Of a stretch of 43,859 nt of DNA, positions 1 to 43,859 are shown one piece after another; the first letter of the stretch is position 1, and every line of letters starts with the position of its first letter. The notes below the pieces were generated by a model. That model did not search any database, was not told where the DNA came from, and worked only from the letters and a program-made list of their open reading frames with translations. The translations under genes were made by a program, and so were the position numbers. The stretch is from a virus. Its lineage: Duplodnaviria > Heunggongvirae > Uroviricota > Caudoviricetes. Location of the stretch: positions 1 through 43,859 of IMG/VR virus record IMGVR_UViG_2908567220_000006, one strand, 5' to 3'.

Positions 1-660
1 CTATCCTTCCTGGACTTTGGTAAGCGTCAGATTTCCGCAGAACACTGCGCCGGTGTCGATGTACATCTGGTTTGCATACACCAGTGGGTGATGTGCTGGC
101 GTATGACCGAAGATGAACAAATCGGCACCGGTTATCTCCGAGACAATACCGTCCTGCGCGTCGCTAACCCGTTCACGATTCCATATCACCATTTCTTCTG
201 GTACTGGCTTATCGAATGCGTATTCGTTGTGCGGGTAGTCTGCGTGACAGATGACGACCTTCTTATTGCCGGTAACCAGTTCGATAATCATCGGGAGGTT
301 GGTAATCTTTGGCAGAAGGTATTTGAGTTGCACATCCTGCTCAGAATCAAGTTGGTGCCACCATCCACCGCCGTTTGACATCCAATGTCCGAAACTTCCG
401 CCGTTGACCAGTGCATCCAGCATCATCTGCTCATGGTTGCCACGAACAGCTCGGAACCACGGCATAGTAATCAAATCCAGGCATTCGACGTTTTCAGCGC
501 CGCGGTCAACAAGGTCACCAACGGAAATAAGTAAATCGCGCGCCGGGTCGAATGAAACTTTGTCGAGTTCGTTCATCAGCAGCGTGTAGCACCCATGCAG
601 ATCGCCGACGACGAAGATATTGCACCAGTCAGCGCCATTGATGCGTTGATATAGGTTCAT
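1..660 (-). CDS. PPP-family serine/threonine protein phosphatase (lambda NinI/PP-lambda-like)
   Basis: Translation contains metallophosphatase signatures GDLHG, GDLVDRG and GNHE. Start taken at MNLYQRING (ATG 658-660), overlapping the upstream gene stop; the ORF-track 1..780 N-terminal extension is not used. Confidence 0.85.
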
Positions 661-1307
661 GCTGCACGCTCCCGCCCCTGGTTGTCTATTGGTGACACCG
701 GAGCATTGCTGAATGCATTTGTTAATCCGCCAATATCCAACTCGTATCCAGGGTGTAGTTGCACTGCCGGGTCTTCGCACTGATTACCCCAAACATCGAA
801 GCCATGAGACGACTGGCGGGCGAACAGTTCAATGCGAGAAACATCGCCTAACAATTGCACAAGTTTTTCACGAACGACATCTGGTTTTCTTGAATGCTCA
901 AGCCGCGGTGCGGTAAATGACTGAACGATCCCTGCATTAATGCGCGGAGGTAGTTTTCCCTTTACTGCAAACAGGCAATCTTCACTATTGGCGCGAGTCA
1001 TGTGTCCCATACCCATAACCAGTTTATCTGGTTGTCGACTACCACATTTTATCCACGTGAAGCCCTTCATGGTCATCAGACGGAATCCCCAGGCTTCAAC
1101 AACTTTTAGTGCTTCGAGTGGTTGTGTTGGCACCCACCACATGGCCAACAGACAGTTTTCATCGGCCAAATCCCACACAGGAAGGCGGCAGATATCCAGC
1201 ACACTCATAACCGGATATTTAAAACCGGCACCGCGATTACCATCTGCGGCTTTGTCCCGGTATACCCAGGGTGGATCTGCATAGATTAGTGTGTATTTCT
1301 TAGTCAT
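657..1307 (-). CDS. MT-A70 family DNA N6-adenine methyltransferase
   Basis: Catalytic DPPW motif (YADPPWVY) near the N-terminus, about 216 aa; stop overlaps the phosphatase start (ATGA). Confidence 0.8.
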
Positions 1308-1599
1308 AAACCACCCCGCAACATCCTATGCCGCTATAGTCGCCACGGCGAAGGCCGTTACCTTTTGTGATACATTGGTCCCTGCGAACCGCGATCCTTG
1401 CACGCTCAACATCACCAGAAGCAACATCCATACACTGAAGCCAAAGGTGGGCGGCAATGCGGAACTGCCCTTTTTTCTCTCTTTCAATCGCGCGTTTTTC
1501 GATCTCTATCGCCGCAGGAGTAACGGCAACAACCTTTGAAGGGCTGCGCATTGAAACCTTGTTCATGTGATATTTTTCAAGTCGGCTTAACTTTCTCAC
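1300..1599 (-). CDS. hypothetical protein
   Basis: ORF in operon context with apparent GTG start; an alternative ATG (MNKVS) lies at about 1566. No recognisable motif. Confidence 0.35.
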   Translation of the reverse strand: MRKLSRLEKYHMNKVSMRSPSKVVAVTPAAIEIEKRAIEREKKGQFRIAAHLWLQCMDVASGDVERARIAVRRDQCITKGNGLRRGDYSGIGCCGVVYD

Positions 1600-1708
1600 T
1601 TAATCCAACCCTCTCTGAAAATTAATGCCAGCAGATAAAGCCATGCTGAAACAGAGGCCAGGAATAAGTACCATCCTGACCATTTGCTCCAGTGCCTTAG
1701 CAGCACAC

Positions 1709-1957
1709 TCATGCCGCGTTGCTCACGGGACGATATACACGTTGCTGAACAGGAGGTTTTTTACCCTGGAACTCTTCCGGACTTGCTGCCTGACGTTCAT
1801 CAAGCCAACGCTCAACTTCATCACGGTTCCATGCGCAGCGTTTATCGGTGATATACCAGCGTTTAGGAAATTCCCCTGCGCGCTCCATACGATCGATAGT
1901 GCTCCATGACAGTGGCACCACCGCCAGGAGTTCCTTCTTACCTAATGCACCTTTCAT
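1709..1957 (-). CDS. AlpA-family transcriptional regulator / excisionase-like protein
   Basis: 82 aa with an AlpA/Vis/Xis-like HTH pattern (SWSTIDRMERAGEFPKRWYI...WNRDEVERWL). Confidence 0.7.
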   Translation of the reverse strand: MKGALGKKELLAVVPLSWSTIDRMERAGEFPKRWYITDKRCAWNRDEVERWLDERQAASPEEFQGKKPPVQQRVYRPVSNAA

Positions 1958-2006
1958 AAATACCTCTCTTGGTTGCAGTGCGGCGCGTGTGGCGCCGCGG
2001 TGGTGG

Positions 2007-3029
2007 TTACTCGAATTCTGGACGCATATCGTTAAGCGTCATCATGAATTTTTGGTGATATTCATCACCGAGCTTTTCAGCCATGGTGTTAATCTCATTT
2101 TCAGCGCGCTTGAACATCGTTTTTGCATCTTCAGCAGATGGATCCAGGCTATTAAGTATCGCGATGATATATTCTCGAGCTTCTTCTCGTTCTGAATCTG
2201 AAATTGGCGACAGGTGTTGACGCTCATCGTCAACTACGGAATATTCACCAGTGATAACAGCTGCGTTATCTTGGCTAAGTCCAGCTTCAGCGCGCTCATC
2301 CATAACAACAGCCTTCTGCATTTCAATAGAAACAGGAAGATATTTGAATAGTCGGCGAATTACTGTTTTTTTAGCCATCTCATCGAAGTGATCAACCCAT
2401 GGGCCACTGCTACCGGCTTTGCTCAGTGCACGAACTTTCTCAATGTCTGCCCGGCTCATAACTTCAAATTGGACTCCGCCATCTTTCAGTCGTGCAACGG
2501 CGTAAACGTGCGTTAATTCTCCTCGGTCACCTGTTTCGCAAGGTAAATGCTCGAGCGTTTCTTCCAGGCCGTATGAGTAGCTGAATTTGTCGTTTGTATG
2601 TACGGTACGAGCCGAGATACTCAGGATCTGCCCAGAGCGGCGGGCAAGGTCAATCATTCCGCGATAGCCGATAATCAGCTGTGCTTCTGTAGATACGGTT
2701 TCCCATCTTCCATTTACTTTCTGGCGTTTGTCGAACGGTATCAGGTAAGCGTGTCCAAGAGCTCCGCCTGGTTCAAGACCCAATTGGGCACATTGCATAA
2801 TTGCCCCCAGGAAGCTGGCTTGGTCGCATGATGCAAGTTTTGGAACCTTTCGGATCTCTGTGGTTGCTATGCGCGCCAGACGGTCTGCTGTCATGTGCTT
2901 TGGAAGTGCCAAAGCCATCTGAGCTTTAATTTTTGGGTCTGCCAGAAGTCCGGCCAGAGTTGTTGGTTTCTCATTATGATGTGCAACTTGGTTACCGGTA
3001 GCCGCTGCCTTAAGTGCATTGATAGACAT
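2007..3029 (-). CDS. recT: RecT-family single-strand annealing recombinase
   Basis: 340 aa; position directly downstream of a YqaJ exonuclease gene; RecT-like core sequence with acidic C-terminal tail. Confidence 0.8.
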   Translation of the reverse strand: MSINALKAAATGNQVAHHNEKPTTLAGLLADPKIKAQMALALPKHMTADRLARIATTEIRKVPKLASCDQASFLGAIMQCAQLGLEPGGALGHAYLIPFDKRQKVNGRWETVSTEAQLIIGYRGMIDLARRSGQILSISARTVHTNDKFSYSYGLEETLEHLPCETGDRGELTHVYAVARLKDGGVQFEVMSRADIEKVRALSKAGSSGPWVDHFDEMAKKTVIRRLFKYLPVSIEMQKAVVMDERAEAGLSQDNAAVITGEYSVVDDERQHLSPISDSEREEAREYIIAILNSLDPSAEDAKTMFKRAENEINTMAEKLGDEYHQKFMMTLNDMRPEFE

Positions 3030-3038
3030 TTTTTCTCC

Positions 3039-3938
3039 TTACTTCATTCTGAAGACGCGTTGTGTCGTTGTTGTTTTGAATTTTTCGAATAACTCAGGGT
3101 GTACTGACTGGAATAGCTTCTGGTCGAATCTGTTGCTGATCTGAGATTTCCATGTGCAGAGCGGCTTTCCGTCCAGGGTCAGGACTGAGTGCTCTTGCAT
3201 GTACATCTTCAGCTTCTCTTCTGATATAGCTATTTCTTCTTCCAGTGATTTTCTGCGTGACTTCATGTCTCGTAGATCGTTGAATAGTGCGAGTGCCTTT
3301 CCGTCAGCCTCGATACTTGTCCCGGCATCTTTCTCAAACATCAGCGATATATCGCTTACGCTGGTAGCTTCCGGCGGGTTAAGATTTTTCACTCGGTCCC
3401 AGAAAGCGATTTCTTTTTCTAAGATTGCCTGGATAGTTTCTTCATCACGCTCAACCCGATAGATTCGGAAGTCGTCGCCACCGATAAGCACACCGAAAAC
3501 GCATACCTGTTTGTTTGTAACCATCAACCCGTGCATGGCCTGGGCCGTGTAATGCACAGGAATTGCATCTGTCTGGATTTCTCCCCATTCTTTGGCTTTG
3601 AACGGACTAACTGTTTTGATCTCAATGTTCTCGCCTGACGCTGCTTCTGCATCGATCTCAGCTGCAATAAAATCGTAATCACGGTGGATATAGCGGTTTC
3701 CGCGATGAACGATTTCCATCCCTGTTTCCTCAGAAAGCAGGTCTATTACGTATGGCTCCATACGCTGGCCACGCGTGAAAACTTTCTGCTTGCTTGGGTC
3801 TACTGGTTTGACACGTGGCTGTACCTTATCCAGATAAACCTCAAGCGGTGTGCGCCATGGGCTAATTCCAAGAATCCCTGCAACATCGCTTCCTCCGATG
3901 TATTTTGTTCTATCCATGATTCCAGCGTTCCGCATCAT
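3039..3938 (-). CDS. YqaJ-type viral recombinase exonuclease
   Basis: 299 aa; N-terminal motif KYIGGSDVAGILGISPWRTPLEVY typical of YqaJ/lambda-Exo-like nucleases; paired with RecT. Confidence 0.8.
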   Translation of the reverse strand: MMRNAGIMDRTKYIGGSDVAGILGISPWRTPLEVYLDKVQPRVKPVDPSKQKVFTRGQRMEPYVIDLLSEETGMEIVHRGNRYIHRDYDFIAAEIDAEAASGENIEIKTVSPFKAKEWGEIQTDAIPVHYTAQAMHGLMVTNKQVCVFGVLIGGDDFRIYRVERDEETIQAILEKEIAFWDRVKNLNPPEATSVSDISLMFEKDAGTSIEADGKALALFNDLRDMKSRRKSLEEEIAISEEKLKMYMQEHSVLTLDGKPLCTWKSQISNRFDQKLFQSVHPELFEKFKTTTTQRVFRMK

Positions 3939-4234
3939 GCCGCGTCCCTCTGTCCATCAAGCTGATCAGCCAGATCCCAGCGGGCGATAATTGCCATTGC
4001 CTCGCGCCGGTAGGAATCCATCAGTTCTTCGAACTCTGGACTGTCTTTAGCGGCCTCCAGTACTTCCTGGCGAACGCCTTTACCTGTTACAGCGTCGAAA
4101 GTTGAGGCTAGTTGATGAAGCCGGATGCTCTCGATCAGTTCAACTTGTCGGTCATATAGCTGTTCTGACAGGCGGTAGTCCTTGTCGAATGCCAGCATGA
4201 TTTTTTGAAGATTTTTCTGCTGATTAACGTTCAT
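3935..4234 (-). CDS. hypothetical early protein
   Basis: Start taken at MNVNQQ, which has a GGGAGGG Shine-Dalgarno 5 nt upstream; overlaps the exonuclease start. Confidence 0.5.
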   Translation of the reverse strand: MNVNQQKNLQKIMLAFDKDYRLSEQLYDRQVELIESIRLHQLASTFDAVTGKGVRQEVLEAAKDSPEFEELMDSYRREAMAIIARWDLADQLDGQRDAA

Positions 4235-4236
4235 TA

Positions 4237-4389
4237 TCAGCCCTCCCATATCTCGTTATCGTTGGCTACATCGCGAGCTTCTTTGCTGACGAAAGCCCAC
4301 TTAATGCCTTCCTGTAAGGTGCGGAACTTCCAGCTCATGAATCCGCATGCAGTAACGCAGCACCAACCGTTGATGATTTTCCACTGCAT
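4237..4389 (-). CDS. small Cys/Trp-rich hypothetical protein (50 aa)
   Basis: Own translation: MQWKIINGWCCVTACGFMSWKF...; first gene downstream of the putative leftward early promoter, the position occupied by kil/cIII-like genes in lambdoid phages. Below the ORF-track size cutoff. Confidence 0.3.
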   Translation of the reverse strand: MQWKIINGWCCVTACGFMSWKFRTLQEGIKWAFVSKEARDVANDNEIWEG

Positions 4390-4408
4390 AATTTGTTACC
4401 TCGGCTTG

Positions 4409-4485
4409 TTACCGTTGAGGTAATGATTATGCGTATTTGGTTTGGTGTCAATAGATATGAGTTAAAAAAATTACCCTTTAGGTAA
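4409..4485. promoter_or_regulatory. oL-like operator pair (TTACC-N5-GGTAA at 4409-4423 and 4471-4485) with leftward early promoter
   Basis: Two perfect copies of the 15-bp palindrome between the repressor gene 3' end and the first early-left gene. Confidence 0.55.
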
Positions 4486-4493
4486 TCAAACAG

Positions 4494-4520
4494 GCAATAA
4501 AAAAGCCGCCAGAAGGCGGC
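4494..4520 (-). terminator. intrinsic terminator downstream of repressor gene
   Basis: GCCGCC-AGAA-GGCGGC hairpin followed on the minus strand by a T-run, about 25 bp after the repressor stop. Confidence 0.5.
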
Positions 4521-4542
4521 TTACTTACTGAAAAATATGATT

Positions 4543-5127
4543 TTATTGTTTGTTTTTTTCGTTCTGGTTGATGACAAATTCAATGTAACTTTCGATCTTT
4601 GCTTTCTCGGTTTCGGGTAACAATGCGTAGCGCGAGCGGTCATAGTTGATGGTCGCAGGGTCGTGCGGGTGAATCAGTAATTCATAGCCGTGACGCCCGA
4701 ATGCGGATGCAACATTCTCCAGGGTGGAAATGGAAACGCTGACCTCATTGTTTAACAGGCGGCTGATTGTCACCTGGGAGACGCCAGATGCGCGGTGAAG
4801 TTTTCCCTGTGTTGAAAGGTCGCGGCTTTCGCTCATCCAGCGTTCCAGGTTGTGAGCCGCCAGTTGACCAATGTCGCTTGGTCCGACAGGCTGAAAACCT
4901 TCCTGAGAAAGCGAGCGATCGATATCAAGCCAGTTACGGGGTTTATTGGCGGCAGCTTCGATTTTTCGCGCAACCTGGTCGCCGATAACCTTCTTGCCAA
5001 GAGCCCAGCGGTTTACCAGATTTGCCTGAGTTCCAAGTTTTTCTGCCATCCGCGTCTGAACACCATTGAATTCACGGTCGATCAAGTCGTTGAGATTTTG
5101 CCTGCGGACGTCCTGGATACTTTTCAT
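4543..5127 (-). CDS. CI-like phage repressor with two tandem XRE-type HTH domains
   Basis: 194 aa; two HTH-like segments (GVQTRMAEKLGTQANLVNRW and LHRASGVSQVTISRLLNNE); divergent from a Cro-like gene; no S24 peptidase motif is apparent. Confidence 0.7.
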   Translation of the reverse strand: MKSIQDVRRQNLNDLIDREFNGVQTRMAEKLGTQANLVNRWALGKKVIGDQVARKIEAAANKPRNWLDIDRSLSQEGFQPVGPSDIGQLAAHNLERWMSESRDLSTQGKLHRASGVSQVTISRLLNNEVSVSISTLENVASAFGRHGYELLIHPHDPATINYDRSRYALLPETEKAKIESYIEFVINQNEKNKQ

Positions 5128-5182
5128 TTTCTGGAAAATCGCCTCATATCTGAATCAGAAGATGATTCAATTTAAAGCAATA

Positions 5183-5245
5183 TTACCCAACAGGTAAATG
5201 CACCTCATGGGTAACTATCCTTGATTTTTGTTACCTTATAGGTGA
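5183..5245. promoter_or_regulatory. oR-like operator cluster with divergent pRM-like and pR-like promoters
   Basis: Three palindrome copies in the 154-bp repressor-cro intergenic region: 5183-5197 perfect, 5200-5214 GCACC..GGTAA, 5231-5245 TTACC..GGTGA. Candidate pR: -35 TTGATT 5221-5226, -10 GAATAT 5244-5249. Confidence 0.6.
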
Positions 5246-5281
5246 ATATTTATTATCTGAAATAAATATCAGGCAATAGCT

Positions 5282-5512
5282 ATGAGCGATAACGGACATT
5301 TCGATTTCAAAAAGCACTGGCTTGCACTTACTCCGGATGAGCGTGAAGCCTTCGCACAGGAAGCCGGAACGACGAGTCACTATATCCAGACTCACTTAAC
5401 AGGTAAGCGCAAAATGCCAGGTAAGGTATTGATGGATGGGCTTTTTAAAGCCTGTAAATCAAGACAATGGCTGCGCTCAAAAGCAGAACTGGCATACTTC
5501 TTCTACTCATGA
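5282..5512 (+). CDS. Cro-like / YdaS-type small HTH regulator
   Basis: 76 aa, divergent from the repressor, transcribed from the operator region. Confidence 0.6.
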   Translation: MSDNGHFDFKKHWLALTPDEREAFAQEAGTTSHYIQTHLTGKRKMPGKVLMDGLFKACKSRQWLRSKAELAYFFYS

Positions 5513-5533
5513 TATCCAGCCACAACCCTCTGT

Positions 5534-5557
5534 AGACCGCCATCCGGCGGTCTTTTC
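5534..5557 (+). terminator. intrinsic terminator after cro (tR1-like)
   Basis: Perfect 8-bp stem AGACCGCC-ATCC-GGCGGTCT followed by TTTTC; a palindrome copy (5568-5582) lies immediately downstream. Confidence 0.6.
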
Positions 5558-5663
5558 ATATCTATTCGTACCTCAAAGGTAATAAAAAACCAAATATGGT
5601 TGATCTTTTTTTTTGTGTCAGCACAAAATAACCGTAATCCCAATACTAATAACAGGGCTTACC

Positions 5664-5864
5664 ATGGAAATCATTACACGTATTGATGCCGCAAAGCGCG
5701 GACTTAAACGCTACTACACCGGAAAACCATGTAAGCACGGACATGACAGTGAACGCTGGGTTTACAACGGACACTGTGTTGAGTGCACCATGGAATCAAA
5801 CCGTCGCATCAGGGCAGAGATTAAGCAGATCATGATTAATTCCTCCCCACAACACTCAAGCTGA
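5664..5864 (+). CDS. small putative zinc-binding protein in cII position
   Basis: Start taken at MEIITRIDAAKRG; Cys/His cluster (CKHGH...CVEC). Confidence 0.4.
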   Translation: MEIITRIDAAKRGLKRYYTGKPCKHGHDSERWVYNGHCVECTMESNRRIRAEIKQIMINSSPQHSS

Positions 5865-5879
5865 TAGCGGAGATTAATC

Positions 5880-6695
5880 ATGAGCAGACATGCAACAGAT
5901 TGGGCCTGGGAGACAGATCCAGGTAGCTCATCATTAAAGCTCATACTGCTCTCGATGGCTGACAGAGCCGATGAATATAACCTCTGCTACCCCAGCATAG
6001 AACGCCTCGTTAAAGACACTTGCCTGAATAAAAAAACCGTGCAGGCCGGGCTTATATCGCTCATGAAAATGGGGCTTATTTCAGATACCGGAGATAGAAA
6101 GGGAGCGACAAAAAGAGTGCGGGTTTTCTCTCTTAATATAACCAAAAACGGGAACATTAAAGGCAACCGGGAAGGGGGTAATGAACCCGAAAACGGTAAT
6201 GTTACCGAAAACGGGAATATACCCAAAAACGGGATGTTGAATGATCCCAAAAACGGGATGTTGAATGATCCCAAAAACGGGATCCAGAACCAGTCATATA
6301 ACCAGTCATTTAACCAAGAGAGGGAGAGCAGGACAAAAAGCGGGGATTCTGTGCCTCATGACCCCGGCGCAAACAACGCCGTGATGAATAACTTTGTTCC
6401 TCCTGGTTGGCCAGGGCAATTAGGCAAATTTGTCATGCATGAACAATGGCAACCATCAGATGACTTTCTTCGGAAAAGCTCATTGCAGGGGATCTACCTG
6501 GACAGTCTGCCAACGGCACAGGAACTTGCAGAGTTCAGAATTTACTGGATGGCTGAGGGTAAGGCATACCATCAGGCACAGTGGGAGCAGAAGCTGGCAA
6601 GGAGGCTGCAGATTAGCAGACAGAAGCAATCAACATTACCTGATAACAACGTTCCGCACTGGAACAGCCCTGAAGCATGGGAGGATTTCTTGTGA
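5880..6695 (+). CDS. replication initiator (O-like; N-terminal winged-HTH, C-terminal DnaT-like domain)
   Basis: 271 aa; Asn/Gly-rich repetitive linker encoded by iteron-like DNA repeats; directly upstream of the P-like helicase loader. Confidence 0.7.
   Translation: MSRHATDWAWETDPGSSSLKLILLSMADRADEYNLCYPSIERLVKDTCLNKKTVQAGLISLMKMGLISDTGDRKGATKRVRVFSLNITKNGNIKGNREGGNEPENGNVTENGNIPKNGMLNDPKNGMLNDPKNGIQNQSYNQSFNQERESRTKSGDSVPHDPGANNAVMNNFVPPGWPGQLGKFVMHEQWQPSDDFLRKSSLQGIYLDSLPTAQELAEFRIYWMAEGKAYHQAQWEQKLARRLQISRQKQSTLPDNNVPHWNSPEAWEDFL
6140..6285. repeat. iteron array (putative replication origin) inside initiator gene
   Basis: Six copies of CC(C/G)AAAACGGGAA-like units spaced 18-24 bp, including a perfect tandem 24-bp duplication cccaaaaacgggatgttgaatgat at 6222-6269. 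Confidence 0.55.
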
Positions 6696-7477
6696 ACAAC
6701 GTTTTTACCGCGATACAAAACCGTGACGGAGAAGCCCTTTCTCGCATGTCAGGTTATGAGCATCAGTACACCAACAATGATAACGTGGTGAACATGTCAG
6801 CAGAGAGGCTTGTTGATGCCCTTTTCAAACAGCTGAAACAACTGTTTCCGGCGGCAGTGGTAACCAACCTGAAGACGCCAGAGCAGGAAGTTGCTGCAAA
6901 ACAGCAGTGGATTGCTGCGTTTGCCGAAGGGGGGATCCGAACCCGTGAACAGGTTTCTGCTGGTATGCGCCACGCCCGCGCCAGTGAATCTCCGTTCTGG
7001 CCGTCGCCTGGGCAATTCATCAAGTGGTGTAAAGACAGCAAGATGGTTCTTGGCGTCACCATTGACGATGTGATGGCGGAGTTTAACCGGTACAGCAAGG
7101 AAAAAAGTTTATATCCTGGTGGTCCCGAAAGATTCCCGTGGCGACATCCGGTTATGTACTGGGTCGTATGTGATACCCGCCGTGCAATGTATCAGCGCCA
7201 GCTTAGCGAGATTGAGGTTGAGAAACACGCGCGCAAGCTGCTCGATGATTGGGCGAAAAAGGTGGCTTCCGGACAGCAGATACCCGATCCGGTGATCAGC
7301 ATACAGGCAAAGCCAGAACCCATGAGTACACCTCCGGACACAGGGAGAGACGTTTACCATCCACCAGGGCGAAGTTTCGGGTGCATGCCTAACGCCGCCA
7401 CCCTTGGTGGAATAACACCGGCGCAGTGGCTGATGGAGGAATACAGGCGAGGAAAGGCGGCAGGATTTATCAAGTAA
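6692..7477 (+). CDS. replication protein P-like helicase loader
   Basis: Motif SPFWPSPGQFIKWCKD matches the recalled lambda P motif RPFLPSPGQFVAWCRE. GTG start at 6692 with GGGAGG SD preferred over the ORF-track ATG at 6677. Confidence 0.75.
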   Translation: MNNVFTAIQNRDGEALSRMSGYEHQYTNNDNVVNMSAERLVDALFKQLKQLFPAAVVTNLKTPEQEVAAKQQWIAAFAEGGIRTREQVSAGMRHARASESPFWPSPGQFIKWCKDSKMVLGVTIDDVMAEFNRYSKEKSLYPGGPERFPWRHPVMYWVVCDTRRAMYQRQLSEIEVEKHARKLLDDWAKKVASGQQIPDPVISIQAKPEPMSTPPDTGRDVYHPPGRSFGCMPNAATLGGITPAQWLMEEYRRGKAAGFIK

Positions 7478-7514
7478 TACCAGCGCGATAGCGCATTTTT
7501 TTACGCCTCGACAA

Positions 7515-7591
7515 TTACCTGTTAGGTAATAAAATATTCTAAAATCTATTGATTTCGTGTCTTATGTGGTTTTTAATTACCTTAGAGGTAA
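7515..7591. promoter_or_regulatory. two palindrome copies (7515-7529, 7577-7591) upstream of nin-like operon
   Basis: Perfect TTACC-N5-GGTAA copies; the second overlaps the Shine-Dalgarno of the gene starting at 7595. Confidence 0.5.
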
Positions 7592-7594
7592 ATC

Positions 7595-7939
7595 ATGAGA
7601 AAACAGATACAGGCTCTTGGTCGACTCAAAACAGGCCAGATGAACAAAACAGAATCTGCGTATTGCCAGCACCTTGAGCAGCGTAAACGTGCAGGGGAAG
7701 TCGCCTGGTATCGGTTCGAGGGTATCAAGCTGCGGCTGGCTGACAACACGTTTTATACGCCCGATTTCGCTGTGATGCTCGCCACCGGAGAGATGGAACT
7801 GCACGAAGTGAAAGGTTTCTGGACCGACGACGCCAGGGTGAAAATCAAAGTCGCCGCAGATCAGTATCCGTTCCGAATCATCGGGGTAACGGTTAAACCA
7901 AAGAAAGCAGGTGGTGGCTGGAAAATCGAAGAGTTCTGA
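7595..7939 (+). CDS. DUF1064-like phage protein (inferred)
   Basis: 114 aa; family assignment is from memory of the motif pattern, not a search. Confidence 0.45.
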   Translation: MRKQIQALGRLKTGQMNKTESAYCQHLEQRKRAGEVAWYRFEGIKLRLADNTFYTPDFAVMLATGEMELHEVKGFWTDDARVKIKVAADQYPFRIIGVTVKPKKAGGGWKIEEF

Positions 7940-8000
7940 ATCGACGATCTTTTTAGTTACCAATGTAATCAATAAGTTATGTGGATAAGCGAGGGTAAAG

Positions 8001-8579
8001 ATGGAAAGTAATATTAAAGGGTTAGTTTCCGCCGGGCATGAGATGGCTTCGGAACTGAAAGCAGAATGTGGTGCCGTTGATATGCGCAGTGTGGCAAAGC
8101 TGATCAGCGATTTGGCAACGCAACTGGAAGTGCAACTGGTGCGTGCTAATGTGCTGGCCGAAGACCACCAGAAAGCGATTGAGTCAATTAAGCAGGCTGA
8201 TGCGGCTGTTAAGTTTGCACACGAGAAGTTTTCAGCGCTGGCGGCGGAGAATGCGGGGCTGAAGTCTGGCGCTATGGACGAAATCAAGGTTATCAACCGT
8301 GGAGGGCAGGCATATTGCGTAAAAGATGGAGTGCAAGTTAATCCCATGTATGCAAGAGGGTGGAATGACTATCGCGCAAAGTCTCTGCAATCAGACACCC
8401 CAGCCACCGACTCTTTCCTGTCTGAAGTACGGGCGCAGGGGGTGGATATGGCTCGTAACGCGATGATTGATTTTGTTGATGGTGAAGTTGGGCCAAACAA
8501 GAACGTTCCGGGGCTGATTAGAGGCGCAGAGATATGCGTAAGTATTGCTGAACAGCTTCGCAAAGGAGGCAGCCAGTGA
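8001..8579 (+). CDS. hypothetical phage protein
   Basis: 192-aa ORF in a compact plus-strand operon. Confidence 0.5.
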   Translation: MESNIKGLVSAGHEMASELKAECGAVDMRSVAKLISDLATQLEVQLVRANVLAEDHQKAIESIKQADAAVKFAHEKFSALAAENAGLKSGAMDEIKVINRGGQAYCVKDGVQVNPMYARGWNDYRAKSLQSDTPATDSFLSEVRAQGVDMARNAMIDFVDGEVGPNKNVPGLIRGAEICVSIAEQLRKGGSQ

Positions 8580-9121
8580 GTGTAACGGTTGAAAAGATTG
8601 ATGTGTTGTCATTCGTTATAACCGGTGCAGAGCGACTAGATCCGGTTAGAGTGATGATTGAAAACTACGAACCCGGTAAGGGAAGAATCACCATCACCTG
8701 CTACGGAAAAGCGTGGACTGCGGCTTGGTTTGCTATGGGCGGTGATGATGTGCAGACGTTCATTAAGCGGGTCAGCAACGAGTATCTAATCGGCTATTTC
8801 GACCCACAACTGCGAAGCACTGTCGACGATGACAACGATGCAAATCTGCTTTTCGTGAAGTCAGAAATCATAAAGTTACGAAGAGAGAGAGAAATAGACG
8901 CCGTACTGGCTCGCGAAATGTGGGACGAGGCGGAAAACGCCGATGACGTAAAAGAAAGCTGCTGCTGTTTCGGCGTCGGTAACAAACTACTGAATCTCTT
9001 TGGTGATGATCCGTGGTATGCCGACTGGCCAACGGTACCAAACCCGAAATACCAGTATCTGGAACGCGTACTTAATGCAGTGAGAGACGGTCTTAAGCAA
9101 ATAGAGAAGGTGGAACCATGA
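8576..9121 (+). CDS. hypothetical phage protein
   Basis: 181 aa; start overlaps upstream stop. Confidence 0.5.
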   Translation: MSVTVEKIDVLSFVITGAERLDPVRVMIENYEPGKGRITITCYGKAWTAAWFAMGGDDVQTFIKRVSNEYLIGYFDPQLRSTVDDDNDANLLFVKSEIIKLRREREIDAVLAREMWDEAENADDVKESCCCFGVGNKLLNLFGDDPWYADWPTVPNPKYQYLERVLNAVRDGLKQIEKVEP

Positions 9122-9417
9122 CTGTATGTCTTATTGATAAACGTCGACGTGGGCAACAAATACCATCTGTTGAAATGCCGAATCACACATGGTTTTGCGT
9201 ACTTGATATCGATGGTATGGATGCGTTGGTTGACACTCGTCATTACTGCGATACCGCAACAGCTACTCCGGCGAAAGCAAAGAAAATGGCTGCTCTGATA
9301 GAAAACTGGACTCCACCTGATGGTTGGTGCAATGGGAATGATCGAGATTGGCACGAAAAAATTAAGGGCTATATCTGCGATTTTTTACGTAAATGCAACG
9401 GATTCAGGGTGATGTGA
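9118..9417 (+). CDS. hypothetical phage protein
   Basis: 99 aa; start overlaps upstream stop. Confidence 0.45.
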   Translation: MTVCLIDKRRRGQQIPSVEMPNHTWFCVLDIDGMDALVDTRHYCDTATATPAKAKKMAALIENWTPPDGWCNGNDRDWHEKIKGYICDFLRKCNGFRVM

Positions 9418-9480
9418 CATGAGCGAAATTGACTATCAGGCTTCAATTGCCGCAGGCATTCGCATCAAAGAAGGTGAGTA

Positions 9481-9657
9481 ATGCGTGCGGCATGTATCGG
9501 CTTGTTACCGTACCCGACTCGTTTTTGGGCTTCTGCGCTAATTGCAAAGCCACATGTCCTGATGGCTGACAACATCATCCCGGCACCAAAGCGCCGCCAT
9601 ACCGGTATTGCAGCGGCACGACGAGCAGCAAAGAGACGCAGGAGAGCAAAGCGATGA
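9481..9657 (+). CDS. small basic hypothetical protein (58 aa)
   Basis: Own translation MRAACIGLLPYPTRFW...RRAAKRRRRAKR; ATG overlaps stops on both sides. Confidence 0.3.
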   Translation: MRAACIGLLPYPTRFWASALIAKPHVLMADNIIPAPKRRHTGIAAARRAAKRRRRAKR

Positions 9658-9830
9658 AAAACCGTAAGGCAAAACGACTTTTTTTACAGCGACCTGTGCG
9701 TGTGGTGGAGCTGGTTATTAGCAACCATAAGATAGCGGTACTCCATCCATTTGGTCAGGTGGCTTTTGCCGCAAAGCGTAAGCCTACTGCGTCACAGAAC
9801 AGGCGGAAGAAAGGGTACGCAGTAAGATGA
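9654..9830 (+). CDS. small basic hypothetical protein (58 aa), paralog of next gene
   Basis: Own translation MKNRKAKRLFLQRPVRV...; shares the MKNRKAK N-terminus and start context with the gene at 9827. Confidence 0.35.
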   Translation: MKNRKAKRLFLQRPVRVVELVISNHKIAVLHPFGQVAFAAKRKPTASQNRRKKGYAVR

Positions 9831-10015
9831 AAAACCGTAAAGCAAAGATTCTGTTAGTTCGTAGAAACGCTCCTGGCGTCTGGCAGTGGGTGAGACTCAG
9901 CAACCGACGGATGGGGTTGATGAAATATTACGGGATGATGGATTGTGGTTTTTGCAAAAAGTCCAGCGCGGCGCAAAACCGCTGGAGAAACCATTTGCGC
10001 ACTAAAGGAGAGTGA
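9827..10015 (+). CDS. small basic hypothetical protein (62 aa)
   Basis: ORF-track protein MKNRKAKILLVRRNAPG...; ATGA overlap with the upstream paralog. Confidence 0.4.
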   Translation: MKNRKAKILLVRRNAPGVWQWVRLSNRRMGLMKYYGMMDCGFCKKSSAAQNRWRNHLRTKGE

Positions 10016-10017
10016 TA

Positions 10018-10226
10018 TGGCTATTGCCGCAAGTTACACCATGCATCTCTATTGTGACTGCCGCCAGTGTACGGAAGGTGTATATCCAGTGCCAGACTTC
10101 GGTGAGTATATCGGTACGTCATGGTCTGGTTGTGCAAAAGAGGCCCGTAAAGACGGGTGGCGAATAAGCAAAGACAAAACTCGTGCTTTTGCGCCAGGGC
10201 ATAAAGTTTTAAGGATTAACAAATGA
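10018..10226 (+). CDS. small Cys-rich hypothetical protein
   Basis: Start taken at MAIAASYTMHLYCDCRQC, which has a GGAG SD upstream. Confidence 0.45.
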
Positions 10227-11191
10227 CCACTATTACCAGAGAAAACGCGGAAATTAAATCATTCATCACTGGTTTCCTGAGCGACCCGGCGCACGATAAC
10301 CAATCTACAGACAGCCTGCTTGCCAATGTGTTTCGTATCGCACAGGCATCGCTGGAAGCAGAGCCTATTGGTGAAGTTTCAGAGAAGCGATATGGCCTTG
10401 TTATGGATGGAACGGTAGACCTTGGCGGGAAATCAACTTATCGCATCATTAAGGGAGAAAAAGCGATGAAGTTGTTGCCGTTGGGGACGAAGTTTTATAC
10501 CGCACCGCCAGCGCCGGTAATACAGGCTGATATCGCGCAAGCAATTGAAAACCTAAAGCAAAAGTTAGTGGAATGCAATCGCTATAACTACTGCGCAGAT
10601 GCAGTTAAAGGTGTTGAGGATGCCAGCCGCGTCTTGGCACTCCAATATCAAAATATGTCAACGCCGATAACGCCGGAGGCCATTGAAAACGCAATTGAAT
10701 ACATCCGCAGTATCGCTTTTCACATCGATGAAGACGATTACCACGGCAAGCATATTGCGTATTTCATGCGACAAGCACTGGCCTGGCTGGAAGGGCATTC
10801 ATGCAGCGACGACAGACTGGGTAAAGCCGAGAATCAAACAGTACACGGCAACCAGGCTGCCGAATCCAATCGCGGTAATGAGTGGACCGGCAATCCTGAT
10901 ATTGATAACGCAATCATCATGCTCGACCGCATAGATACGCTGGAAAGTTGCGATGATGACCGTATTGAGGCTGTTAAGGCTGTTTTGCGTAGACTGGCTG
11001 GCAACTCTCCGGTAACTCCGGATGGTTGGGTTATGGTGCCGAAGGAGTTAACCCCGGAAATGATGAGAGCCGTTCAGATTAGAAGTGAGCTTGGAGGGTA
11101 TGCCACTTCCAATCTATCTGGTGCATACAATATGTTTTCTGAGTTCTGGAATGTTGCTGTCTCAGCTGCGCCTAAGGTTGATGATTTATGA
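10223..11191 (+). CDS. hypothetical phage protein (322 aa)
   Basis: Long ORF in operon; no motif assigned. Confidence 0.55.
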   Translation: MTTITRENAEIKSFITGFLSDPAHDNQSTDSLLANVFRIAQASLEAEPIGEVSEKRYGLVMDGTVDLGGKSTYRIIKGEKAMKLLPLGTKFYTAPPAPVIQADIAQAIENLKQKLVECNRYNYCADAVKGVEDASRVLALQYQNMSTPITPEAIENAIEYIRSIAFHIDEDDYHGKHIAYFMRQALAWLEGHSCSDDRLGKAENQTVHGNQAAESNRGNEWTGNPDIDNAIIMLDRIDTLESCDDDRIEAVKAVLRRLAGNSPVTPDGWVMVPKELTPEMMRAVQIRSELGGYATSNLSGAYNMFSEFWNVAVSAAPKVDDL

Positions 11192-11490
11192 ATCTATATC
11201 GCTGCCCATTCTGTGGTTCCACTGTGCTTAACATCGGATACTCATTCAGTATCAGAGGGAAAATGCGCTATGTGTCATGCAAATGTGGTGCCCAAGGACC
11301 AGAAAAACGAACTAAATCTGAAGCGATTTCTTCATGGAATAGTCGAATGAAAGTATGGGTTTATGATCCAGAAACCATATTAAACGCTGAAGAGCGCAGG
11401 AGAACGGAAGTCTATATTCATAACCTTAATGAAGATGGATTTACACCAGTGCTTGTAAAGGCTACTCCGCAGGAGGTTAACCGTGGCTAA
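11188..11490 (+). CDS. Lar-family restriction-alleviation-like protein (zinc ribbon)
   Basis: N-terminal CPFCGS...CKC motif as in Lar-family proteins. Confidence 0.5.
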   Translation: MNLYRCPFCGSTVLNIGYSFSIRGKMRYVSCKCGAQGPEKRTKSEAISSWNSRMKVWVYDPETILNAEERRRTEVYIHNLNEDGFTPVLVKATPQEVNRG

Positions 11491-11764
11491 CCTTCAACTT
11501 GCCGTCAAAGGTGAATACTTCGATGCCATGATTCGAGGAGAGAAAACGGAAGAGTATCGCCTGTGTAATAACTATTGGAATAAGCGAATTATGTTCCGGG
11601 AGTATGACCGCCTGATTATCACAAAGGGATATCCGAAGCGTGACGATTCCAGCCGCAGAATTGACGTTCCGTATGGCGGCTATGAAATCAAGACAATCAC
11701 ACATCCGCACTTCGGCGATAAACCGGTAAAGGTGTACGCGATAAAGGTGAATATTGATGGCTAA
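11483..11764 (+). CDS. ASCH/PUA-like domain protein
   Basis: LAVKGEYFDAMIRGEKTEEYR pattern resembles ASCH-fold proteins. Confidence 0.45.
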   Translation: MANLQLAVKGEYFDAMIRGEKTEEYRLCNNYWNKRIMFREYDRLIITKGYPKRDDSSRRIDVPYGGYEIKTITHPHFGDKPVKVYAIKVNIDG

Positions 11765-12095
11765 ATCAGCAGCAGAGCGCAAAGCCGCTCAGAGAGCCAG
11801 ACAAGCTGCATCTGGTGTGCGTAAGCTGGAAATTGTGCTTGATGCTCAGGAAATTGAAATGCTGGAGCGTAACTGTGCCACGCGTCGCCCCGGGCGTGCG
11901 CCTTACGAATTTGGTGAGTATATAGCGTTACTGATCCGCCAGGATGATGCACGCGTGCGCGGGCGTATAAAATCGATCAGCAGAAAATGTTGCGGTAAGT
12001 GCGGCGAGAGAGTTCCAGTTAATTCATGCCCGTGTAATGGTGACTCGCAATGCTGGGTGACTAAAGGCTGGCATGAAACGAAATTAATAGTGTGA
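11754..12095 (+). CDS. Cys-rich hypothetical protein; candidate late-gene regulator
   Basis: C-terminal CCGKCG...CPCNGDSQC cluster; last gene before a terminator and the terminase operon. Regulator role is inference from position only. Confidence 0.45.
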   Translation: MMAKSAAERKAAQRARQAASGVRKLEIVLDAQEIEMLERNCATRRPGRAPYEFGEYIALLIRQDDARVRGRIKSISRKCCGKCGERVPVNSCPCNGDSQCWVTKGWHETKLIV

Positions 12096-12144
12096 CATGT
12101 CACGAGTAGATTATGCATGATGAATTTGATGGGTTTTGAATACT

Positions 12145-12170
12145 GCCGCCAACTATGGCGGCTTTATTTT
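12145..12170 (+). terminator. intrinsic terminator upstream of terminase operon
   Basis: GCCGCC-AACTAT-GGCGGC hairpin followed by TTTATTTT. Confidence 0.5.
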
Positions 12171-12181
12171 GCATGGTACTA

Positions 12182-12214
12182 TTACCACAACGGTAACTAT
12201 TACCACGGTGGTTA
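12182..12214. promoter_or_regulatory. palindrome pair immediately upstream of small terminase start
   Basis: 12182-12196 perfect TTACCacaacGGTAA; 12200-12214 TTACCacggtGGTTA overlapping the SD. Confidence 0.5.
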
Positions 12215-12216
12215 TG

Positions 12217-12810
12217 ATGCCTGCTGAACCTAAAACCTATAAACGCAAATCAACGCAATTTAAGCCACTAACAGCAATGCAGGAGGCTTATTGCCAGTCA
12301 TACATCAAAACGCCTGAAAACCAGACTCAGGCAGCGATTAACGCAGGATTCTCCCCAAATACAGCGGCAGTTAAAGCCAGTGTCATGATGCGCGATGAAC
12401 GCATTCAAAAACGGATTGCCGAGTTGATGGAGGAGCGCAACAAACGAATGCGCGTCAGTGCTGATTACGTTCTCATGCGCCTGGTGGAGATCGACCAGAT
12501 GGACGTGATCGACATCCTCAACGACGATGGGAGCCTTAAACCAATCCGTGAGTGGCCGAAAATCTGGCGCACTACGCTTAGTGGCTTTGATCTGTCATCG
12601 ACCATCATGAACATGAACGAGGATTCGATAGAGACAATCCTCAAAAAAATTAAATGGCCTGACAAGGTGAAGAACCTTGAGCTGATTGGTAAGCATGTTG
12701 ATGTCAACGCGTTCAAAGAACGTCTGGATGTTAATGTGAATGTGACAATTGCTGATCGCATAGCAGCAGCCAGGAAGCGACTCAAAGAACGTCAGGATGG
12801 TAATCAGTGA
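12217..12810 (+). CDS. terminase small subunit
   Basis: Start at MMPAEP with GGTGG SD; about 197 aa, directly upstream of and overlapping the large terminase. The ORF-track start at 12136 would read through the operator copies. Confidence 0.7.
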   Translation: MPAEPKTYKRKSTQFKPLTAMQEAYCQSYIKTPENQTQAAINAGFSPNTAAVKASVMMRDERIQKRIAELMEERNKRMRVSADYVLMRLVEIDQMDVIDILNDDGSLKPIREWPKIWRTTLSGFDLSSTIMNMNEDSIETILKKIKWPDKVKNLELIGKHVDVNAFKERLDVNVNVTIADRIAAARKRLKERQDGNQ

Positions 12811-14282
12811 CAGATACAGCGTTATCTCCTGAAGAGCAGTTGATCGAGGATATTGCAGGGTTCACTCACGATCCGCTTGGCTATGCCCTCTATGCGTTCC
12901 CGTGGGGGGAAGAGGGGACTGAACTGGCACATGCCACCGGCCCACGTCAGTGGCAGGCTGATGCGTTCCGAGAGATACGTGATCACCTGCAGAATCCAGA
13001 GACGCGCTATCAGCCGCTTATGCTGGCACGCGCTTCTGGTCACGGTATTGGTAAATCCGCATTCATCTCAATGCTGATCAACTGGGGCATGTCCACTTGC
13101 GAGGATTGTAAGGTCGTGGTGACCGCCAACACCGACAACCAGCTACGAACGAAGACCTGGCCGGAAATTATCAAGTGGTCGAACCTTGCTATCACGAAAG
13201 ACTGGTTTACCTGTACCGCTACCGCGATGTACAGCAATGATCCTGGACACGACAAGCGGTGGCGAGCTGACGCAATACCCTGGTCTGAGCACAACACTGA
13301 GGCATTCGCCGGACTACACAACGAGCGCAAACGCATCATCGTGGTATTCGATGAAGCGTCGAACATTGCGGATCTGGTGTGGGAAGTTGCCGAGGGTGCG
13401 CTAACGGACGAAGACACTGAGATTATCTGGGTGGCGTTCGGAAACCCGACGCGTAATACCGGACGTTTCCGCGAATGTTTCCGCAAATATAAACACCGCT
13501 GGAAAACTGCGCAGATTGACAGCCGGACGGTGGAAGGCACCAACAAACAGCAGTTGCAGAAATGGGTTGATGACTACGGGGAAGACAGCGACTTCGTAAA
13601 AATCCGTGTGCGCGGCATATTCCCTGATGCATCTGAATTGCAGTTTATCCCTACCGGTCTTACTGACGAGGCAATGAAACGGGTGGTAACTGCTGCGCAG
13701 GTGGCACATGCTCCGGTGATAATCGGCGTTGACCCTGCATACTCCGGTGTTGATGACGCGGTGATATACCTGCGGCAGGGGCTGCACAGTAAGGTGCTGT
13801 GGACCGGCAACAAGACCACTGACGATCTGATTATGGCAAAGCGTATCGCTGACTTTGAAGACCAGTATCAGGCTGACGCGGTGTTCATCGACTTCGGTTA
13901 CGGTACCGGGCTGAAGTCAATCGGTGACGGTTGGGGGCGCACATGGCAACTTGTTCCGTTCGGTGGTGCGTCCACTGACCCGCAGATGCTTAACAAGCGT
14001 GGGGAGATGTTCAATGCATGCAAGACATGGCTGAGGCTGGGCGGCATGCTGGATGACCAGGAAACAGCGGACGAACTGTCGGCGGCAGAGTACAAAGTTC
14101 GCGTGGACGGTAAAATCGTTATCGAACCGAAGGAAGATATCAAGGAGCGGCTTGGGCGTTCGCCGGGTAAAGGCGATGCGCTACTGCTGACGTTTGCTTT
14201 CCCGGTGTCGAAGCGTCTGCGAATTCCCGGTCAGCAGAACCAGCAAGGCAAGGCCATTACAGATTACGATCCCTATGCTTAA
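12807..14282 (+). CDS. terminase large subunit
   Basis: 491 aa; Walker-A-like ARASGHGIGKS; GTG start overlapping upstream stop. Confidence 0.85.
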   Translation: MTDTALSPEEQLIEDIAGFTHDPLGYALYAFPWGEEGTELAHATGPRQWQADAFREIRDHLQNPETRYQPLMLARASGHGIGKSAFISMLINWGMSTCEDCKVVVTANTDNQLRTKTWPEIIKWSNLAITKDWFTCTATAMYSNDPGHDKRWRADAIPWSEHNTEAFAGLHNERKRIIVVFDEASNIADLVWEVAEGALTDEDTEIIWVAFGNPTRNTGRFRECFRKYKHRWKTAQIDSRTVEGTNKQQLQKWVDDYGEDSDFVKIRVRGIFPDASELQFIPTGLTDEAMKRVVTAAQVAHAPVIIGVDPAYSGVDDAVIYLRQGLHSKVLWTGNKTTDDLIMAKRIADFEDQYQADAVFIDFGYGTGLKSIGDGWGRTWQLVPFGGASTDPQMLNKRGEMFNACKTWLRLGGMLDDQETADELSAAEYKVRVDGKIVIEPKEDIKERLGRSPGKGDALLLTFAFPVSKRLRIPGQQNQQGKAITDYDPYA

Positions 14283-14333
14283 TCCTCTGGAGGGGATAAT
14301 GCTGCTGATATCCTCTGGTGAGGATAAAACAAA

Positions 14334-14359
14334 GCCAGCTCATCGGCTGGCTGTTTGTG
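14334..14359. terminator. bidirectional hairpin between terminase operon and convergent moron
   Basis: GCCAGC-TCATCG-GCTGGC stem flanked by T-rich tracts on both strands. Confidence 0.45.
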
Positions 14360-14372
14360 ACATGTCACGGTG

Positions 14373-14729
14373 TTATTGCTCGCTTAACTTCTGCTTCAGC
14401 AAGTAACCTTCGAGCATCCAGATTTTGTTTACAGCATTCTGCCGGGCAATCTTCCGACCAATTTCTGCATCAAAATTTTCCGGACTTGCACAGGCACTCT
14501 CTCCGGTGACGGTGAAGCCATTCTTCAGTACCAATACGCAGAAAGTCAGGAGGTCTGTAGATTTATGCGCTGTCCATGAATCGCCAACGCCCATATTGGC
14601 AGCACGAATGCCGTCATAAGCAGTAAAGAAATGCTCTTCAAGAATGATGCTTTCGATATATTGAGGCGTAACTCGCGGAGCGGTTTTGCCTTTCTCAACG
14701 ATTTCTTTTTCGATTTGCTGGTCGTTCAT
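14373..14729 (-). CDS. hypothetical protein, reverse-oriented moron in the late region
   Basis: 118 aa; AAGGTGAG SD; opposite strand to all flanking structural genes; a weak resemblance to small phage Gp49/Sf6 gp66-like proteins is recalled but unverified. Confidence 0.5.
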   Translation of the reverse strand: MNDQQIEKEIVEKGKTAPRVTPQYIESIILEEHFFTAYDGIRAANMGVGDSWTAHKSTDLLTFCVLVLKNGFTVTGESACASPENFDAEIGRKIARQNAVNKIWMLEGYLLKQKLSEQ

Positions 14730-14740
14730 AATCTCACCTT

Positions 14741-14764
14741 AAAAAAATGCCCGGCGAACCGGGC
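14741..14764 (-). terminator. intrinsic terminator immediately upstream of moron gene
   Basis: GCCCGG-TTCG-CCGGGC hairpin followed on the minus strand by TTTTTTT, about 10 nt before the gene's SD. Confidence 0.6.
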
Positions 14765-14840
14765 GAACTGGAAGCAATGAGTTATGCCTTCCGTGGCTGT
14801 ACTGGTTTACAGCATGAAGTCATCGCAATGGCGTCCTGCT

Positions 14841-14884
14841 GTAAAAAGGGCGGTGATAGTCCTTCAAGGGAAACCATCACCGCC
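14841..14884 (-). terminator. intrinsic terminator downstream of tRNA-Arg
   Basis: 9-bp stem GGCGGTGAT/ATCACCGCC followed on the minus strand by CTTTTT, about 45 nt after the tRNA 3' end. Confidence 0.55.
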
Positions 14885-14927
14885 AAGCACCTGGAACTTC
14901 TGGCATCACGGTCCTTAGGCGTGATTC

Positions 14928-15004
14928 TGGCGTGGCATGCAGGATTCGAACCTGCGACCAACCGCTTAGAAGGCGGTTGCTCTGTCCAGCTGAGCTAATG
15001 CCAC
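14928..15004 (-). tRNA. tRNA-Arg (anticodon UCU)
   Basis: Manual fold of the reverse complement: 7-bp acceptor stem GTGGCAT/ATGCCAC, D-arm GCTCAGCTGGACAGAGC, anticodon stem ACCGC/GCGGT with loop CTTCTAA, T-arm GCAGGTTCGAATCCTGC, discriminator G plus CCA. Acceptor stem differs from my recollection of host argU. Confidence 0.9.
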
Positions 15005-15326
15005 AACGCTGAGAGCACTTAGCCTGTTAAGGCGCCACACTTTGTCGCGGCTCCATAAATGCTCTCATCGTTGTGCCCTCGTCTCTTCCGAGGCGTCACA
15101 CCGAATCGCCGGGATGGTGAATCCCCGTGCGCGGAATAAAACCGCTCGACTTGCACATTCCGGCTACCTGGTTCGTTTGCCCGAGCAAGGGAGGGTGCCC
15201 CTTAAACGTATCCAGACCGCTATCGGCGCATGTGCCATACGCCGTACTGCTCAAAATAAAAGTTCACTCCACCTGTTCAATTTAACGACAAGCCAGTCAG
15301 GTTAATAACCGGAATGAACCCTTTGC

Positions 15327-15341
15327 TTACCTGAAAGGTAA
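15327..15341. promoter_or_regulatory. palindrome copy upstream of portal/head operon
   Basis: Perfect TTACCtgaaaGGTAA about 90 bp upstream of the first ORF of the head operon. Confidence 0.5.
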
Positions 15342-15431
15342 TAATTTGTGCGTTAAATGTCAACTGTCTACGATAAATAAATCATATGTGGTTAAATTGG
15401 TAATAATTTAATTGCGTACGGAGTCATTGAT

Positions 15432-15638
15432 ATGTGCATGGGTAGCTCACCATCAGTGCCTGCAACACCAGAAGTTCAGGCAGCACCACAGGAGCAGGAT
15501 GCCGCCGTTGTTGATGCCCGCGACGAAGAAACTCGTCGCCGTCGCGCTGCTGCTGGTCGTAGTTCTACGCTGCTTACCGGTTCTCAGGGCGACACATCAA
15601 CCGCTAATACCAGCGGTAAAACGCTGCTTGGTCAGTAA
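15432..15638 (+). CDS. small hypothetical protein upstream of portal
   Basis: 68 aa; GGAG SD; its start context cggagtcattga is repeated before the portal start. Confidence 0.4.
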   Translation: MCMGSSPSVPATPEVQAAPQEQDAAVVDARDEETRRRRAAAGRSSTLLTGSQGDTSTANTSGKTLLGQ

Positions 15639-15652
15639 CCGGAGTCATTGAA

Positions 15653-17332
15653 ATGGCGGAAACAACTAAAGAGCGATTGAACAAACAGTTCGCACAACTT
15701 GAAAGCGAGCGTCAGTCGTTCGAGCCGCACTGGCGCGAGTTGAGTGATTACATCAACCCGCGTGGTTCCCGCTTTCTGACTTCTGAGGTCAACCGTAACG
15801 ATCGACGCAATACACGCATTATTGATTCGACCGGGACTATGGCGGCGCGCACTCTCGCCAGCGGCATGATGTCAGGCATCACAAGCCCCGCGCGTCCGTG
15901 GTTTCGCCTGGCTACGCCAGATCCTGAAATGATGGATTATGGCCCTGTTAAGTTGTGGCTTGAGGCGGTGCAGAACCGTATGAACGATATGTTCAATAAG
16001 TCGAATCTCTATCAGTCGCTGCCGCAGTTATACGGAAGCCTCGGCACATACAGCACTGGTGCAATGGCGGTGCTGGAGGATGACGAGGACATCATTCGCA
16101 CAATGCCATTCCCGATAGGCAGTTACTACCTGGCTAACTCACCTCGTGGCAGTGTGGACACCTGTTTTCGCAAGTTCTCTATGACTGTTCGTCAGCTTGT
16201 TCAGGAATTCGGACTAAATAACGTCAGCGAATCCGTAAAAAGCATGTGGGAAAGCGGCACCTACGAGAAGTGGATTGAAGTGATGCATTCGGTTTACCCG
16301 AACATTGACCGCGATACATCGAAGCTGGATAGCAAGAACAAGCCATTCAAATCGGTTTATTACGAGGTTGGTGGCGACAACGACAAGTTGTTACGTGAAT
16401 CCGGATTCGATGAGTTTCCAATTATGGCTCCGCGCTGGGAAGTTAACGGCGAAGATGTTTATGGATCATCATGCCCGGGTATGCTGGCGCTTGGACCTGT
16501 TAAGGCATTGCAGCTTCTTCAGAAGCGCAAGTCGCAGTTGATTGATAAAGCCACCAATCCGCCGATGGTTGCTCCGACTTCCCTCAAGAATCAGCGCGCC
16601 TCCCTTCTTCCTGGCGACATCACGTATATCGATCAGATTACTGGTCAGGATGGTTTCAGGCCTGCTTATCTGGTTAACCCCAGTACAGCAGATCTGGTGG
16701 CAGACATTCAGGACACTCGTCAAATCATTAACAGCGCCTACTTTGTCGATCTGTTCATGATGTTGCAGAACATCAATACCCGCTCGATGCCTGTGGAAGC
16801 GGTGATCGAAATGAAAGAAGAAAAACTTCTGATGTTGGGGCCGGTTCTGGAGCGTCTGAACGACGAATGTCTTAATCCTCTCATTGACCGCGCTTTCTCG
16901 ATGATGGTGCGTAAAAACATGCTGCCGCCACCGCCTGACGCGATGGAAGGCATGCCCCTGAAGGTCGAATACATTTCCGTCATGGCTCAGGCGCAGAAGT
17001 CTATCGGCCTGTCCAGTCTGGCGTCCACGGTTAACTTCATTGGTCAACTTGCGCAAGCGAAACCAGAAGCTCTCGACAAACTCAACGTTGATCAGGCGAT
17101 CGATGCATTCGCTGATATGTCCGGAGTGTCTCCAACCGTCATTGTTCCGCAGGAACAGGTTGAGCAGGCTCGCCAGCAACGGGCACAGCAGCAACAGCAG
17201 CAACAAATGATGGCGATGGGGATGGCGGCGGCACAGGGTGCCAAGACGCTAAGCGAAGCTAAAACTTCGGATCCGAGTGTTTTGTCAGCTATGGCGAATG
17301 CAGTTAGTGGTCAGGGTGGGCAATCACAATGA
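15653..17332 (+). CDS. portal (head-to-tail connector) protein
   Basis: 559 aa; position after the terminase region; Gln-rich C-terminus QQRAQQQQQQQMMAMGMAAAQ reminiscent of T7-type connectors. Confidence 0.7.
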   Translation: MAETTKERLNKQFAQLESERQSFEPHWRELSDYINPRGSRFLTSEVNRNDRRNTRIIDSTGTMAARTLASGMMSGITSPARPWFRLATPDPEMMDYGPVKLWLEAVQNRMNDMFNKSNLYQSLPQLYGSLGTYSTGAMAVLEDDEDIIRTMPFPIGSYYLANSPRGSVDTCFRKFSMTVRQLVQEFGLNNVSESVKSMWESGTYEKWIEVMHSVYPNIDRDTSKLDSKNKPFKSVYYEVGGDNDKLLRESGFDEFPIMAPRWEVNGEDVYGSSCPGMLALGPVKALQLLQKRKSQLIDKATNPPMVAPTSLKNQRASLLPGDITYIDQITGQDGFRPAYLVNPSTADLVADIQDTRQIINSAYFVDLFMMLQNINTRSMPVEAVIEMKEEKLLMLGPVLERLNDECLNPLIDRAFSMMVRKNMLPPPPDAMEGMPLKVEYISVMAQAQKSIGLSSLASTVNFIGQLAQAKPEALDKLNVDQAIDAFADMSGVSPTVIVPQEQVEQARQQRAQQQQQQQMMAMGMAAAQGAKTLSEAKTSDPSVLSAMANAVSGQGGQSQ

Positions 17333-17625
17333 CAGATTACGAAGACGATCAACTGAAAGAAGAAAACGCCCGTAAGCAACGTGACATGGCACAGCGTGAA
17401 ATTGATGACATTCGCTTTGTCATGAGCAGTAAACAGGGGCGTCGCGTTGTCTGGTCGGTGCTGGAGAAAGGCCGTGTGTTTTCCGCTATCTCACCGATGG
17501 ACGCTATGGCAATGGCATTTAATGAGGGGCAACGCAATCTGGCGCTGGAACTGTTTCAGCGCGTTATGGCGCATTGCCCTGAACAGTATTTGAAGATGGC
17601 CAAAGAGGCCAGTGAACAGGAGTGA
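17329..17625 (+). CDS. hypothetical head-assembly protein
   Basis: 98 aa, translationally coupled between portal and scaffold genes. Confidence 0.45.
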   Translation: MTDYEDDQLKEENARKQRDMAQREIDDIRFVMSSKQGRRVVWSVLEKGRVFSAISPMDAMAMAFNEGQRNLALELFQRVMAHCPEQYLKMAKEASEQE

Positions 17626-17627
17626 TC

Positions 17628-18323
17628 ATGAATTTATTTGAGCGTTTGCTGTATCGCCGTCTTTGCAATGAGCAACCAGTCGATGGTGGAGCAGCTCCGG
17701 CTGCGTCAGAACCGTCAGCGCCTGCAGGTGATAACCCTGCTCCAGTTGGTGATCCATCACAACAAGAAGGTGATAAGCCGCAACCTGTTGCTGATGGCGA
17801 TAAACCTGCTGATGACAAAAAGCCTGAAAGCGATAAGCAGGGTGAAAAAAAGGACGGCGATAAACCGGATGGTGCGCCGGAGAAGTACGAGTTTCAGGCT
17901 GCCGAAGGCGTAGAGCTGGATACAGAAGCGTTGAAGGAATTCGAGCCAGTGGCGCGAGAACTTAACCTGACCAACGAGCAAGCGCAAAAGCTGGTTGATG
18001 CTTATCCGAAGATTCTGGCAGGTGTTCAGCAGCGCCAGGCAGAAGCCTGGCAGAAAACAACCGAGCAGTGGGCTGCGGATGTAAAAGCTGACAAAGAAAT
18101 CGGTGGCGACAAGTTGATTTCTAACCTTAGCGCCGCACAGCGTGCGCTTGACCAGTTCGGGACACCTGAACTCAAAGAATATCTGAACACCACCGGGCTG
18201 GGTAATCACCCTGATCTGGTCAAAACGTTCGTGAAAATCGGAAAGGCGATGTCTGAAGATGGCATGGTCACCGGTGGTAATGAAGGCCAGCGTAGTGCGG
18301 CCGAAGTGCTCTATGGCAAATAA
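17628..18323 (+). CDS. scaffolding protein (putative)
   Basis: Acidic, Ala/Pro/Asp-rich, low-complexity N-terminus and helical C-terminus; located between portal and capsid genes. ATG 17628 has a CAGGAG SD. Confidence 0.55.
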   Translation: MNLFERLLYRRLCNEQPVDGGAAPAASEPSAPAGDNPAPVGDPSQQEGDKPQPVADGDKPADDKKPESDKQGEKKDGDKPDGAPEKYEFQAAEGVELDTEALKEFEPVARELNLTNEQAQKLVDAYPKILAGVQQRQAEAWQKTTEQWAADVKADKEIGGDKLISNLSAAQRALDQFGTPELKEYLNTTGLGNHPDLVKTFVKIGKAMSEDGMVTGGNEGQRSAAEVLYGK

Positions 18324-18331
18324 GAGAGGAA

Positions 18332-19324
18332 ATGACAATGGCTGTTAAAGGCTTAACTGCGCTAACGCTGGCTGACTGGGGTAAGCGCGTCGATCCAAAC
18401 GGGAAAGTCGATAAGATTATCGAGCTTCTCAGTCAAACCAACCCAATCCTTCAGGATATGCCTTTTGTTGAAGGAAACCTTCCTACCGGACACCGAACCA
18501 CCATTCGTTCTGGTTTGCCTTCCGCTACCTGGCGTTTGCTGAACTATGGCGTACAACCGAGCAAATCAACAACGGTGCAGGTCACTGATTCCATTGGCAT
18601 GCTGGAAACCTATGCTGAAGTCGATAAGTCTCTGGCTGATCTGAACGGTAATACTGCCGAATTCCGCCTGTCTGAAGACCGAGCATTTATTGAAGCGATG
18701 AATCAGGCGATGGCGCAGACGCTGTTTTACGGTGATTCCAGCGTTAACCCTCAGCAGTTTATGGGACTGTCCTCCCGCTATTCCAGCCTGTCTGCGGGTA
18801 ATGCTCAGAACATCATTGATGCTGGTGGCACGGGTACAGATAACACTTCAATCTGGTTAGTGGTGTGGGGCGAAAACACCGTGCATGGCATCTTCCCGAA
18901 AGGGCAGAAGGCTGGCATCCAGATGGAAGATAAAGGCCAGGTGACACTGGAAGATGCTAATGGCGGCAAGTACGAAGGTTATCGTACCCATTATAAGTGG
19001 GACAACGGGCTGACATTGCGTGACTGGCGCTATGTTGTTCGCATTGCAAACATCGATGTCAGCAATCTTGACGCTCCTTCTACTGCTGCGAATATCGCAA
19101 AACTGATGATTCGTGCCCTTCATCGAATCCCAAATCGTGGGATGGGACGTCCTATTTTCTACATGAACAGAACCATTAACGAAGTGCTTGACCTGCAATC
19201 TCTGGAGAAGAGTTCTCTGGCGATCAGCGTGAAAGAGACAGAAGGCGAATGGTGGACAGAACTTCGTGGTGTGCCGATTCGCGAAACTGACGCACTTCTG
19301 GAAACAGAAGCCCGCGTGGTGTAA
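18332..19324 (+). CDS. major capsid protein (putative)
   Basis: 330 aa, immediately after the scaffold gene and followed by a strong stem-loop, as for T7 gene 10. Confidence 0.6.
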   Translation: MTMAVKGLTALTLADWGKRVDPNGKVDKIIELLSQTNPILQDMPFVEGNLPTGHRTTIRSGLPSATWRLLNYGVQPSKSTTVQVTDSIGMLETYAEVDKSLADLNGNTAEFRLSEDRAFIEAMNQAMAQTLFYGDSSVNPQQFMGLSSRYSSLSAGNAQNIIDAGGTGTDNTSIWLVVWGENTVHGIFPKGQKAGIQMEDKGQVTLEDANGGKYEGYRTHYKWDNGLTLRDWRYVVRIANIDVSNLDAPSTAANIAKLMIRALHRIPNRGMGRPIFYMNRTINEVLDLQSLEKSSLAISVKETEGEWWTELRGVPIRETDALLETEARVV

Positions 19325-19350
19325 CGCCTGTTATTAACCTGTGGGTCGTA

Positions 19351-19369
19351 ACAGACCCACTAATGGAGA
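19351..19369 (+). terminator. stem-loop after capsid gene
   Basis: GTGGGTC-GTAACA-GACCCAC perfect 7-bp stem; no T-run, so possibly a processing or attenuating structure. Confidence 0.4.
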
Positions 19370-19375
19370 AAGAAG

Positions 19376-19813
19376 ATGATCACCGACAAACTGTTGATGT
19401 TCTCCGAAGCTCAGGCGGTTACGAATACCGCGGCTTCTACTGACGTAATCGATCTCGGTCCAATTGACGGAAACCGTCGCGATATCGGTGTGGGTTACCC
19501 GCTTGAGTTTTGGGCGCTGGTTAACGAAGCCGCCACGGCAAGTGGTGAGGCAACTGTAAACATCCAGTTGCAGACGAGTGAGAATAACAGCTCATGGTCC
19601 ACTATTTATGATAGTGGCGCACTGGCAAAGGCCACCCTGACAGCAGGTAAGCGAGTTGTTTCTGCAAAGGTGCCAGCCGGTGTTCAGCGATATCTGCGTG
19701 TTAACTACTCCGTCGCAACTGGCCCACTAACGGCTGGCAAATTCACTGCGGGTATCAATCTTGATGTTGATGCCAATACGCCGTATCCGATCCGCTCAAA
19801 AGTAACTGGTTAA
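19376..19813 (+). CDS. hypothetical virion protein (possible capsid decoration)
   Basis: 145 aa, strong SD, beta-rich composition. Confidence 0.45.
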   Translation: MITDKLLMFSEAQAVTNTAASTDVIDLGPIDGNRRDIGVGYPLEFWALVNEAATASGEATVNIQLQTSENNSSWSTIYDSGALAKATLTAGKRVVSAKVPAGVQRYLRVNYSVATGPLTAGKFTAGINLDVDANTPYPIRSKVTG

Positions 19814-19814
19814 G

Positions 19815-20159
19815 GTGATATTGATGTCAGGTGAGAAACCAAGATACCGCGTTCTGCGCCTCTCTCATATCCATAACACTCTGTGGCCGGAGGGGGCAGA
19901 AATCGAATACGAAGGTGAGCCTGGTAGCGCACTGGAACCTGTTAACGATGCAGCCAGACAGGCAAAAGCAAAGGTAGCAGGAAAGGTGTCTATGGCAGCA
20001 ACCAGCACCAAAATCATCAACGATGTGTCAGATGATGGTGAACTGGATAAGCTCCGTGAAGAGTACGAATTGCTCTTTAACGAGAAGCCACACCATAACG
20101 CCAAAGCAGAAACGCTCCGCGAGAAGATCGCAGATAAGCGTAAAGAACTGGGCGTGTAA
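19815..20159 (+). CDS. hypothetical virion protein
   Basis: 114 aa; followed by an intrinsic terminator. Confidence 0.45.
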   Translation: MILMSGEKPRYRVLRLSHIHNTLWPEGAEIEYEGEPGSALEPVNDAARQAKAKVAGKVSMAATSTKIINDVSDDGELDKLREEYELLFNEKPHHNAKAETLREKIADKRKELGV

Positions 20160-20175
20160 GCCTCGCGGATGAGAC

Positions 20176-20197
20176 AAGGGGCTTCGGCCCCTTTATT
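20176..20197 (+). terminator. intrinsic terminator
   Basis: AAGGGGC-TTCG-GCCCCTT hairpin followed by TATTG. Confidence 0.55.
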
Positions 20198-20203
20198 GCA
20201 GGA

Positions 20204-20533
20204 GTGTATATGGAACTCGTAAACCTCAAAACCGGCACTGACAGCTACCAGGATGAGAGCGGAGAAACCAGAACTCGCGATGAATACCCGTGGGGGCTGT
20301 GCATCACGCTGAATAACGACACATTGAATAAGCTGAAGGCGCAACCTCAGGGCGTCGGAACAGAAGTGATGATAACTGCAAAGGCTGTTATTCGAGGCCT
20401 GTCTGCCAGAGAAACTGACGATGGCGTTAATCGCAGCGCCGATCTGCAGATCACTGATATGGCGATCGCTCCTGTTTCCGGGGATGTAGAAAAATCAGCG
20501 GCTGAAACTCTGTACGGTAACGGAGGTGAGTGA
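20204..20533 (+). CDS. hypothetical virion protein
   Basis: 109 aa. Confidence 0.45.
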   Translation: MYMELVNLKTGTDSYQDESGETRTRDEYPWGLCITLNNDTLNKLKAQPQGVGTEVMITAKAVIRGLSARETDDGVNRSADLQITDMAIAPVSGDVEKSAAETLYGNGGE

Positions 20534-21138
20534 TGGCCTCTGTAGTAGAGATCTGCAATCGTGCGCTGTCCAATATTGGCAACAGCCGCAGCATTAACAG
20601 CCTGACGGAAGCCAGCAAGGAAGCGGGGGAATGTTCGCTGCACTTTGAGGCCTGCCGTGATGCTGTGCTTTCTGATTTTGACTGGAACTTTGCTACCAAA
20701 CGCGTGGCGCTTGCAGATACGAGCAATCCACCGCCTGACTGGGAATATGCGTACCAGTACCCGTCAGATTGTCTGCGCATTACTGAAATTATGCTTCCTG
20801 GTGTACGCAATCCAACAGCATCAATGCGCGTTCAGTACGAAGTTGGTGCAGACACCAACGGAACAGGAAAGTTGATCTACACAGACCAGCCTCAGGCATG
20901 GCTCAAGTATGTATCTCGCGTTTCAGATGTGAACATGTTTGATGCCATTTTTATGGAGGCGTTGGCCTGGCGTCTTGCGGCAGCTATTAACATGGCGCTG
21001 ACTGGGAATGCAGACCTCGGTACGTTTGCCCTCAATATGTACAATCGCGTGATTCTTAGTGCTGGCTCGCATAGCCAGAATGAATCACAGGAACCACAGC
21101 CACCGGTTGATGAGTTTACCATTGCGAGGTTGTCCTGA
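20530..21138 (+). CDS. tail tubular protein A-like (T7 gp11 position)
   Basis: 202 aa; assignment by size and gene order, not by alignment. Confidence 0.45.
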   Translation: MMASVVEICNRALSNIGNSRSINSLTEASKEAGECSLHFEACRDAVLSDFDWNFATKRVALADTSNPPPDWEYAYQYPSDCLRITEIMLPGVRNPTASMRVQYEVGADTNGTGKLIYTDQPQAWLKYVSRVSDVNMFDAIFMEALAWRLAAAINMALTGNADLGTFALNMYNRVILSAGSHSQNESQEPQPPVDEFTIARLS

Positions 21139-23609
21139 TGGCTATCAGTTGGATCCAGCCCAGCTTTGCCGGTGGTGAGATTGGACCGTCGTTGTACGGG
21201 CGTATTGACATGGCGAAGTACCAGGTGGCATTGCGCAAGTGCGATAACTTTATCGTGCGGCAGTATGGCGGCGTTGAGAATCGACCTGGTACGCGTTTTG
21301 TCGGTGCCGCCAAATACCCAAATCGGAAATGCCGCCTGATACCGTTCCAGTTCTCGACGGTTCAGACTTATGCTCTGGAGTTCGGACACCAGTACATGCG
21401 CGTTATCAAAGATGGTGCGTTGGTGCTGAACAGCAGCAATGTTATTTATGAAATTGCCACGCCATATACTGAAGCCGATCTGTTCCGAATTAAATTCACG
21501 CAAAGCGCAGACGTGCTTACGCTTGTTCATCCGGCATACCCGCCGAAAGAGTTGCGTCGCTATGCGCATGACAACTGGCAACTGGTTGATGTGGTAACGA
21601 AGAACGGGCCATTTGAAGATATCAATATTGACGAGTCAGTGACGGTTTATGCCAGCGCCAGCACCGGGACAATTACGTTAACGGCAAGCGCCTCTATTTT
21701 TGGCGCGGAGCAGGTAGGCAAATTGTTCTATCTGGAACAGCCTGCAGTGGATTCAGTGCCGGTATGGGAAACCAGTAAGAGTACGTCGATTGGCGATATT
21801 CGCCGTGCAGACAGTAACTACTATCGCGCCGTTACAGCAGGCAAAACAGGCACTTTGCGCCCTTCGCATACAGAAGGCACATCATGGGATGGCTGGGGCG
21901 GATCCGGTGATGATGATACTGGCATTGAGTGGGAATATCTGCACAGTGGTTTTGGCATTGCCCGTATCACTGCTGCAAATGGAACTACTGCAACTGCTGA
22001 GGTGATTTCCTATATCCCTTCGCAGGTCGTTGGCGAGGATAATGCCAGCTATAAATGGGCTAAATATGCCTGGAACAGTGTTAACGGTTATCCTGGCACG
22101 GTTGTTTATTATCAACAACGTCTTTACTTCGCCGCATCGACAGCGTTCCCTCAGACTATCTGGGCCAGCCGTACTGGGGATTATAAGGATTTTGGCAAAA
22201 GCAATCCTACGCAGGATGACGACAGAATTATCTACACCTATGCCGGGCGTCAGGTTAATGAGATCCGCCACCTGATTGATGTCGGTTCGCTGGTGGCACT
22301 GACTTCCGGAGGTGAGTACGTCATCACCGGCGACCAGAATAAAGTGTTAACCCCATCATCATTTGCATTCAGCTCTCAGGGATCAAATGGCTCAAGCAAC
22401 GTCCCACCAATTGCCGTGGCGAATATTGCTCTGTTCGTCCAGGAGAAAGGCAGTGTTGTCCGTGATCTGGCCTACTCATTCGATGTTGACGGCTATCAGG
22501 GGAACGACCTGACCATCCTTGCCAATCATCTTTTTCAGAAGCACAGCATTGTTGACTGGTGCTTCTCTATTGTCCCTTACTCCAGCGCCTTCTGCATTCG
22601 TGATGACGGTAAATTACTGGTGATGACCTATTTGCGTGATCAGCAGGTTTTTGCATGGGCACCACAGTCCAGTACCGGAAAATATGAAAGCACATGCAGT
22701 ATCAGCGAAGGAAATGAAGATGCGGTGTATTTCGTCGTTAACCGAACCGTTAACGGGCAAACAGTGAGATACATCGAGCGACTGTCCAGCCGTTTATTTA
22801 CCAGCGATGAAGATGCTTTCTTTGTTGATTCTGGCCTTAGCTATGATGGAAGAAACACGTCTGACAGAACGATGACCATCACTGGTGGTTCTGGCGAATG
22901 GGATTACCGCGCGGAATATACAATCAGTGTTTCTGGTGGTGCGTACTTCACCAGTAGTGATGTTGGTGCGCAACTACAGTTCCCTTATACCGGAGCTGAT
23001 CCTAATACTGGCTATGAAGTGTCAAAAGAATTACGTTGCGACATTATTTCTGTAACCAGCAATACCGCAGTAGTGGTTCGTGCTAACAGGAACGTCCCGC
23101 CATCCCTCAGGAATGTGGCCACCACGAACTGGCAGATGGCGCGCCGGACATTTGGCGGCTTGTCTCATCTTGAAGGCCAGACCGTAAACATCCTCTCTGA
23201 TGCGAACGTGGAACCACAAAAAGTGGTTTCCGGAGGTGCCGTCACGCTGGAATCACCGGGGGCTGTTGTGCACATCGGCCTGCCAATAACTGCTGAATTC
23301 GAAACACTGGATATCAACATTAACGGACAGGAAACGCTGCTGGACAAAAAACAGGTGATCCCGTCCGTTACTCTGGTTGTGAATGCCAGTCGCGGCATCT
23401 GGGCGACTACGCCCGGCGGTAAATGGTACGAATATCCACAGCGTGAATTCGAGTTCTACGATGATCCTGTTGATGATGCTACCGGAAAAGTAGAAGTGAA
23501 ACTGGACAGTAACTGGGGCAAAAACGGGCGTGTAAAAATCCGTCAGCTTGACCCGTTGCCGCTGTCTGTTCTTGCCGTTATTCCTCGCCTTACTGTTGGG
23601 GGATTCTGA
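21138..23609 (+). CDS. tail tubular protein B-like (T7 gp12 position)
   Basis: 823 aa; assignment by size and gene order. Confidence 0.5.
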   Translation: MAISWIQPSFAGGEIGPSLYGRIDMAKYQVALRKCDNFIVRQYGGVENRPGTRFVGAAKYPNRKCRLIPFQFSTVQTYALEFGHQYMRVIKDGALVLNSSNVIYEIATPYTEADLFRIKFTQSADVLTLVHPAYPPKELRRYAHDNWQLVDVVTKNGPFEDINIDESVTVYASASTGTITLTASASIFGAEQVGKLFYLEQPAVDSVPVWETSKSTSIGDIRRADSNYYRAVTAGKTGTLRPSHTEGTSWDGWGGSGDDDTGIEWEYLHSGFGIARITAANGTTATAEVISYIPSQVVGEDNASYKWAKYAWNSVNGYPGTVVYYQQRLYFAASTAFPQTIWASRTGDYKDFGKSNPTQDDDRIIYTYAGRQVNEIRHLIDVGSLVALTSGGEYVITGDQNKVLTPSSFAFSSQGSNGSSNVPPIAVANIALFVQEKGSVVRDLAYSFDVDGYQGNDLTILANHLFQKHSIVDWCFSIVPYSSAFCIRDDGKLLVMTYLRDQQVFAWAPQSSTGKYESTCSISEGNEDAVYFVVNRTVNGQTVRYIERLSSRLFTSDEDAFFVDSGLSYDGRNTSDRTMTITGGSGEWDYRAEYTISVSGGAYFTSSDVGAQLQFPYTGADPNTGYEVSKELRCDIISVTSNTAVVVRANRNVPPSLRNVATTNWQMARRTFGGLSHLEGQTVNILSDANVEPQKVVSGGAVTLESPGAVVHIGLPITAEFETLDININGQETLLDKKQVIPSVTLVVNASRGIWATTPGGKWYEYPQREFEFYDDPVDDATGKVEVKLDSNWGKNGRVKIRQLDPLPLSVLAVIPRLTVGGF

Positions 23610-24073
23610 TGATCGATGTTCAAATTATTCCCGCTACCGAAGAGCATCTTCAGATGATTTTGCCGGATGTTCGTCAGGCTGATATTGACGAACTGTATGC
23701 GGTATCGCTGATGACTACCGAAGATGCGCTGCGCGTTGGTCTTCGCACTGCGACTATGGCCTGGTCAGGGTTCGCGAACGGAGAACTGGTAACCATGTTT
23801 GGTGTATCTCCGGCGTCAATGATCGGTGGCAATGGTACGCCCTGGCTGGTAGGAACCAGCCGTATTGAAAAATATCAGAAGACATTTCTGCGCCACTGCC
23901 GCCCTGTATTGCAGCAGATGCTGGCAGTTTATCCGCGCCTGGAAAACTACGTCGACGAGCGAAACCATGTTGCCAAAGCATGGCTGCACTGGCTTGGATT
24001 CAGGCTTGAAGAAGCCGCGCCTTATGGTGCTCTTGGTCTTAATTTCCACAGATTTCACATGGAGAGAAAATAA
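23609..24073 (+). CDS. internal virion protein (gp13-like position)
   Basis: 154 aa, coupled to neighbours. Confidence 0.4.
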   Translation: MIDVQIIPATEEHLQMILPDVRQADIDELYAVSLMTTEDALRVGLRTATMAWSGFANGELVTMFGVSPASMIGGNGTPWLVGTSRIEKYQKTFLRHCRPVLQQMLAVYPRLENYVDERNHVAKAWLHWLGFRLEEAAPYGALGLNFHRFHMERK

Positions 24074-24648
24074 TGTGCGATCCGGTTATTGCTGGTGGCG
24101 CAATGCTCGCCATGAGTGGCATTCAGGCATACACCCAGTACCAACAGGGAAAGTATGCCTCGAAGGTTGCAGAAGCGAACGCAGATATAGCCACAGCTCA
24201 GGCAAATGATGCAATAAACAGAGGTAACGCTGAAGCTGAGCAACGACGCAGAGAGACCCGACAGCGGCTTGGTACACAGGCGGCGACAATGGGGGCTACC
24301 GGCGCTGATTTATCTACAGGTAACGCGCTGGATATATTTGGCGACACTGCCCAGTTTGGCGCTCTTGATTCTCTGACGACGGTGAATAACGCGCAACGCG
24401 AGGCTTACGGTTATCAGGTTCAGGCTGCCAACTATAAAGCAGAAGCCAGTTCAGCCCGTAAACAGGGGAATGTGGGAGCAGCAACAACATTGCTCACTGC
24501 GCCTCTGAAGGCATACGGTGCGTACCAGATGTTTGGTGGGACGTGGAGTCCGTTCTCTAAAGGAAGTACATCTAGTGGTGGGACGCCAATGTTATCTAAC
24601 TCAGGTTTTATGAATTCTGACTCCCGATTCAAAATAGGAGGTTACTGA
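24073..24648 (+). CDS. internal virion protein (gp14-like position)
   Basis: 191 aa; Ala/Gln-rich N-terminus, Gly/Ser-rich C-terminus. Confidence 0.4.
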   Translation: MCDPVIAGGAMLAMSGIQAYTQYQQGKYASKVAEANADIATAQANDAINRGNAEAEQRRRETRQRLGTQAATMGATGADLSTGNALDIFGDTAQFGALDSLTTVNNAQREAYGYQVQAANYKAEASSARKQGNVGAATTLLTAPLKAYGAYQMFGGTWSPFSKGSTSSGGTPMLSNSGFMNSDSRFKIGGY

Positions 24649-27395
24649 TGCCTGTTGTTCCTACTACATCCGGACGCCAGGTGCAAAGTCGTGGTGTGCA
24701 AACCGGTGGTTTTCAGACCTTCGATGTTCCTCAAGCAGGTCAGGTGCTGGCGAATGTCGCAGATCAGTATGCGGTGGCATATGGTGAAGCTAGGCAGAAA
24801 GCGAATGTTGCTATGGCCCAGGAGGCGTTACTGCAATTTAACCAATTTGCAGATGACCAGATTAACAACCCTGAAAATGGGCTGATTTCTAAACAGGGTA
24901 AAAACGCTCTTGGTCAGAGTGACGCTGTTATGAAAAATATGCAGGAAAGGGCTCAGGCATTATTAGGCTCAATTCCTGAAAGTGAGGAAAGGAATAAATT
25001 ATCCTTTCAACTCCAGCAGTCTATGCAGTCTTATTACAATCAGGCACGTCGATATGAAGTTGGGCAGTTTCAGCAATTCCAAGATCAAACGTATTTGTCA
25101 GGAAATGCATTGGCTGTCACTCAGTCTGCGGGGCTATATAGCGATAACCAAGCATTTGTCGATTTAGCCAAGCAGCGATTTGAATCTATTGATCAATACG
25201 CTGATGCGCATGGGCTTCCTGATGAGTGGCGTGTTCAGCAGAAAACTCAGCTCAAGGAACAAATGGGGCAGCAAGCATGGATAGGAAATATCGCTCAAAA
25301 ATACAACGAGTTTCTTCAGGTTAATGGAGAGCCAGGGGATCTTGATGGTGTGAGTCGTGCAATATCACATGGTAATTCATTGGATGCTCGTGGTTTACGT
25401 AATAATAACCCTGGTAATATTGAAGCGAGCAAATCTAACCCGTGGGAAGGTCAGATCGGTAGCGATGGACGTTTTGCAACGTTTGCTACCCCTGAGCATG
25501 GAATCCGCGCGTTGGGTAAAAATATGTTGTCTTACCAGCGTCAAGGCTATGACACCGTTAGCGAGATTGTTAATCGCTATGCTCCGGCTAGTGATGGTAA
25601 TAATACTGATGCTTATATTAGGGCATTGTGTAGTGAGCTTGGTGTTGGGGAGAATGATCAGCTTGATATCTCTAACCCAAAGACACTAGCTGCTTTATGT
25701 GCTGGGATTATTAAACACGAAAATGGCAGTATGCCTTATAGCACCGAACAGCTTGAAACTGGTATCTCGGCAGCCCTTGGTCTAACTAACCTTGATTCAC
25801 CTAAGCGTTATACGGGCAATGCGGCATTTGACGCTATGAGCCCTCAAATGCAAATACAGGCATTGAGGCAGGCTAATGAGCTGAGAAATCAGTACCGCCA
25901 GCAGTATGCGGACCAGCTTAGCACCGTAGTTAAAGATGCATATTCAGCCCTTGATGAAGGATTGAAACCTGAGAAGTTACCTTCTGAGGACGATTTTATC
26001 CGGGCCAATGGTCCGCGCATTGGCGCTATGAAGTGGAAGGATATGCAGGCGCAGATACAATATGGAGGTGTCATTGGTGCCGCTAAAGACCTCACTCCAG
26101 AAGGACGACAAGACATTCTTGAACGTTTACGTCCACAGGATCCAAATGCTCCTGGATTTGCAGCTAACCAGCAACGCTGGGAGAAAATGCAGGCCAAATT
26201 TAAAGAGATGGATAGGGAGTGGGAGATTCAGCAGGGAAGAAACAGGTTCGTGTCTTCAATGCAAAATAACTTCCCGCTGGACCCTAACGACAAAAACAAT
26301 CAGGCAGCGGTAGACCGTTATTTCGCGCAGGATATCGCGCCTTCGTTTTCCATATCTGATCCGCAGAGCATCAATACACTGGTCACCGTCACAACTAAAA
26401 GCGGCATGATACCAACTCAGGTTAAAACAATGCTTAACAGTGGAGCAACATCAAGAGATCCTGCGCTGGTTGTCCCGATGGCAAAATTCTACGGTCAGTT
26501 ATTCGATAATAATCCGGCGGCAGCGGCAACACTTGATAAAAGTACGATGGCATTTTACGGCAAGGTTTACGATTATTCCCGCGCTGGCGTGCCGGAGGAT
26601 AAGGCTGTTGATATGGCTTACAGCCAGGTGTTCCAACAGGATGACCGAATGAAACAGATGCTTTCCACTGCCATGCGAGACAAAAAATATGTCGCGGCGA
26701 GGGCAACTGCTGCACAAAATAACGCCAGCAGTCTGACTTCCTTTGGTTCGTGGTCTCCGGATATTACCGATCCAGGAAAATCAAATGCGGCCTATCAGCG
26801 AGATTACCAGACAATTTACGATGCTAACTTTGTACAGACAGGTGGCGATGCAGAACAGGCTGAGAAAATGACCAATGCCATGATCAGAACCACCTGGGGA
26901 GTTTCTACAGTTAATGGCAAAGCAGAGGTTATGAAGTATGCACCTGAGGCATTGTACGGAGTAAATAATGGTGCTGGTAACTGGATACAGGGGCAGTGGG
27001 AGCAGGAAAAACGCGAGCTTAAATCAAAATCCTTTGGCGGTCCTCGCAGTGATACGGACTTAATACTTGTTTCTGATGGCCTTACGGCAAGGGATAGGAG
27101 TTATGCTGTTATGGTTTTACAGCCTGACGCAAACGGAGCGATAGAACCGAGAAATTATATTGGAGAAAATGGTCTCCCTGTTCGTTTCAAGCCGGATCAG
27201 CTGACATCTCCAATGTACAGGCAAACCATTCAGTTCCAGCAACAGCGTGTTGATGAGGCTAGAGTGCGGAGAGAAGGCAATCCGCTGCCGCAGTTCAGCA
27301 ATAAAGATGGATATACTCCTCCAGATCTGACCAAACCATTCGGTTATGGTTCAGCCAATTACCTTCCGAGCAATATATACGCAGGGGGCAAATAA
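24648..27395 (+). CDS. large internal virion/ejection protein with putative muralytic segment
   Basis: 915 aa; contains LRNNNPGNIEAS...W.GQIGSDGRFATFATPEHGIRA, a motif I associate with virion-associated peptidoglycan hydrolase domains. Confidence 0.5.
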   Translation: MPVVPTTSGRQVQSRGVQTGGFQTFDVPQAGQVLANVADQYAVAYGEARQKANVAMAQEALLQFNQFADDQINNPENGLISKQGKNALGQSDAVMKNMQERAQALLGSIPESEERNKLSFQLQQSMQSYYNQARRYEVGQFQQFQDQTYLSGNALAVTQSAGLYSDNQAFVDLAKQRFESIDQYADAHGLPDEWRVQQKTQLKEQMGQQAWIGNIAQKYNEFLQVNGEPGDLDGVSRAISHGNSLDARGLRNNNPGNIEASKSNPWEGQIGSDGRFATFATPEHGIRALGKNMLSYQRQGYDTVSEIVNRYAPASDGNNTDAYIRALCSELGVGENDQLDISNPKTLAALCAGIIKHENGSMPYSTEQLETGISAALGLTNLDSPKRYTGNAAFDAMSPQMQIQALRQANELRNQYRQQYADQLSTVVKDAYSALDEGLKPEKLPSEDDFIRANGPRIGAMKWKDMQAQIQYGGVIGAAKDLTPEGRQDILERLRPQDPNAPGFAANQQRWEKMQAKFKEMDREWEIQQGRNRFVSSMQNNFPLDPNDKNNQAAVDRYFAQDIAPSFSISDPQSINTLVTVTTKSGMIPTQVKTMLNSGATSRDPALVVPMAKFYGQLFDNNPAAAATLDKSTMAFYGKVYDYSRAGVPEDKAVDMAYSQVFQQDDRMKQMLSTAMRDKKYVAARATAAQNNASSLTSFGSWSPDITDPGKSNAAYQRDYQTIYDANFVQTGGDAEQAEKMTNAMIRTTWGVSTVNGKAEVMKYAPEALYGVNNGAGNWIQGQWEQEKRELKSKSFGGPRSDTDLILVSDGLTARDRSYAVMVLQPDANGAIEPRNYIGENGLPVRFKPDQLTSPMYRQTIQFQQQRVDEARVRREGNPLPQFSNKDGYTPPDLTKPFGYGSANYLPSNIYAGGK

Positions 27396-30300
27396 TGCCG
27401 ATATATGAACAGGATCCTAAAGAGTTGCTTGGCGAGGATATTCAGCAAATAGCAGCACCTGATGACAGTAATTTCTATATGGAAACACCTTCTTTGCTTT
27501 CTGCTGTGAACCCATTTACCAGTGATCAACGCGTTCAAAGGTCTAGACAAGCAGCATTTCGTATAGATAACACGCTGGGTAGCTTTATTGCCAGTGCTCC
27601 TTTCAGTCAGTTTGACAGGGTTGAAGGATATAACCCATTTGATAACGATGCAGCAGATATTAAAGGCTATGAAGATTTTGCAGATTCGTTTATCAACTCC
27701 GGTTCGCATGAAGAAACAATGGCAATTAAACATCGAATCGATAAGCAAAGAACAGATAGAGAATATCTATCTGAAATGGGTGGTGCTGGTACTATTTCAA
27801 GCTTAGCAATGGGAATGATAGACCCGGTTAATGTGGCTGCAATGTTCATCCCTGTAGGGGCGGTAGCGCGTGGAGGAAGTATTGCTGAGACGGCAGGGCG
27901 TTTTGCCCTGGCGAATGCTGCTGGTGGGGGAGTATCAGAAGCCGCATTACAGGCCACTCAGGAAGCTCGCTCACCGATGGAGAGCGTATCGAACGTTGTT
28001 GTTGATGCTCTCGTTGGTGGGATCCTTGGTGCTGGTGCACAGCTACTTGCTGGACCTAGCGCGCGCGAGGCAGTGGTTAACTCAGTAGGTAATCATTTGC
28101 GAGGTATGGATTCTCCTCAAAGCATTGGTGCAGCTCAGGTTTTCAATACCACACTCGATCAGGAACAGCTCGCTGGACTTGGACTTGCTAACAAAACGTT
28201 GAGTGTCACTCCTGCTGGCCGCTTGGCGCAATCACCATCTCTTGTCTCCCGTCAGATTAACCAGCAGCTTGCCGAAAATAACTATTTCTTCGCCAAAAAT
28301 GATGAGGGGTTGGCTACGTTTACGGCAGTCGAGACTAAGATTAAGCAATACGACGCCATGCTTTATAAGCAGATGGAAGCTACTCGTGATGCTTACCAGC
28401 AGTACAGCAAATCTGTCAGCGCCCGCGGCGTGAAGAGGATGAACTTTATTGATTTCAATGAAGCTGTTGGCATGGCTATGCGCCGTGGTGATCAGAGTGA
28501 TATTCCTGAGGTTTCACAAGCAGCCGCCAGAATCCGCCCCATTTTTGAGACCACAAAAGCCCGTATGCAGGAATTGGGGATCCTTCCTGAGGATATCGAT
28601 GTCGTGACGGCGAAGAGTTATCTTCCCCGCATTTATAAGTTCGATAAGATACTTTCCGACCGCACTGAATTCAGAGGGCGAATTGCCAACTGGATACAAG
28701 TGATTAGTGCCAAAGGTGCTGACAAAGCAGGTCAGCGAATTGAAAAGATAAATTCATTGCTAAAAACTGCAGAGGAATCAGCACCGCGCGCTGATGCTCT
28801 CGCTAGTGAAATCGCTGAAGCGGAGAAATGGTCTGGTAAAAAAATTCTACTCATGGAAGAACTGGATAAACGAAATAAGCTTATATCTCAGGAGACTGAC
28901 ACACAGGCGCGTCTTACAAGAATAGAAAAAGAGTTGGCCGAGACTTCATCAGAAAAACTTCAGGCAAGAATGATGAAAGAAAGCTCTGACCTTAAAACAC
29001 GCCTTGATGATATAGCGCAGGCAAAGAGTGAGCTTCCTGTCTATCAGCGCCATATGGAGTTGCTGGATAATCCACGGAAATATCGTTCTGAGCTTCGCCG
29101 ACTGCAAAAACGGGCAAATTCAACCACAAGGCTGAATGCAAGCCGCGAGCGAGCACTGAAGCAGATGGAGCCTCTATCCCGAGAGGAAGCAGAGGACGCT
29201 GCTGACGAGATCGTGAATAAAATAATAGGCGCACCTTCCGGGCTTGTACCAGCCGATATTATCCCAGAGAGACTCGTTGGTCGGGCTGGTTTCACTAAAA
29301 GCAGAACGCTGCTTATTCCTGATGAGCGTATAGAAGATTTTCTTGAATCAGATGTTAACTACATCATGGAAAGTTATCTCCGGCAGGTGGCACCAGAAAT
29401 TGAGCTGACTGCGCAGTTTGGCCGTAAAGATATGGGGGAGCAAATCCGTCAGGTTAGTGAGGAATATACCCGGCTAATAAAAGAGGCTAAAACACCTAAA
29501 CGACGTGCAGTTCTTGAGAAGCAACGGGAGGCTGATATTAGGGATATTACGGCTATGCGTGATCGACTGCTTGGTACTTACGGTGCACCTCAAGATCCAC
29601 GCAGTTTCTTTGTTCGTGCCGGGCGAGTTGCTAGGAATATTAACTTCCTCCGTTTGCTTGGTGGAATGACTGTCTCCGCTGCAACTGATCTGATGCGACC
29701 GATGATGCAGCATGGCCTGAGAAAATCTCTCGGACCAATGGTAAGCATGCTTAAAAATATGGACTCAGTGAAAATTGCAACCAGGGATTTGCGAGAAATG
29801 GCAGTTGGGCTTGATTATGTCCTGTCTACGCGTACAAAGGCTATAGCGGATCTTACTGACCCCTATAGCCGGAGAAGCGCCGCTGAGCGAGGTCTGAACT
29901 GGATGACGCAGAAATTCGGTAACTGGACGCTGATGAATCAGTGGAACAGCGCACTTAAATCATGGTCTGGGATGATAGTGCAGTCGAGGATACTTGACGC
30001 GGCTCGCCAAGTTTCTGCTGGTGGCACGCTCTCCAAAAGTGAAATGCGGAAGATGGCACAGGTCGGCATCAATGAAGATGTTCTGCGCCGAATCGGGGAG
30101 CAATTCGGGAAGCACGGAGAGGATATGGACGGGCTGTTAACCGGGCATAGTCATCTGTGGGATGACCGTTTCGCTAGAGAGATTTTCCAGTCTGCAGTGC
30201 TGAAAGATGTAGACTCAGTGATTGTAACGCCTGGCGTAGGTGATACACCGCTGTTTTTTAGTAAAGAAGGCTGGAAGATGATCACGCAGTTCAAAACGTT

Positions 30301-30784
30301 TATCTTCGCACAGCATAACAGGGTGCTGGTATCTGGTATCCAGCAGGGCGATGCTGCATTCTATCTTGGTGCGCTTGGCACGATTGCGCTTGGCTCAATG
30401 GTCTATATGATGAAACAGAAGTTAAGCGGTCGCGATATCGACTACAGCTGGAATAACCTTGTGAAAGAGGGGATCGACCGGGGCGGAATGCTTGGCTGGC
30501 TCTCTGAGCCGCTGAATACCGTTGAGAACATAAGCGGCGGTAGGTTTGGTCTTGGCGCGATGTTTGGTGCGCCTCCGGTATCAAGGTTTCAGAGTCGTAA
30601 TGCTATTGGTGCTTTACTTGGTCCTACCTTTGATCTTGGCGGTGATGCCGCGACGGTTGCAAATGGTGTACTTAACGGAGAATTTGACAGCCAGCAAACC
30701 CACGCTGTCCGTAAAATGCTACCTTTTCAGAATCTGTGGGCGATATCACCATTACTAAATAAAGTTGAAGAGCAGATGAAATAG
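27395..30784 (+). CDS. very large internal virion/ejection protein (T7 gp16 position)
   Basis: 1129 aa with long coiled-coil-like stretches; last core gene before the accessory island. Confidence 0.5.
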   Translation: MPIYEQDPKELLGEDIQQIAAPDDSNFYMETPSLLSAVNPFTSDQRVQRSRQAAFRIDNTLGSFIASAPFSQFDRVEGYNPFDNDAADIKGYEDFADSFINSGSHEETMAIKHRIDKQRTDREYLSEMGGAGTISSLAMGMIDPVNVAAMFIPVGAVARGGSIAETAGRFALANAAGGGVSEAALQATQEARSPMESVSNVVVDALVGGILGAGAQLLAGPSAREAVVNSVGNHLRGMDSPQSIGAAQVFNTTLDQEQLAGLGLANKTLSVTPAGRLAQSPSLVSRQINQQLAENNYFFAKNDEGLATFTAVETKIKQYDAMLYKQMEATRDAYQQYSKSVSARGVKRMNFIDFNEAVGMAMRRGDQSDIPEVSQAAARIRPIFETTKARMQELGILPEDIDVVTAKSYLPRIYKFDKILSDRTEFRGRIANWIQVISAKGADKAGQRIEKINSLLKTAEESAPRADALASEIAEAEKWSGKKILLMEELDKRNKLISQETDTQARLTRIEKELAETSSEKLQARMMKESSDLKTRLDDIAQAKSELPVYQRHMELLDNPRKYRSELRRLQKRANSTTRLNASRERALKQMEPLSREEAEDAADEIVNKIIGAPSGLVPADIIPERLVGRAGFTKSRTLLIPDERIEDFLESDVNYIMESYLRQVAPEIELTAQFGRKDMGEQIRQVSEEYTRLIKEAKTPKRRAVLEKQREADIRDITAMRDRLLGTYGAPQDPRSFFVRAGRVARNINFLRLLGGMTVSAATDLMRPMMQHGLRKSLGPMVSMLKNMDSVKIATRDLREMAVGLDYVLSTRTKAIADLTDPYSRRSAAERGLNWMTQKFGNWTLMNQWNSALKSWSGMIVQSRILDAARQVSAGGTLSKSEMRKMAQVGINEDVLRRIGEQFGKHGEDMDGLLTGHSHLWDDRFAREIFQSAVLKDVDSVIVTPGVGDTPLFFSKEGWKMITQFKTFIFAQHNRVLVSGIQQGDAAFYLGALGTIALGSMVYMMKQKLSGRDIDYSWNNLVKEGIDRGGMLGWLSEPLNTVENISGGRFGLGAMFGAPPVSRFQSRNAIGALLGPTFDLGGDAATVANGVLNGEFDSQQTHAVRKMLPFQNLWAISPLLNKVEEQMK

Positions 30785-30785
30785 G

Positions 30786-31637
30786 ATGAAAAAAATAAAT
30801 TTGTTTTTTGGCATAGTGCTTTCAATAGTCTCTGTAAATCCTACAGCTGCCAGTTCATTGCAATGCAATAAGGATAACTTTGATGCATGCAAAACGTGCG
30901 AACAATTATCAAAGGCTATCGACTTAAAAGAACCTAATCGTGGCGATTACTATAGAGGGGCTTTATGGAATGGGCTTTACGCCTCTTATGTAATTAATTG
31001 CCCTGTGGTTGCAGAGAAGTTACTGAGCCATGGTGCTATACCATCATATGGCGGATATATGGGGTCTATGGGGGCGGTTCTGACAGGAAAATGGCCTCAT
31101 AACAATGAATCAATAAATCTTTCATGGGCAGATTTGCTTATAAAACATGGATTTGATGTTAATAGGCATACGGGGAATTATAAATCAGCTACTGAAGTAT
31201 GGGCTATAGATAAAAAACAGATTGAATATAAGTCAGTTTTTGACAAGTTAATTCAATCCAGCGAAGTAAAACCACTCGATCCTTCAAGAAATTTAGAATG
31301 GTGTGCGTCTGAAGGGTATCGCTCAGTTGTCGTTTATTCCCTTAACTCATGTATAGAAAATGCTATAAAACGTTTGGATGACGGTGTTTCTTCAGCGTCT
31401 GATATTTCATCAGCAGCCGTAAATTCCTGTACTAGCGATGTAGAAAATTTCAATAAGCATTTGGCATGCAAAGCAGCTGTTAAAGAAAACTCTGATAAAG
31501 AGAGAAGCAACGTTTACCAGTTATTAACCAGTGATAGTCAAATGAATAAAAATGTTATTGATATGCTGAAGGAAAGAAATATTGAAACGGTTCTTGAATT
31601 TAGAGCTGAAAATCGATCAGCGAAAACTGCACAGTGA
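30786..31637 (+). CDS. secreted Cys-rich protein with ankyrin-repeat-like segments (moron)
   Basis: N-terminal signal peptide MKKINLFFGIVLSIVSVNPTAA; AT-rich codon usage unlike flanking genes; segments ALWNGLYASYVINCPVVAEKLLSHGA and WADLLIKHGFDVN resemble ankyrin repeats. Confidence 0.55.
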   Translation: MKKINLFFGIVLSIVSVNPTAASSLQCNKDNFDACKTCEQLSKAIDLKEPNRGDYYRGALWNGLYASYVINCPVVAEKLLSHGAIPSYGGYMGSMGAVLTGKWPHNNESINLSWADLLIKHGFDVNRHTGNYKSATEVWAIDKKQIEYKSVFDKLIQSSEVKPLDPSRNLEWCASEGYRSVVVYSLNSCIENAIKRLDDGVSSASDISSAAVNSCTSDVENFNKHLACKAAVKENSDKERSNVYQLLTSDSQMNKNVIDMLKERNIETVLEFRAENRSAKTAQ

Positions 31638-31643
31638 TCAAAC

Positions 31644-31668
31644 AGGCCGCTTTCGCGGCCTTGTTTTT
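31644..31668. terminator. intrinsic terminator shared by convergent genes
   Basis: GGCCGC-TTTC-GCGGCC hairpin followed by TTGTTTTT on the plus strand. Confidence 0.6.
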
Positions 31669-31828
31669 AACGAATGCCACCGCCGCCCGGACGGGAATCC
31701 GCAGAACGCCCACCGCAGCGGGAGCCGTCAGCGGCAGTATCGCTGTCGTGCTGACAACGACCGGCAAAGGCCTGAGTTGAAGCTACCAGAGACAACAAAA
31801 CGAACAGTGCAGCAAATGCTTTTTTCAT
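31667..31828 (-). CDS. small secreted Gly-rich hypothetical protein
   Basis: Start at MKKAFAALFVLLSLVASTQAFA (signal-peptide-like); weak SD. Confidence 0.35.
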   Translation of the reverse strand: MKKAFAALFVLLSLVASTQAFAGRCQHDSDTAADGSRCGGRSADSRPGGGGIR

Positions 31829-31911
31829 TGTGAAAAATTTCCATCTATAAGCCACCTCAATGTGGCGTCAATGAGTGTAGCACTGACTTTTGTTTCGTCC
31901 ATAAAAAACTA

Positions 31912-32424
31912 CTATGCAGGCTTTTTGGATTTGTACGAATAATCCCACGGATAAACATTTCTACTAAGTGGAGCTGTATTCGTTCGTTCATGAAATAATT
32001 TTGTGAAATTCAATACGGAATCCATCCAAACTTTTGCGTTAGCTTTGGTGTGTGCGGGCGGGTCCCAATAAGCTAGTAAGGCTGCATCTCTTATTTCATT
32101 GACTGCATATATGAGATATGCGTTACTGGTTGGTTTTGGCCTGTAATTTCCTTGTTCATCAATCAATCCATATGACCACTCATCCCAACACTGTTCAGTA
32201 CATGAGTATGAATATGATGCATATTCACCAATATTGACATGAACCTTTCTGAGATGGAAGCCTAATACTTCCTCTGGTCTTTCAAAAAGAGTATCTTTTC
32301 CCAGATCAGGATGATGACCATGACGCCAGTGTTGTTTAAAAGCATCTTTTAGCGAAATCAGAAAGTCATCAGTTTTAAACTCACCAGTAGGTATAACCTT
32401 CCCGCTATACTCACTCAAAAACAT
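31912..32424 (-). CDS. hypothetical protein B (170 aa), downstream gene of a two-gene accessory operon
   Basis: Start overlaps the upstream gene by 14 nt; AT-rich; motif region HWRHGHHPDLGKDTLF...GFHLRKVHVNI; no confident family assignment. Confidence 0.55.
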   Translation of the reverse strand: MFLSEYSGKVIPTGEFKTDDFLISLKDAFKQHWRHGHHPDLGKDTLFERPEEVLGFHLRKVHVNIGEYASYSYSCTEQCWDEWSYGLIDEQGNYRPKPTSNAYLIYAVNEIRDAALLAYWDPPAHTKANAKVWMDSVLNFTKLFHERTNTAPLSRNVYPWDYSYKSKKPA

Positions 32425-32737
32425 CGAATTCCTCTTCCTTCATATGCGTTTCTAATGAGTTAAGCTGGCGGAAAGATATCTCTTTTGATTCTGCAGATGA
32501 GAGTTTTTTTATCCGCTTTATATTCTTTGTGATAGGAATAGACATTGTATGCACATCAGCGGATGCTCTTGGCTTTGTGCTGATAAAAATATGGCGCAAT
32601 GCCGCATTTTCACTATTGAACGAGCCAATAGCTGATTTACGTGCTACAACCTTACCAGTAAAAATACGACTCTTGCTACGCTTTGCATGAGTTCCGCTTC
32701 TTACCGGACCTCTCATCACGAATCCAAGTTTTGTCAT
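32411..32737 (-). CDS. hypothetical protein A (108 aa), upstream gene of a two-gene accessory operon
   Basis: GGAG SD 7 nt before the ATG; basic N-terminus; candidate promoter (-35 TTGCAG, -10 TACTAT) abutting the palindrome at 32780-32794. Confidence 0.5.
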   Translation of the reverse strand: MTKLGFVMRGPVRSGTHAKRSKSRIFTGKVVARKSAIGSFNSENAALRHIFISTKPRASADVHTMSIPITKNIKRIKKLSSAESKEISFRQLNSLETHMKEEEFDVFE

Positions 32738-32779
32738 CTTTAATCTCCGGTAAGTTACAGGTATAAAATAAAAACAGGT

Positions 32780-32794
32780 TTACCTTTAAGGTAA
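32780..32794. promoter_or_regulatory. palindrome copy at promoter of two-gene accessory operon
   Basis: Perfect TTACCtttaaGGTAA 43 bp upstream of the 108-aa gene start. Confidence 0.5.
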
Positions 32795-32867
32795 TAGTAC
32801 GCTATTCACCCCCGGTCTGCAATCTGTACAGAATTATTTAAAGGCACGTCCCTGTGCCGCCGACCCG

Positions 32868-33560
32868 TCAGAAGAACCCTGCCTTGTCGTTGATGTACTC
32901 CGCGTGGGTCTGGATATCACGCAGGCATTTGCTCACACCGACGATGTAGCAGAACATGGTGGTCAGTTCCGCCGCCGCGCCCGATACATCGTGCCCGTCT
33001 TCCTGTAACTGGTTCAGCAGATTCATCAGCAGTGAGTTCTCCGTCAGGCCGAGAACACCAGACGGCGAGTGAATCAGGCTACGGTAGCCGGGCTTCAGCG
33101 GGGCGCTGTAGGTTTTGTTCTCTATCTTCATCGCCTGCATTACTGCTGACGCCGTGGCGTTGGCTACCTGGTCGGCAACCATCTTTATGCGTTCTTCCTG
33201 CGGGAGCGAGTTTTTAATGTAACTTCCGGTGCGGCGGATCTGAGGAAGAACCTCACCTGTAACCCATTCAAGAAATCTGAATGCTCTCGTTCCCTCAGTC
33301 ATTGCCTCTTTGCAACGCAGAATAAGGATGTAGAGACCTGATTCTGAAACGATGGATAGTTCTTGTATTCCACCAGGGGTCTGTATTGAATACAGCCCCT
33401 TTTTGTTCCAGCCTTTTTTATCAAGTTTTCTCGCTTGTGTAACATCAATATTCAAAGCATTGCACACATCTTTGGTGACAAACCAAGGTTCTCCGTCAAT
33501 CATGAACATACGGATCTGGCAGGATGACTCAAAGGAAAAGATGGAAGGTTTGGTATTCAT
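32868..33560 (-). CDS. antirepressor (Bro-N domain with C-terminal Ant/KilA-C-like domain)
   Basis: Start at MNTKPSIFSFESSCQIRMFMIDGEPWFVTKDVC (Bro-N signature) with AAAGGTGA SD. Confidence 0.7.
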   Translation of the reverse strand: MNTKPSIFSFESSCQIRMFMIDGEPWFVTKDVCNALNIDVTQARKLDKKGWNKKGLYSIQTPGGIQELSIVSESGLYILILRCKEAMTEGTRAFRFLEWVTGEVLPQIRRTGSYIKNSLPQEERIKMVADQVANATASAVMQAMKIENKTYSAPLKPGYRSLIHSPSGVLGLTENSLLMNLLNQLQEDGHDVSGAAAELTTMFCYIVGVSKCLRDIQTHAEYINDKAGFF

Positions 33561-33827
33561 GGCGATCACCTTTGTAGTTAGGTTAATCACCACCGCTGAG
33601 ACCAATCAGATGGTGGTGAACTGTGCAGAGTTGGTCTTACCGGCTACAAAGGAACCCGGCGCACCTTTCGGTGCCCCCACACAGCCCACCATAGAATAGG
33701 TGCGCTTTACACATAAAAAAACCGCTTATGCGGCATATGTGCCTCTGTAGTAATCCGGGAGACCAATCCCGGCACTGGATTTTGCCAGTGCCCGATTACT
33801 ATGGCACAAGAGGAGTGCGATGTAAAT

Positions 33828-33842
33828 TTACCGCAAAGGTAA
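33828..33842. promoter_or_regulatory. palindrome copy upstream of Bro-N antirepressor
   Basis: Perfect TTACCgcaaaGGTAA. Confidence 0.45.
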
Positions 33843-33873
33843 ATATAAGCACTCCATTTGGTAATTGCAAACC

Positions 33874-34131
33874 TTATCTGGTTTGTTTTCGTAATTGTTC
33901 GGCACAATAGTCGAGATGTGTTTGCAGATCCTGCATAGACATCTGTGAGCTGGTGACGTAGTTAATCAGTGCAGTCAGTTCGGCAAGTGGGCCATCGACA
34001 TTAAATCCATCCTTATCGAGATCCCGGAGTAATTTCATCAAGTGCGATCCCTCCACCAGTGACCTGACGCCTCCCGGCGTGTGAATCCTTTCGGTAAATC
34101 CGTCTTCCAGTGGATAGTGATACTGCTGCAT
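33874..34131 (-). CDS. small antirepressor-domain protein, paralog of the Ant C-terminal domain; putative SOS-inducible antirepressor
   Basis: Start at MQQYHYPL with GGAG SD; SHLMKLLRDLDKDGFNVDGPLAELTALINYV...DLQTHLDY aligns by eye with the Bro-N antirepressor C-terminus; a LexA box overlaps its promoter. Confidence 0.55.
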   Translation of the reverse strand: MQQYHYPLEDGFTERIHTPGGVRSLVEGSHLMKLLRDLDKDGFNVDGPLAELTALINYVTSSQMSMQDLQTHLDYCAEQLRKQTR

Positions 34132-34152
34132 CTTATCTTCTCCATGCAATAA

Positions 34153-34168
34153 CTGTATATTTATACAG
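34153..34168. promoter_or_regulatory. LexA (SOS) box
   Basis: CTGTATATTTATACAG: perfect CTGT-N8-ACAG with AT-only spacer, one base from CTGTATATATATACAG; 22 bp upstream of the small antirepressor-domain gene. Confidence 0.7.
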
Positions 34169-34207
34169 TATCAAATAATTTGTTTGCTATCCAGCACGTT
34201 TTGCCAA

Positions 34208-34222
34208 TCACCTGAAAGGTAA
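34208..34222. promoter_or_regulatory. near-perfect palindrome copy (TCACC-N5-GGTAA) in divergent region before tailspike
   Basis: One mismatch; lies between the LexA box and the tailspike promoter region. Confidence 0.4.
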
Positions 34223-34326
34223 TATCTATTCGTATTTACAGCCTTTCTATCCATATATGGTTTTTCAGGTAATAGAATAACCAGATATGCGGCGCAACGG
34301 GTGCTGCGACTATCTGGAGATTTAAC

Positions 34327-37002
34327 ATGACGGTCTCAACCGAAGTTGACCACAACGAATACACTGGCAATGGTGTTACGACGACATTCCCTTACAAATT
34401 TAGGATCTTCAAAAAATCAGATCTGGTAGTACAGGTTGTTGACATTAACGAGAATATAAACGTACTGGTTCTTGATACAGATTACATCGTCACCGGAGCA
34501 GGAGGGTACAGCGGCGGTAATGTAATTCTCTCGAAGGCGTTGGCTAACGGTCATCAGATATCTATATCACGAGAACTACCAGCTACTCAGGAAACGGATT
34601 TACGTAATCAGGGTAAGTTCTTCGCTGAGGTACATGAGGATGCGTTCGACAAGTTGACCATGCTTATCCAGCAGTGCTTCAGCTTTCTACGCCTGTCCCT
34701 GCGCAAGCCCTCTTTCATCGCGAACTATTACGATGCGCTCAACAACCGCATTCGTAACCTGCGTGACCCGTCACAGGCGCAGGACGCAGCCACGAAGAAT
34801 TATGTTGATGGGCAGATCGTTGACAATACCAATGCCTGGAAAGCTGGTGATGACATTCTTGATCAGAAAATTGATAGCAATTTCCGAAGAACAATTCGGG
34901 TTCCTGAAAGTGATGTTGATATGGTTCCTACTATAGCTGCAAGAAAAAACTCGCTATTTGGGTGGAACAGCTCCAGTCAACCTGTCCCGATATTTTCTAT
35001 GACGGAAACTGCTGACCTGGCTATTAAGCTAGCAAGCACTGAGATGGGATTGGGTGGCAACCTTGTTGGTATTTACGATGGACGACCGCCAGTTGTTGTT
35101 ACCAATACAGTAACAGATAAAATCAAGGATGGTGCAGCCGGCCTGCGTAAGGATTTCGGAGCTGTAGGTGACGGATACCACGACGATACCGCCGCTTTTA
35201 ATGACTGGTGGGAATGCCTCATGGACCTTCTCTATAAGCGCCGGGGTGTTGAGAGCGACGAAACTGCAGTGCCGTTTATGCTTCAGAAAGGGCCCAGACT
35301 TCATATCGAAAACGGCACATTTATTTATAACGGTCCCGGACTAAATATCACTGATACTGACGCATTTGTTTTTATCGCCGATGGTGAGAGTTCGCTCGCT
35401 ACAAAAATTTTGCTTCCGGATGGTGTTTACTTATTCGATTTTGATAAAAACCCGGTTCATGCGCACCTTGCCAATCTGACCATTCATGGTGGGCTTGGTG
35501 CAGTGCGTTATAAATCTAAACAGCGTTCAACTAACAGCATTCATCTTTTTGAAAATCTACGACTGTCTCGATATAAAGAATGCGGTATTAGTAATAATGC
35601 TATCGATATGCCGTATTTTCGTGTCAGTGGCTCAATGTTTTACGGGGACCCGACAAAACAAACCGTTGGTGTTTGCGTTTCAGGATATGCCGCCGGTGGT
35701 TTTATTCGTGATTCCGTTTTCAGTGATAACCGATACGGCATTAAGTTGGCTGTAGGGAAAAACAGCGTCGAGAGCAACGGCCCTGCAACTCCATACCTTA
35801 TTCAGTGCAATGATTTTTACCGTACTGGTAATCGCGGAGGCTCTGCATCATACGACATCTGGATTGAGCCGGGGGTAACCAGCAATAATGCCGGTCGCGG
35901 TATAAAACTGAGTCAAAACAAGTTCGGACAGGAGAACTTAAAATCTCCGGATACGCATATTTTGATTGCTGATGCCGCTGTATCCGGTAGTGGCTTAGGG
36001 CTAAATGGCGACAGGGCTCACGTTGAAACGCAGTCGGCAGGTTTTGTTTCTGGGGTGAGGTTTGACGGCAATGATGTTAACTCAAACAGCGCCGGGTATA
36101 TTGCGCCGTTTATCCGGACATTTACACCTAACGTGGGGAATTTCAGGTTTTCTGATTTGTACGACAACGATATGCCATCACGCATCATTGAGTTTGCAGG
36201 TGGTATTACTCAGTCACAAATAGGGAACCTGGGGCGTACAAATGTGTTTGACGCGTCTATGTGCCTGGCATTGCAGAAAGGTGTTGAACCTAAGCTGCTA
36301 TCCAACATGAATGACGTCTTCCGCCTGATTGATCCTCTGAATTATTACGTGGGGCACCCGCAGTCAACACTGGTTCCTGTTGGGGGCCAGCAGGATGATT
36401 TTGAATTACTTTACTCCGGTCCTACGTCTACTATCGGACTTAGTAACGCCAGCCGGTCATCGCTCAATAATTCATATGGGGGAATATTTGAAGCAGCTGA
36501 AATCACAATGAATACAGACGAAGGTCGCGCAGTTGCGTCTATAAGTGGTGGGCTGGCGGGGCGTAAACACTGGATTGATTTTGATATTCGTCGAGGCTCT
36601 TCAAATCCCGTAGGCTCTGTTGTGATGGAGGTCATGGACCCTACAGGGGTAACCATTCTGTTTCGTAGAATAATCCTGGTTGATACCATTACTCGATGGC
36701 AAAAAGTCGTTCTCCCGTACATTCCTAATGTAAACGGAGATATTATCGTCCGGTTCCGCTCAAATGTTTATGTGGCTGGATCAGCTACGAATTTTGTTAT
36801 TGGCAACCTCAATGTTTACCGAAACGAAACGCCAGTGAATACGGGGCATAATAGCGGTCTGCGTATGCAGTGGGATCTGCAACACGCAGTGAAAGGCGCA
36901 CGACATGAATGGTATGATAATGCAGGTAATCTGAGAGCTAAAAATGGTGCGCCGACGTCTGCCACCGATGGCGTAATTATCAGTGCAAACCCGGTAGTGT
37001 GA
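34327..37002 (+). CDS. tailspike protein (N-terminal particle-binding domain plus beta-helix-like enzymatic domain)
   Basis: 891 aa; N-terminus MTVSTEVDHNEYTGNGVTTTFPYKFRIF typical of podovirus tailspike/fibre adaptor domains; long Gly/Asn/Ser-rich beta-rich body. Confidence 0.75.
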   Translation: MTVSTEVDHNEYTGNGVTTTFPYKFRIFKKSDLVVQVVDINENINVLVLDTDYIVTGAGGYSGGNVILSKALANGHQISISRELPATQETDLRNQGKFFAEVHEDAFDKLTMLIQQCFSFLRLSLRKPSFIANYYDALNNRIRNLRDPSQAQDAATKNYVDGQIVDNTNAWKAGDDILDQKIDSNFRRTIRVPESDVDMVPTIAARKNSLFGWNSSSQPVPIFSMTETADLAIKLASTEMGLGGNLVGIYDGRPPVVVTNTVTDKIKDGAAGLRKDFGAVGDGYHDDTAAFNDWWECLMDLLYKRRGVESDETAVPFMLQKGPRLHIENGTFIYNGPGLNITDTDAFVFIADGESSLATKILLPDGVYLFDFDKNPVHAHLANLTIHGGLGAVRYKSKQRSTNSIHLFENLRLSRYKECGISNNAIDMPYFRVSGSMFYGDPTKQTVGVCVSGYAAGGFIRDSVFSDNRYGIKLAVGKNSVESNGPATPYLIQCNDFYRTGNRGGSASYDIWIEPGVTSNNAGRGIKLSQNKFGQENLKSPDTHILIADAAVSGSGLGLNGDRAHVETQSAGFVSGVRFDGNDVNSNSAGYIAPFIRTFTPNVGNFRFSDLYDNDMPSRIIEFAGGITQSQIGNLGRTNVFDASMCLALQKGVEPKLLSNMNDVFRLIDPLNYYVGHPQSTLVPVGGQQDDFELLYSGPTSTIGLSNASRSSLNNSYGGIFEAAEITMNTDEGRAVASISGGLAGRKHWIDFDIRRGSSNPVGSVVMEVMDPTGVTILFRRIILVDTITRWQKVVLPYIPNVNGDIIVRFRSNVYVAGSATNFVIGNLNVYRNETPVNTGHNSGLRMQWDLQHAVKGARHEWYDNAGNLRAKNGAPTSATDGVIISANPVV

Positions 37003-37009
37003 GGAAATT

Positions 37010-37264
37010 ATGGCATTAAAAATGACATTCAATTTTAACGGCGTGACCGTGGTAGATGGCGTGCTTAATGTGATTATGCCATCAATCAGCACCGACAAGA
37101 CAACGCTTAATTTCGGACTGGCTTACCGGGTCAGCGAAAGCGATCCATTGCTTAACTCGGAAACGTACAGTTGCCCGTATGACCTGACGGGAGCGGACCC
37201 TTTCACACAAGCATACAGCTTCATAAAAAATCTTGGCTCTTTTTATGGGGCGAAAGATATATAA
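37010..37264 (+). CDS. hypothetical protein downstream of tailspike
   Basis: 84 aa, AT-rich, 8 bp after the tailspike stop. Confidence 0.4.
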   Translation: MALKMTFNFNGVTVVDGVLNVIMPSISTDKTTLNFGLAYRVSESDPLLNSETYSCPYDLTGADPFTQAYSFIKNLGSFYGAKDI

Positions 37265-37382
37265 AATATTTACTGTACTAGTAATTAGATTGATATATTT
37301 TAAGTTTACCAATTATCCATAAACGGTTTATTGTGTATGATGAACTTACCCAACTAAGGAGGTTCATCATGCATAGTAAACG

Positions 37383-37796
37383 GTGGTCATCATGTCCGCA
37401 TCGCTAACCGCTGATACAATAAATCAGGGGCTTAGCTACGGTGCGCTGGCGGCAGTTATCGCCGGCGTACCTCCTGAAGTGGCGCTGGGATCGCTGGCCG
37501 GGGCGGTAATTTTTGTTACCTCTGCAGTTGAGTATCCGGTCAAGCGCCGCGTTCTCCTGGCGCTACTTAGCTTTCTCTGCGGCCTTCTCTTCTACAAACC
37601 CACAGCATCAATCCTTATCGGCGTTGCCAGCATGATCCCCACCATCACACAGGACTCGTTCGAGCGGGGTATCGTCTACTCCGCCGGCGCGTTCGTTGCG
37701 GCAATTGTCGCAGTGCGGGTCGGGATATGGCTGTATCACCGCTCTGACAATCCGCGCGATTTAATCCCGGGAGGAAAAGACGATGACAGGCCATGA
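37383..37796 (+). CDS. putative holin (multi-TM membrane protein)
   Basis: 137 aa with several hydrophobic helices; first gene of the cassette ending in endolysin and spanins. Confidence 0.5.
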   Translation: MVIMSASLTADTINQGLSYGALAAVIAGVPPEVALGSLAGAVIFVTSAVEYPVKRRVLLALLSFLCGLLFYKPTASILIGVASMIPTITQDSFERGIVYSAGAFVAAIVAVRVGIWLYHRSDNPRDLIPGGKDDDRP

Positions 37797-38088
37797 TCTG
37801 CTGCTTATCGCTAATTCCATCATCTGCGGCGGGATAGCGCTGCGGGTGATGTTCTTCCAGCGCAACGGATCGCGCCATCGCCGCTGGGGCGGGTGGATAG
37901 CCTATTTCCTCATCGTGGCGGCAGCCAGCATCCCGCTGCGCACCGCGTACTCATACCTGTACCACTTCCCTATGACCGCAGATCTTTCTGAGGTCGTTAT
38001 CAATGCTGTGATGTTCGCCGCGGTGCTGAAGACACGCGGCAACGTCGTGCAAATATTCAAGATATCGAGGTCGCAACATGGACATTAA
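37783..38088 (+). CDS. putative holin/antiholin-like membrane protein
   Basis: 101 aa with 2-3 predicted TM helices; overlaps both neighbours. Confidence 0.45.
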
Positions 38089-38707
38089 CGAGTTTCAGAA
38101 AGCTGCCGGCGTTAGCCTGGCGCTGGCCACACGCTGGCATCCGCACATTGTGGCGGCCATGAAAGAGTTTGGCATTATCAAGCCGTTGGATCAGGCGATG
38201 TTTATTGCCCAGGCCGGGCATGAAAGCACTGGATTTACCCAGCTAGTTGAGAGCTTCAACTACAGCGTCAGCGGACTGGCTAACTTCGTTCGGGCTGGGC
38301 GTCTCACTCAGGGACAGGCTAATGCACTGGGTCGCCGTGCTGGTGAACCGCCATTACCACTCGAGCGCCAGCGCGCGATCGCAAATCTGGTGTACAGCAA
38401 ACGCATGGGTAACAATGCTCCTGGCGATGGCTGGAGTTACCGAGGTCGCGGACTTATCCAGATTACCGGCTTGAATAACTATCGTGACTGCGGAAACGGT
38501 CTGAAAGTTGACCTGCTGGAGAATCCTGAACTGCTGGCACAGGACGAATACGCGGCTCGTAGCGCGGCCTGGTTCTTCTCCTGCAAAGGCTGCATGAAGT
38601 ATATCGGCGATATTGCACGTGTAACTCTGATTATCAATGGTGGCAGGAACGGCATTGATGACCGGCGCGCGCGATACATCATTGCCAGTAAGGTGCTGGC
38701 TGTATGA
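38078..38707 (+). CDS. endolysin, glycoside hydrolase family 19 (chitinase-like lysozyme)
   Basis: Motifs [12 protein letters not shown] and [13 protein letters not shown] typical of GH19 endolysins. Confidence 0.8.
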
Positions 38708-39186
38708 TCTGGGCATTCGTAAAAGCATACTGGAAACAGTTGCTTATCGTGGCGATGCTTGCTGTTCTTGCCACATCAGGAGTTGTTGCCTGGAATATAC
38801 ACGGCAGCCGCCAGTACGATGCCGGGTATGCGCAGGCGGTAGAAGACCGCAAAGACGAAGAAGACAAAGTTCGTCAGTACTACGAACAGGAGAAAGTGAC
38901 CAATGAACGTGAAGCGCAGCATAGGATCGATCAGGCGCGCAGTGATGCTCTTGATGCTGCCGCTCGCGCTGGCAGGTTGCAGCAACAGCTCGTTGCCATC
39001 CGTGAGCAGCTCAGGCAGTATAACGCCATTGTCGGCGCTGGGACGTCAGCCGCAGACACCGGAGTTTTGCTTGCCGACGTGCTCAGCAAATCTCTCGAGA
39101 GAAATAGACAACTGGCAGAGTATGCTGACCGGGCAGCCGAAGCCGGAAGAGTCTGCGAAAAACAGTATGACACCCTGACAAGATAG
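38704..39186 (+). CDS. i-spanin (Rz-like)
   Basis: N-terminal TM helix then a charged coiled-coil periplasmic domain; follows the endolysin. Confidence 0.6.
38903..39178 (+). CDS. o-spanin (Rz1-like lipoprotein) embedded in the Rz frame
   Basis: Alternate frame wholly inside the Rz gene; signal peptide with lipobox LALAGC; Pro/Ser-rich mature part. Confidence 0.55.
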   Translation: MNVKRSIGSIRRAVMLLMLPLALAGCSNSSLPSVSSSGSITPLSALGRQPQTPEFCLPTCSANLSREIDNWQSMLTGQPKPEESAKNSMTP

Positions 39187-39360
39187 CATGGCATTTTTCA
39201 TGGTACTGATTTCCGGTGACGGTATATAAAACGGTACTAAAAAAATGAAGTTTTGGAAAAATGTTATCACTCAATTGGTTATGGCTGCCGTAAATAATTG
39301 AGTGGGAATGATTTAACGTCTGGCAACAGCCTGCACGTAAAAGCAGTAAAGTACCTCTAA

Positions 39361-39390
39361 GCCCGCGTAACTGCGGGCTTTTTTGTTTTT
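39361..39390 (+). terminator. intrinsic terminator after lysis cassette
   Basis: GCCCGC-GTAACT-GCGGGC followed by TTTTTTGTTTTT. Confidence 0.65.
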
Positions 39391-39618
39391 GTGTCTGGCA
39401 CTTTCTGGCAGCTGTTAGCAACGGGAAGCACGGTTTTTTCAATGGAATTTTTGATGGTACTCTCTGATTTCGAATTCAGGTTTGAAAAAGTACCATGTGA
39501 TAAATTTCGGTTGAGTTATGGTATTTGTTTTTTTATAACTCAATTAAAAACAGATAGTTAAACAACTTTTCTGAATTTTTTACAACATGGTATTTTTGAT
39601 AAAGGAAAACAATAAACC

Positions 39619-40809
39619 ATGTTGACTGACACCAGGCTGCGTCACCTTAAGCCGAAGGAGAAACTCTATAAAGTTAATGACCGTGATGGTCTGTATGTTG
39701 CGGTCACTCCGGCTGGAACTATTTCATTTCGTTATAACTATTCAATAAACGGAAGACAGGAGACTGTTACTTTTGGCCGCTATGGTGTTGGAGGGATCAC
39801 GCTTGCAGAAGCGCGTGAACGGCTCAATGAAGCCAAAAAAATGGTTGCCAGTGGAATATCGCCTGCGAGGGAAAAAGCCAGAGATAAAGCGCGTATTAAA
39901 GATGCGGAGACTTTTGGTGCGTGGACTGAGAAATGGTTACGCGGTTATCAAATGGCTGAATCGACGCGTGATATGCGGCGTTCGGTATATCAAAGGGAGT
40001 TGAAGTCAAAATTTGCCCAGCAGAAACTTAGTGAGATTACACATGAAGACTTACGCGCATTAACCGATAACATTGTCGAGAGAGGGGCACCAGCGACAGC
40101 TGTACACGCTAGAGAGATTGTATTGCAAGTCTATCGCTGGGCTATTGAGCGCGGTCAGAAGGTGGAGAATCCTGCTGATCTGGTACGGCCTGCAAGCATA
40201 GCGAAATTTGAGCCTCGAGACAGGGCATTGACGCCAGTTGAAATTGGTCTGATGTATCGGTACATGGAACGGGTAGGAACGACGCCATCAATCAGAGCAG
40301 CGGTTAAACTTTTGCTGTTAACGATGGTACGTAAAAGTGAGCTTACTAACGCAACCTGGAACGAGATCAATTTTAGTGAGGCATTATGGACGATACCAAA
40401 GGAAAGGATGAAACGACGTAATCCACATTTGGTTTTTCTTTCCAGACAGGCAATGGATATTATGATTGCTCTCAAAACCTTTGCCGGTAGCTCTGATTTT
40501 ATCCTTCCTTCGCGGTACGATTCCGATGCGCCAATGAGTAGCGCTACTTTAAACCGGGTTTTGACACTGACGTATCGCCTGGCTCAGAAAGAAGGGGAGT
40601 TGTTGCCTAAGTTTGGTCCCCATGACTTACGGCGTACAGCCAGCACCTTGCTACATGAGGCCGGGTACAATACTGACTGGATTGAGAAGAGCCTTGCCCA
40701 TGAACAAAAAGGGGTACGAGCTGTTTATAACAAGGCAGAATATCGTGAGCAGAGGGCTGAGATGCTACAAGATTGGGCGAATATGATTGATGAATGGACT
40801 AGTAAGTAG
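39619..40809 (+). CDS. int: tyrosine integrase (P4-type)
   Basis: 396 aa; P4-like N-terminal arm-binding region (LYKVNDRDGLYVAVTPAGTISFRYNYSINGRQ) and C-terminal catalytic region (HDLRRTAST...Y). Confidence 0.85.
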   Translation: MLTDTRLRHLKPKEKLYKVNDRDGLYVAVTPAGTISFRYNYSINGRQETVTFGRYGVGGITLAEARERLNEAKKMVASGISPAREKARDKARIKDAETFGAWTEKWLRGYQMAESTRDMRRSVYQRELKSKFAQQKLSEITHEDLRALTDNIVERGAPATAVHAREIVLQVYRWAIERGQKVENPADLVRPASIAKFEPRDRALTPVEIGLMYRYMERVGTTPSIRAAVKLLLLTMVRKSELTNATWNEINFSEALWTIPKERMKRRNPHLVFLSRQAMDIMIALKTFAGSSDFILPSRYDSDAPMSSATLNRVLTLTYRLAQKEGELLPKFGPHDLRRTASTLLHEAGYNTDWIEKSLAHEQKGVRAVYNKAEYREQRAEMLQDWANMIDEWTSK

Positions 40810-40944
40810 TTAATAATCAGTAAGTTAAGTGGTTGTGCTTCTTTTTTCTACGGTAGGAGAGCAATTTTAGCCGCTAAAATTTACTGAATCTTTACTGGTT
40901 TTATCTGGATTGCATAAAAAGGAAAAATAAAAGTGGATTTGCCC

Positions 40945-41850
40945 CTATATTTCCAGACATCTGTTATCACTTAACCCATTACAAGCCCGCTGCCGCAGAT
41001 ATTCCCGTGGCGAGCGATAACCCAGCGCACTATGCGGATGCCATTCGTTATAATGCTCGAACGCCTCTGCAAGGTTCTTTGCTGCCGTTAACCCGTCTGG
41101 TTTGGGCATGATACTGATGTAGTCACGCTTTATCGTTTTCACGAAGCTCTCTGCTATTCCGTTACTCTCCGGACTCCGCACCGCCGTGTTCTTCGGTTCA
41201 AGTCCCAACATCCGGGCGAACTGGCGTGTTTCATTAGCCCGGTAGCATGAACCATTATCCGTCAGCCACTCCACTGGAGACGACGGAAGATCGTTGCCGA
41301 AGCGGCGTTCCACCGCTCCCAGCATGACGTCCTGTACTGTTTCACTGTTGAAGCCGCCGGTAGTGACCGCCCAGTGCAGTGCCTCACGATCACAGCAGTC
41401 CAGCGCGAACGTGACACGCAGTCTCTCTCCGTTATCACAGCAGAACTCGAACCCGTCAGAGCACCATCGCTGATTGCTTTCTTTCACGGCCACTCTGCCT
41501 GTATGTGCCCGTTTCGATGGCGGTACAGCAGGTTTTCGCTCAAGCAACAGCGCATTCTGGCGCATGATCCGGTAAACACGTTTGGCATTGATCGCAGGCA
41601 TACCATCAAGTTCTGCCTGTCTGCGAAGCAGCGCCCATACCCGACGATAACCATACGTGGGCAGCTCTCCGATAACATGGTGTATACGGAGAAGCACATC
41701 CGTATCATCAGTGTGACGACTGCGGCGGCCATCCATCCAGTCATCGGTTCGTCTGAGAATGACGTGCAACTGCGCACGCGACACCCGGAGACAACGGCTG
41801 ACTAAGCTTACTCCCCATCCCCGGGCAATAAGGGCGCGTGCGCTATCCAC
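40945..41850 (-). CDS. insD: IS2 transposase OrfB (InsD)
   Basis: 301 aa, recognised as IS2 OrfB from memory; expressed by frameshift from OrfA. Confidence 0.85.
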
Positions 41851-42218
41851 TTTTTTGCCCGTCCATATTCAACGGCTTCTTTGAGGAGTTCATTTTCCAT
41901 CGTTTTCTTGCCGAGCAGGCGCTGGAGTTCTTTAATCTGCTTCATGGCGGCAGCAAGTTCAGAGGCAGGAACAACCTGTTCTCCGGCGGCGACAGCAGTA
42001 AGACTTCCTTCCTGGTATTGCTTACGCCAGAGAAATAACTGGCTGGCTGCTACACCATGTTGCCGGGCAACGAGGGAGACCGTCATCCCCGGTTCAAAGC
42101 TCTGCTGAACAATTGCGATCTTTTCCTGTGTGGTACGCCGTCTGCGTTTCTCCGGCCCTAAGACATCAATCATCTGTTCTCCAATGACTAGTCTAAAAAC
42201 TAGTATTAAGACTATCAC
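41808..42218 (-). CDS. insC: IS2 transposase OrfA (InsC)
   Basis: HTH-containing OrfA; overlaps OrfB in a different frame. Confidence 0.85.
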
Positions 42219-42295
42219 TTAAATAAGTGATATTGGTTGTCTGGAGATTCAGGGGGCCAGTCTAAAAAGTGCCTGAGTTGTCTGTAATTATACAA

Positions 42296-42898
42296 TGGAT
42301 GAATCAATACCCTAAGACCGGCTGGCTATTGCTGTGTATCTATATTGCACTCGGTGTAGTTCGTCACAGAGTAATTAATGCTGAATCTGGAAGTGTATTT
42401 CGTGGACTACTCAATCTTAGGAAGCGCCGGCTAGAGCAAATGCTGACACAGCCATATTCGAATAAAAATGCGGTCCGTCTGGCAAAGCGTGAGCTTCGTC
42501 AGCGCAGCCTTTATCGGCTCACAGGCTTGTATAATTATCGGCTGCAGGATTTGGCTGTAATAATGTGTGATCGTTATGGGTTGCGGGCTGGTTATCTCAA
42601 GCCGTGGCGTAACTGGCTCGAAGAACGGGATGGACGGATTGTGTTCAACAGGAAATGGCATTGTTTTCGCTGGCGTCTTTTTCTGGTAGGTCAGATTGTA
42701 AACACAGTTCTACTAATATTATTCATTATGTATATAGTTTCTCATTCTTCGGCCGAAATGATCGCACCGCTTATGTTACTCTTCATGCTTGTATGGTGGT
42801 TTCCTTGGCTAATGATCACCTCGGTACCTACCCCTAGGTGGACTCGCGAAATGGAAGTCTATCTTGAGAAATTTAACGCTGAACAGACCATGGTTTAA
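42296..42898 (+). CDS. hypothetical membrane protein (N-terminal TM, basic soluble domain, two C-terminal TM helices)
   Basis: Start at ATG 42296 (MDESIP) rather than the ORF-track start at 42269, which lies in the IS2 target duplication; IS2 sits 27 bp upstream. Confidence 0.5.
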   Translation, partial: WMNQYPKTGWLLLCIYIALGVVRHRVINAESGSVFRGLLNLRKRRLEQMLTQPYSNKNAVRLAKRELRQRSLYRLTGLYNYRLQDLAVIMCDRYGLRAGYLKPWRNWLEERDGRIVFNRKWHCFRWRLFLVGQIVNTVLLILFIMYIVSHSSAEMIAPLMLLFMLVWWFPWLMITSVPTPRWTREMEVYLEKFNAEQTMV

Positions 42899-42945
42899 AC
42901 TGTTCTTTGTTACCATGCATTCAGAGTGAAGGTAATGACTCCAAC

Positions 42946-43449
42946 TTATTGATAGTGTTTTATGTTCAGATAATGCCCGATGACTTTGTCATGCAGCTCC
43001 ACCGATTTTGAAAACGACAGCGACTTCCGTCCCAGCCGTGCCAGGTGCTGCCTCAGATTCAGGTTATGCCGCTCAATTCGCTGCGTATATCGCTTGCTGA
43101 TTACGTGCAGCTTTCCCTTCAGGCGGGATTCATACAGCGGCCAGCCATCCGTCATCCATATCACCACGTCAAAGGGTGACAGCAGGCTCATAAGACGCCC
43201 CAGCGTCGCCATAGTGCGTTCACCGAATACGTGCGCAACAACCGTCTTCCGGAGACTGTCATACGCGTAAAACAGCCAGCGCTGGCGCGATTTAGCCCCG
43301 ACATAGCCCCACTGTTCGTCCATTTCCGCGCAGACGATGACGTCACTGCCCGGCTGTATGCGCGAGGTTACCGACTGCGGCCTGAGTTTTTTAAGTGACG
43401 TAAAATCGTGTTGAGGCCAACGCCCATAATGCGGGCTGTTGCCCGGCAT
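42946..43449 (-). CDS. insB: IS1 transposase InsB
   Basis: 167 aa, recognised as IS1 InsB. Confidence 0.85.
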
Positions 43450-43643
43450 CCAACGCCATTCATGGCCATATCAATGATTTTCTGGTGCGTACCGGGTTGA
43501 GAAGCGGTGTAAGTGAACTGCAGTTGCCATGTTTTACGGCAGTGAGAGCAGAGATAGCGCTGATGTCCGGCGGTGCTTTTGCCGTTACGCACCACCCCGT
43601 CAGTAGCTGAACAGGAGGGACAGCTGATAGAAACAGAAGCCAC
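43368..43643 (-). CDS. insA: IS1 InsA
   Basis: 91 aa, [43 protein letters not shown] recognised as IS1 InsA. Confidence 0.85.
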
Positions 43644-43698
43644 TGGAGCACCTCAAAAACACCATCATACACTAAATCAGTAAGTTGGCAGCATCACC

Positions 43699-43859
43699 GG
43701 AAGAATGGAAATAATATTAACGGTTTTAGTTTCTTGTTTGGTATTCAGTTGATCGGTTTGATAAACATCGGCGGCATGATCGTCAGCATTTGACTGGCAT
43801 CCTGCCAGAGTGAATGACGCTAACATTGCCACAGGCAGAAGACATTTTTTAAATTTCAT
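43699..43859 (-). pseudogene. lipoprotein gene truncated at its 3' end by IS1
   Basis: Starts at the window edge with MKFKKCLLPVAMLASFTLAGCQ (signal peptide and lipobox); the reading frame runs into the IS1 terminus. Confidence 0.45.

Follow-up and report, generated by a model that had tools for sequence, protein, structure and literature searches.

Known IsrK and C4 RNA families between two prophage antirepressor genes point to a P1-immI-type immunity module

Which RNA, if any, is encoded between the two antirepressor genes of this prophage, and how might it control the gene that follows? The question arises from the window, by which we mean the whole 43,859-nt stretch of caudoviricete DNA analysed here (IMG/VR record IMGVR_UViG_2908567220_000006). 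A sequence-only reading had described a highly structured leader between the two genes and suggested a small RNA within it, by analogy with the antisense Sar RNA of P22. The genes concerned and their related elements are the following.

32868-33560, minus strand: ant, the regulated gene, encoding a 230-aa antirepressor; its ATG at 33560 is the same as in RefSeq
33874-34131, minus strand: upstream gene, whose 85-aa product is a small antirepressor homologous to SPC32H Ant (PDB 5D50_E, E = 4e-47)
34153-34168: LexA-box-like sequence CTGTATAAATATACAG, a pattern match 22 nt upstream of the 85-aa gene
5127-4543: 194-aa ORF, a homologue of the Rep repressor (PDB 5D50_A, E = 4e-42)

Both flanking genes do encode antirepressors, since each has a match in the Ant chain of SPC32H (PDB 5D50). 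In the 230-aa protein, this match covers the C-terminal residues 149-225 (5D50_E, E = 9e-14), while the N-terminus is a Pfam Bro-N domain (1.8e-13); the protein also matches PHROG 130, 'anti-repressor Ant' (3.5e-51). The 85-aa protein and the C-terminal part of the Bro-N Ant share 42% identity. A search of NCBIfam returned nothing for either antirepressor, and two Pfam matches below cut-off were rejected, namely DUF724 in the 85-aa protein and YafO in a 170-aa ORF (31912-32424). In the closely related phage ZX5, overexpression of the Bro-N antirepressor lowered the prophage titre about 1000-fold (PMC9782041). The window contains the hallmarks of the SPC32H Rep/Ant system: homologues of Rep and of the small Ant, and a LexA box before the small ant gene. 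The box occurs at the same distance in SPC32H and is also present in phiV10 and Tyrion. LexA control of the 85-aa Ant and operator binding by Rep are putative, being based on patterns, PDB chain names and a secondary source. The 85-aa gene is context and lies outside the RNA module.

The gap between the two genes is larger than had been supposed. Its right edge, 33873, stands, but the left edge at 33606, and with it the length of 268 bp, does not, because it followed from a TTG start at 33605 assumed for ant. Since ant starts at ATG 33560, which is the RefSeq start and is conserved in homologues, the intergenic region spans 33561-33873, or 313 bp. Two Rfam families match within it, both over the full length of the model and above the gathering score.

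33791-33715, minus strand: isrK, a family of Hfq-binding small RNAs (RF01394), 74.7 bits (gathering score 50), model positions 1-77 of 77, E-value over the whole window 2.6e-14
33696-33609, minus strand: C4 antisense RNA (RF01695), 78.6 bits (gathering score 45), model positions 1-87 of 87, E-value over the whole window 7e-14

The suspicion of a small RNA was thus well founded, as two small-RNA families tied to antirepressor control exceed their gathering scores. The RNAs of the gap belong to the already catalogued families IsrK and C4 and do not represent an unknown RNA. As for the term 'structured leader', the structure is real, but the region is not a mere 5' UTR, as discrete RNA genes lie inside it. 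At E <= 1, Rfam detected no family on either strand of the gap beyond C4, isrK and c4-a1b1. The match to the last of these (RF03163; 39.9 bits at 33804-33752) falls below its gathering score of 46.7, and its two hairpins are the same ones that occur inside the isrK match. IsrK here is the equivalent of the P1-type a1/b1 leader. The parts of the two RNAs that matter below are these.

33791-33772, minus strand: IsrK hairpin 1
33771-33756, minus strand: IsrK hairpin 2, with a1 in its loop
33766-33760, minus strand: a1, UUGGUCU, in the loop of IsrK hairpin 2
33750-33742, minus strand: b1, CUACAGAGG, in IsrK 3' of hairpin 2
33734-33714, minus strand: intrinsic terminator of IsrK, with its stem at 33734-33721 and U-run at 33720-33714
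33652-33644, minus strand: b', CCUUUGUAG, in the loop of C4 hairpin 2
33637-33631, minus strand: a', AGACCAA, in the single-stranded junction of C4

The labels a' and b' follow the P1 record; APSE records use them the opposite way. IsrK consists of three hairpins, the last of which is a Rho-independent terminator; its minimum-energy fold coincides with the Rfam consensus (z = -2.82) and covariation is seen in hairpins 1 and 3. In C4, a closing stem of 17 bp encloses hairpin 1 (GGCACC-GAAA-GGUGC) and hairpin 2. The minus strand of the C4 segment folds into the consensus at -43.6 kcal/mol, which none of 200 shuffles equalled (z = -4.48), and the whole leader (33791-33540) likewise surpasses shuffled sequences (z = -4.76). 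All four structural elements that the sequence-only reading had pointed out were recovered within 1-2 nt of where it had placed them: a palindrome copy near 33828 (TAAATTTACC/GGTAAATATA, found at 33823-33847), a minus-strand terminator-like hairpin whose stem is followed by seven T, a hairpin with an 8-bp stem (GGCACTGG/CCAGTGCC at 33771-33778 and 33785-33792), and further inverted repeats, which correspond to the C4 closing stem and the two inner C4 hairpins.

What links these RNAs to ant is a set of short sequences in its leader.

33605-33599, minus strand: a2, UUGGUCU, complementary to a' and separated by 3 nt from the 3' end that Rfam gives for C4
33594-33587, minus strand: GGUGGUGA, a conserved element between a2 and b2
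33577-33569, minus strand: b2, CUACAAAGG, overlapping the ant Shine-Dalgarno sequence AAGGUGA, 8 nt before ATG 33560

The b' loop of C4 is complementary to b2 at 9/9 nt and also to b1 in IsrK, just as a' is complementary to both a1 and a2. The targets recur as direct repeats of 10 nt, which for a1 and a2 is exact and for b1 and b2 has one mismatch. Duplex energies of individual sites (-15.5 kcal/mol, with 11/500 shuffles as good, and -10.2 kcal/mol, with 32/500) are modest, weakly better than those of shuffled targets, and carry no weight as evidence. Cofolding of C4 with the ant leader or with IsrK (ddG 0 and -1.8 kcal/mol) was discarded as uninformative, since nested-structure folding cannot represent loop-loop contacts.

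For a comparison across phages, we assembled 19 loci from unrelated temperate phages, including Uetakevirus, Stx phages, APSE, SfV and Moraxella Mcat4, of which 18 were left after redundancy removal. In all 19, isrK is followed by C4 on the strand of the downstream gene. Folding combined with covariation had been suggested as a check, and here the stems proved to be conserved: among the 18 loci, 97.5% of cells in intramolecular stems are paired and 22 of the 44 pairs show compensatory changes. In C4, double-sided changes affect 13 of the 27 pairs, distributed over three helices. The recognition sites are diverse, with 15 distinct loop (b') and 8 distinct junction (a') sequences in the 18 loci, and each loop and junction fits its own two targets better than non-self targets. 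For b' and b2, the mean match is 9.6 bp for self versus 6.2 bp for non-self, and in each of the four interactions the observed fit was reached by 0 of 10,000 permutations. Loop-target matches were scored by ungapped search and permutations because the whole-leader MAFFT alignment placed b1 and b2 out of register in several rows; alignment-based pair counts were restricted to reliable columns. In these columns, a1-a' is 99.2% paired and a'-a2 96.8% paired, with compensatory changes in 5 of 7 pairs in either case.

The start of the module is marked by two further features.

33827-33843: core of an operator-like palindrome, TTTACC-GCAAA-GGTAAA, adjoining the -35 hexamer of the isrK promoter
33798-33826, minus strand: sigma-70-like isrK promoter, with -35 TTTACA (33826-33821), TGn, and -10 CATAGT (33803-33798)

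The palindrome belongs to a family with 11 matches in the window at <=2 mismatches, compared with 1.24 expected, a number reached by no shuffle. Ten copies are perfect instances of TTACC-N5-GGTAA, and these are grouped around the Rep gene. In 8 of 8 Uetakevirus-type loci such a palindrome lies 36-50 nt upstream of isrK, and across related loci its half-sites are conserved while the 5-nt spacer varies. The putative operator at 33827-33843 is presumed to be a binding site of the prophage Rep repressor. The adjoining promoter has a 17-nt spacer and a 9/12 hexamer match together with the TG, and its sequence is kept in 7 related loci. The match to the Rfam isrK model starts 7 nt beyond the -10 hexamer, and transcription is predicted to start at about 33791.

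Drawing on these family matches, folds, complementarities, co-variation, the position of b2 on the Shine-Dalgarno sequence and the identities of the flanking proteins, all computed here, we propose that the gap is probably an RNA immunity module of the P1-immI type, deciding whether or not the Bro-N antirepressor ant is translated; we put the probability of this reading at roughly 0.82. The course of events that we infer would run as follows. The sigma-70 promoter (33826-33798), adjoined by the putative Rep operator, would fire, and the majority of transcripts would end at the terminator (33734-33714), giving an IsrK RNA of ~77 nt with a1 exposed in the loop of a hairpin and b1 in the single strand that follows. 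Read-through RNA would extend into C4 (33696-33609) and ant, and C4 would presumably be excised from this precursor, as in P1. Its b' and a' would then pair with b2, on the ant Shine-Dalgarno sequence, and with a2; such pairing would block ribosome binding, so that Ant is not made and Rep remains active. Since IsrK bears the same two target sequences, it may compete for C4 as a decoy, and an excess of IsrK would lift the block. This last step would agree with Gifsy-1, where IsrK activates translation of anrP. Control of ant by an RNA is thus very probable, the RNA being a sense-strand, trans-pairing one of the C4 type.

The closest precedent is the immI region of P1. P1 C4 is excised by RNase P from a longer precursor and gives a stable RNA of ~77 nt. 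It is required for full ant repression (PMC8198154). The P1 immI record has the elements in the same order, with operator Oc4, to which the putative operator of the window would correspond, promoters, a1, b1, c4, a2, and b2 10 nt before the first ATG. As in the window, a1 sits in a hairpin loop with b1 just after it, a terminator-like hairpin is present, a2 follows C4 by 3 nt, and the regulated gene encodes an antirepressor of the main prophage repressor. The C4 fold is common to both (68.8 bits in P1, 78.6 bits here). The leaders differ in their family scores: the isrK model reaches 74.7 bits here, where the terminator is strong, and a sub-threshold 35.1 bits in P1, whereas c4-a1b1 reaches 51.0 bits in P1 and 39.9 in the window. 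P1 has icd, whose translation C4 targets directly, between c4 and ant (3471-3692 of the P1 record), but the window does not: no ORF, and hence no icd of the P1 type, occurs in the 48 nt between C4 and the ant ATG. In the window, b2 lies directly on the ant Shine-Dalgarno sequence, unlike in P1 with its icd, and P1 ant repression acts partly by transcription termination. Moreover, the Bro-N plus SPC32H-Ant-domain antirepressor is unrelated to P1 Ant1/2, and the repressor is an SPC32H-type Rep rather than C1. The recognition sequences also differ from those of P1, which implies a different immunity specificity.

Similar arrangements are found elsewhere. An IsrK-C4-antirepressor tandem is documented in P1, Gifsy-1 and APSE. 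In APSE phages of Hamiltonella, isrK and c4 are annotated in tandem directly upstream of a Bro-N gene, and the authors noted matches between the antisense regions and the sequence preceding that gene (PMC7313666); phage lineage, repressor and recognition sequences are different from those of the window. The P4 CI RNA (seqA, seqC) is a processed small RNA that pairs with sites both up- and downstream in its own transcript (PMC4825925), but it causes premature transcription termination of replication genes and not a translational block of an antirepressor.

A different account has been published, on experimental grounds, for the homologous Salmonella locus. The Gifsy-1 region isrK-orf45(STnc1160)-anrP resembles the window in having IsrK with its own promoter and leaky terminator, a structured segment and an antirepressor gene (PMC4825925), and its stable RNA STnc1160, downstream of IsrK, holds the position of C4. 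Gifsy-1 further has a downstream effector with toxicity, AntQ. There, IsrK supplied in trans raises anrP translation 139-fold and mutations at G28/G31 and C159/C162 derepress anrP (PMC4825925). By our numbering, the pairs G28/C162 and G31/C159 map to a1/a'. The authors, relying among other things on stop- and start-codon mutants of orf45, explained their data by this upstream ORF and alternative folds and not by C4-type repression (PMC4825925). Applied to the window, IsrK in trans would open an inactive read-through fold and free the ribosome-binding site of an ORF beginning at AUG 33692 and coupled to ant. This is improbable for the window, and equally so is its corollary that C4 is mainly an mRNA segment and not a repressor RNA. 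The minimum-energy fold of the whole read-through RNA does pair IsrK a1/b1 with C4 a'/b' in cis, resembling 'structure A', and all 18 loci have an AUG at C4 positions 5-7. However, the ORF that it opens has 8, 15, 28, 31-37 or >63 codons in 20 loci, and in 6 of them it stops inside C4. In Gifsy-1 this ORF runs for 45 codons from the C4 AUG to anrP and was shown to matter, whereas in the window it has 28 codons, lacks an upstream Shine-Dalgarno sequence and ends 46 nt before the ant ATG, which makes classical translational coupling unlikely. The co-variation of b2 and a2 with C4 is also left unexplained. Furthermore, Gifsy-1 compensatory double mutants stayed non-silent (224 and 327 units versus 4; PMC4825925), as would be expected if a'-a2 pairing also matters. 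One Gifsy-1 result does speak against the P1-type module: with the cis a1 mutation G28A, basal translation of anrP rose from 4 to 93 units (PMC4825925), and a simple decoy model predicts otherwise.

Very improbable is ordinary punctuation, in which the gap would serve to terminate transcription of the 85-aa gene and to start that of ant from a repressor-controlled promoter, the other hairpins being incidental or translated. A terminator and an operator-linked promoter are indeed present, Pfam PF10554 matches the homologous region, and database annotators have called ORFs over it ('Ash family' or hypothetical). Nevertheless, the terminator lies downstream of the internal promoter, within the isrK model; the stems stay paired through 22 double-sided changes; and the three-way co-variation of short sites has neither a protein-coding nor a punctuation explanation. 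A protein reading of the 66-aa (minus), 60-aa and 115-aa (plus) ORFs, as well as of the 28-codon ORF in C4, was rejected because neither their length nor their frame is conserved.

The P22 analogy holds in one respect, as Sar too is a small RNA limiting antirepressor synthesis. The strand opposite ant encodes Sar, a cis-antisense transcript that overlaps the ant ribosome-binding site. RNA control of ant can thus be retained from the analogy but the cis-antisense mechanism cannot, since both RNAs of the window lie on the ant strand, upstream of ant, and pair in trans through short sites of 7-9 nt. That a plus-strand transcript within the gap blocks the ant leader by full-length antisense pairing is hardly credible: apart from the P22 precedent for antisense control, it can invoke the plus strand of the whole gap, which also beats shuffles (z = -4.59) as the complement of any structured RNA is expected to, but Rfam matched both families on the minus strand alone, the C4 segment scores z = -2.09 on the plus strand versus -4.48 on the minus strand, closing-stem G-U pairs in 10-17 of 18 loci would become A-C mismatches, the gap has a single terminator, which reads on the minus strand, and the sole plus-strand promoter-like site in 32500-34600, a region where the count of such sites is not above shuffles, lies inside ant (33475-33503, towards the gap, 9/12).

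Within the P1-immI-type reading, the element GGUGGUGA deserves separate consideration. It is the complement of UCACCACC (33619-33612), which forms the 3' side of the closing stem in C4, and this interaction is 96.5% paired across the 18 loci, with 2 compensatory pairs. In the isolated leader, GGUGGUGA is also predicted to pair with the stretch from the ant Shine-Dalgarno sequence to the AUG. Since the Shine-Dalgarno sequence is already buried in a hairpin in this predicted fold, C4 may act on a structure and not on an open site. It is conceivable, though on the whole doubtful, that the two pairings of GGUGGUGA are part of a three-state switch. In the unprocessed read-through RNA, GGUGGUGA would pair with C4 while IsrK a1/b1 hold C4 a'/b' in cis; the folding and processing state of C4 would thereby be coupled in cis to ant translation, with IsrK as the anti-antisense key. 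If this were true, the P1 account (repressor RNA) and the Gifsy-1 account (activator RNA) would be reconciled. The product of the RNA-gated ant would also share its Rep-binding domain with the small, SOS-controlled Ant upstream, and two independent induction inputs would converge on one repressor.

Two known RNA families combined with pairing to the ribosome-binding site of an antirepressor indicate a control module already known from prophages, present here as an ordinary copy. The module of the window is a further instance of the P1 mechanism, revisited in Gifsy-1 in 2016, and is not new; that mechanism was reportedly worked out in P1 in 1990. The practical value of the finding is in annotation. 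The leader is present in 467 of 5426 complete E. coli genomes, and the two RNAs are absent from the annotation of phiV10, ZX5 and RefSeq E. coli records; elsewhere, records label homologous regions as protein, under the names 'Ash family', 'immunity region' or 'transcriptional regulator'. The ZX5 antirepressor study likewise makes no mention of IsrK or C4 RNAs (PMC9782041). For phiV10-like E. coli prophages, including O157 typing phages, the module predicts an RNA-based secondary immunity that would be added to the SOS/LexA-controlled Ant route. Its specificity would be exchangeable; between the window and phiV10, both recognition sites differ.

The gap between the 85-aa small antirepressor ORF and the Bro-N antirepressor gene ant is filled by members of two RNA families. 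An Rfam scan of the whole window gave three matches over the curated thresholds, two of them in this gap, in the following layout:

34327, plus strand: start of a divergent tailspike-like gene
34131–33874, minus strand: 85-aa ORF
33791–33715, minus strand: isrK (RF01394), full-length, 74.7 bits (gathering score 50)
33696–33609, minus strand: C4 antisense RNA (RF01695), full-length, 78.6 bits (gathering score 45)
33560 (ATG) to 32868, minus strand: ant, encoding a 230-aa Bro-N protein

The sole addition in a permissive scan was c4-a1b1 (RF03163, "a1, b1 targets of C4 antisense RNA"), which at 39.9 bits lies slightly under its cut-off and overlaps IsrK hairpins 1 and 2. The minimum-energy folds of both segments reproduce the Rfam consensus structures. 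The families to which the gap element belongs are known and curated, and its architecture is already documented in P1, Gifsy-1 and APSE (PMC7313666).

The structural features that the sequence-only reading had pointed out are all present: a palindrome (33823–33847), a minus-strand terminator (stem 33734–33721, then seven T at 33720–33714), an 8-bp hairpin (33771–33792) and further inverted repeats. Two of these belong to IsrK, as its hairpin 1 (the 8-bp hairpin) and its terminator; C4 supplies the further inverted repeats, namely its closing stem and the two hairpins inside it. Structure in the gap is above chance expectation, with −43.6 kcal/mol for the 88-nt minus-strand segment (z = −4.48, 0 of 200 shuffles as good), −26.4 kcal/mol for the 77-nt minus-strand segment (z = −2.82) and −100.5 kcal/mol for the 252-nt leader (z = −4.76). 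The left edge that this reading gave the gap, 33606, rested on TTG 33605. Since the real start of ant is ATG 33560, which has a Shine-Dalgarno AAGGTGA 7–8 nt upstream, is the RefSeq start and opens an N-terminus (MNTKPS) conserved in relatives, the gap is 33561–33873. Small RNAs very probably do control the antirepressor, as had been proposed, but the suggested model, the antisense Sar RNA of P22, is wrong.

C4 carries two recognition segments, a' and b', with targets in IsrK (a1, b1) and downstream of C4 (a2, b2). With labels following the P1 record, the sites read along the minus strand are:

33766–33760: a1 UUGGUCU, IsrK, hairpin 2 loop
33750–33742: b1 CUACAGAGG, IsrK, linker ahead of the terminator
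33652–33644: b' CCUUUGUAG, C4, loop of hairpin 2
33637–33631: a' AGACCAA, C4, single-stranded junction after hairpin 2
33605–33599: a2 UUGGUCU, downstream of C4
33577–33569: b2 CUACAAAGG, overlapping the ant Shine-Dalgarno, 8 nt before the ATG

A repeat finder independently placed a1 and a2 within an exact 10-nt direct repeat (D5) and b1 and b2 within a 10-nt direct repeat with one mismatch (D6). It also returned b'/b2 (I11) and a'/a1 (I21) as perfect inverted repeats, and the perfect 7-nt a'/a2 match as part of a longer, imperfect inverted repeat of 13 nt (I5, 85% complementary).

We compared 19 loci from the phage collection, picked to span the ranking and including phiV10, TL-2011b, EC.W1-9, Klebsiella and Enterobacter Uetakeviruses, Hafnia yong2, APSE-2, APSE-7, Moraxella Mcat4, several Stx phages, SfV and Salmonella 118970_sal3. 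In all 19, isrK comes first and C4 begins after a further 18–26 nt, both on the same strand as the gene downstream. The sequence-only reading had made its proposal depend on conservation of the stems, and they are conserved: in an 18-sequence alignment, pairing is kept at 97.5% over the 44 pairs of IsrK and C4, 22 of which have two-sided changes, a result reached by 0 of 500 column shuffles, and slid controls are 37–45% paired. The inter-site pairings a1–a' (99.2% paired) and a'–a2 (96.8%) each have compensatory changes at 5 of 7 pairs. No reliable alignment was possible for the C4 loop and its targets, so these were scored directly. The loop takes 15 distinct sequences in 18 loci. It forms a mean of 8.8 bp with its own b1 (5.2 bp with non-self) and 9.6 bp with its own b2 (6.2 bp with non-self). 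In each of the four interactions, the observed total was reached by 0 of 10,000 permutations that reassigned the targets. The Shine-Dalgarno-proximal site ends about 6–11 nt ahead of the downstream ATG (17 of 18 loci where resolved). Both recognition segments differ between the window (b' CCUUUGUAG, a' AGACCAA) and phiV10 (CCUUUUAG, ACGCCAA). Such three-way co-variation is the signature of functional RNA–RNA recognition whose specificity is exchangeable.

Apart from lacking icd, the window locus is collinear with the immI region of P1. There the record begins with operator Oc4, which overlaps the −35 of one c4 promoter, and continues with another promoter, a1, b1, the 77-nt c4, a2 3 nt after it, b2 10 nt before icd, and ant1/ant2. 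In the P1 sequence, a1 and a2 (TTGACAG) complement the junction CUGUCAA, and b1 and b2 (GTTAGTG.) complement the hairpin loop UCACUAAC. P1 scores 68.8 bits for C4, and its leader 51.0 bits for c4-a1b1. The isrK model also matches this leader (35.1 bits), including a terminator-like hairpin and U-run; IsrK is therefore the strong-terminator form of the P1 a1/b1 leader.

On the mechanism proposed for the window, transcription would start near 33791 and in the majority of cases stop at the terminator, yielding IsrK, while read-through would produce C4 and the ant message. Pairing of a' and b' with a2 and b2 would occlude the ant ribosome-binding site, and IsrK, carrying a1 and b1, would compete for C4, so that the block could be relieved. 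The family matches, folds, co-varying complementarities and position of b2 on the Shine-Dalgarno are direct observations; expression, processing and direction of effect we infer from P1 (PMC8198154) and Gifsy-1. In the homologous Gifsy-1 locus, isrK-orf45-anrP, the read-through mRNA is silent in translation, short IsrK in trans raises anrP translation 139-fold, and a stable RNA, STnc1160, is processed out of the segment following IsrK (PMC4825925).

The authors of that study proposed that orf45 translation is coupled to anrP, noting an analogy to P4 CI/seqA/seqC (PMC4825925). Judging from their numbering and our alignment, the first AUG of orf45 (+107) would be the invariant AUG at C4 positions 5–7, and their compensatory pairs G28/C162 and G31/C159 would lie in a1 (UUGGCGU) and a' (ACGCCAA). 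Coupling of an ORF within C4 to ant is a minor alternative here, because the window ORF from this AUG is 28 codons long, has no Shine-Dalgarno and ends 46 nt ahead of ant, and its length ranges from 8 to more than 63 codons in 20 loci. The Gifsy-1 a' mutants are strongly derepressed (484 and 926 units versus 4) and the double mutants are still high (224 and 327 units; PMC4825925), as a C4-type block via a2 predicts. A simple decoy model does not explain the rise of a1 mutants in cis to 93 and 218 units (PMC4825925).

Between a2 and b2 lies an additional conserved element, GGUGGUGA (33594–33587), which has the form GGUGG(U/C)G and is invariant across the 18 loci. One possible partner is the 3′ strand of the C4 closing stem (96.5% conserved, 2 compensatory pairs). 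In the predicted fold of the isolated leader it pairs instead with the Shine-Dalgarno-to-AUG stretch, leaving b2 in a loop, a complementarity seen in the Uetakevirus/APSE/P27 group; when the entire read-through RNA is folded, IsrK and C4 are predicted to pair in cis and GGUGGUGA to join the C4 3′ strand. These modeled alternatives suggest a conformational switch, and the element could serve either as such or in C4 3′-end processing.

The flanking proteins are members of the SPC32H (Salmonella phage) Rep/Ant system, in which a Rep tetramer binds palindromic sites and is disassembled by Ant (PMC9638917). Three proteins have matches in PDB 5D50: the 85-aa ORF to its "Anti-repressor protein" chain (E = 4e-47), a 194-aa ORF (5127–4543) to its "Repressor" chain 5D50_A (E = 4e-42), and residues 149–225 of the Bro-N protein to the Ant chain (E = 9e-14). 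Those residues are also 42% identical to the 85-aa protein. The window contains 10 perfect TTACC-N5-GGTAA palindromes, and 15 at up to one mismatch versus 1.3 expected:

4408–4424, 4470–4486, 5182–5198, 5230–5246, 7514–7530, 7576–7592, 12181–12197, 15326–15342, 32779–32795, 33827–33843, 35816–35832: palindrome family
34208–34222: one-mismatch copy

They are probably Rep operators. Pairs lie on both sides of the Rep gene (4408/4470 and 5182/5230), one copy is upstream of a 108-aa ORF after ant, and one is in the small-ant/tailspike intergenic region. The gap copy adjoins the −35 hexamer of a promoter, TTTACA-17-TGnCATAGT, whose −10 ends 7 nt ahead of the IsrK 5′ end; a palindrome is at this position in 8 of 8 Uetakevirus-type loci, and all loci of the Stx, APSE and SfV phages lack it there. 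By analogy with C1 at Oc4 in P1, Rep would repress the isrK promoter. The copy at 32779–32795 precedes 108-aa and 170-aa ORFs directly downstream of ant (31912–32737, minus strand), the latter with a weak, sub-threshold YafO-toxin match (20.1 bits, cut-off 25); this could be a Rep-controlled toxin-like pair.

A LexA-box-like sequence, CTGTATAAATATACAG (34153–34168), lies 22 nt upstream of the 85-aa gene and in its 20-nt context agrees with TACTGTATATATATACAGTA at 18 of 20 positions by our count. SPC32H has a CTGT-N8-ACAG box at the same distance, and phiV10 and Tyrion also have one. As no terminator is predicted from the 85-aa gene to isrK, SOS-driven transcription may run into the RNA module.

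The window is a phiV10/epsilon15-like (Uetakevirus) E. coli prophage, which also contains a tRNA gene (14931–15004, minus strand; Rfam tRNA, 71.7 bits). By DNA comparison, 33500–34330 is 90–97% identical to phages Phi05_1387 B, vB_EcoP_ZX5 and phiV10, and the leader is 98.4% identical to that of EC.W1-9. Similarity to phiV10, ZX5 and other relatives starts at 33557, at the ant start codon (33560–33558); the isrK-C4 leader is common to these phages, but most of them have a different ant coding sequence. With EC.W1-9 the leader is shared, as are the 16 nt of ant that the query covered, but the small ant upstream is not shared at that place. The joint at 33557–33560 looks like a recombination boundary closing a regulatory cassette. 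SPC32H (18476–21291) has a small LexA-boxed ant beside the tailspike gene and lacks the isrK-C4-Bro-N cassette, and the DNA match to epsilon15 and SPN1S is limited to the small-ant part. Given its absence from SPC32H, the isrK-C4-ant cassette is an addition in phiV10-like phages; within the genus, the members from E. coli, Klebsiella and Enterobacter appear to carry it as an accessory insertion. Stx2a phage Stx2_EH0787 has an sRNA-Xcc1 match (positions 283–366 of its locus, 75.7 bits) about 560 nt downstream of isrK-C4; as sRNA-Xcc1 is also reported in some APSE phages (PMC7313666), these small RNAs may travel together.

Both RNAs are unannotated in the phiV10, ZX5 and RefSeq records. In the gap, the phiV10 record has only "terminator" and "similar to hypothetical protein SF0880", and locus tags of the E. 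coli AR_0085 RefSeq record skip from RS04100 to RS04090. Pfam PF10554 (Phage_ASH, "Ash protein family") falls exactly on the isrK, C4 and leader segment, which sits in long annotated ORFs in SfV (orf37, "immunity region"), Hafnia yong2 ("Ash family protein") and Salmonella 118970_sal3 ("transcriptional regulator"):

L015 818–1099, L009 838–1119, L018 815–1099 (minus strand): PF10554 matches

The 28-codon ORF in C4 of the window (33692–33607) matches PF10554 profile positions 49–75, and several PHROG "transcriptional regulator" families match it too. PF10554 and these PHROG families appear to include translated non-coding RNA. The leader is 100% identical in several E. coli chromosomes and found in 467 of 5426 complete genomes. 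The module is common in E. coli, and the value of its recognition lies mostly in annotation.

Follow-up and report, generated by a model that had tools for sequence, protein, structure and literature searches.

The lysis region of this phage genome raises a simple question: does the open reading frame that lies inside the Rz gene, in another frame, encode a lipoprotein of its own, or does it stay open for reasons that belong to Rz? The window, by which we mean the whole stretch of DNA that was analysed (43,859 nucleotides, positions 1 to 43,859 of IMG/VR record IMGVR_UViG_2908567220_000006), had been read in an earlier note made from its letters, which described a 91-aa lipoprotein ORF nested in the i-spanin gene and called it an Rz1-type o-spanin. 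We hold with high confidence that this ORF is a real o-spanin gene, embedded in the +1 frame of the i-spanin gene as the last unit of a holin-holin-endolysin-spanin cassette, in an epsilon15/phiV10-like temperate podophage. The features concerned are collected in Table 1.

Table 1. Coordinates of the lysis features in the window, with the basis for each assignment.
Feature	Position	Strand	Basis or detail
Holin-like multi-pass membrane protein, 137 aa, first cassette gene	37383..37796	+	Phage_holin_8 E=2.5e-11; PHROG 198 holin E=1.7e-38
Holin, 101 aa	37783..38088	+	Phage_holin_3_7 E=7.7e-25; PHROG 217 holin E=1.4e-34
Endolysin, glycoside hydrolase family 19 (GH19) type, 209 aa	38078..38707	+	Glyco_hydro_19 E=1.4e-9; PHROG 181 E=1.9e-88
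i-spanin (Rz-like, DUF2514), 160 aa, 483 nt	38704..39186	+	DUF2514 E=3.7e-42; PHROG 312
Predicted i-spanin transmembrane segment coding region (residues 14-32)	38743..38799	+	Hydropathy window
Shine-Dalgarno (SD) AGGAGA for o-spanin	38888..38893	+	GGAG ends 10 nt 5' of ATG
o-spanin (Rz1-like) gene	38903..39178	+	ATG, 91 codons + stop, 276 nt; ORF list
Predicted lipoprotein signal peptide, residues 1-25	38903..38977	+	PROSITE-type lipobox rule
Predicted mature o-spanin, 66 aa from predicted lipidated Cys26	38978..39175	+	Composition, Cys positions
Intrinsic-terminator-like hairpin + T-run, end of lysis operon	39359..39390	+	9-bp stem, 6 G-C pairs, then TTTTTGTTTTT

The placement of the ORF in the earlier note agrees with the ORF list, in which it lies wholly within the i-spanin ORF on the same strand. 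Its start is offset by 199 nt from the i-spanin start, which puts it in the +1 frame, and its stop comes 8 nt ahead of the i-spanin stop; it thus extends from 0.41 L to 0.98 L, where L is the length of the i-spanin. The encoded protein ends ...NSMTP.

Where translation begins is well defined in the window. An in-frame TGA at 38897-38899 shuts the o-spanin frame one codon 5' of the ATG, and position 38903 is therefore the sole full-length start that the window allows. A real gene that starts elsewhere, either at Met15, which would yield a precursor of 77 aa, or at ATGs further 5' in relatives, which would yield longer isoforms, was nevertheless considered, given that in-frame Met codons occur at 14/15 and 18, that one database entry (P0026, 78 aa) is called from an internal Met, and that many relatives carry in-frame ATGs 5' of the MNVK start. 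The TGA, however, rules out a longer product in the window, and a start at Met15 would lose the basic n-region needed by the signal peptide and would have no conserved SD in front of it. Moreover, the GGAG 10 nt 5' of the ATG is invariant, whereas the upstream extensions vary in length and, in 26 of the 56 different sequences compared (see below), contain stops, and their in-frame ATGs are not conserved. We consider such a start very improbable. As a side observation, the +1 frame of Rz in the window is broken by two stops; in many relatives (L001, L002, L021, L025, L035, L037, L051 and L054 among them) it is open for 129-156 codons, far 5' of the conserved Rz1 start.

The N-terminus was judged for a lipoprotein signal by a PROSITE-type lipobox rule. 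The lipobox that the earlier note had picked out, LALAGC, occupies residues 21-26 (nt 38963-38980), and the elements of the rule are all in place, namely Cys26, two K/R among the first 7 residues and Ser at +2. The predicted signal peptide comprises a basic n-region (K4, R5, R11, R12) and a hydrophobic core, with L-A-G before Cys26, and G25 and C26 are found in at least 90% of the aligned homologues. An Asp at +2 is an inner-membrane retention signal for lipoproteins; the +2 residue of the o-spanin is Ser, not Asp, and by its sequence the protein is compatible with the outer membrane.

The mature part, counted from the Cys, is Ser/Pro-rich, with 21% Ser and 12% Pro. It is laid out as a Ser-rich linker followed by a conserved core that contains Cys56 and Cys60. 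When database homologues down to 52% identity are aligned, the invariant columns are L43, S44, L46, Q49, P50, P53, E54, C56, P58, T59, C60, S61, N63, L64, W71, Q72 and L75. The AlphaFold2 model, built on an 18-sequence alignment, is mostly coil with a pLDDT of 56, a low confidence that is expected for a short Ser/Pro-rich lipoprotein; we therefore make no structural claim from it, and the model was left out of fold searching.

An open second frame can also arise by chance. As a null, 20,000 synonymous recodings of the Rz protein were generated, each codon being picked according to the codon usage of the window itself. Of these, 12.7% left all 91 codons open, and in 24.5% a +1 stretch of at least 91 open codons appeared somewhere. 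Open-frame length was accordingly set aside as weak evidence for a gene, since so many recodings keep the frame open. Indeed, both figures are what one would cite for the view that the +1 ORF is untranslated, a by-product of an Rz coiled-coil composition that avoids +1 stops. The same view could draw on the +1 frame of relatives, where open stretches of as many as 156 codons reach well past the gene, and on the annotation by PGAP, which among the RefSeq E. coli matches listed (H21-H32) shows a 'DUF2514 domain-containing protein' and a GH19 endolysin and no o-spanin. Against it, an M-started ORF with a rule-matching lipobox survives in just 1.5% of the recodings; the test errs on the cautious side, since the protein sequence of Rz was held fixed and that sequence is itself a product of co-evolution with the gene inside it.

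On sequence grounds, we take conservation, and not the openness of the frame, to be the decisive evidence for the o-spanin gene. The comparison set consisted of 80 related IMG/VR loci together with phiV10, epsilon15 and a Klebsiella prophage (L001-L083), which yielded 56 distinct Rz sequences, all of 483 nt, and 65 distinct endolysin+Rz haplotypes. In the +1 frame, every one of the 56 Rz sequences retains MNxK at the start and the lipobox Cys, with LAGC, LVGC and VLAGC as lipobox variants. Likewise, the GGAGAAA of the SD and the ATG of the o-spanin are invariant in 65/65 haplotypes, despite their position in the variable N-terminal half of Rz.

The silent sites of Rz tell the same story against an untranslated ORF. 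Of the 32 sites in the overlap that are 4-fold degenerate for Rz, 5 vary, with a diversity of 0.006; in the adjacent endolysin gene, 39 of 43 such sites vary and the diversity is 0.194. The difference is roughly 30-fold, and the boundaries of the depleted region match those of Rz1. Thus, third-position diversity in Rz is ~0.20 at offsets 66-165, falls to 0.035 in the bin that holds the Rz1 SD and ATG, stays between 0.014 and 0.086 across the overlap, and is back to 0.197 in the last bin, past the Rz1 stop. The Rz-silent sites are almost frozen precisely where Rz1 is encoded, and the second frame is under purifying selection. Even so, variability inside the overlap is highest at the third codon position of Rz, which corresponds to the second of Rz1; of the two proteins, Rz1 is therefore under the looser constraint. 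The locus is a clean textbook case of dual-coding constraint.

Conservation also reaches well beyond the close relatives. The o-spanin matches PHROG 11621, 'Rz-like spanin', at E=8.4e-40 (residues 5-90 on positions 2-87 of 88), which counts against an untranslated by-product. A tblastn search with the 91-aa protein found the core in 169 phage records and, among the matches listed, all informatively annotated ones fall under an Rz-like spanin, i-spanin or DUF2514 gene. Five divergent phages were inspected: Salmonella virus SeLz-2 (Skatevirus), Klebsiella phage RSU-F4K5 (a siphophage), Escherichia phage swi2 (Swiduovirus), Pectobacterium phage CB1 (Schitoviridae) and Salmonella phage CHRF_10034 (Macdonaldcampvirus). 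Each has a +1-frame ORF in its i-spanin gene with an L-[AS]-G-C lipobox, a Ser/Thr-rich linker and the core P-[ES]-F-C-L-[PE]-[TS]-C-S-x-N-L-S-x-E-I-D-N-W; in CB1 the inner gene extends 22 nt beyond the i-spanin stop and is therefore overlapped rather than embedded. A lipoprotein signal and a frame conserved in relatives were the two points on which the earlier note let its reading hang; the signal is present by the lipobox rule, and the +1 peptide with its lipobox persists in the 56 close relatives and in five divergent genera. The silent-site freeze and this deep conservation all but rule out a non-coding ORF that composition happened to produce, and we give it next to no weight.

Domain libraries place the o-spanin in a defined lineage. 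Nearly all of the homologues found, from 95% down to 58% identity, bear a precomputed match to PF28595, 'RzoQ', a family named for rzoQ of the E. coli K-12 Qin prophage. In our own scan against Pfam and NCBIfam, the o-spanin gave a sub-threshold GerPB match in Pfam alone and none in NCBIfam; the Pfam scan left both the window o-spanin and K-12 RzoQ without a match, and the scanned copy of Pfam seemingly lacks PF28595. By tblastn, the o-spanin is 94.5% identical to its counterpart in TL-2011b, and 86% and 84% identical to those of epsilon15 and SPN1S over 97% of the protein. The spanin census groups spanins at an identity of at least 40% over at least 40% of the periplasmic domain (PMC6139136), and by that rule the window o-spanin clusters with epsilon15, SPN1S and TL-2011b, all listed members of the family. 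Taken together, these similarities assign the o-spanin to the DUF2514/RzoQ ('Bcep176') spanin lineage. A search of the available literature found no experiments on SPN1S/epsilon15-type spanins or on any member of the lineage.

The partner encoded in the other frame is of the matching kind. The DUF2514 match of the i-spanin (PF10721) covers profile positions 1-160 of 161, and PHROG 312, 'Rz-like spanin', is matched at E=2.8e-57. Residues 14-32 form its most hydrophobic 19-aa window (mean KD 2.11). The AlphaFold2 model (pLDDT 84.7) consists of helices 2-110 and 116-159 with a break at 111-115; as modelled, the i-spanin would have an N-terminal membrane anchor and an almost fully helical periplasmic domain. 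It has one periplasmic cysteine, C151.

The genes for the holin-like protein, the holin and the GH19 endolysin lie directly 5' of Rz with overlapping stops and starts, the endolysin stop overlapping the Rz start (ATGA). The first of them is the counterpart of epsilon15 gp23 and PhiV10p27, and the endolysin counterpart in phiV10 and epsilon15 is also annotated as an endolysin. A rho-independent terminator is annotated in both of these phages at the place equivalent to the hairpin of Table 1. In passing, we note that two different holin-family genes stand in tandem 5' of the endolysin (37383-38088), with a 14-nt overlap; one of the two may be an antiholin or an accessory protein.

Over the lysis region, identity to the window is ~88% for Klebsiella prophage records, 85.8% for phiV10 and 80.1% for epsilon15. 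On a larger scale, Escherichia phage EC.W1-9 matches ~63% of window 20000-43859 at 96.5%, and TL-2011b and phiV10 match the same region at ~93% over 35-37%. Because of these matches to EC.W1-9, TL-2011b, phiV10 and epsilon15, the window is classed, by sequence similarity, as an epsilon15/phiV10-like (Uetakevirus) genome.

The resemblance does not run on without a break. Similarity to phiV10, epsilon15 and the Klebsiella prophages ends at ~39317, just 5' of the terminator. An integrase gene at 39619-40809 encodes 396 aa with Arm-DNA-bind_3, Phage_int_M and Phage_integrase domains; in phiV10 and epsilon15 the integrase is longer, at 416 aa. Matches at 94.6% that run through the integrase region occur in a small number of E. 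coli genomes, strain R18 being one. These observations suggest that the attachment/integration module (window 39318-40809) has been swapped. Elsewhere in the window, a tRNA-Arg gene (anticodon TCT) lies at 14928-15004 on the - strand, opposite to most large ORFs.

A spanin pair may be intact in sequence and still be the relic of a defective or cryptic prophage, with no current role in lysis. The distribution of the cassette lends this some plausibility: a search with window 38600-39620 found it, or related cassettes, in 683 of 5426 complete E. coli genomes, the K-12 Qin copy sits in a cryptic prophage, and some public copies are damaged, either as chimeras by 1-nt deletions or as a fusion by a ~185-nt deletion (both described below). 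In the window, however, all five lysis genes are intact, with their starts and stops coupled, and the long match to the EC.W1-9 phage record at 96.5% likewise speaks for a functioning phage rather than a relic. We regard the latter as unlikely, and the reading of the ORF as the o-spanin gene of a temperate phage is retained.

The damaged copies deserve a word of their own. About 15 of the 43 database matches are 157-aa Rz::Rz1 chimeras that carry DUF2514 and RzoQ domains, mostly from Logan assemblies (P0001, P0004, P0006, P0008, P0016, P0017, P0020-P0023, P0029-P0032 and P0042). Their junctions are scattered over residues 29-104; fusion by programmed frameshifting was therefore rejected for them, as scattered junctions fit independent 1-nt deletions or assembly errors. 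A further entry of 91 aa, P0028 (L089 533-808, Logan ERR5056649_518), results from a ~185-nt deletion that joins the Rz anchor to the Rz1 lipobox (...LVAGCSSSS...), and this deletion lies between similar sequences that code for hydrophobic segments. Its locus is without an i-spanin gene, has an extra 74-aa gene between the endolysin gene and P0028, and carries a transposase-family gene downstream. A natural single-gene variant was considered for P0028 and rejected in favour of a damaged copy, given the single Logan contig, the ~185-nt deletion and the adjoining transposase gene; the locus is probably a decaying prophage.

How the o-spanin would act can be sketched on the lambda Rz/Rz1 paradigm, from which we infer a function in outer-membrane disruption. 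Thus, the precursor would be exported, lipidated at Cys26 and cleaved, and the Lol pathway would then carry the mature protein to the outer membrane, where it would sit in the inner leaflet. There, its conserved C-terminal core may bind the C-terminal helix of the i-spanin, so that the complex would bridge the periplasm through the peptidoglycan mesh. Periplasmic cysteines are present in both subunits, namely the invariant Cys56 and Cys60 of Rz1 and Cys151 of Rz, and these probably form stabilising disulfides. After release of the GH19 endolysin by the holin and breakdown of the wall, the spanin complexes would be free to collapse, and by fusing or disrupting the inner and outer membranes they would complete lysis.

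As a discovery, the gene has little value, for it is a known, catalogued embedded o-spanin: GenBank annotations of ~2005-2007 and the 2018 spanin census already cover the gene, the nested arrangement and the family. The practical value lies in annotation, the nested o-spanin being absent from the RefSeq records inspected.

Lambda is the reference against which the earlier note had set the architecture, and at that level the likeness is real. The lambda Rz/Rz1 pair is likewise embedded in the +1 frame at the end of a lysis cassette, it likewise combines a small lipoprotein o-spanin with a membrane-anchored helical i-spanin, and in both phages the inner gene begins some 0.4-0.5 of the way along the i-spanin gene. 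The designation 'Rz1-type' thus holds for architecture and, by analogy, for function; as a statement about sequence family it does not. Neither window spanin matches PF06085 or PF03245 at E<=0.1, whereas in the same library lambda Rz1 matches PF06085 at 2.9e-20 and lambda Rz matches PF03245 at 2.6e-54. BLASTP of the o-spanin against lambda Rz1 aligns essentially nothing beyond the signal peptide with its lipobox (25% identity, 25% gaps, E=0.001), and the two Rz proteins align at E=0.063. Homology to lambda Rz1 was accordingly rejected as unsupported beyond the signal peptide.

Several differences accompany this. The mature part in the window is Ser-rich with a C-x-x-x-C pair, as opposed to the poly-proline stretch and single Cys of lambda Rz1, and the o-spanin gene stops 8 nt short of the i-spanin stop, the corresponding distance in lambda being 59 nt. 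Lambda spanins form homodimer disulfides. It is conceivable, if somewhat doubtful, that the present lineage, with its invariant Cys56/Cys60 pair in the putative i-spanin-binding core and the single C-terminal Cys151 of its i-spanin, differs covalently from lambda, through an intramolecular disulfide in the o-spanin or an i-/o-spanin heterodisulfide, and that it may also represent an overprinting independent of lambda Rz1. The precursor of 91 aa is, as the earlier note had remarked, long beside the 60 aa of lambda Rz1; yet it is normal for its own family and falls within the spread of 57-96 aa among the embedded o-spanins in the SpaninDB entries viewed (PMC6139136).

A closer, albeit still distant, comparison is offered by RzpQ/RzoQ (b1553/b4689) of the E. 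coli K-12 Qin cryptic prophage, where a lipoprotein gene is also nested in a DUF2514 i-spanin gene 3' of an endolysin gene. RzoQ and the window o-spanin have the core P-x-x-C-x-P-T-C-S in common, with 37% identity over 38 aa (pairwise E=8e-7); the former is 84 aa long and the latter 91 aa. RzpQ is ~21% identical to the window i-spanin, and the Qin endolysin is annotated as a putative lysozyme of 177 aa, as opposed to the GH19 enzyme of the window. By these sequence comparisons, rzpQ/rzoQ is a curated distant relative with a nested layout alike.

The same nested gene is found in epsilon15 and phiV10, which, with TL-2011b, are of the same genus-level phage type as the window and have the same cassette order. 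It is annotated in phiV10 as PhiV10p30a (AAZ95950.1), a 'putative rz1-like protein' of 276 nt inside PhiV10p30, and in epsilon15 as 'Rz1' (ABK13675.2), also of 276 nt, inside the Rz-like gene. Kongari et al. 2018 (PMC6139136) place epsilon15, phiV10 and TL-2011b in the 15-member 'Bcep176' i-/o-spanin families. The SpaninDB entries for these three phages are marked 'emb', with a 483-nt i-spanin, an offset of 199, an end 8 nt from the i-spanin end and the +1 frame; the inner gene runs from 0.412 L to 0.983 L and encodes a 91-aa precursor with a 66-aa periplasmic part (PMC6139136). The spanin geometry of the window is identical to that of these entries. The PHROG 11621 match, the Rz1 annotations in phiV10 and epsilon15 and the embedded 91-aa SpaninDB entries all bear out the reading of the ORF as an o-spanin. 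The +1 frame 5' of the o-spanin ATG is closed by a TGA in the window and open in phiV10 and epsilon15, and the downstream attachment/integrase module differs from that of phiV10; the o-spanin itself differs from those of phiV10, epsilon15 and TL-2011b by point substitutions only.

Follow-up and report, generated by a model that had tools for sequence, protein, structure and literature searches.

The left part of the 43,859-nt stretch of viral DNA analysed here (the whole stretch is called the window) is a Uetakevirus prophage of the epsilon15/phiV10 kind, with ~97% identity to vB_EcoP_PAS61 and phiv142-3 over the aligned part only, which covers ~70% of window positions 1 to 20000. The prophage genes include an AlpA-family gene, RecT, a methylase, holins, an endolysin and Rz. 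The last gene of the lysis cassette is an Rz-like spanin gene on the plus strand (38704-39186; Pfam DUF2514, E = 3.7e-42) with an embedded Rz1 (38903-39178), a layout found in phiV10 and epsilon15 as well. It is followed by a gap (39187-39618) and by a gene on the plus strand for a tyrosine integrase of 396 aa (39619-40809; Pfam Arm-DNA-bind_3, Phage_int_M and Phage_integrase). The gap is AT-rich as first described, with 35% G+C vs 48.6% for the window. Next come an IS2 copy (40934-42264, minus strand) with a 5-bp target duplication AAAAG (40929-40933 and 42265-42269), a 209-aa ORF without a Pfam match (42269-42898, plus strand) and an IS1 copy (42931-43698, minus strand) that abuts the 5′ portion of the host's yfgH gene (43699-43859, minus strand; 100% identity to E. 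coli VTB97432v and 99.4% to the K-12 yfgH region). In a preliminary description, the gap had been taken as the candidate attP arm region of a single phage whose own integrase gene follows.

A BLAST search with 500 bases around the gap separated it into two halves with an overlap of 17 nt. The left half (39150-39313), comprising the end of the Rz gene and the attP left arm, shows 99.4% identity to phiV10 over 164 nt, with homology ending at 39313, and 78 to 93% identity to other epsilon15-like phages. The right half (39297-39650) shows 95 to 98% identity to junctions of guaA with a tyrosine integrase gene in phage-free E. coli chromosomes. The overlap is the att core, ATTGAGTGGGAATGATT (39297-39313, plus strand), as defined by the breakpoints in side-by-side alignments that took in K-12 attB, phiV10 and epsilon15 attP, the attL of the phiV10-like prophage in E. 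coli R18 and the island junction of VTB97432v. The core covers the end of the guaA reading frame, from the fourth-last sense codon to the stop codon (I-E-W-E-stop), plus 2 nt, and it is common to phage, island and host attB. For vB_EcoP_ZX5, phiV10 and epsilon15, experiments have confirmed the same 17-mer as the attP/attB core (PMC9782041). Its centre in the window, GAGTGGGA, is identical to the recombination core of GIsul2 (PMC9376610). The left flank of the core is phage-type (…GCCGTAAATA) and the right flank is island-type (TAACGTCTGGC…).

The region 39187-39618 is a hybrid junction, composed of the attR half of the prophage and the attL half of an island, and not a phage attP. The preliminary description held that the att core could not be placed because phage DNA continues on both sides. 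Neither part survived the alignments: the core position is exact, and the right side is an island remnant followed by IS2, IS1 and host yfgH. Alignment to a free-phage genome had been proposed there as a check; with phiV10, homology extends only to 39313 and gives way to island sequence. The composite structure, the core position and the identities of both elements are established by these comparisons. The same tandem is found in E. coli R18, in the order guaA, phage int … Rz, then island int, RepA, TraJ, TrbJ/L … yfgI. R18 is the best full-length junction match in the E. coli collection (96.4%), and the hybrid junction is rare, being present in two of 5426 complete E. coli genomes.

On the prophage side, the int-distal (P) arm at 39187-39296 (plus strand) is the attR arm. 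It is 99% identical to phiV10, adjoins the Rz/Rz1 lysis genes as does the attP left arm of phiV10 and epsilon15, and is conserved in epsilon15, SPN1S, BUCT554 and Klebsiella prophages. Compared to the Uetakevirus att sites at the guaA 3′ end (epsilon15, phiV10 and vB_EcoP_ZX5), the core ATTGAGTGGGAATGATT is identical and the left arm, including GTGACGGTAT, is 99.4% identical to phiV10, but their right arm and int are absent here and island sequence is found instead, because on its host side the prophage attR borders on another integrated element. No int of the phage itself is present in the window: in a tblastn search, the phage-type Int matched the gene at 39619 only, with 53% identity. In the alignment with PAS61, window position 1 corresponds to the base immediately following int, and in R18 the prophage's own int adjoins guaA with a matching attL. 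By analogy to these two relatives, the prophage int should lie just left of position 1. A phiV10-type int, an int-proximal arm with GGCGGTAC-AGGT-GACGGTAT, the core and guaA would be expected to the left of the window.

Some other features were noted in the prophage part. A tRNA-Arg gene (anticodon TCT; 14928-15004, minus strand) sits between the genes for the large terminase and the portal protein and is oriented opposite to both. It is probably of phage lineage, since phiV10 aligns there at near-equal length (7925 vs 7905 nt). At 33609-33791 (minus strand), Rfam matches to C4 antisense RNA (78.6 bits) and isrK (74.7 bits) are adjacent to each other; they form a P1/P7-type module of antisense immunity that precedes a probable antirepressor gene, here in a podovirus prophage. 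In the segment 12146-12212, a terminator-like hairpin GCCGCCAACTATGGCGGC with a T-run precedes a direct repeat, CATGGTACTATTACCAC / AACGGTAACTATTACCAC, and the probable start of the small terminase gene lies shortly downstream; window position 12096 corresponds to the first base of the phiV10 record. This segment may have a role in packaging or late control, and its GGTAC similarity to the att motif does not exceed chance.

On the island side, the int-proximal arm (39314-39618, plus strand) is the attL arm. It shows 97 to 98% identity to guaA-int junctions in E. coli VTB97432v and HS, Citrobacter, Dickeya, Yersinia and Shigella, with matches starting at 39297 (39298 for the Shigella locus). 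The integrase belongs to the GIsul2-Int family. It shares 86.8% aa sequence identity with GIsul2 Int of plasmid R485 vs 53% with the phage-type Int, so that it can no longer be regarded as the phage's own, and it is the sole int homologue in the window. Its arm-binding domain (PF13356, Arm-DNA-bind_3) covers residues 2-88 with E = 7.8e-20. We found 84 to 99% aa sequence identity of this Int to the integrases of 80 loci (L009-L088) from alpha-, beta- and gamma-proteobacteria; the loci span Enterobacterales, Vibrionales, Pseudomonadales, Burkholderiales, Xanthomonadales, Hyphomicrobiales and Sphingomonadales. The distance from GAGTGGGA to the int start is 319 nt in the window and ~317 to 320 nt in nearly all of the 80 loci. 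High Int conservation together with constant arm length points to a very recent and broad horizontal spread of the integration module.

The gene order of GIsul2 in R485 is int-alpA-repA-repC-trbJ-trbK-trbL-ars-resolvase-ISVsa3-sul2. In E. coli HS, R18 and VTB97432v, int heads an island with HTH/RepA, TraJ, TrbJ and TrbL, an integrative mobilizable element of the GIsul2/"PIME" kind; the guaA site is common to PIME subfamilies (bioRxiv 10.64898/2026.01.12.698999). The window shares with this group the Int (86.8% identity), the position of GAGTGGGA 319 nt upstream of int, and the layout of terminator and motifs at the left end of R485 GIsul2. It differs in having only int and one ORF: the backbone genes (alpA, repA/oriV, traJ, trbJ and trbL) and the distal att repeat are lost, and there is no sul2 or CR2 in the remnant. 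The left neighbour here is a prophage instead of guaA, and the guaA body is displaced to the far side of the prophage. The 209-aa ORF, which follows int in intact islands, is 99.85% identical to positions 7632-8297 of an island comparison locus (L002). Since int is followed by IS2, one ORF, IS1 and then yfgH, the island is a remnant and not a complete or mobile member of the family. yfgI and the 3′ part of yfgH are also missing from the right end of the window. Presumably, they and the remainder of the island, including the distal att, were lost by an IS1-mediated deletion. The load of IS1 and IS2 suggests a Shigella-like or IS-rich Escherichia host.

A rho-independent terminator (39359-39386, plus strand) is carried by the island, and its stem GCCCGC/GCGGGC and T-run are conserved in 77 island arms. 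In the preliminary description it was assigned to the lysis operon and placed at the left border of the gap, but it lies inside the region and is the island's replacement for the guaA terminator. In a simple island attL it would replace that of guaA, and here it is placed after the phage lysis genes. The right arm of phiV10 attP has a terminator, AACCCTCTGTTTTTACAGAGGGTTTTT (L004, 3200-3241), that closely resembles the native K-12 guaA terminator AAACCCTCTGTTACTACAGAGGGTTTTTT. This resemblance suggests that the phage int-proximal arm was derived from captured host sequence. The island, unlike the phage arm, supplies a terminator different from these guaA-like sequences. In an Rfam search, no known RNA was found in 39100-39700 at the gathering threshold; at E ≤ 1 only sub-threshold leader and sRNA matches appeared, driven by the terminator hairpin.

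A family of short repeats upstream of int had been reported as candidate arm sites. The first copy CATGGTACTGATTTCC (39199), GATGGTACTCTCTGATTTCG (39453), the inverted copy AGTACCATG (39489) and CATGGTAT (39586) are present as described, while TATGGTAT lies at 39517-39524 and not at 39526, ~9 nt off. Four further members had been missed: CATGGCAT (39187-39194), AATGGAAT (39441-39448) and the phage-type GACGGTAT (39218-39225) and AACGGTAC (39230-39237). The enrichment is far beyond chance. ATGGTAY occurs five times within 39200-39594; in the 305 bp of 39314-39618 it was observed four times vs 0.04 expected, and none of 2000 dinucleotide-preserving shuffles reached four. ATGGTACT-N0-6-GATTTC was found twice vs 0.01 expected. 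In the whole window (43.9 kb), ATGGTAYT was observed eight times vs 2.46 expected, and five of the eight copies fall in 39200-39594. The remaining three (1667, 9159 and 12173) are at the level of chance, which is 2.46 for the whole window, and for this reason they were rejected as att-related and are not counted in the feature. Two of them, at 1667 and 12172 (12173 by our count), do exist as stated in the preliminary description.

To examine conservation, 77 unique int-proximal arms from the 80 loci were aligned, the distant ones being 51 to 63% identical to the window. CATGGTAY blocks are mostly invariant in 75 to 77 of the 77 arms at fixed offsets from GAGTGGG, with variable flanks; the core and the terminator stem are likewise invariant. 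The pair AATGGAAT-TTTT-GATGGTAC (39441-39460, plus strand) has a 12-bp phase and offsets of +141/+153. TGG.AT (39443-48; family form RTGG.AT at 39442-48) and the GG and A of TGGTAY (39455-60) are found in 77/77 arms. An inverted site follows at +190 (39490-39497), with CATGGTAC on the minus strand; in its form RTACCATG (39490-97), TACCAT is kept in all 77 arms and the flanking G in 76. The site TATGGTAT (39517-39524, plus strand; family consensus CATGGTAT) is at +217, with ATGGTA in 75 to 77 of 77 arms, and the site CATGGTAT (39586-39593, plus strand) is at +286, kept in 76 to 77 of 77 and ending 25 nt before the int start codon. The opposite, distal arm is readable in four islands (HS, R18, VTB97432v and GIsul2/R485). 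These four arms are dissimilar apart from a pair ATGGTAT-N5-ATGGTAT in 12-bp phase at -81/-69 or -82/-70. The conservation and the positions of the motifs are thus established as well. Three other blocks in the int-proximal arms, GCA..AAA (39343-39350), TGGCA (39406-39410) and AAGCAC (39426-39431), are invariant in 74 to 77 of 77 and unrelated to CATGGTAY; excisionase, IHF or another factor may bind them.

The prophage arm contains two pairs. The phage-type pair GTGACGGTAT / AACGGTAC (39216-39237, plus strand) has a 12-bp phase and offsets of -82/-70, and is invariant in seven phages. It reads as GACGGTAT/AACGGTAY at 39218-39237, at a position equivalent to that of the distal pair of the islands, and GTGACGGTAT is annotated as an "integrase" protein_bind feature in the epsilon15 record AY150271. 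The int-proximal arms of phiV10, epsilon15 and SPN1S share a pair (+128/+140), one single site (+154) and one in inverted orientation (+168/+169); the last is missing in BUCT554, where the pair and the single site are kept. The second pair, CATGGCAT-TTTT-CATGGTAC (39187-39206, plus strand; 12-bp phase, offsets -113/-101 from GAGTGGG), is island-like in sequence despite its location in the phage arm and includes the first copy of the preliminary description (39199). It is kept with small variations in all Uetakevirus arms examined and shows a 30-nt resemblance to the island pair at 39441-39472, which may reflect common ancestry of the att systems or cross-recognition. This extra pair falls outside our best explanation of the junction. 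An inverted repeat CACTCAATTGGTTATGGC / GCCGTAAATAATTGAGTG (39268-39304) has its right arm running into the core, and an analogous inverted repeat, CACTCTAT-TGATA-ATAGAGTG, is found in the distal arm of the E. coli HS island. In both the phage arm (CACTCAAT…ATTGAGTG) and the HS distal arm (CACTCTAT-TGATA-ATAGAGTG), the left half of the core recurs in inverted orientation, with different spacing. These copies may be core-type half-sites or a hairpin.

The repeated 8-mers are likely to be arm-type sites bound by the N-terminal domains of two related P4-type integrases (53% identical). This reading was adopted because the motif is unlike the core, occurs in both arms and both orientations, is position-invariant and co-varies with the integrase type: at equivalent offsets, the phage Int is accompanied by GACGGTAT and the island Int by CATGGTAT. 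Here the preliminary description is borne out in its idea of arm sites for Int, given the fixed offsets in 77 diverged arms and the pair in the opposite arm of four islands. The island Int would recognize CATGGTAY at five int-side sites (+141/+153, +190 inverted, +217 and +286) and, in intact islands, also at the pair of that type in the other arm (-81/-69), while the phage Int would recognize (G/A)ACGGTAY, represented in the window by the pair at -82/-70. Like the P/P′ arm sites of lambda Int and those of KplE1 IntS, the motif is short and distinct from the core, lies in both arms in direct and inverted orientation, is situated immediately upstream of int and goes with an integrase that has an N-terminal arm-binding domain; here, however, motif sequence and spacing are family-specific and are known from sequence comparison. 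In the GIsul2 and PIME literature searched, arm sites are not mentioned ("arm" is absent from PMC9376610 and "arm-type" from bioRxiv 10.64898/2026.01.12.698999); likewise, that search yielded no integrase-binding data for the GIsul2 Int family, for which only the core is described.

The same composite junction could have CATGGTAY bound by an island AlpA-type directionality factor, a host bending protein or an int regulator, which we regard as unlikely. Conservation shows constraint but does not tell which protein binds, a tandem arrangement of direct repeats in 12-bp phase is likewise characteristic of sites for excisionases, and the invariant TGGCA (39406-10) and AAGCAC (39426-31) may be read as signs that further factors bind the arm. 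The occurrence of the motif in both arms and both orientations, at five or more positions over ~370 bp surrounding the core, is nevertheless the pattern of arm-type Int sites in lambda and KplE1 (PMC2951348), and the motif variant changes with the integrase type at equivalent offsets, which argues for Int. The motif also differs from the IHF consensus. As for the AlpA-like protein of the phage (1709-1957), proposed earlier as a binder in this region, it has no evident link to the island arm.

At first sight the layout looks right for a single phage, with an intact attP or prophage att arm, the phage's own int and repeats bound by Int and an AlpA/Xis-like protein, because free epsilon15 and phiV10 share the order Rz, ~320 bp of attP and int on the same strand. 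This interpretation is hardly tenable in view of the end of phiV10 attP homology at the core, the presence of the right side beside guaA in phage-free strains, the Int identities (53% to the phage type vs 86.8% to GIsul2 Int) and the downstream IS2, island ORF, IS1 and host yfgH. A circular phage genome with an acquired int was rejected as well, since the window ends in host yfgH. It is also extremely unlikely that the phage is a mosaic in which the int module was swapped for that of the island at the shared core, with the island-type Int now its working integrase. Such an exchange would be feasible in view of the common 17-bp core and the related design of the arms, and the phage int is unseen in a window that starts exactly where PAS61 homology resumes after its int. 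Yet everything to the right of int is island DNA, IS elements or chromosomal yfgH, with no phage DNA among them; R18, the sole complete genome with the same junction that was examined, has the phage's own int beside guaA; and a prophage int would sit at the guaA-proximal end and not beyond attR. We estimate a probability of about 0.8 for the whole explanation, namely two mobile elements in tandem at the same 17-bp site at the guaA 3′ end, with the 8-mers as Int arm sites.

Arrays of elements that share one att site are well known, e.g., satellites and islands at tRNA genes. As in those arrays, two elements with related integrases in one attB have given rise to a hybrid internal att site; here, by contrast, the pair is a podovirus and an IME remnant, and the hybrid junction is rare, as given above. 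The elements, the core and the tandem occupancy of one att site are all of known kinds, so the junction is a new instance of ordinary biology and not a new kind. What is modestly new is the explicit map of arm sites, for GIsul2-family integrases and for their phage counterpart.

From the sequence we infer Int binding to the motifs, autoregulation and excision competence as steps in the function of the junction. For the prophage, it would serve as a complete attR, with the phage's own arm (99% phiV10) and an intact core. The prophage is therefore probably still able to excise, provided that int and xis at its other end are intact. The sites of the island remnant cannot support excision, since the distal att is lost and there is no partner site. 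Int probably represses its own promoter via the sites at +217 and +286, because both precede the int start by no more than ~100 nt. The sequence suggests TTGAGT-17-TATAAC (39511-39539) as a candidate promoter of int, and its spacer holds the +217 site, which also makes autorepression probable. A simple sigma-70 scan found no canonical promoter in 39381-39618. A sigma-54 reading of CTGGCACTTTCTGGCAG (39396-39411) was discarded, as the spacing does not fit TGGCAC-N5-TTGC. In KplE1, the attL arm sites of IntS overlap the intS promoter; autorepression was shown there and predicted to be general (PMC2951348).

The annotation of the window is corrected in that the prophage ends at 39313, the visible integrase is not that of the phage, and the AT-rich "intergenic" region consists of two half-sites. 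It is conceivable, though rather doubtful, that the island Int may bind the phage arm and help or block excision or integration of the prophage, an integrase cross-talk at guaA. The idea comes from the island-type pair (39187-39206) that the phage arm keeps outside its own GACGGTAT pair, and from the intact integrase and arm kept by the island. If true, such cross-talk would be a satellite-like or defence-like interaction between this IME family and Uetakevirus phages, and would explain why an orphan int is retained. The phage and island Int, 53% identical and with the same geometry and a different 8-mer, form a natural pair for the study of arm-site specificity. If the arm-site reading is true, the N-terminal domain of the island Int (~residues 1-88) would prefer CATGGTAT over the altered CATCCTAT. 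The arm-site map of CATGGTAY (-81/-69, +141/+153, +190, +217 and +286) provides a testable consensus for GIsul2-type integrases, the family behind the movement of GIsul2 and related resistance-carrying islands in Pseudomonadota.

Follow-up and report, generated by a model that had tools for sequence, protein, structure and literature searches.

The right end of the window, by which we mean the whole 43,859-nucleotide stretch of DNA analysed here, carries an integrase gene, a complete IS2 element, an intact gene for an uncharacterised protein of 209 amino acids and an IS1 element, all of them to the right of a prophage (Table 1). The IS2 copy, bordered on both sides by the five bases AAAAG and directly preceding the 209-aa gene, is the main subject of this analysis. 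Loci used for comparison are referred to by numbers with the prefix L.

Table 1. Features of the guaA-proximal part of the window, from left to right.
Feature	Position	Strand	Basis
Attachment core: the 15 bp at the 3' end of guaA (ATTGAGTGGGAATGA) and a few further bases; right-hand prophage junction	39297..39317	+	ends of homology
Tyrosine integrase of the guaA-targeting island, 396 aa	39619..40809	+	Pfam Arm-DNA-bind_3, Phage_int_M, Phage_integrase
Native Shine-Dalgarno sequence of the 209-aa gene, AAGGA	40919..40923	+	conserved spacing in homologues; anti-SD duplex
Target-site duplication AAAAG, left copy	40929..40933	.	read from sequence; single AAAAG in empty-site alleles
IS2, complete with transposase genes, 1331 bp	40934..42264	-	alignment to the W3110 copy
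IRR, 41 bp, outer end TGGATTTGCCCC, toward the 3' end of the integrase gene	40934..40974	-	terminal sequence
IS2 orfB (insD), 301 aa, DDE integrase core	40945..41850	-	ORF intact; Pfam rve (PF00665), rve_3 (PF13683), HTH_21
IS2 orfA (insC), 121 aa, HTH_Tnp_1	41808..42173	-	translation from ATG 42173; Pfam PF01527, E = 2.4e-19
Slippery motif AAAAAAG, programmed -1 frameshift between orfA and orfB	41850..41856	-	IS2 position 409
IRL, 42 bp, outer end ...GGGGGCCAGTCTA, adjoining the 209-aa gene	42223..42264	-	terminal sequence
Target-site duplication AAAAG, right copy; its G is base 1 of the GTG start	42265..42269	.	sequence
Intact gene for the uncharacterised 209-aa protein, start GTG 42269-42271	42269..42898	+	homologues, PGAP
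IS1, 768 bp, without target duplication	42931..43698	-	sequence, ORFs, alignments
IS2/flank junction k-mers of the occupied site, …AATAAAAGTGGATTTGCCCC… and …GGCCAGTCTAAAAAGTGCCTGAG…			

The guaA island and the prophage beside it

Left of position 39297 the window consists of a phiV10/epsilon15-like prophage; a 24-kb query (15000-39296) matched phage EC.W1-9 over 82% of its length at 97% identity. The stretch shared with free EC.W1-9, and with the prophage that strain 45E carries, stops at 39314-39317, and homology between the window and L001, a complete E. coli genome, begins at 39297, 15 bp before the guaA stop codon. The free phage is ordered as lysis cassette, attP and its own 416-aa integrase, which is 53% identical to the window integrase; the prophage's own integrase is absent from the window. 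The window order of lysis genes, attachment core and island integrase mimics this arrangement of the free phage.

The sequence-only reading had spoken of the same prophage without IS2 and had thereby implicitly counted the integrase and the adjacent gene as part of a prophage. This framing did not survive the comparison with other genomes. The order guaB-guaA-integrase-209-aa gene is present without any phage in L001, L002, L005, L006, L008, L009 and Pantoea (L011, L012), whereas in strain 45E yfgI-yfgH-yfgG-pdeF come immediately after a phage right end of 99.7% identity, without island or integrase. The integrase and its neighbour thus occur without the phage, and the phage, which has an integrase of its own, occurs without them. 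In L001 and Pantoea the locus continues with genes for an AlpA-type regulator, a RepA/AAA_25 helicase and TraJ/TrbJ/TrbL or NikA and is, judged by its sequence, an integrative island at the 3' end of guaA, probably a conjugative, ICE-like one. On these gene orders, the integrase and the 209-aa gene of the window are the remnant of a separate guaA island and not of the prophage, and two elements with related P4-type integrases occupy the guaA site in tandem, the phage having either integrated later beside the island or been lost from the island site in some strains. As in guaA islands and phiV10/epsilon15-like prophages at large, both elements of the window share the guaA 3' core and rely on tyrosine integrases of the P4 type; the differences are that the island here is cut to two genes by IS1 and that the integrase next to IS2 belongs to the island, not to the phage.

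All four combinations of phage and IS2 were found at this locus: both are present in the window; L004 and L007 carry a related phage and no IS2; L003 carries IS2 and no prophage; and L002, L005 and others carry neither. The IS2 event is therefore independent of the prophage.

Two further observations concern the prophage itself. A tRNA-Arg(tct) gene lies inside it on the minus strand (14928-15004), and tRNA-Arg is also annotated in related O157 typing phages. At the far left, the first ORF (1-654, minus strand, calcineurin-like phosphoesterase) gave no alignment to the 7-kb stretch 31500-38500 of EC.W1-9, and the adjoining positions 655-2010 of the window match that stretch at 98.4%; the early region of the prophage may be mosaic in sequence.

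On the right, IS1 joins island DNA, 32 bp past the 209-aa gene, to the interior of yfgH, of which a 5' fragment remains (43699-43859); yfgI and the remainder of the island are missing right of the 209-aa gene. No 9-bp target duplication was found around IS1, with CAGAGTGAA on one side and GGAAGAATG on the other. Other genomes with an identical 209-aa gene have 384 bp more of island DNA and an oppositely oriented IS1, a pattern suggestive of deletion or inversion through IS1.

IS2 and its target site

Alignment to the IS2 copy of E. coli K-12 strain W3110 established the identity of the element, in agreement with the sequence-only reading: all 1331 positions align end to end, with 3 mismatches and no gaps (99.8% identity), and the termini match those of the reference copy. 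The W3110 copy is bordered by its own 5-bp repeat, TAAAC, which fixes the boundaries of the element in the window. IS2 copies elsewhere in E. coli, in thousands of records, are 99.3-99.9% identical to it; RefSeq labels the matching copies 'IS3-like element IS2 family transposase' and the K-12 copy 'programmed frameshift'. Read on the window strand, the element starts with TGGATTTGCCCC and finishes with GGGGGCCAGTCTA, and its termini form an imperfect inverted repeat with a 32-nt arm pair of 78% complementarity. The lengths and end sequences of both repeats agree with those described for IS2, whose IRR of 41 bp ends in ...AAATCCA and whose IRL of 42 bp starts with TAGACTGG... (PMC3299598). The two reading frames and the A6G frameshift motif between them are all intact and, since the transposase genes lie on the minus strand, IRR is at the left of the element in the window and IRL at the right. 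The window copy thus shares with IS2 of E. coli K-12 (IS3 family, IS2 group) the length, the 41/42-bp imperfect repeats, the A6G motif and a 5-bp duplication, and differs from the W3110 copy in location and in the three base substitutions only.

As query for the empty site, IS2 and one AAAAG were removed in silico, which left a product of 1097 bp. This empty allele is present without interruption in 36 complete E. coli genomes, at identities of up to 99.9%, and by this comparison the AAAAG repeat is a genuine duplication and not a chance one. In L001, the best of the 36, the left flank (39297-40935) matches at 100% over 1639 bp and the right flank (42265-42930) at 99.85% over 666 bp, and the two alignments overlap exactly at AAAAG. 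The exact 209-aa product was looked up in addition and occurs in eight places, seven of them contigs with the empty site and a single AAAAG. Among these seven are L004 and L007, in which a related prophage accompanies the unoccupied site.

In the eighth contig, L003 (UASH01000006.1 of GCA_900450385.1), this IS2 is found again, at an unchanged position. The contig is 99.978% identical to the window over 4563 bp; the lone mismatch lies inside IS1, and IS2 is 100% identical. As the junctions are common to two independent assemblies, an assembly artefact was rejected. The occupied site is absent from all 5,426 complete E. coli genomes. When the right IS2/gene junction was sought as an exact sequence in a one-genome-per-species collection, there was no match. 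In the look-up of the 209-aa product, 51 collection blocks have no contig with the gene that reaches 2 kb, and copies bounded by IS2 and IS1, which short-read assemblers fail to join, may be hidden there. The 666 bp with the 209-aa gene are 100% identical to the empty-site alleles L002 and L004-L009. Given the perfect duplication, the identity of IS2 and flanks between the window and L003, and the identity of the flanks to the empty-site alleles, the insertion is, on sequence grounds, evolutionarily young, though common to at least two assemblies. An intact duplication at both ends and a recent insertion had both been proposed from the window alone, and both hold.

The 209-aa gene and its displaced translation signals

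The 209-aa gene had been read from an ATG at 42296, with IS2 27 bp upstream. No ATG lies there; the triplets in this region are at 42295, out of frame, and at 42299, in frame as codon 11. PGAP annotates the homologous coding sequence of L001 with 630 nt, that is, from the GTG at 42269. Across 19 aligned family members, with identities as low as 40%, the N-terminal decapeptide MPELSVIIQW is conserved, M1 and W10 without exception, and several members have I, V, F or L as residue 11; L015 and L016 have ATT at this codon. Opposite 42269, Pantoea and two plasmid-like contigs have an ATG codon and two others a GTG, and in every homologue examined a Shine-Dalgarno sequence (AAGGA, AGGAG or GGGAGG) lies 8-9 nt before it. 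On the evidence of these homologues, the gene starts at GTG 42269 and not at an ATG.

With this start, IS2 falls between the Shine-Dalgarno sequence and the start codon. In the empty allele the native AAGGA precedes the start by 9 nt; with IS2 present it is 1.34 kb away. By these alignments, then, the element separates the native Shine-Dalgarno sequence from its start codon and lies 0-4 bp from the start, not 27 bp upstream, positions 42270-42295 being coding sequence. The duplication regenerates the GTG, and hence the ORF is intact.

The protein itself has two strongly hydrophobic segments (about residues 135-160 and 163-187) and a shorter N-terminal one by hydropathy, and is plausibly a membrane protein with two to three predicted transmembrane helices. 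It had no match in Pfam, NCBIfam, PADLOC or PHROGs. The AlphaFold2 model, of moderate confidence (pLDDT 76.4), is all-helical except for a small hairpin, and a Foldseek search of the PDB with it returned nothing at an E-value under 2. The family is small, comprising 28 clusters, every one labelled hypothetical, from E. coli, Klebsiella, Enterobacter, Salmonella, Pantoea, Serratia and Lonsdalea. Its members are found on guaA islands and also on plasmid-like contigs beside genes for colicin M or Rep3, and a convergent gene typically lies downstream (DUF6710, or a hypothetical of 323-327 aa). Codon 64 of the window gene (TCG, 42459) encodes Ser, where most family members have Leu and a few Met or Phe, with TTG in L001; the empty-site alleles with the identical protein share this substitution, so Ser64 predates the IS2 insertion.

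Expression of the 209-aa gene beside IS2

The removal of IS2 had been expected to restore a contiguous, AT-rich promoter region ahead of the gene. The restored region is indeed contiguous and AT-rich (30.6% GC), but the word promoter could not be retained: a scan of the restored intergenic region for consensus sigma-70 promoters found none at the scan threshold. Scans of the empty and the occupied alleles likewise found no terminator-like site, either at the IS2 junction or after the integrase gene. Transcription of the 209-aa gene may come from a weak promoter in the intergenic region, from read-through of the integrase gene, or from both.

It had also been suggested that IS2 could provide a hybrid promoter. 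The orientation of the element speaks against this. IS2 has a weak promoter, P_IRL, just inside IRL, which reads inward, and OrfA, which binds IRL, represses transcription at this end; Pjunc, the strong promoter of the junction, draws its -35 from IRR (PMC3299598). IRR is also where a review on fusion promoters carried by IS elements puts the outward -35 of IS2 (PMC9330008), and our placement of this hexamer rests on these two sources. In the window it is IRL that adjoins the 209-aa gene, and the element's own inward promoter therefore points away from it; IRR faces the integrase gene, so that the classical route to a hybrid promoter is closed. The end of IS2 that abuts the gene thus lacks the documented outward -35, and no flank -10 is found at 16-18 bp from one. 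No promoter-like site with at least 9/12 matches spans the junction. In a relaxed scan, the best junction-spanning candidates reached 7-8/12, with poor -35 hexamers and a -10 inside the ORF; the same scan gave an outward 8/12 site inside IS2 (TTAAGA-17-GATATT, 42206-42234). None of these candidates was counted as evidence. Judged from these sequences, a hybrid promoter for the 209-aa gene is unlikely. The fusion promoters of ampC (Jaurin and Normark, 1983) and acrEF (Kobayashi et al., 2001), as summarised in PMC9330008 and PMC9783932, resemble the present case in having IS2 close upstream of an intact gene in AT-rich DNA; according to PMC9330008 they would use an outward -35 in IRR with a properly spaced flank -10, whereas here IRL adjoins the gene and there is no such pair. 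At the other end of the element, a hybrid promoter reading from IRR antisense into the integrase gene was considered and rejected, as the flank CTTTTATTTTTCC (minus strand) has no suitable -10, defined as one with A at position 2 and a spacing of 16-18 bp.

A published counterpart is an IS2 copy in the ynfB-speG promoter of enteroinvasive E. coli HN280, where the native transcript start is lost and mRNA is 5-fold lower; the legend of the junction figure labels the IRL end (PMC4156367). It shares with our case the 5-bp duplication and a position only a few bases away from expression signals, the gene downstream being intact. There the element lies at -4 of the transcription start, whereas here it lies in the gap between Shine-Dalgarno sequence and start codon, displacing the translation signals too. 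On these grounds, expression of the 209-aa gene is probably reduced once the insertion is accepted, and a loss of its normal expression is plausible. This outcome is likelier than expression driven by IS2, which we regard as improbable.

Translation would not necessarily be abolished by the displacement. The tip of IRL carries a run of five G (GGGGG, 42252-42256) 12 nt before the GTG, with a predicted anti-SD duplex of -9.4 kcal/mol against -5.6 kcal/mol for the native AAGGA, such that some initiation may persist. A distance of 12 nt is at the long end of workable Shine-Dalgarno spacing, and the run is predicted to be partly base-paired within an IRL hairpin. These elements are the core of an alternative in which IS2 rewires the gene, transcription from the IRL end and the G-run as a new ribosome-binding site together driving the 209-aa protein independently of the integrase region. 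The good pairing of the G-run with the anti-SD sequence and the outward 8/12 site would fit such a role, as would the raised expression of ampC and acrEF under an upstream IS2, as summarised in PMC9330008 and PMC9783932. We nevertheless find rewiring unlikely: the documented outward -35 is at the end that faces the integrase gene, no site of at least 9/12 crosses the junction, the G-run is both distant and predicted to be in a hairpin, OrfA represses transcription at the very end that would have to be active (PMC3299598), and the published insertion with IRL labelled at its junction silenced its target (PMC4156367). It is very doubtful that the IRL tip, with its G-run and the weak outward site, is a portable cassette for initiation of transcription and translation wherever IS2 inserts only a few bases ahead of a start codon, with the 209-aa gene under OrfA control; if true, this would be an activation mode of the IRL side, distinct from the known fusion promoters of the IRR side.

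An insertion without effect would require that the gene be expressed from signals downstream of IS2, for instance a promoter inside 42270-42296 and translation from the ATG at 42299. That triplet is in frame, and weak promoter-like hexamers with a -10 at 42286-42296 are indeed present in both alleles. The ten residues before M11 are, however, conserved as protein in distant relatives, residue 11 is not Met in several homologues, and it is the codon aligned with 42269 that a Shine-Dalgarno sequence precedes throughout; none precedes 42299, where the best anti-SD duplex is -2.2 kcal/mol. We thus hold an absence of effect to be highly improbable. The insertion could also be imagined as selected silencing of a membrane protein that became harmful once IS1 had removed its island partners, as the element uncouples the translation signals and leaves the ORF intact, and the convergent partner gene that is present downstream in other contexts is missing here. 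Against this, an identical gene with its native upstream region is kept, though IS1 lies shortly downstream, in many genomes (for instance L002, L005, L006 and L009), and the orphan gene is therefore tolerated; a single other IS2-bearing assembly and no independent insertions at the site were seen. Selection for silencing is accordingly the sort of explanation to which we give almost no credence.

A single IS2 insertion that splits the signals of an island gene and reduces its expression is, as an overall explanation, very probable. An intact IS2, of the copy-out-paste-in IS3 family, inserted once, in an E. coli lineage, into an AAAAG made of the last four spacer bases after the Shine-Dalgarno sequence and the G of the GTG start. 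The gene hit comes next to the integrase, as first cargo, in an ICE-like island at the guaA 3' end; the rest of this island IS1 would have deleted in this lineage, and the phiV10/epsilon15-like prophage in tandem at the same guaA site has no relation to the IS2 event. With the GTG regenerated by the duplication, the reading frame is not disturbed. The native ribosome-binding site is now 1.34 kb off, across IS2, as are an intergenic promoter, should there be one, and transcripts reading through from the integrase gene; expression would be reduced, as in the ynfB-speG case.

The insertion of IS2 ahead of a gene is a well-known, routine kind of event, and the present one most likely reflects the neutral decay of an island that had been truncated before, not an adaptation. 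It matters little beyond correct annotation, namely the GTG start at 42269, the assignment of the gene to an island and not to the prophage, and an orientation of IS2 unfavourable to a hybrid promoter. The alleles with and without IS2 form a natural pair that could be used as a ready-made expression knock-down in studies of the 209-aa family, a small and wholly uncharacterised one that is carried on enterobacterial islands and plasmids.

Follow-up and report, generated by a model that had tools for sequence, protein, structure and literature searches.

The analyzed window, i.e. the whole stretch of 43,859 nucleotides, begins with a Uetakevirus-like (epsilon15/phiV10-type) prophage on the plus strand (positions 1-39296), recognized by its match to Escherichia phage vB_EcoP_PAS61 and by Pfam hits for RecT, portal, and endolysin proteins. 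The segment 1-20000 aligns with PAS61 over 72% of its length at 97.5% identity, from PAS61 coordinate 1554, that is, directly after the integrase of this phage (295-1551). By this alignment, the prophage's own integrase lies just left of window position 1, outside the window. The prophage lysis cassette ends at 39186, and it is followed by a hybrid attachment site (39297-39314, plus strand) that combines the prophage attR with the attL of an island and carries a copy of the guaA 3' end, ATTGAGTGGGAATGA... Inside this site lies the GIsul2-type core GAGTGGGA (39300-39307), which is the core published for GIsul2 (PMC9376610). Left of 39297 the window matches the right end of a prophage of E. coli PK6, and 39297-39688 is 98.2% identical to E. 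coli M8 from the guaA stop codon into an integrase gene.

The first gene after attL encodes the P4-type tyrosine integrase of the guaA island (39619-40809, plus strand; Pfam Arm-DNA-bind_3, Phage_int_M, and Phage_integrase), which is 98% identical to the integrase located after guaA in the prophage-free E. coli strains M8 and STEC309. Comparison with M8 (locus L002, 8882-9004) identified the adjacent segment (40810-40933, plus strand) as the native spacer between the integrase and the gene of interest, hereafter the ORF. The spacer holds a likely Shine-Dalgarno sequence, AGGA, at 40920-40923, which is found 9 nt before the GTG start codon in intact elements. In the window the spacer is severed from the ORF by a complete IS2 of 1331 bp (40934-42264, minus strand; Pfam HTH_Tnp_1 and rve on two reading frames), a simple insertion with a 5-bp duplication, AAAAG, at 40929-40933 and 42265-42269, that is missing from other, IS-free copies. 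The ORF itself (42269-42898, plus strand) is followed by 32 bp (42899-42930, plus strand), the final stretch of native island DNA, as delimited by megablast, where the match to IS-free E. coli copies spans window positions 42265-42930. Next come an IS1 of 768 bp (42931-43698, minus strand; Pfam InsA and DDE_Tnp_IS1) and a 5' fragment of the lipoprotein gene yfgH (43699-43859, minus strand; 100% match to STEC309) that is cut by IS1 and runs off the window end. A preliminary description of this DNA had placed the ORF between the integrase and IS1; IS1 does lie downstream, but the complete IS2 separates the ORF from the integrase. Because IS1 has no target-site duplication and its right flank maps within yfgH of STEC309 (L001, 14455-14615), with differing flanks on its two sides, it marks a deletion, in which luxR, alpA, repA, traJ, trbJ, trbK, trbL, cargo genes, attR, yfgI, and the 3' part of yfgH were lost.

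The ORF was initially delimited as a 200-aa gene starting at ATG 42296. Its strand, its stop codon at 42898, and its intactness were confirmed, but this start is probably nine codons (27 nt) short. With the upstream GTG at 42269, the ORF spans 630 nt and encodes 209 aa with the N-terminal residues MPELSVIIQW. We consider GTG 42269 to be probably the true start, because this N-terminal extension is kept in all 18 of 18 full-length homologs in the alignment, with M1, P2, and W10 invariant. Moreover, the Pantoea, Lonsdalea, and Serratia copies, as well as one copy from a metagenome, have ATG in place of GTG 42269, and the RefSeq protein WP_023308176.1 corresponds to the 630-nt version (a literature search for this accession gave no match). 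Intact copies are present in more than 1000 contigs from many Enterobacterales, and identity of the consensus allele is 90% or more across Escherichia, Shigella, Klebsiella, Enterobacter, Salmonella, Dickeya, and Yersinia. Pairwise dN/dS values of 0.10-0.33 in the deeper comparisons identify the ORF as a real gene under purifying selection across genera; since the ratio was below 1 in every comparison, they demonstrate no positive selection.

The starting assumption had been that the ORF belongs to the prophage and neighbors the integrase of that temperate phage, as a moron, lysogenic-conversion, or superinfection-exclusion gene would. The distance from the phage lysis cassette to the ORF downstream of it is about 3 kb (1.7 kb where IS2 is absent), and prophage predictors do include the ORF, as in six IMG/VR 'viral' contigs. 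However, the prophage stops at the attachment core (39297-39314), and the integrase at 39619 belongs to the island, the PAS61 integrase being at the opposite genome end. PAS61 has no ORF homolog, a tblastn search of the ORF protein against 50,697 phage records gave no match, and in E. coli PK6 a prophage of the same kind passes from an Rz-like gene directly into yfgI, without an integrase or the ORF. Conversely, prophage-free strains (e.g. E. coli M8 and STEC309) carry guaA, int, and the ORF in this order, and one prophage-free E. coli (L088) has the identical int-IS2-ORF-IS1-yfgH' remnant, which places the ORF outside the prophage. Assembly GCA_900450385.1 is an example of a strain with int-IS2-ORF-IS1. 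The two also have separate histories, because the lysis regions of the IMG/VR contigs are 87-94% identical to that of the window versus 99.7% for the ORF. By these comparisons the idea of a prophage gene is already refuted, and we give it practically no credence. The preliminary description had contemplated a housekeeping gene at the same locus of prophage-free relatives as well; the locus indeed occurs without the prophage, but the ORF is there cargo of a mobile island.

The intact prophage-free loci have the order guaA, int, ORF, luxR, alpA, repA, traJ, trbJ, trbL, cargo, and yfgI, equivalent to the layout reported for PIME1 elements (bioRxiv 10.64898/2026.01.12.698999); the same report, which covers 1136 PIMEs, noted that PIMEs have a second accessory region, located after the integrase and before the regulators. 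The ORF is thus shown to be variable cargo of a guaA-integrating mobilizable element of the PIME1 subfamily, a relative of GIsul2, and to lie in the accessory slot that separates the integrase gene from the luxR/alpA regulatory switch. The window has the insertion at the guaA 3' end with the characteristic core and the P4-type integrase in first position, whereas the duplicate attR is lost here and present in STEC309 (L001, 13441). The divergent luxR and alpA, repA, traJ, and trbJ-trbK-trbL are absent from the window, and are syntenic downstream of int and the ORF in M8, RM10042, Shigella flexneri, Dickeya, Pantoea, and metagenome contigs. Because the regulators, repA, traJ, and trb genes were deleted, the window holds a remnant and not a functional element: only the left end of the island (attL-int-IS2-ORF-IS1) is kept, in tandem with the unrelated Uetakevirus-type prophage at the same guaA attachment site. 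The intact element of E. coli RM10042 and M8 is 22.2 kb long, carries an ABC-3C/Lamassu-type system, and fits the description in the PIME report (bioRxiv 10.64898/2026.01.12.698999). Between trbJ and trbL of intact elements there is a separate 57-aa gene, which is trbK by position only.

The copy of the ORF in the window shows signs of decay. IS2 abuts its start codon and displaces the native spacer with the Shine-Dalgarno sequence, and no promoter-like site directed at the ORF from the IS2 end was found in the window. One weak promoter-like site is located just past the int stop codon; the search for a native promoter or terminator gave no convincing signal, with zero terminators. In addition, the window allele has C at 42459 instead of the consensus T, which gives the substitution L64S at a conserved residue. 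Given the loss of the spacer and Shine-Dalgarno sequence, together with L64S, this copy is probably weakly expressed or silent. Decayed copies are also found elsewhere in the family, including one truncated by IS3, one that is split (L043), and many truncated cluster members.

The ORF product is predicted to be a small inner-membrane protein. Hydrophobicity and composition agree with the layout originally proposed, i.e. a hydrophobic helix at the N-terminus and two more at the C-terminus, with a basic, Arg/Trp-rich domain in between. Hydrophobic segments are located at about residues 18-36, 137-159, and 165-186 of the 209-aa protein, the domain 34-136 contains 24 K/R versus 8 D/E, and the whole protein has 22 R, 10 W, and a pI of 10.2. 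The three hydrophobic peaks and the positive central domain are retained across 37 family members, with a mean net charge of +10.9. In the predicted topology, the N-terminus is outside, TM1 spans residues ~18-36, and the basic helical domain 34-136 is cytoplasmic, followed by a TM2-TM3 hairpin (~137-186) and a cytoplasmic helix (189-208). Conservation is highest in the cytoplasmic domain and the C-terminal helix and lowest in TM2 and TM3; TM2 includes the polar residues Q142 and N145, the latter nearly invariant among close homologs. No catalytic motif was recognized in the three-helix product. The ORF protein lacks the signal peptide with lipobox cysteine that defines the lipoprotein entry-exclusion class (TrbK, EexN): no lipobox was found in the sequence, and its residue C23 is part of TM1, with L, I, F, or V at this position of the aligned homologs.

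The earlier inability to assign this protein to any family was borne out by Pfam, NCBIfam, PHROG, PADLOC, and PDB scans. For the ORF protein and 37 relatives, the first four yielded sub-threshold noise only, and the PDB sequence-profile search had no match. PADLOC-DB v2, whose models do not cover systems described after 2023, did not match the ORF protein; its '4TM effector' model weakly matched one distant member out of 37 (E 8.8e-4). Matches in PHROGs v4 had E 0.0048 or weaker, each in single members, and an NCBIfam immunity-family match was sub-threshold (E 0.12). The Pfam domain DUF2207_C scored 15.5 bits (E 0.015) against the ORF protein, short of the gathering threshold of 33 bits, and matched 5 of the 37 members (best E 1.4e-4), all below that threshold. 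This weak likeness covers the final cytoplasmic stretch and the TM hairpin and may reflect hydrophobic composition; DUF2207 proteins differ in being much larger, and their function is not known. When 1.84 billion representatives were searched exhaustively with a profile, only 50 clusters were retrieved, all of ~200-250 aa and the same architecture, the exceptions being fragments and one repetitive 432-aa artefact. As far as these searches reach, the ORF represents a very small, rare orphan family.

To see what else occupies the int-luxR slot, we used a LuxR-anchored metagenome scan that yielded 41 PIME loci. A family gene is present in the slot of 14 of them (the split L043 copy included), and the scan ruled out the ORF as a core gene of luxR-type PIMEs; in the PIME group with 40-55% identical LuxR, there was no family copy. 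Other elements with 92-98% identical integrases have likewise a single gene in this slot: Shedu SduA in L046 (PADLOC E 7.8e-165), a dGTPase defense gene in L049 (PADLOC E 1.3e-148), and an EexN lipoprotein in VE-V11-M (RefSeq annotation). A near-identical backbone to that of L046 was found in L072 (LuxR 82%, int at the same position). By likeness only, L050 has a near-identical 431-aa counterpart of the L049 gene, and a 77-aa lipoprotein-like ORF in L044 is similar to that of VE-V11-M. A restriction-modification system was reported in the slot of a Morganella element (bioRxiv 10.64898/2026.01.12.698999). The occupants are unrelated soluble nucleases/phosphohydrolases or a lipoprotein, whereas the ORF encodes a three-helix integral membrane protein. 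A 209-aa gene of VE-V11-M was considered as a hidden homolog and rejected, as it had no tblastn match and is LuxR-like instead.

We tentatively propose, with a probability of about 0.35, that the ORF encodes a stand-alone membrane protein that guards the carrier cell against incoming DNA, either phage or conjugative. The candidate role in exclusion or protection survives the loss of the prophage premise and gains positional support, because sister islands hold Shedu, dGTPase, or EexN genes in the same slot. The protein would be expressed while the element is quiescent and would act alone at the cytoplasmic membrane, where its membrane-tethered cytoplasmic domain could interfere with foreign DNA at the inner face, during phage genome entry, early infection, or conjugative DNA entry. 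It would then be a functional analog of T4 Imm, P22 SieA, F TraS, and SXT Eex; triggered membrane damage of the RexB kind is a less likely variant. Several observations count against protection. The hotspot position is guilt by association, no family member was significant against any defense, phage, Pfam, or NCBIfam model, and the little periplasmic exposure of the protein is ill-fitting for exclusion proteins acting at the outer face.

The wider distribution of the family bears on this proposal. Every family member with inspected surroundings is on or beside a mobile element. In P4/PICI-like satellites, the homolog directly follows an HTH_3 regulator (with a 14-nt overlap in L026) and adjoins the integrase. 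In the L023 satellite, DUF6119 and HD phosphohydrolase genes are inserted between the homolog and the integrase; the homolog being fixed while cargo inserts alongside (L023 versus L030) makes it look more semi-core than swappable, which also counts against protection. Further contexts include an ICE and IncI1, Col-type, Rep3, and large Pantoea plasmids, with no partner gene conserved across the contexts. There were only nine plasmid matches, none of them IncC, and no homologs on GIsul2-carrying plasmids. On three Pantoea plasmids the recombinases are 85-89% identical versus 28-40% for the family members just downstream. This 245-aa recombinase ends 26-29 nt before the family member, and the PIME integrase ends 123 nt before the ORF, both on the same strand as their neighbor. 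The Pantoea recombinase was rejected as a fragment of the PIME integrase; it has no similarity to it and is a conserved full-length 245-aa Xer-like protein. Likewise, PIME integrases are 92-98% identical versus 62-80% for the ORF. In PIME comparisons, the ORF has one of the highest dN/dS values (0.21-0.27) among the backbone genes examined, of which repA alone gets as high as 0.25, and this in a single pair; dS is also greater for the ORF than for int, alpA, and repA. Paired identities of the ORF and luxR are 76/76, 80/74, 62/72, and 92/97%.

The recurrent adjacency to a tyrosine recombinase or regulatory switch, a further point against protection, would also suit a role in the element life cycle. 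The protein would then be a membrane-anchored sensor or modulator working with LuxR/AlpA, HTH_3/HTH_35, or the tyrosine recombinase; it could, for instance, link excision to envelope events (assembly of a helper-plasmid T4SS, entry of a phage) or hold excised DNA at the membrane through its basic domain. Such a role accords with the same-strand position beside two unrelated tyrosine recombinases (PIME and Pantoea), the operon with the HTH_3 regulator at the satellite switch, the divergence of the ORF in step with luxR, and the cytoplasmic location and strong basic charge of the conserved part; the PIME report describes the way in which PIME1 senses its helper as unknown (bioRxiv 10.64898/2026.01.12.698999). 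However, the ORF is dispensable for the PIME1 cycle, because similarly related backbones lack it and have Shedu, dGTPase, or EexN instead. The copy-free PIME group with 40-55% identical LuxR, and the lone occurrence on Col-type, Rep3, and IncI1 plasmids and in an ICE T4SS region, with no recombinase or regulator nearby, also speak against it, and we regard a life-cycle role as improbable. A combined version, in which the family would be a membrane-anchored module of a new kind that cooperates with tyrosine recombinases or the master switch of integrative elements, senses or intercepts DNA transfer (e.g. helper-plasmid T4SS activity or phage genome entry) through its basic cytoplasmic domain at the inner membrane, and blocks it or relays it to excision control, would explain the divergent alleles directly after conserved, mutually unrelated recombinases and the HTH_3 operon in satellites; we consider it a long shot.

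Some plasmid copies neighbor Abi, SIR2, or Ppl genes. This vicinity, the defense-hotspot position, the Q142 and N145 residues that suit helix-helix association within TM2, and the single weak '4TM effector' match are in line with an abortive-infection effector, whose cytoplasmic domain would sense infection and whose TM hairpin would oligomerize, depolarize the membrane, and kill the cell. We find this quite improbable: a pore-lining hairpin is expected to be constrained, yet TM2 and TM3 are the least conserved segments, a conserved regulator or antitoxin partner is absent, and the match in a single member may be an artefact of hydrophobic composition.

One lineage of the family resides on a colicin plasmid with colicin M and pore-former genes. 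It is therefore conceivable, albeit unlikely, that the ORF has no protective role and is an orphan immunity protein to a membrane-targeting toxin, an addiction-type membrane toxin, or a neutral hitchhiker, being a relic in the window. Besides the colicin context, the sub-threshold immunity-family match, the decayed copies, and the window copy with its lost upstream region and L64S point this way. In contrast, the purifying selection across genera (dN/dS 0.1-0.3) and the intact ORF in so many Enterobacterales contigs speak against this reading. In L083 and L084, every colicin gene is accompanied by a small ORF on the opposite strand, an immunity gene by position only. A conserved cytoplasmic domain of such size is not known from immunity proteins to pore-formers.

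If the ORF protein stops phage or plasmid DNA from passing the membrane, as we tentatively propose, a compact single-gene family without known relatives would join the defense and exclusion repertoire. The int-proximal PIME slot would then count as a true defense hotspot, in addition to the larger cargo region described previously. Given the high identity of the consensus allele across seven genera, a phenotype would concern many strains of clinical or plant-associated origin. Tandem arrays at guaA can also mislead prophage callers and readers, as shown by the island fragment in IMG/VR 'viral' contigs. The window itself is for the most part unremarkable, with a stranded island remnant that is probably silent.

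Among the closest known systems is the hypothetical gene that PIME1 elements of the PIME1EcRHB23-C07 type and GIsul2-related guaA islands carry between int and luxR. These elements agree with the island of the window in element type, guaA site, core, integrase, and gene order; the ORF was neither named nor tested in the PIME report (bioRxiv 10.64898/2026.01.12.698999). Compared with an intact PIME1, the window is reduced to int and the ORF, split by IS2. At the functional level, mobile elements encode several inner-membrane exclusion proteins, acting on phages (T4 Imm, P22 SieA, lambda RexB) or on conjugation (F TraS, SXT/R391 Eex). They are small, expressed in the resident state, and fast-diverging, and the specificity determinants of SXT Eex are cytoplasmic. 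The ORF protein differs from them in having no detected sequence or fold similarity (Pfam, PHROG, and PADLOC, 37 members) and in its genomic setting, as it adjoins an integrase and not traG or cI. On the other hand, some exclusion proteins are co-transcribed with a maintenance regulator, and the satellite homologs of the ORF likewise share an operon with a regulator (HTH_3).

The membrane protein gene that ends at 42898 on the plus strand (hereafter the ORF) is intact. The preliminary description had the correct end, but it placed the start at the ATG at 42296 (200 aa) and so omitted nine N-terminal residues, MPELSVIIQ; the reading frame opens at a GTG at 42269 and encodes 209 aa. The additional residues are conserved in 18 of 18 full-length homologues (M1, P2 and W10 are invariant), the start codon at this position is ATG in copies from Pantoea, Lonsdalea and Serratia and in one from a metagenome, and RefSeq annotates the 630-nt version as a ‘hypothetical protein’ (WP_023308176.1). 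We therefore define the gene as 42269-42898. Deeper pairwise comparisons indicate purifying selection (dN/dS 0.10-0.33) and, judged by these alignments, the ORF is not a chance reading frame. The consensus allele, with leucine at position 64, occurs in at least 1000 contigs from many Enterobacterales. The window allele differs by one nucleotide (C for T at 42459), resulting in L64S at a conserved hydrophobic position, and is present in at least 169 E. coli contigs; all six places examined around this allele are island left ends or remnants.

Both the ORF and the adjacent P4-type integrase (int, 39619-40809, plus strand) had been attributed to the prophage, an attribution contradicted by the comparisons at their common border. 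At 39297 we found ATTGAGTGGGAATGA, a copy of the last guaA codons containing the att core GAGTGGGA, which is the core published for GIsul2 (PMC9376610). Sequence to the left of this site corresponds to the right end of a prophage of this kind in E. coli PK6, in which yfgI comes directly after an Rz-like gene and both the integrase and the ORF are lacking. Sequence to the right is 98.2% identical to the region between the guaA stop codon and int in the prophage-free E. coli M8. The prophage is a Uetakevirus (window positions 1-20000 match Escherichia phage vB_EcoP_PAS61 over 72% of the length at 97.5% identity); the phage's own integrase (295-1551 in PAS61) lies immediately left of the window start, and the PAS61 map ends in lysis genes. 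In 50,697 phage records, tblastn gave no match to the ORF. Six IMG/VR ‘viral’ contigs do contain the ORF at 99.7% identity, with a lysis region only 87-94% identical to that of the window, and on this comparison they are prophage calls overrunning the att site. The prophage-free E. coli genome GCA_900450385.1 carries the identical remnant, in the order guaA, int, IS2, ORF, IS1 and truncated yfgH. The comparison with prophage-free strains that the preliminary description proposed as a check thus puts the gene outside the prophage. The guaA att site thus holds a tandem array, in which a Uetakevirus-type prophage (1-39314, closest relative vB_EcoP_PAS61) precedes an island remnant and shares with it a hybrid att at 39297-39314. 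Other E. coli genomes and IMG/VR contigs show this tandem arrangement too, with different prophage variants, and prophage boundary calls at guaA therefore run into the island.

Several other features were identified within the prophage, all on the minus strand. Matches to the Rfam C4 antisense RNA (78.6 bits) and isrK (74.7 bits) at 33609-33791 adjoin an ORF (32868-33605) that corresponds by synteny to a gene for which related prophages carry the annotation BRO-N domain protein; together they resemble a P1/P7-type antirepressor control module. Two overlapping ORFs in the late region (31912-32737) have counterparts in related prophages, where the annotations are a YafO-family toxin and, upstream of it, a small hypothetical protein, and a tRNA-Arg gene (anticodon TCT, 14928-15004) is located between the terminase and portal genes.

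The organization of the parent island is evident from IS-free copies, which have the order guaA, int, ORF, luxR-type regulator (opposite strand), alpA, repA helicase, hypothetical gene, traJ, trbJ, a 57-aa gene, trbL, HigA-like gene, cargo, att and yfgI. This layout was observed in E. coli M8 and RM10042, Shigella flexneri, Dickeya, Citrobacter, Phytobacter, Pantoea, Lonsdalea and metagenome contigs, and the cargo includes an ABC-3C/Lamassu-type system, an MmeI-type enzyme and an OLD-TOPRIM and UvrD pair. By gene content and order, it is that of PIME subfamily 1 (PIME1), comprising guaA-integrating, IncP-helper-dependent mobilisable elements related to GIsul2, with a divergent luxR/alpA pair and large defence cargo as the hallmark (bioRxiv 10.64898/2026.01.12.698999). 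The element type is therefore already known, from GIsul2 and from that preprint. The intact 22.2-kb element of RM10042 and M8 contains a Lamassu-type system, as does PIME1EcRHB23-C07 (bioRxiv 10.64898/2026.01.12.698999), which it resembles by description. A related integrase is found at guaA in 128 of 5426 E. coli complete genomes, and the ORF in 35. The ORF and luxR are separated by a 577-nt non-coding stretch in E. coli-type PIME1 elements (9635-10211 in the M8 locus, L002) and by only about 117 nt in Pantoea-type elements.

Compared with these copies, the window carries only the left end of a PIME1-type element. The preliminary description placed the ORF between the integrase and IS1, but a complete IS2 (1331 bp, 40934-42264, minus strand) separates the integrase from the ORF, flanked by a 5-bp target duplication (AAAAG, 40929-40933 and 42265-42269) and ending 4 nt from the GTG. 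The native 123-nt int-ORF spacer, with a likely Shine-Dalgarno AGGA (40920-40923), is now 1.3 kb from the ORF. IS1 (42931-43698) lacks a target duplication and abuts yfgH-internal sequence on its right; it marks a deletion that took the island downstream of the ORF, attR, yfgI and the 3' part of yfgH, which is therefore a pseudogene in this strain. No promoter-like site faces the ORF from the IS2 end in the window. Given the loss of the native spacer and Shine-Dalgarno, the lack of such a site, L64S and the disappearance of all other island functions, the ORF copy in this genome is probably a relic. Elsewhere, an IS3-family element truncates the copy of E. coli ABWA45-type strains (L021 8484-8916) and another copy is split into two frames in one metagenome contig (L043 7617-8201); the int/ORF end of the island has been struck by IS elements repeatedly.

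To compare the accessory site between int and luxR, we used a metagenome scan anchored on the LuxR-type regulator, which yielded 41 PIME loci. The family gene occupies this slot in 14 loci (split in L043), and other occupants were found in backbones of similar relatedness. These include Shedu SduA (L046 7207-8589, PADLOC E 7.8e-165; the L072 backbone is near-identical, the PADLOC confirmation being for L046 only), a dGTPase defence gene (L049 7011-8306, E 1.3e-148) and a near-identical 431-aa ORF (L050 7011-8306, assigned by likeness to the L049 gene on which PADLOC was run). An EexN entry-exclusion lipoprotein is annotated in the slot by RefSeq in many E. coli genomes; an EexN-type gene lies at L003 9751-9984 and an EexN-like lipoprotein-like ORF at L044 7746-7979. 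A restriction-modification system occupies the slot in a Morganella element (bioRxiv 10.64898/2026.01.12.698999). Since slot contents vary in similar backbones, the ORF is swappable cargo and not a core gene, and by its occupants the slot is a second, int-proximal defence hotspot of PIME1 elements. Island membership and the hotspot-cargo status of the ORF are almost certain.

The ORF diverges far faster than its conserved neighbours, as estimated from sequence comparison. Across PIME1 lineages, the integrase is 92-98%, alpA 92-100% and repA 88-100% identical, while the ORF is only 62-80% identical, tracking luxR (72-76%). Its dN/dS in these lineages (0.21-0.27) ranks near the top of the backbone genes compared; of the others, only repA reaches 0.25, in a single pair. 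The dS of the ORF is higher than the values for int, alpA and repA, which points to a mosaic history.

Every family context examined is a mobile element, and none revealed a conserved partner gene. Distant members (15-24% identity, profile E about 1e-35) include those of P4/PICI-like satellites, where the gene directly follows an HTH_3 regulator and converges on an integrase; it overlaps the regulator by 14 nt in L026, and DUF6119 and HD phosphohydrolase genes are inserted between it and the integrase in L023. Of the same distant group, one is inside the T4SS region of an MPF_G ICE and others are carried by plasmids (IncI1, Col-type, Rep3 and large Pantoea ones), frequently with Abi, SIR2 or Ppl genes as neighbours. 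A 53%-identical member on a plasmid with colicin M and pore-forming colicin genes (metagenome contigs L083 and L084) converges on a DUF6710 gene across an 8-nt gap. On three Pantoea plasmids (L011 5211-6603, L081 5177-6621, L082 5207-6597), a family member lies 26-29 nt 3' of a 245-aa Xer-like tyrosine recombinase that has no similarity to the PIME integrase. The recombinases are 85-89% identical between plasmids and the family members only 28-40%, as if a fixed recombinase had a hypervariable partner or hotspot next to it; these pairs are flanked by SIR2/ATPase, Ppl or RepB genes. This repeated adjacency to recombinases and regulators favours the main rival to a protective function, in which the protein would serve the life cycle of its element as a sensor or as a partner of the recombinase; against this rival, the ORF is dispensable in sister PIMEs and the family gene occurs solitary on plasmids.

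The family has very few members. Among 5.8 billion proteins, a word-indexed search returned 26 matches, all from Enterobacterales, and a profile search run exhaustively over 1.84 billion cluster representatives returned 50; fragments aside, the latter are about 200-250 aa long with the same 1+2 TM layout. As the preliminary description suggested, the protein fits no family: Pfam, NCBIfam, PHROGs and PADLOC scans gave a significant match for none of the members, DUF2207_C being the sole recurrent, sub-threshold signal. The gene and its family are thus uncharacterised, and these tests assign no defined family or fold. The described architecture, one N-terminal and two C-terminal hydrophobic helices around a basic domain, was confirmed, with segments at about 18-36, 137-159 and 165-186, 24 K/R against 8 D/E in the central domain (34-136), and 22 Arg, 10 Trp and a pI of 10.2 overall. 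All three hydrophobic peaks are kept in an alignment of 37 members, in which the net charge is +10.9 for the central domain, -0.8 for the N-tail and about 0 for the TM2-TM3 loop. Applied to this pattern, the positive-inside rule predicts that the N-terminus lies outside, that the central domain and the C-terminal helix lie inside, and that TM2 and TM3 form a hairpin joined by an outer loop of 7 residues. Family motifs are ELRQ..L..LTG, RLQ, YLxPWRxWLxExxGxIxF and TxEMExYxxxFN. The cytoplasmic domain and C-terminal helix are best conserved and TM2 and TM3 least. Triggered membrane damage, as in Abi systems, is less favoured as the activity of the product, the TM hairpin being its least constrained part.

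The gene is stand-alone, found only on mobile elements, hotspot-located and fast-diverging, and its product is an inner-membrane protein whose conserved part is predicted to face the cytoplasm. We tentatively propose, with a probability of about 0.35 for the reading as a whole, that the protein acts at the membrane's inner face to protect the cell carrying it from incoming DNA, possibly by exclusion-type interference with phage genome entry or conjugative entry. If so, the ORF would take its place among the hotspot-borne protective membrane proteins of mobile elements. Its closest functional analogues would then be Imm, SieA, TraS and Eex, which it resembles by context only.

Follow-up and report, generated by a model that had tools for sequence, protein, structure and literature searches.

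A single IS1 element without target duplication as the probable scar of a deletion joining a guaA island remnant to truncated yfgH in Escherichia coli

The window analyzed here, a stretch of 43,859 nt, holds a single IS1 element at positions 42931-43698, which very probably marks where an IS1-mediated deletion took place in an E. coli chromosome. To the left of the element lies the beginning of an integrative island located at the 3' end of guaA; to its right lies the 5' part of the core gene yfgH. The phenomenon is already known and represents ordinary, textbook IS1 biology.

The element itself is a complete, IS1A-like IS1 on the minus strand with the canonical length of 768 bp and both ends present. 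It starts with GGTAATGACTCC (IRR), ends with GGCAGCATCACC (the reverse complement of IRL) and displays the imperfect terminal inverted repeats usual for IS1 (GGTGATGCTGCCAACTTA / GGTAATGACTCCAACTTA). The open reading frames of insA (43368-43643, minus strand; 91 aa) and insB' (42946-43449, minus strand; 167 aa) are both intact, as is the A6C-type frameshift motif for the InsAB' transposase (TTAAAAAAC, IS1 position 305), and the 167-aa product has the Pfam domain DDE_Tnp_IS1 on record. Three mismatches separate this IS1 from two compared copies annotated as IS1A. Its IRR end faces the island and its IRL end faces yfgH.

A simple IS1 insertion is expected to leave a 9-bp target duplication, which is absent here; the identity of the element as IS1 is unaffected by this. 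The left 9-bp flank is CAGAGTGAA (42922-42930), followed in uninterrupted islands by TTGTCAGAGTTTTGG..., while the right 9-bp flank, GGAAGAATG (43699-43707), corresponds to nt 161-153 of yfgH counted from the ATG. An earlier sequence-only reading of this DNA had concluded from the differing flanks that the insertion was not a simple one, and had named an 8-9-bp duplication emerging after correction of the IS1 boundaries as the finding that would overturn this conclusion. In our analysis the conclusion stood: the longest string common to both flanks is 4 bp, and a search for a hidden duplication of 7-11 bp, with the IS1 ends shifted by up to 5 bp and one mismatch permitted, yielded none. Moreover, the match to uninterrupted relatives ends exactly at the IS1 boundaries on both sides (left limit 42930).

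The neighboring IS2 (1331 bp; 40934-42264, minus strand) served as an internal control. This element, which carries its transposase ORFs, is a simple insertion with a clean 5-bp duplication (AAAAG at 40929-40933 and 42265-42269); the empty site in E. coli M8 reads ...ATAAAAGTGCC..., and the blast breakpoints agree. The missing duplication is therefore specific to IS1. An ordinary IS1 insertion with wrongly drawn boundaries, in which a real 8-9-bp duplication had been overlooked, is practically excluded: the canonical length, the inverted repeats and the outcome of the shift search all speak against it, and the loci represented by the two flanks are non-adjacent in every uninterrupted genome, so that this explanation is already refuted.

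On the right, IS1 is flanked by the first 161 nt of yfgH (43699-43859). This stretch is 100% identical to yfgH in many genomes, and at least 80% of it is covered in 5,408 of the 5,426 complete E. coli genomes. The reading frame of the truncated gene (MKFKKCLLPVAMLASFTLAGC...; 43677-43859, minus strand) enters IS1 for 22 bases and encodes a stub of 60 aa, which consists of 53 native codons, the codon at the junction, which continues to specify Pro, and VMLPTY-stop derived from the IS1 end (...ILPVMLPTY-stop). Intact YfgH, by comparison, has 171 aa from this ATG (annotated elsewhere as a 172-aa glycine-zipper 2TM lipoprotein), and its gene is located between yfgG and yfgI. The sequence-only reading had noticed a minus-strand lipoprotein ORF that runs into the IS1 end and has lost its native C-terminus, and had proposed looking for the intact gene in related genomes. 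Both points were borne out, as the gene is yfgH, which is intact in complete E. coli genomes and whose last 355 nt (about two thirds) are absent from the joint.

The stub retains the signal peptide and the LAGC lipobox, while the glycine-zipper region (residues ~70 onward) is deleted. Judged by its sequence, the yfgH of the window is thus a remnant and not a functional member of YfgH, a glycine-zipper lipoprotein of the outer membrane. YfgH was recently reported to stabilize the outer membrane under envelope stress, and deletion of yfgH was described in a 2025 preprint to cause higher sensitivity to detergents and chelators and greater outer-membrane permeability. In the source strain, both yfgH and yfgI would be null.

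On the left, IS1 lies 32 bp downstream of an intact hypothetical ORF of 209 aa (42269-42898, plus strand). This ORF is the last island gene that has been kept; it is 99.85% identical to its counterpart in the M8 island and has no Pfam match on record. A tyrosine integrase of 396 aa (39619-40809, plus strand; Arm-DNA-bind_3, Phage_int_M and Phage_integrase on record in Pfam) precedes it. With these two genes begins an integrative island that 35 complete genomes carry at the guaA 3' end; in all of them the island DNA at the left flank continues uninterrupted. In M8, the island goes on with genes for a LuxR-family regulator, a RepA helicase, TrbJ, TrbL, HigA, an ABC-three-component defence system and a Fic/DOC protein, and it is bounded on both sides by the attachment core ATTGAGTGGGAATGATTT, the second copy of which lies just before yfgI. 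As a side observation (window 40929-42271), the IS2 insertion abuts the start codon of the 209-aa ORF, a GTG at 42269, and displaces the native upstream region. Expression of this ORF may depend on read-out from IS2 or on an internal ATG.

The two flanks of IS1 are separated in genomes with an uninterrupted island. An interval of 25,181 bp lies between the two breakpoints in E. coli M8. This figure holds for M8, in which the integrase region matches at only 97.3% identity and IS copies unseen in the window lineage are present. The interval comprises the rest of the island with attR, yfgI and 355 nt of yfgH. In an island-free genome, ~999 bp of backbone lie between the att core and the yfgH breakpoint. 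Despite the distance, native order and orientation are kept on both sides of the joint, with guaA on the left and yfgH', yfgG, pdeF and ppx on the right. The event was therefore a deletion and not an inversion, and the joint shows what is expected of an adjacent deletion, namely flanks that are non-adjacent elsewhere and lie there in the same order and orientation. This substantiates the proposal of the sequence-only reading that the DNA to the right became attached through a deletion or recombination mediated by IS1, and the alignment of the flanks to related genomes, which it had suggested as a means of finding the missing segment, identified that segment as the rest of the island with attR, yfgI and the 3' part of yfgH. 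The intervening DNA was found neither elsewhere in the 43.9-kb window nor in 20-kb loci around the joint, and it appears to have been lost from the cell rather than moved elsewhere.

Since IS1 is a multicopy repeat at which short-read contigs break, two copies could in principle have been collapsed into one during assembly, falsely joining the island to yfgH. The recurrence of the joint makes such a mis-assembly very improbable. Over its final 10,183 bp, the window matches CP024978.1 at 100% identity. This record belongs to the porcine enterotoxigenic E. coli (ETEC) strain CV839-15, whose assembly combined an 8-10-kb PacBio library with Illumina reads (PMC5824013); fragments of that size far exceed a 768-bp IS. 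The same arrangement of IS2, 209-aa ORF, IS1 and yfgH' is present with 99.98% identity on a 941,808-bp contig of a second, independent long assembly (UASH01000006.1), in which guaA directly precedes the integrase and no prophage is found. The question of mis-assembly across IS copies, which the sequence-only reading had raised, is thereby largely answered. Furthermore, 35 blocks of public assemblies list the exact 60-aa yfgH stub, and the short-read contigs that carry it stop inside IS1, as expected for a repeat. The exact 209-aa ORF occurs on contigs of <2 kb in 51 blocks of the collection, a size that would fit an ORF boxed between IS2 and IS1 in many isolates. Independently of the joint, we observed that pdeF (yfgF) is split into ORFs of 115 aa and 622 aa in CV839-15 and GCA_022976335.1 (L005 6902-9144), and that it is an intact gene of 747 aa in the UASH01 relative (L006 6901-9144).

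We propose the following history for the deletion. The ancestral order would have been guaA, the island (integrase, 209-aa ORF and further genes), the island attR, yfgI and yfgH. The first step would have been an IS1 insertion in yfgH, with GGAAGAATG as the target. In the second, the IRR end of this IS1 would have attacked a site 32 bp past the 209-aa ORF on the same molecule, in an intramolecular (abortive) transposition, and the DNA between the two points would have been lost, presumably as a circle with one IS1 copy. The one IS1 left in the chromosome would keep its old flank, the 5' part of yfgH, at IRL and gain a new flank at IRR. One old and one new flank would thus account for the mismatch between the two 9-bp sequences. 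The same model has been used to explain large IS1-associated deletions (PMC10569738).

The final structure is identical whichever IS1 end was resident first, and also after recombination between two direct copies, so the sequence alone is not decisive, and the order of events was approached through relatives. Within the deletion scenario, a first hit in yfgH is somewhat favored. The close relative UIIN01 (GCA_900499295.1), which differs by 2-3 mismatches over 8.7-10.3 kb, shows the identical yfgH'-IS1(IRL) junction, while its island runs uninterrupted across the left breakpoint of the window; its contigs stop inside IS1. The presence of the yfgH junction together with an uninterrupted left site argues for yfgH as the earlier target. 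This argument is weakened by the fact that the same yfgH site was struck independently elsewhere, and the shared junction could therefore reflect recurrence. As both junctions of UIIN01 end in IRL, we also considered that it might be an inversion product of the same intramolecular reaction; its two IS1 ends differ by one SNP, however, and a second, independent IS1 copy in UIIN01 is at least as likely.

That GGAAGAATG is a real IS1 target is evident from contig CAUIQN010000014.1, which carries the reciprocal junction: the IRR end of IS1 is followed by CATTCTTCC, yfgH from nt 162 onward, yfgI and guaA, demonstrating a 9-bp duplication of this target. The contig was located through the protein predicted for the other junction of a simple insertion at GGAAGAATG (MESLPILPAKVAV...), of which the exact sequence is present in the public collection. 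The genome behind CAUIQN010000014.1 is ~1% diverged and lacks the island, and its insertion is therefore an independent event rather than an ancestor of the one in the window. Among the 5,426 complete E. coli genomes, the search for the exact right junction returned two near-misses only (E70 and A30). Both were rejected as instances of the same junction, as they are separate simple insertions 3-4 bp away.

With the opposite order, IS1 would have occupied the island site CAGAGTGAA before transposing intramolecularly, by its IRL end, into yfgH. The structure is equally compatible with this order, and the yfgH site, being a preferred IS1 target, would be no less open to an intramolecular attack than to ordinary insertion. 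UIIN01, in which the yfgH junction coexists with an uninterrupted left site, points the other way, and the left junction is unseen outside this deletion in the 5,426 complete E. coli genomes. We therefore consider a first insertion into the island improbable.

Homologous recombination between two direct IS1 copies, one in yfgH (GGAAGAATG) and one 32 bp past the island ORF (CAGAGTGAA), would excise everything between them and leave a hybrid IS1 with half of each duplication, which is exactly the structure observed. The lineage is rich in IS1 at this locus, with copies in relatives at +169 and +415 bp past the ORF and around yfgG, and the yfgH site is a proven target of simple insertion. However, three events would be needed instead of two, and no IS1 is present at the left site in any of the 5,426 complete E. 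coli genomes or in the close relatives examined. The island-side copies of the relatives are, moreover, oppositely oriented and would give rise to an inversion, not a deletion. A mosaic IS1, as a sign of recombination between two isoforms, was also sought, and only 1-3 scattered differences to the closest copies were detected; given the few variant sites, the absence of a mosaic pattern counts weakly against recombination and is uninformative either way. Overall, recombination appears to be an unlikely source of the joint, which was presumably made by transposition.

Taken together, the relatives suggest that IS1 entered yfgH first, followed, in either order, by the IS2 insertion and the deletion. 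As the last step, they suggest either integration of the prophage in the CV839-15 branch or its loss in the UASH01 branch.

The locus shows further traces of IS1. In yfgH, we counted at least four apparently independent IS1 strikes within ~16 bp (window 43699-43711; L003 5261-6087, L004 5261-6040 and L026 1-140), in a search centered on this site, which is therefore at most a candidate hotspot within the gene. A30 carries the duplication GCGGGAAGA and E70 the duplication GAATGGAAA; GGAAGAATG was hit, with IS1 in the same orientation, both in CAUIQN01 (both junctions) and in the window lineage (one junction). That yfgH nt ~149-164 form a strong IS1 hotspot, and that loss of YfgH is perhaps recurrently selected in some E. 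coli lineages (the porcine ETEC clone studied here being an example) and does not reflect neutral decay, is a speculative idea to which we attach little probability. On the island side, close relatives with at least 99.95% identical flanks carry other IS1 junctions at +169 and +415 bp past the 209-aa ORF (L023 10631-11002 and L018 10631-16500). IRL points inward in both, and on one scaffold a segment of yfgG lies inverted between IS1 ends. In the clonal group of the source strain, IS1 has been very active at this locus.

Adjacent deletions by IS1 were reportedly described by Reif and Saedler in 1975 for the gal region of E. coli K-12, which are regarded as the classic examples. Large IS1-related deletions around nfsB provide a recent one (PMC10569738). 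The joint in the window resembles such adjacent deletions in having one intact IS1, of whose two ends one retains the original flank and the other adjoins distant sequence, in lacking a flanking duplication and in the loss of kilobases of adjacent DNA. Nothing essential differs; here, the distal part of an island and two core genes are affected, and the direction of the event is inferred from relatives only. The case is of little general importance, and its interest lies in being a clean and well-documented example of IS1 eroding a genomic island together with adjacent core genes.

The simple insertions in yfgH of E70, A30 and CAUIQN010000014.1 involve the same element and the same few nucleotides of the gene, and CAUIQN01 shares with the window the very same 9-mer and orientation. 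In contrast to the window, which has the IRL-side junction only, these three retain the two parts of yfgH together with the 9-bp duplication and yfgI. Among IS-eroded guaA islands, those of 2018-10-2CC, NCTC9008 and PK8566 are alike in having the integrase and the 209-aa ORF after guaA and IS1 in place of parts of the island, but their breakpoints differ: 2018-10-2CC retains yfgI and yfgH, IS1 joins the island to rclA in NCTC9008, and IS1X2 cuts into the 209-aa ORF in PK8566. In NCTC9008 (L016 6859-9870), we additionally observed that IS1 cuts the island after the LuxR gene and that rclA, to which it is joined, is itself bracketed by two IS1 copies.

The remainder of the window (1-39296) is a prophage of a phiV10/epsilon15-like podovirus (Uetakevirus), with structural genes 96-98% identical to those of EC.W1-9, TL-2011b and phiV10. 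It ends at the 18-bp att core ATTGAGTGGGAATGATTT (39297-39314, plus strand), which consists of the last 15 nt of guaA plus TTT and at which the match to the guaA 3' end of prophage-free relatives begins. This core acts as attR for the prophage on its left and as attL for the island remnant on its right. The right end of the prophage is marked by ATTGAGTGGGAATGATT(T) at 39297-39314, matching the published attP/attB core attgagtgggaatgatt of the Uetakevirus vB_EcoP_ZX5 at the guaA 3' end (PMC9782041). The likeness to Uetakevirus integration at guaA, with the same att core at 39297-39313, concerns the neighboring prophage and not the IS1 joint, and differs in that the prophage here stands in tandem with an island remnant on the same site.

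The 396-aa integrase might be mistaken for that of the prophage. We rejected this assignment, as the gene immediately follows guaA in M8, UASH01 and further prophage-free genomes, and as the related prophage of APEC O1 has its own integrase of 418 aa at the other end. There, the 418-aa integrase adjoins guaA at the end that corresponds to just left of the window, and by analogy the integrase of the window prophage probably lies just left of the window start. The locus is thus composed of two elements in tandem on one guaA attachment site, with an intact prophage junction. The suggestion in the sequence-only reading that the right-hand prophage or host junction had been deleted holds in part: the prophage attR is kept at 39297-39314, while the island attR, yfgI and the 3' part of yfgH are missing. 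With an integrase but no attR, the island remnant would no longer be able to excise, whereas the right attachment site of the prophage is still usable. Prophage-boundary calls should accordingly stop at ~39314 and exclude the integrase, IS2, IS1 and yfgH'. As a minor observation, a 12-mer from the start of the att core (ATTGAGTGGGAA) recurs at 21924-21935 inside the structural region of the prophage, which is probably due to chance (~0.005 such matches expected in the window).
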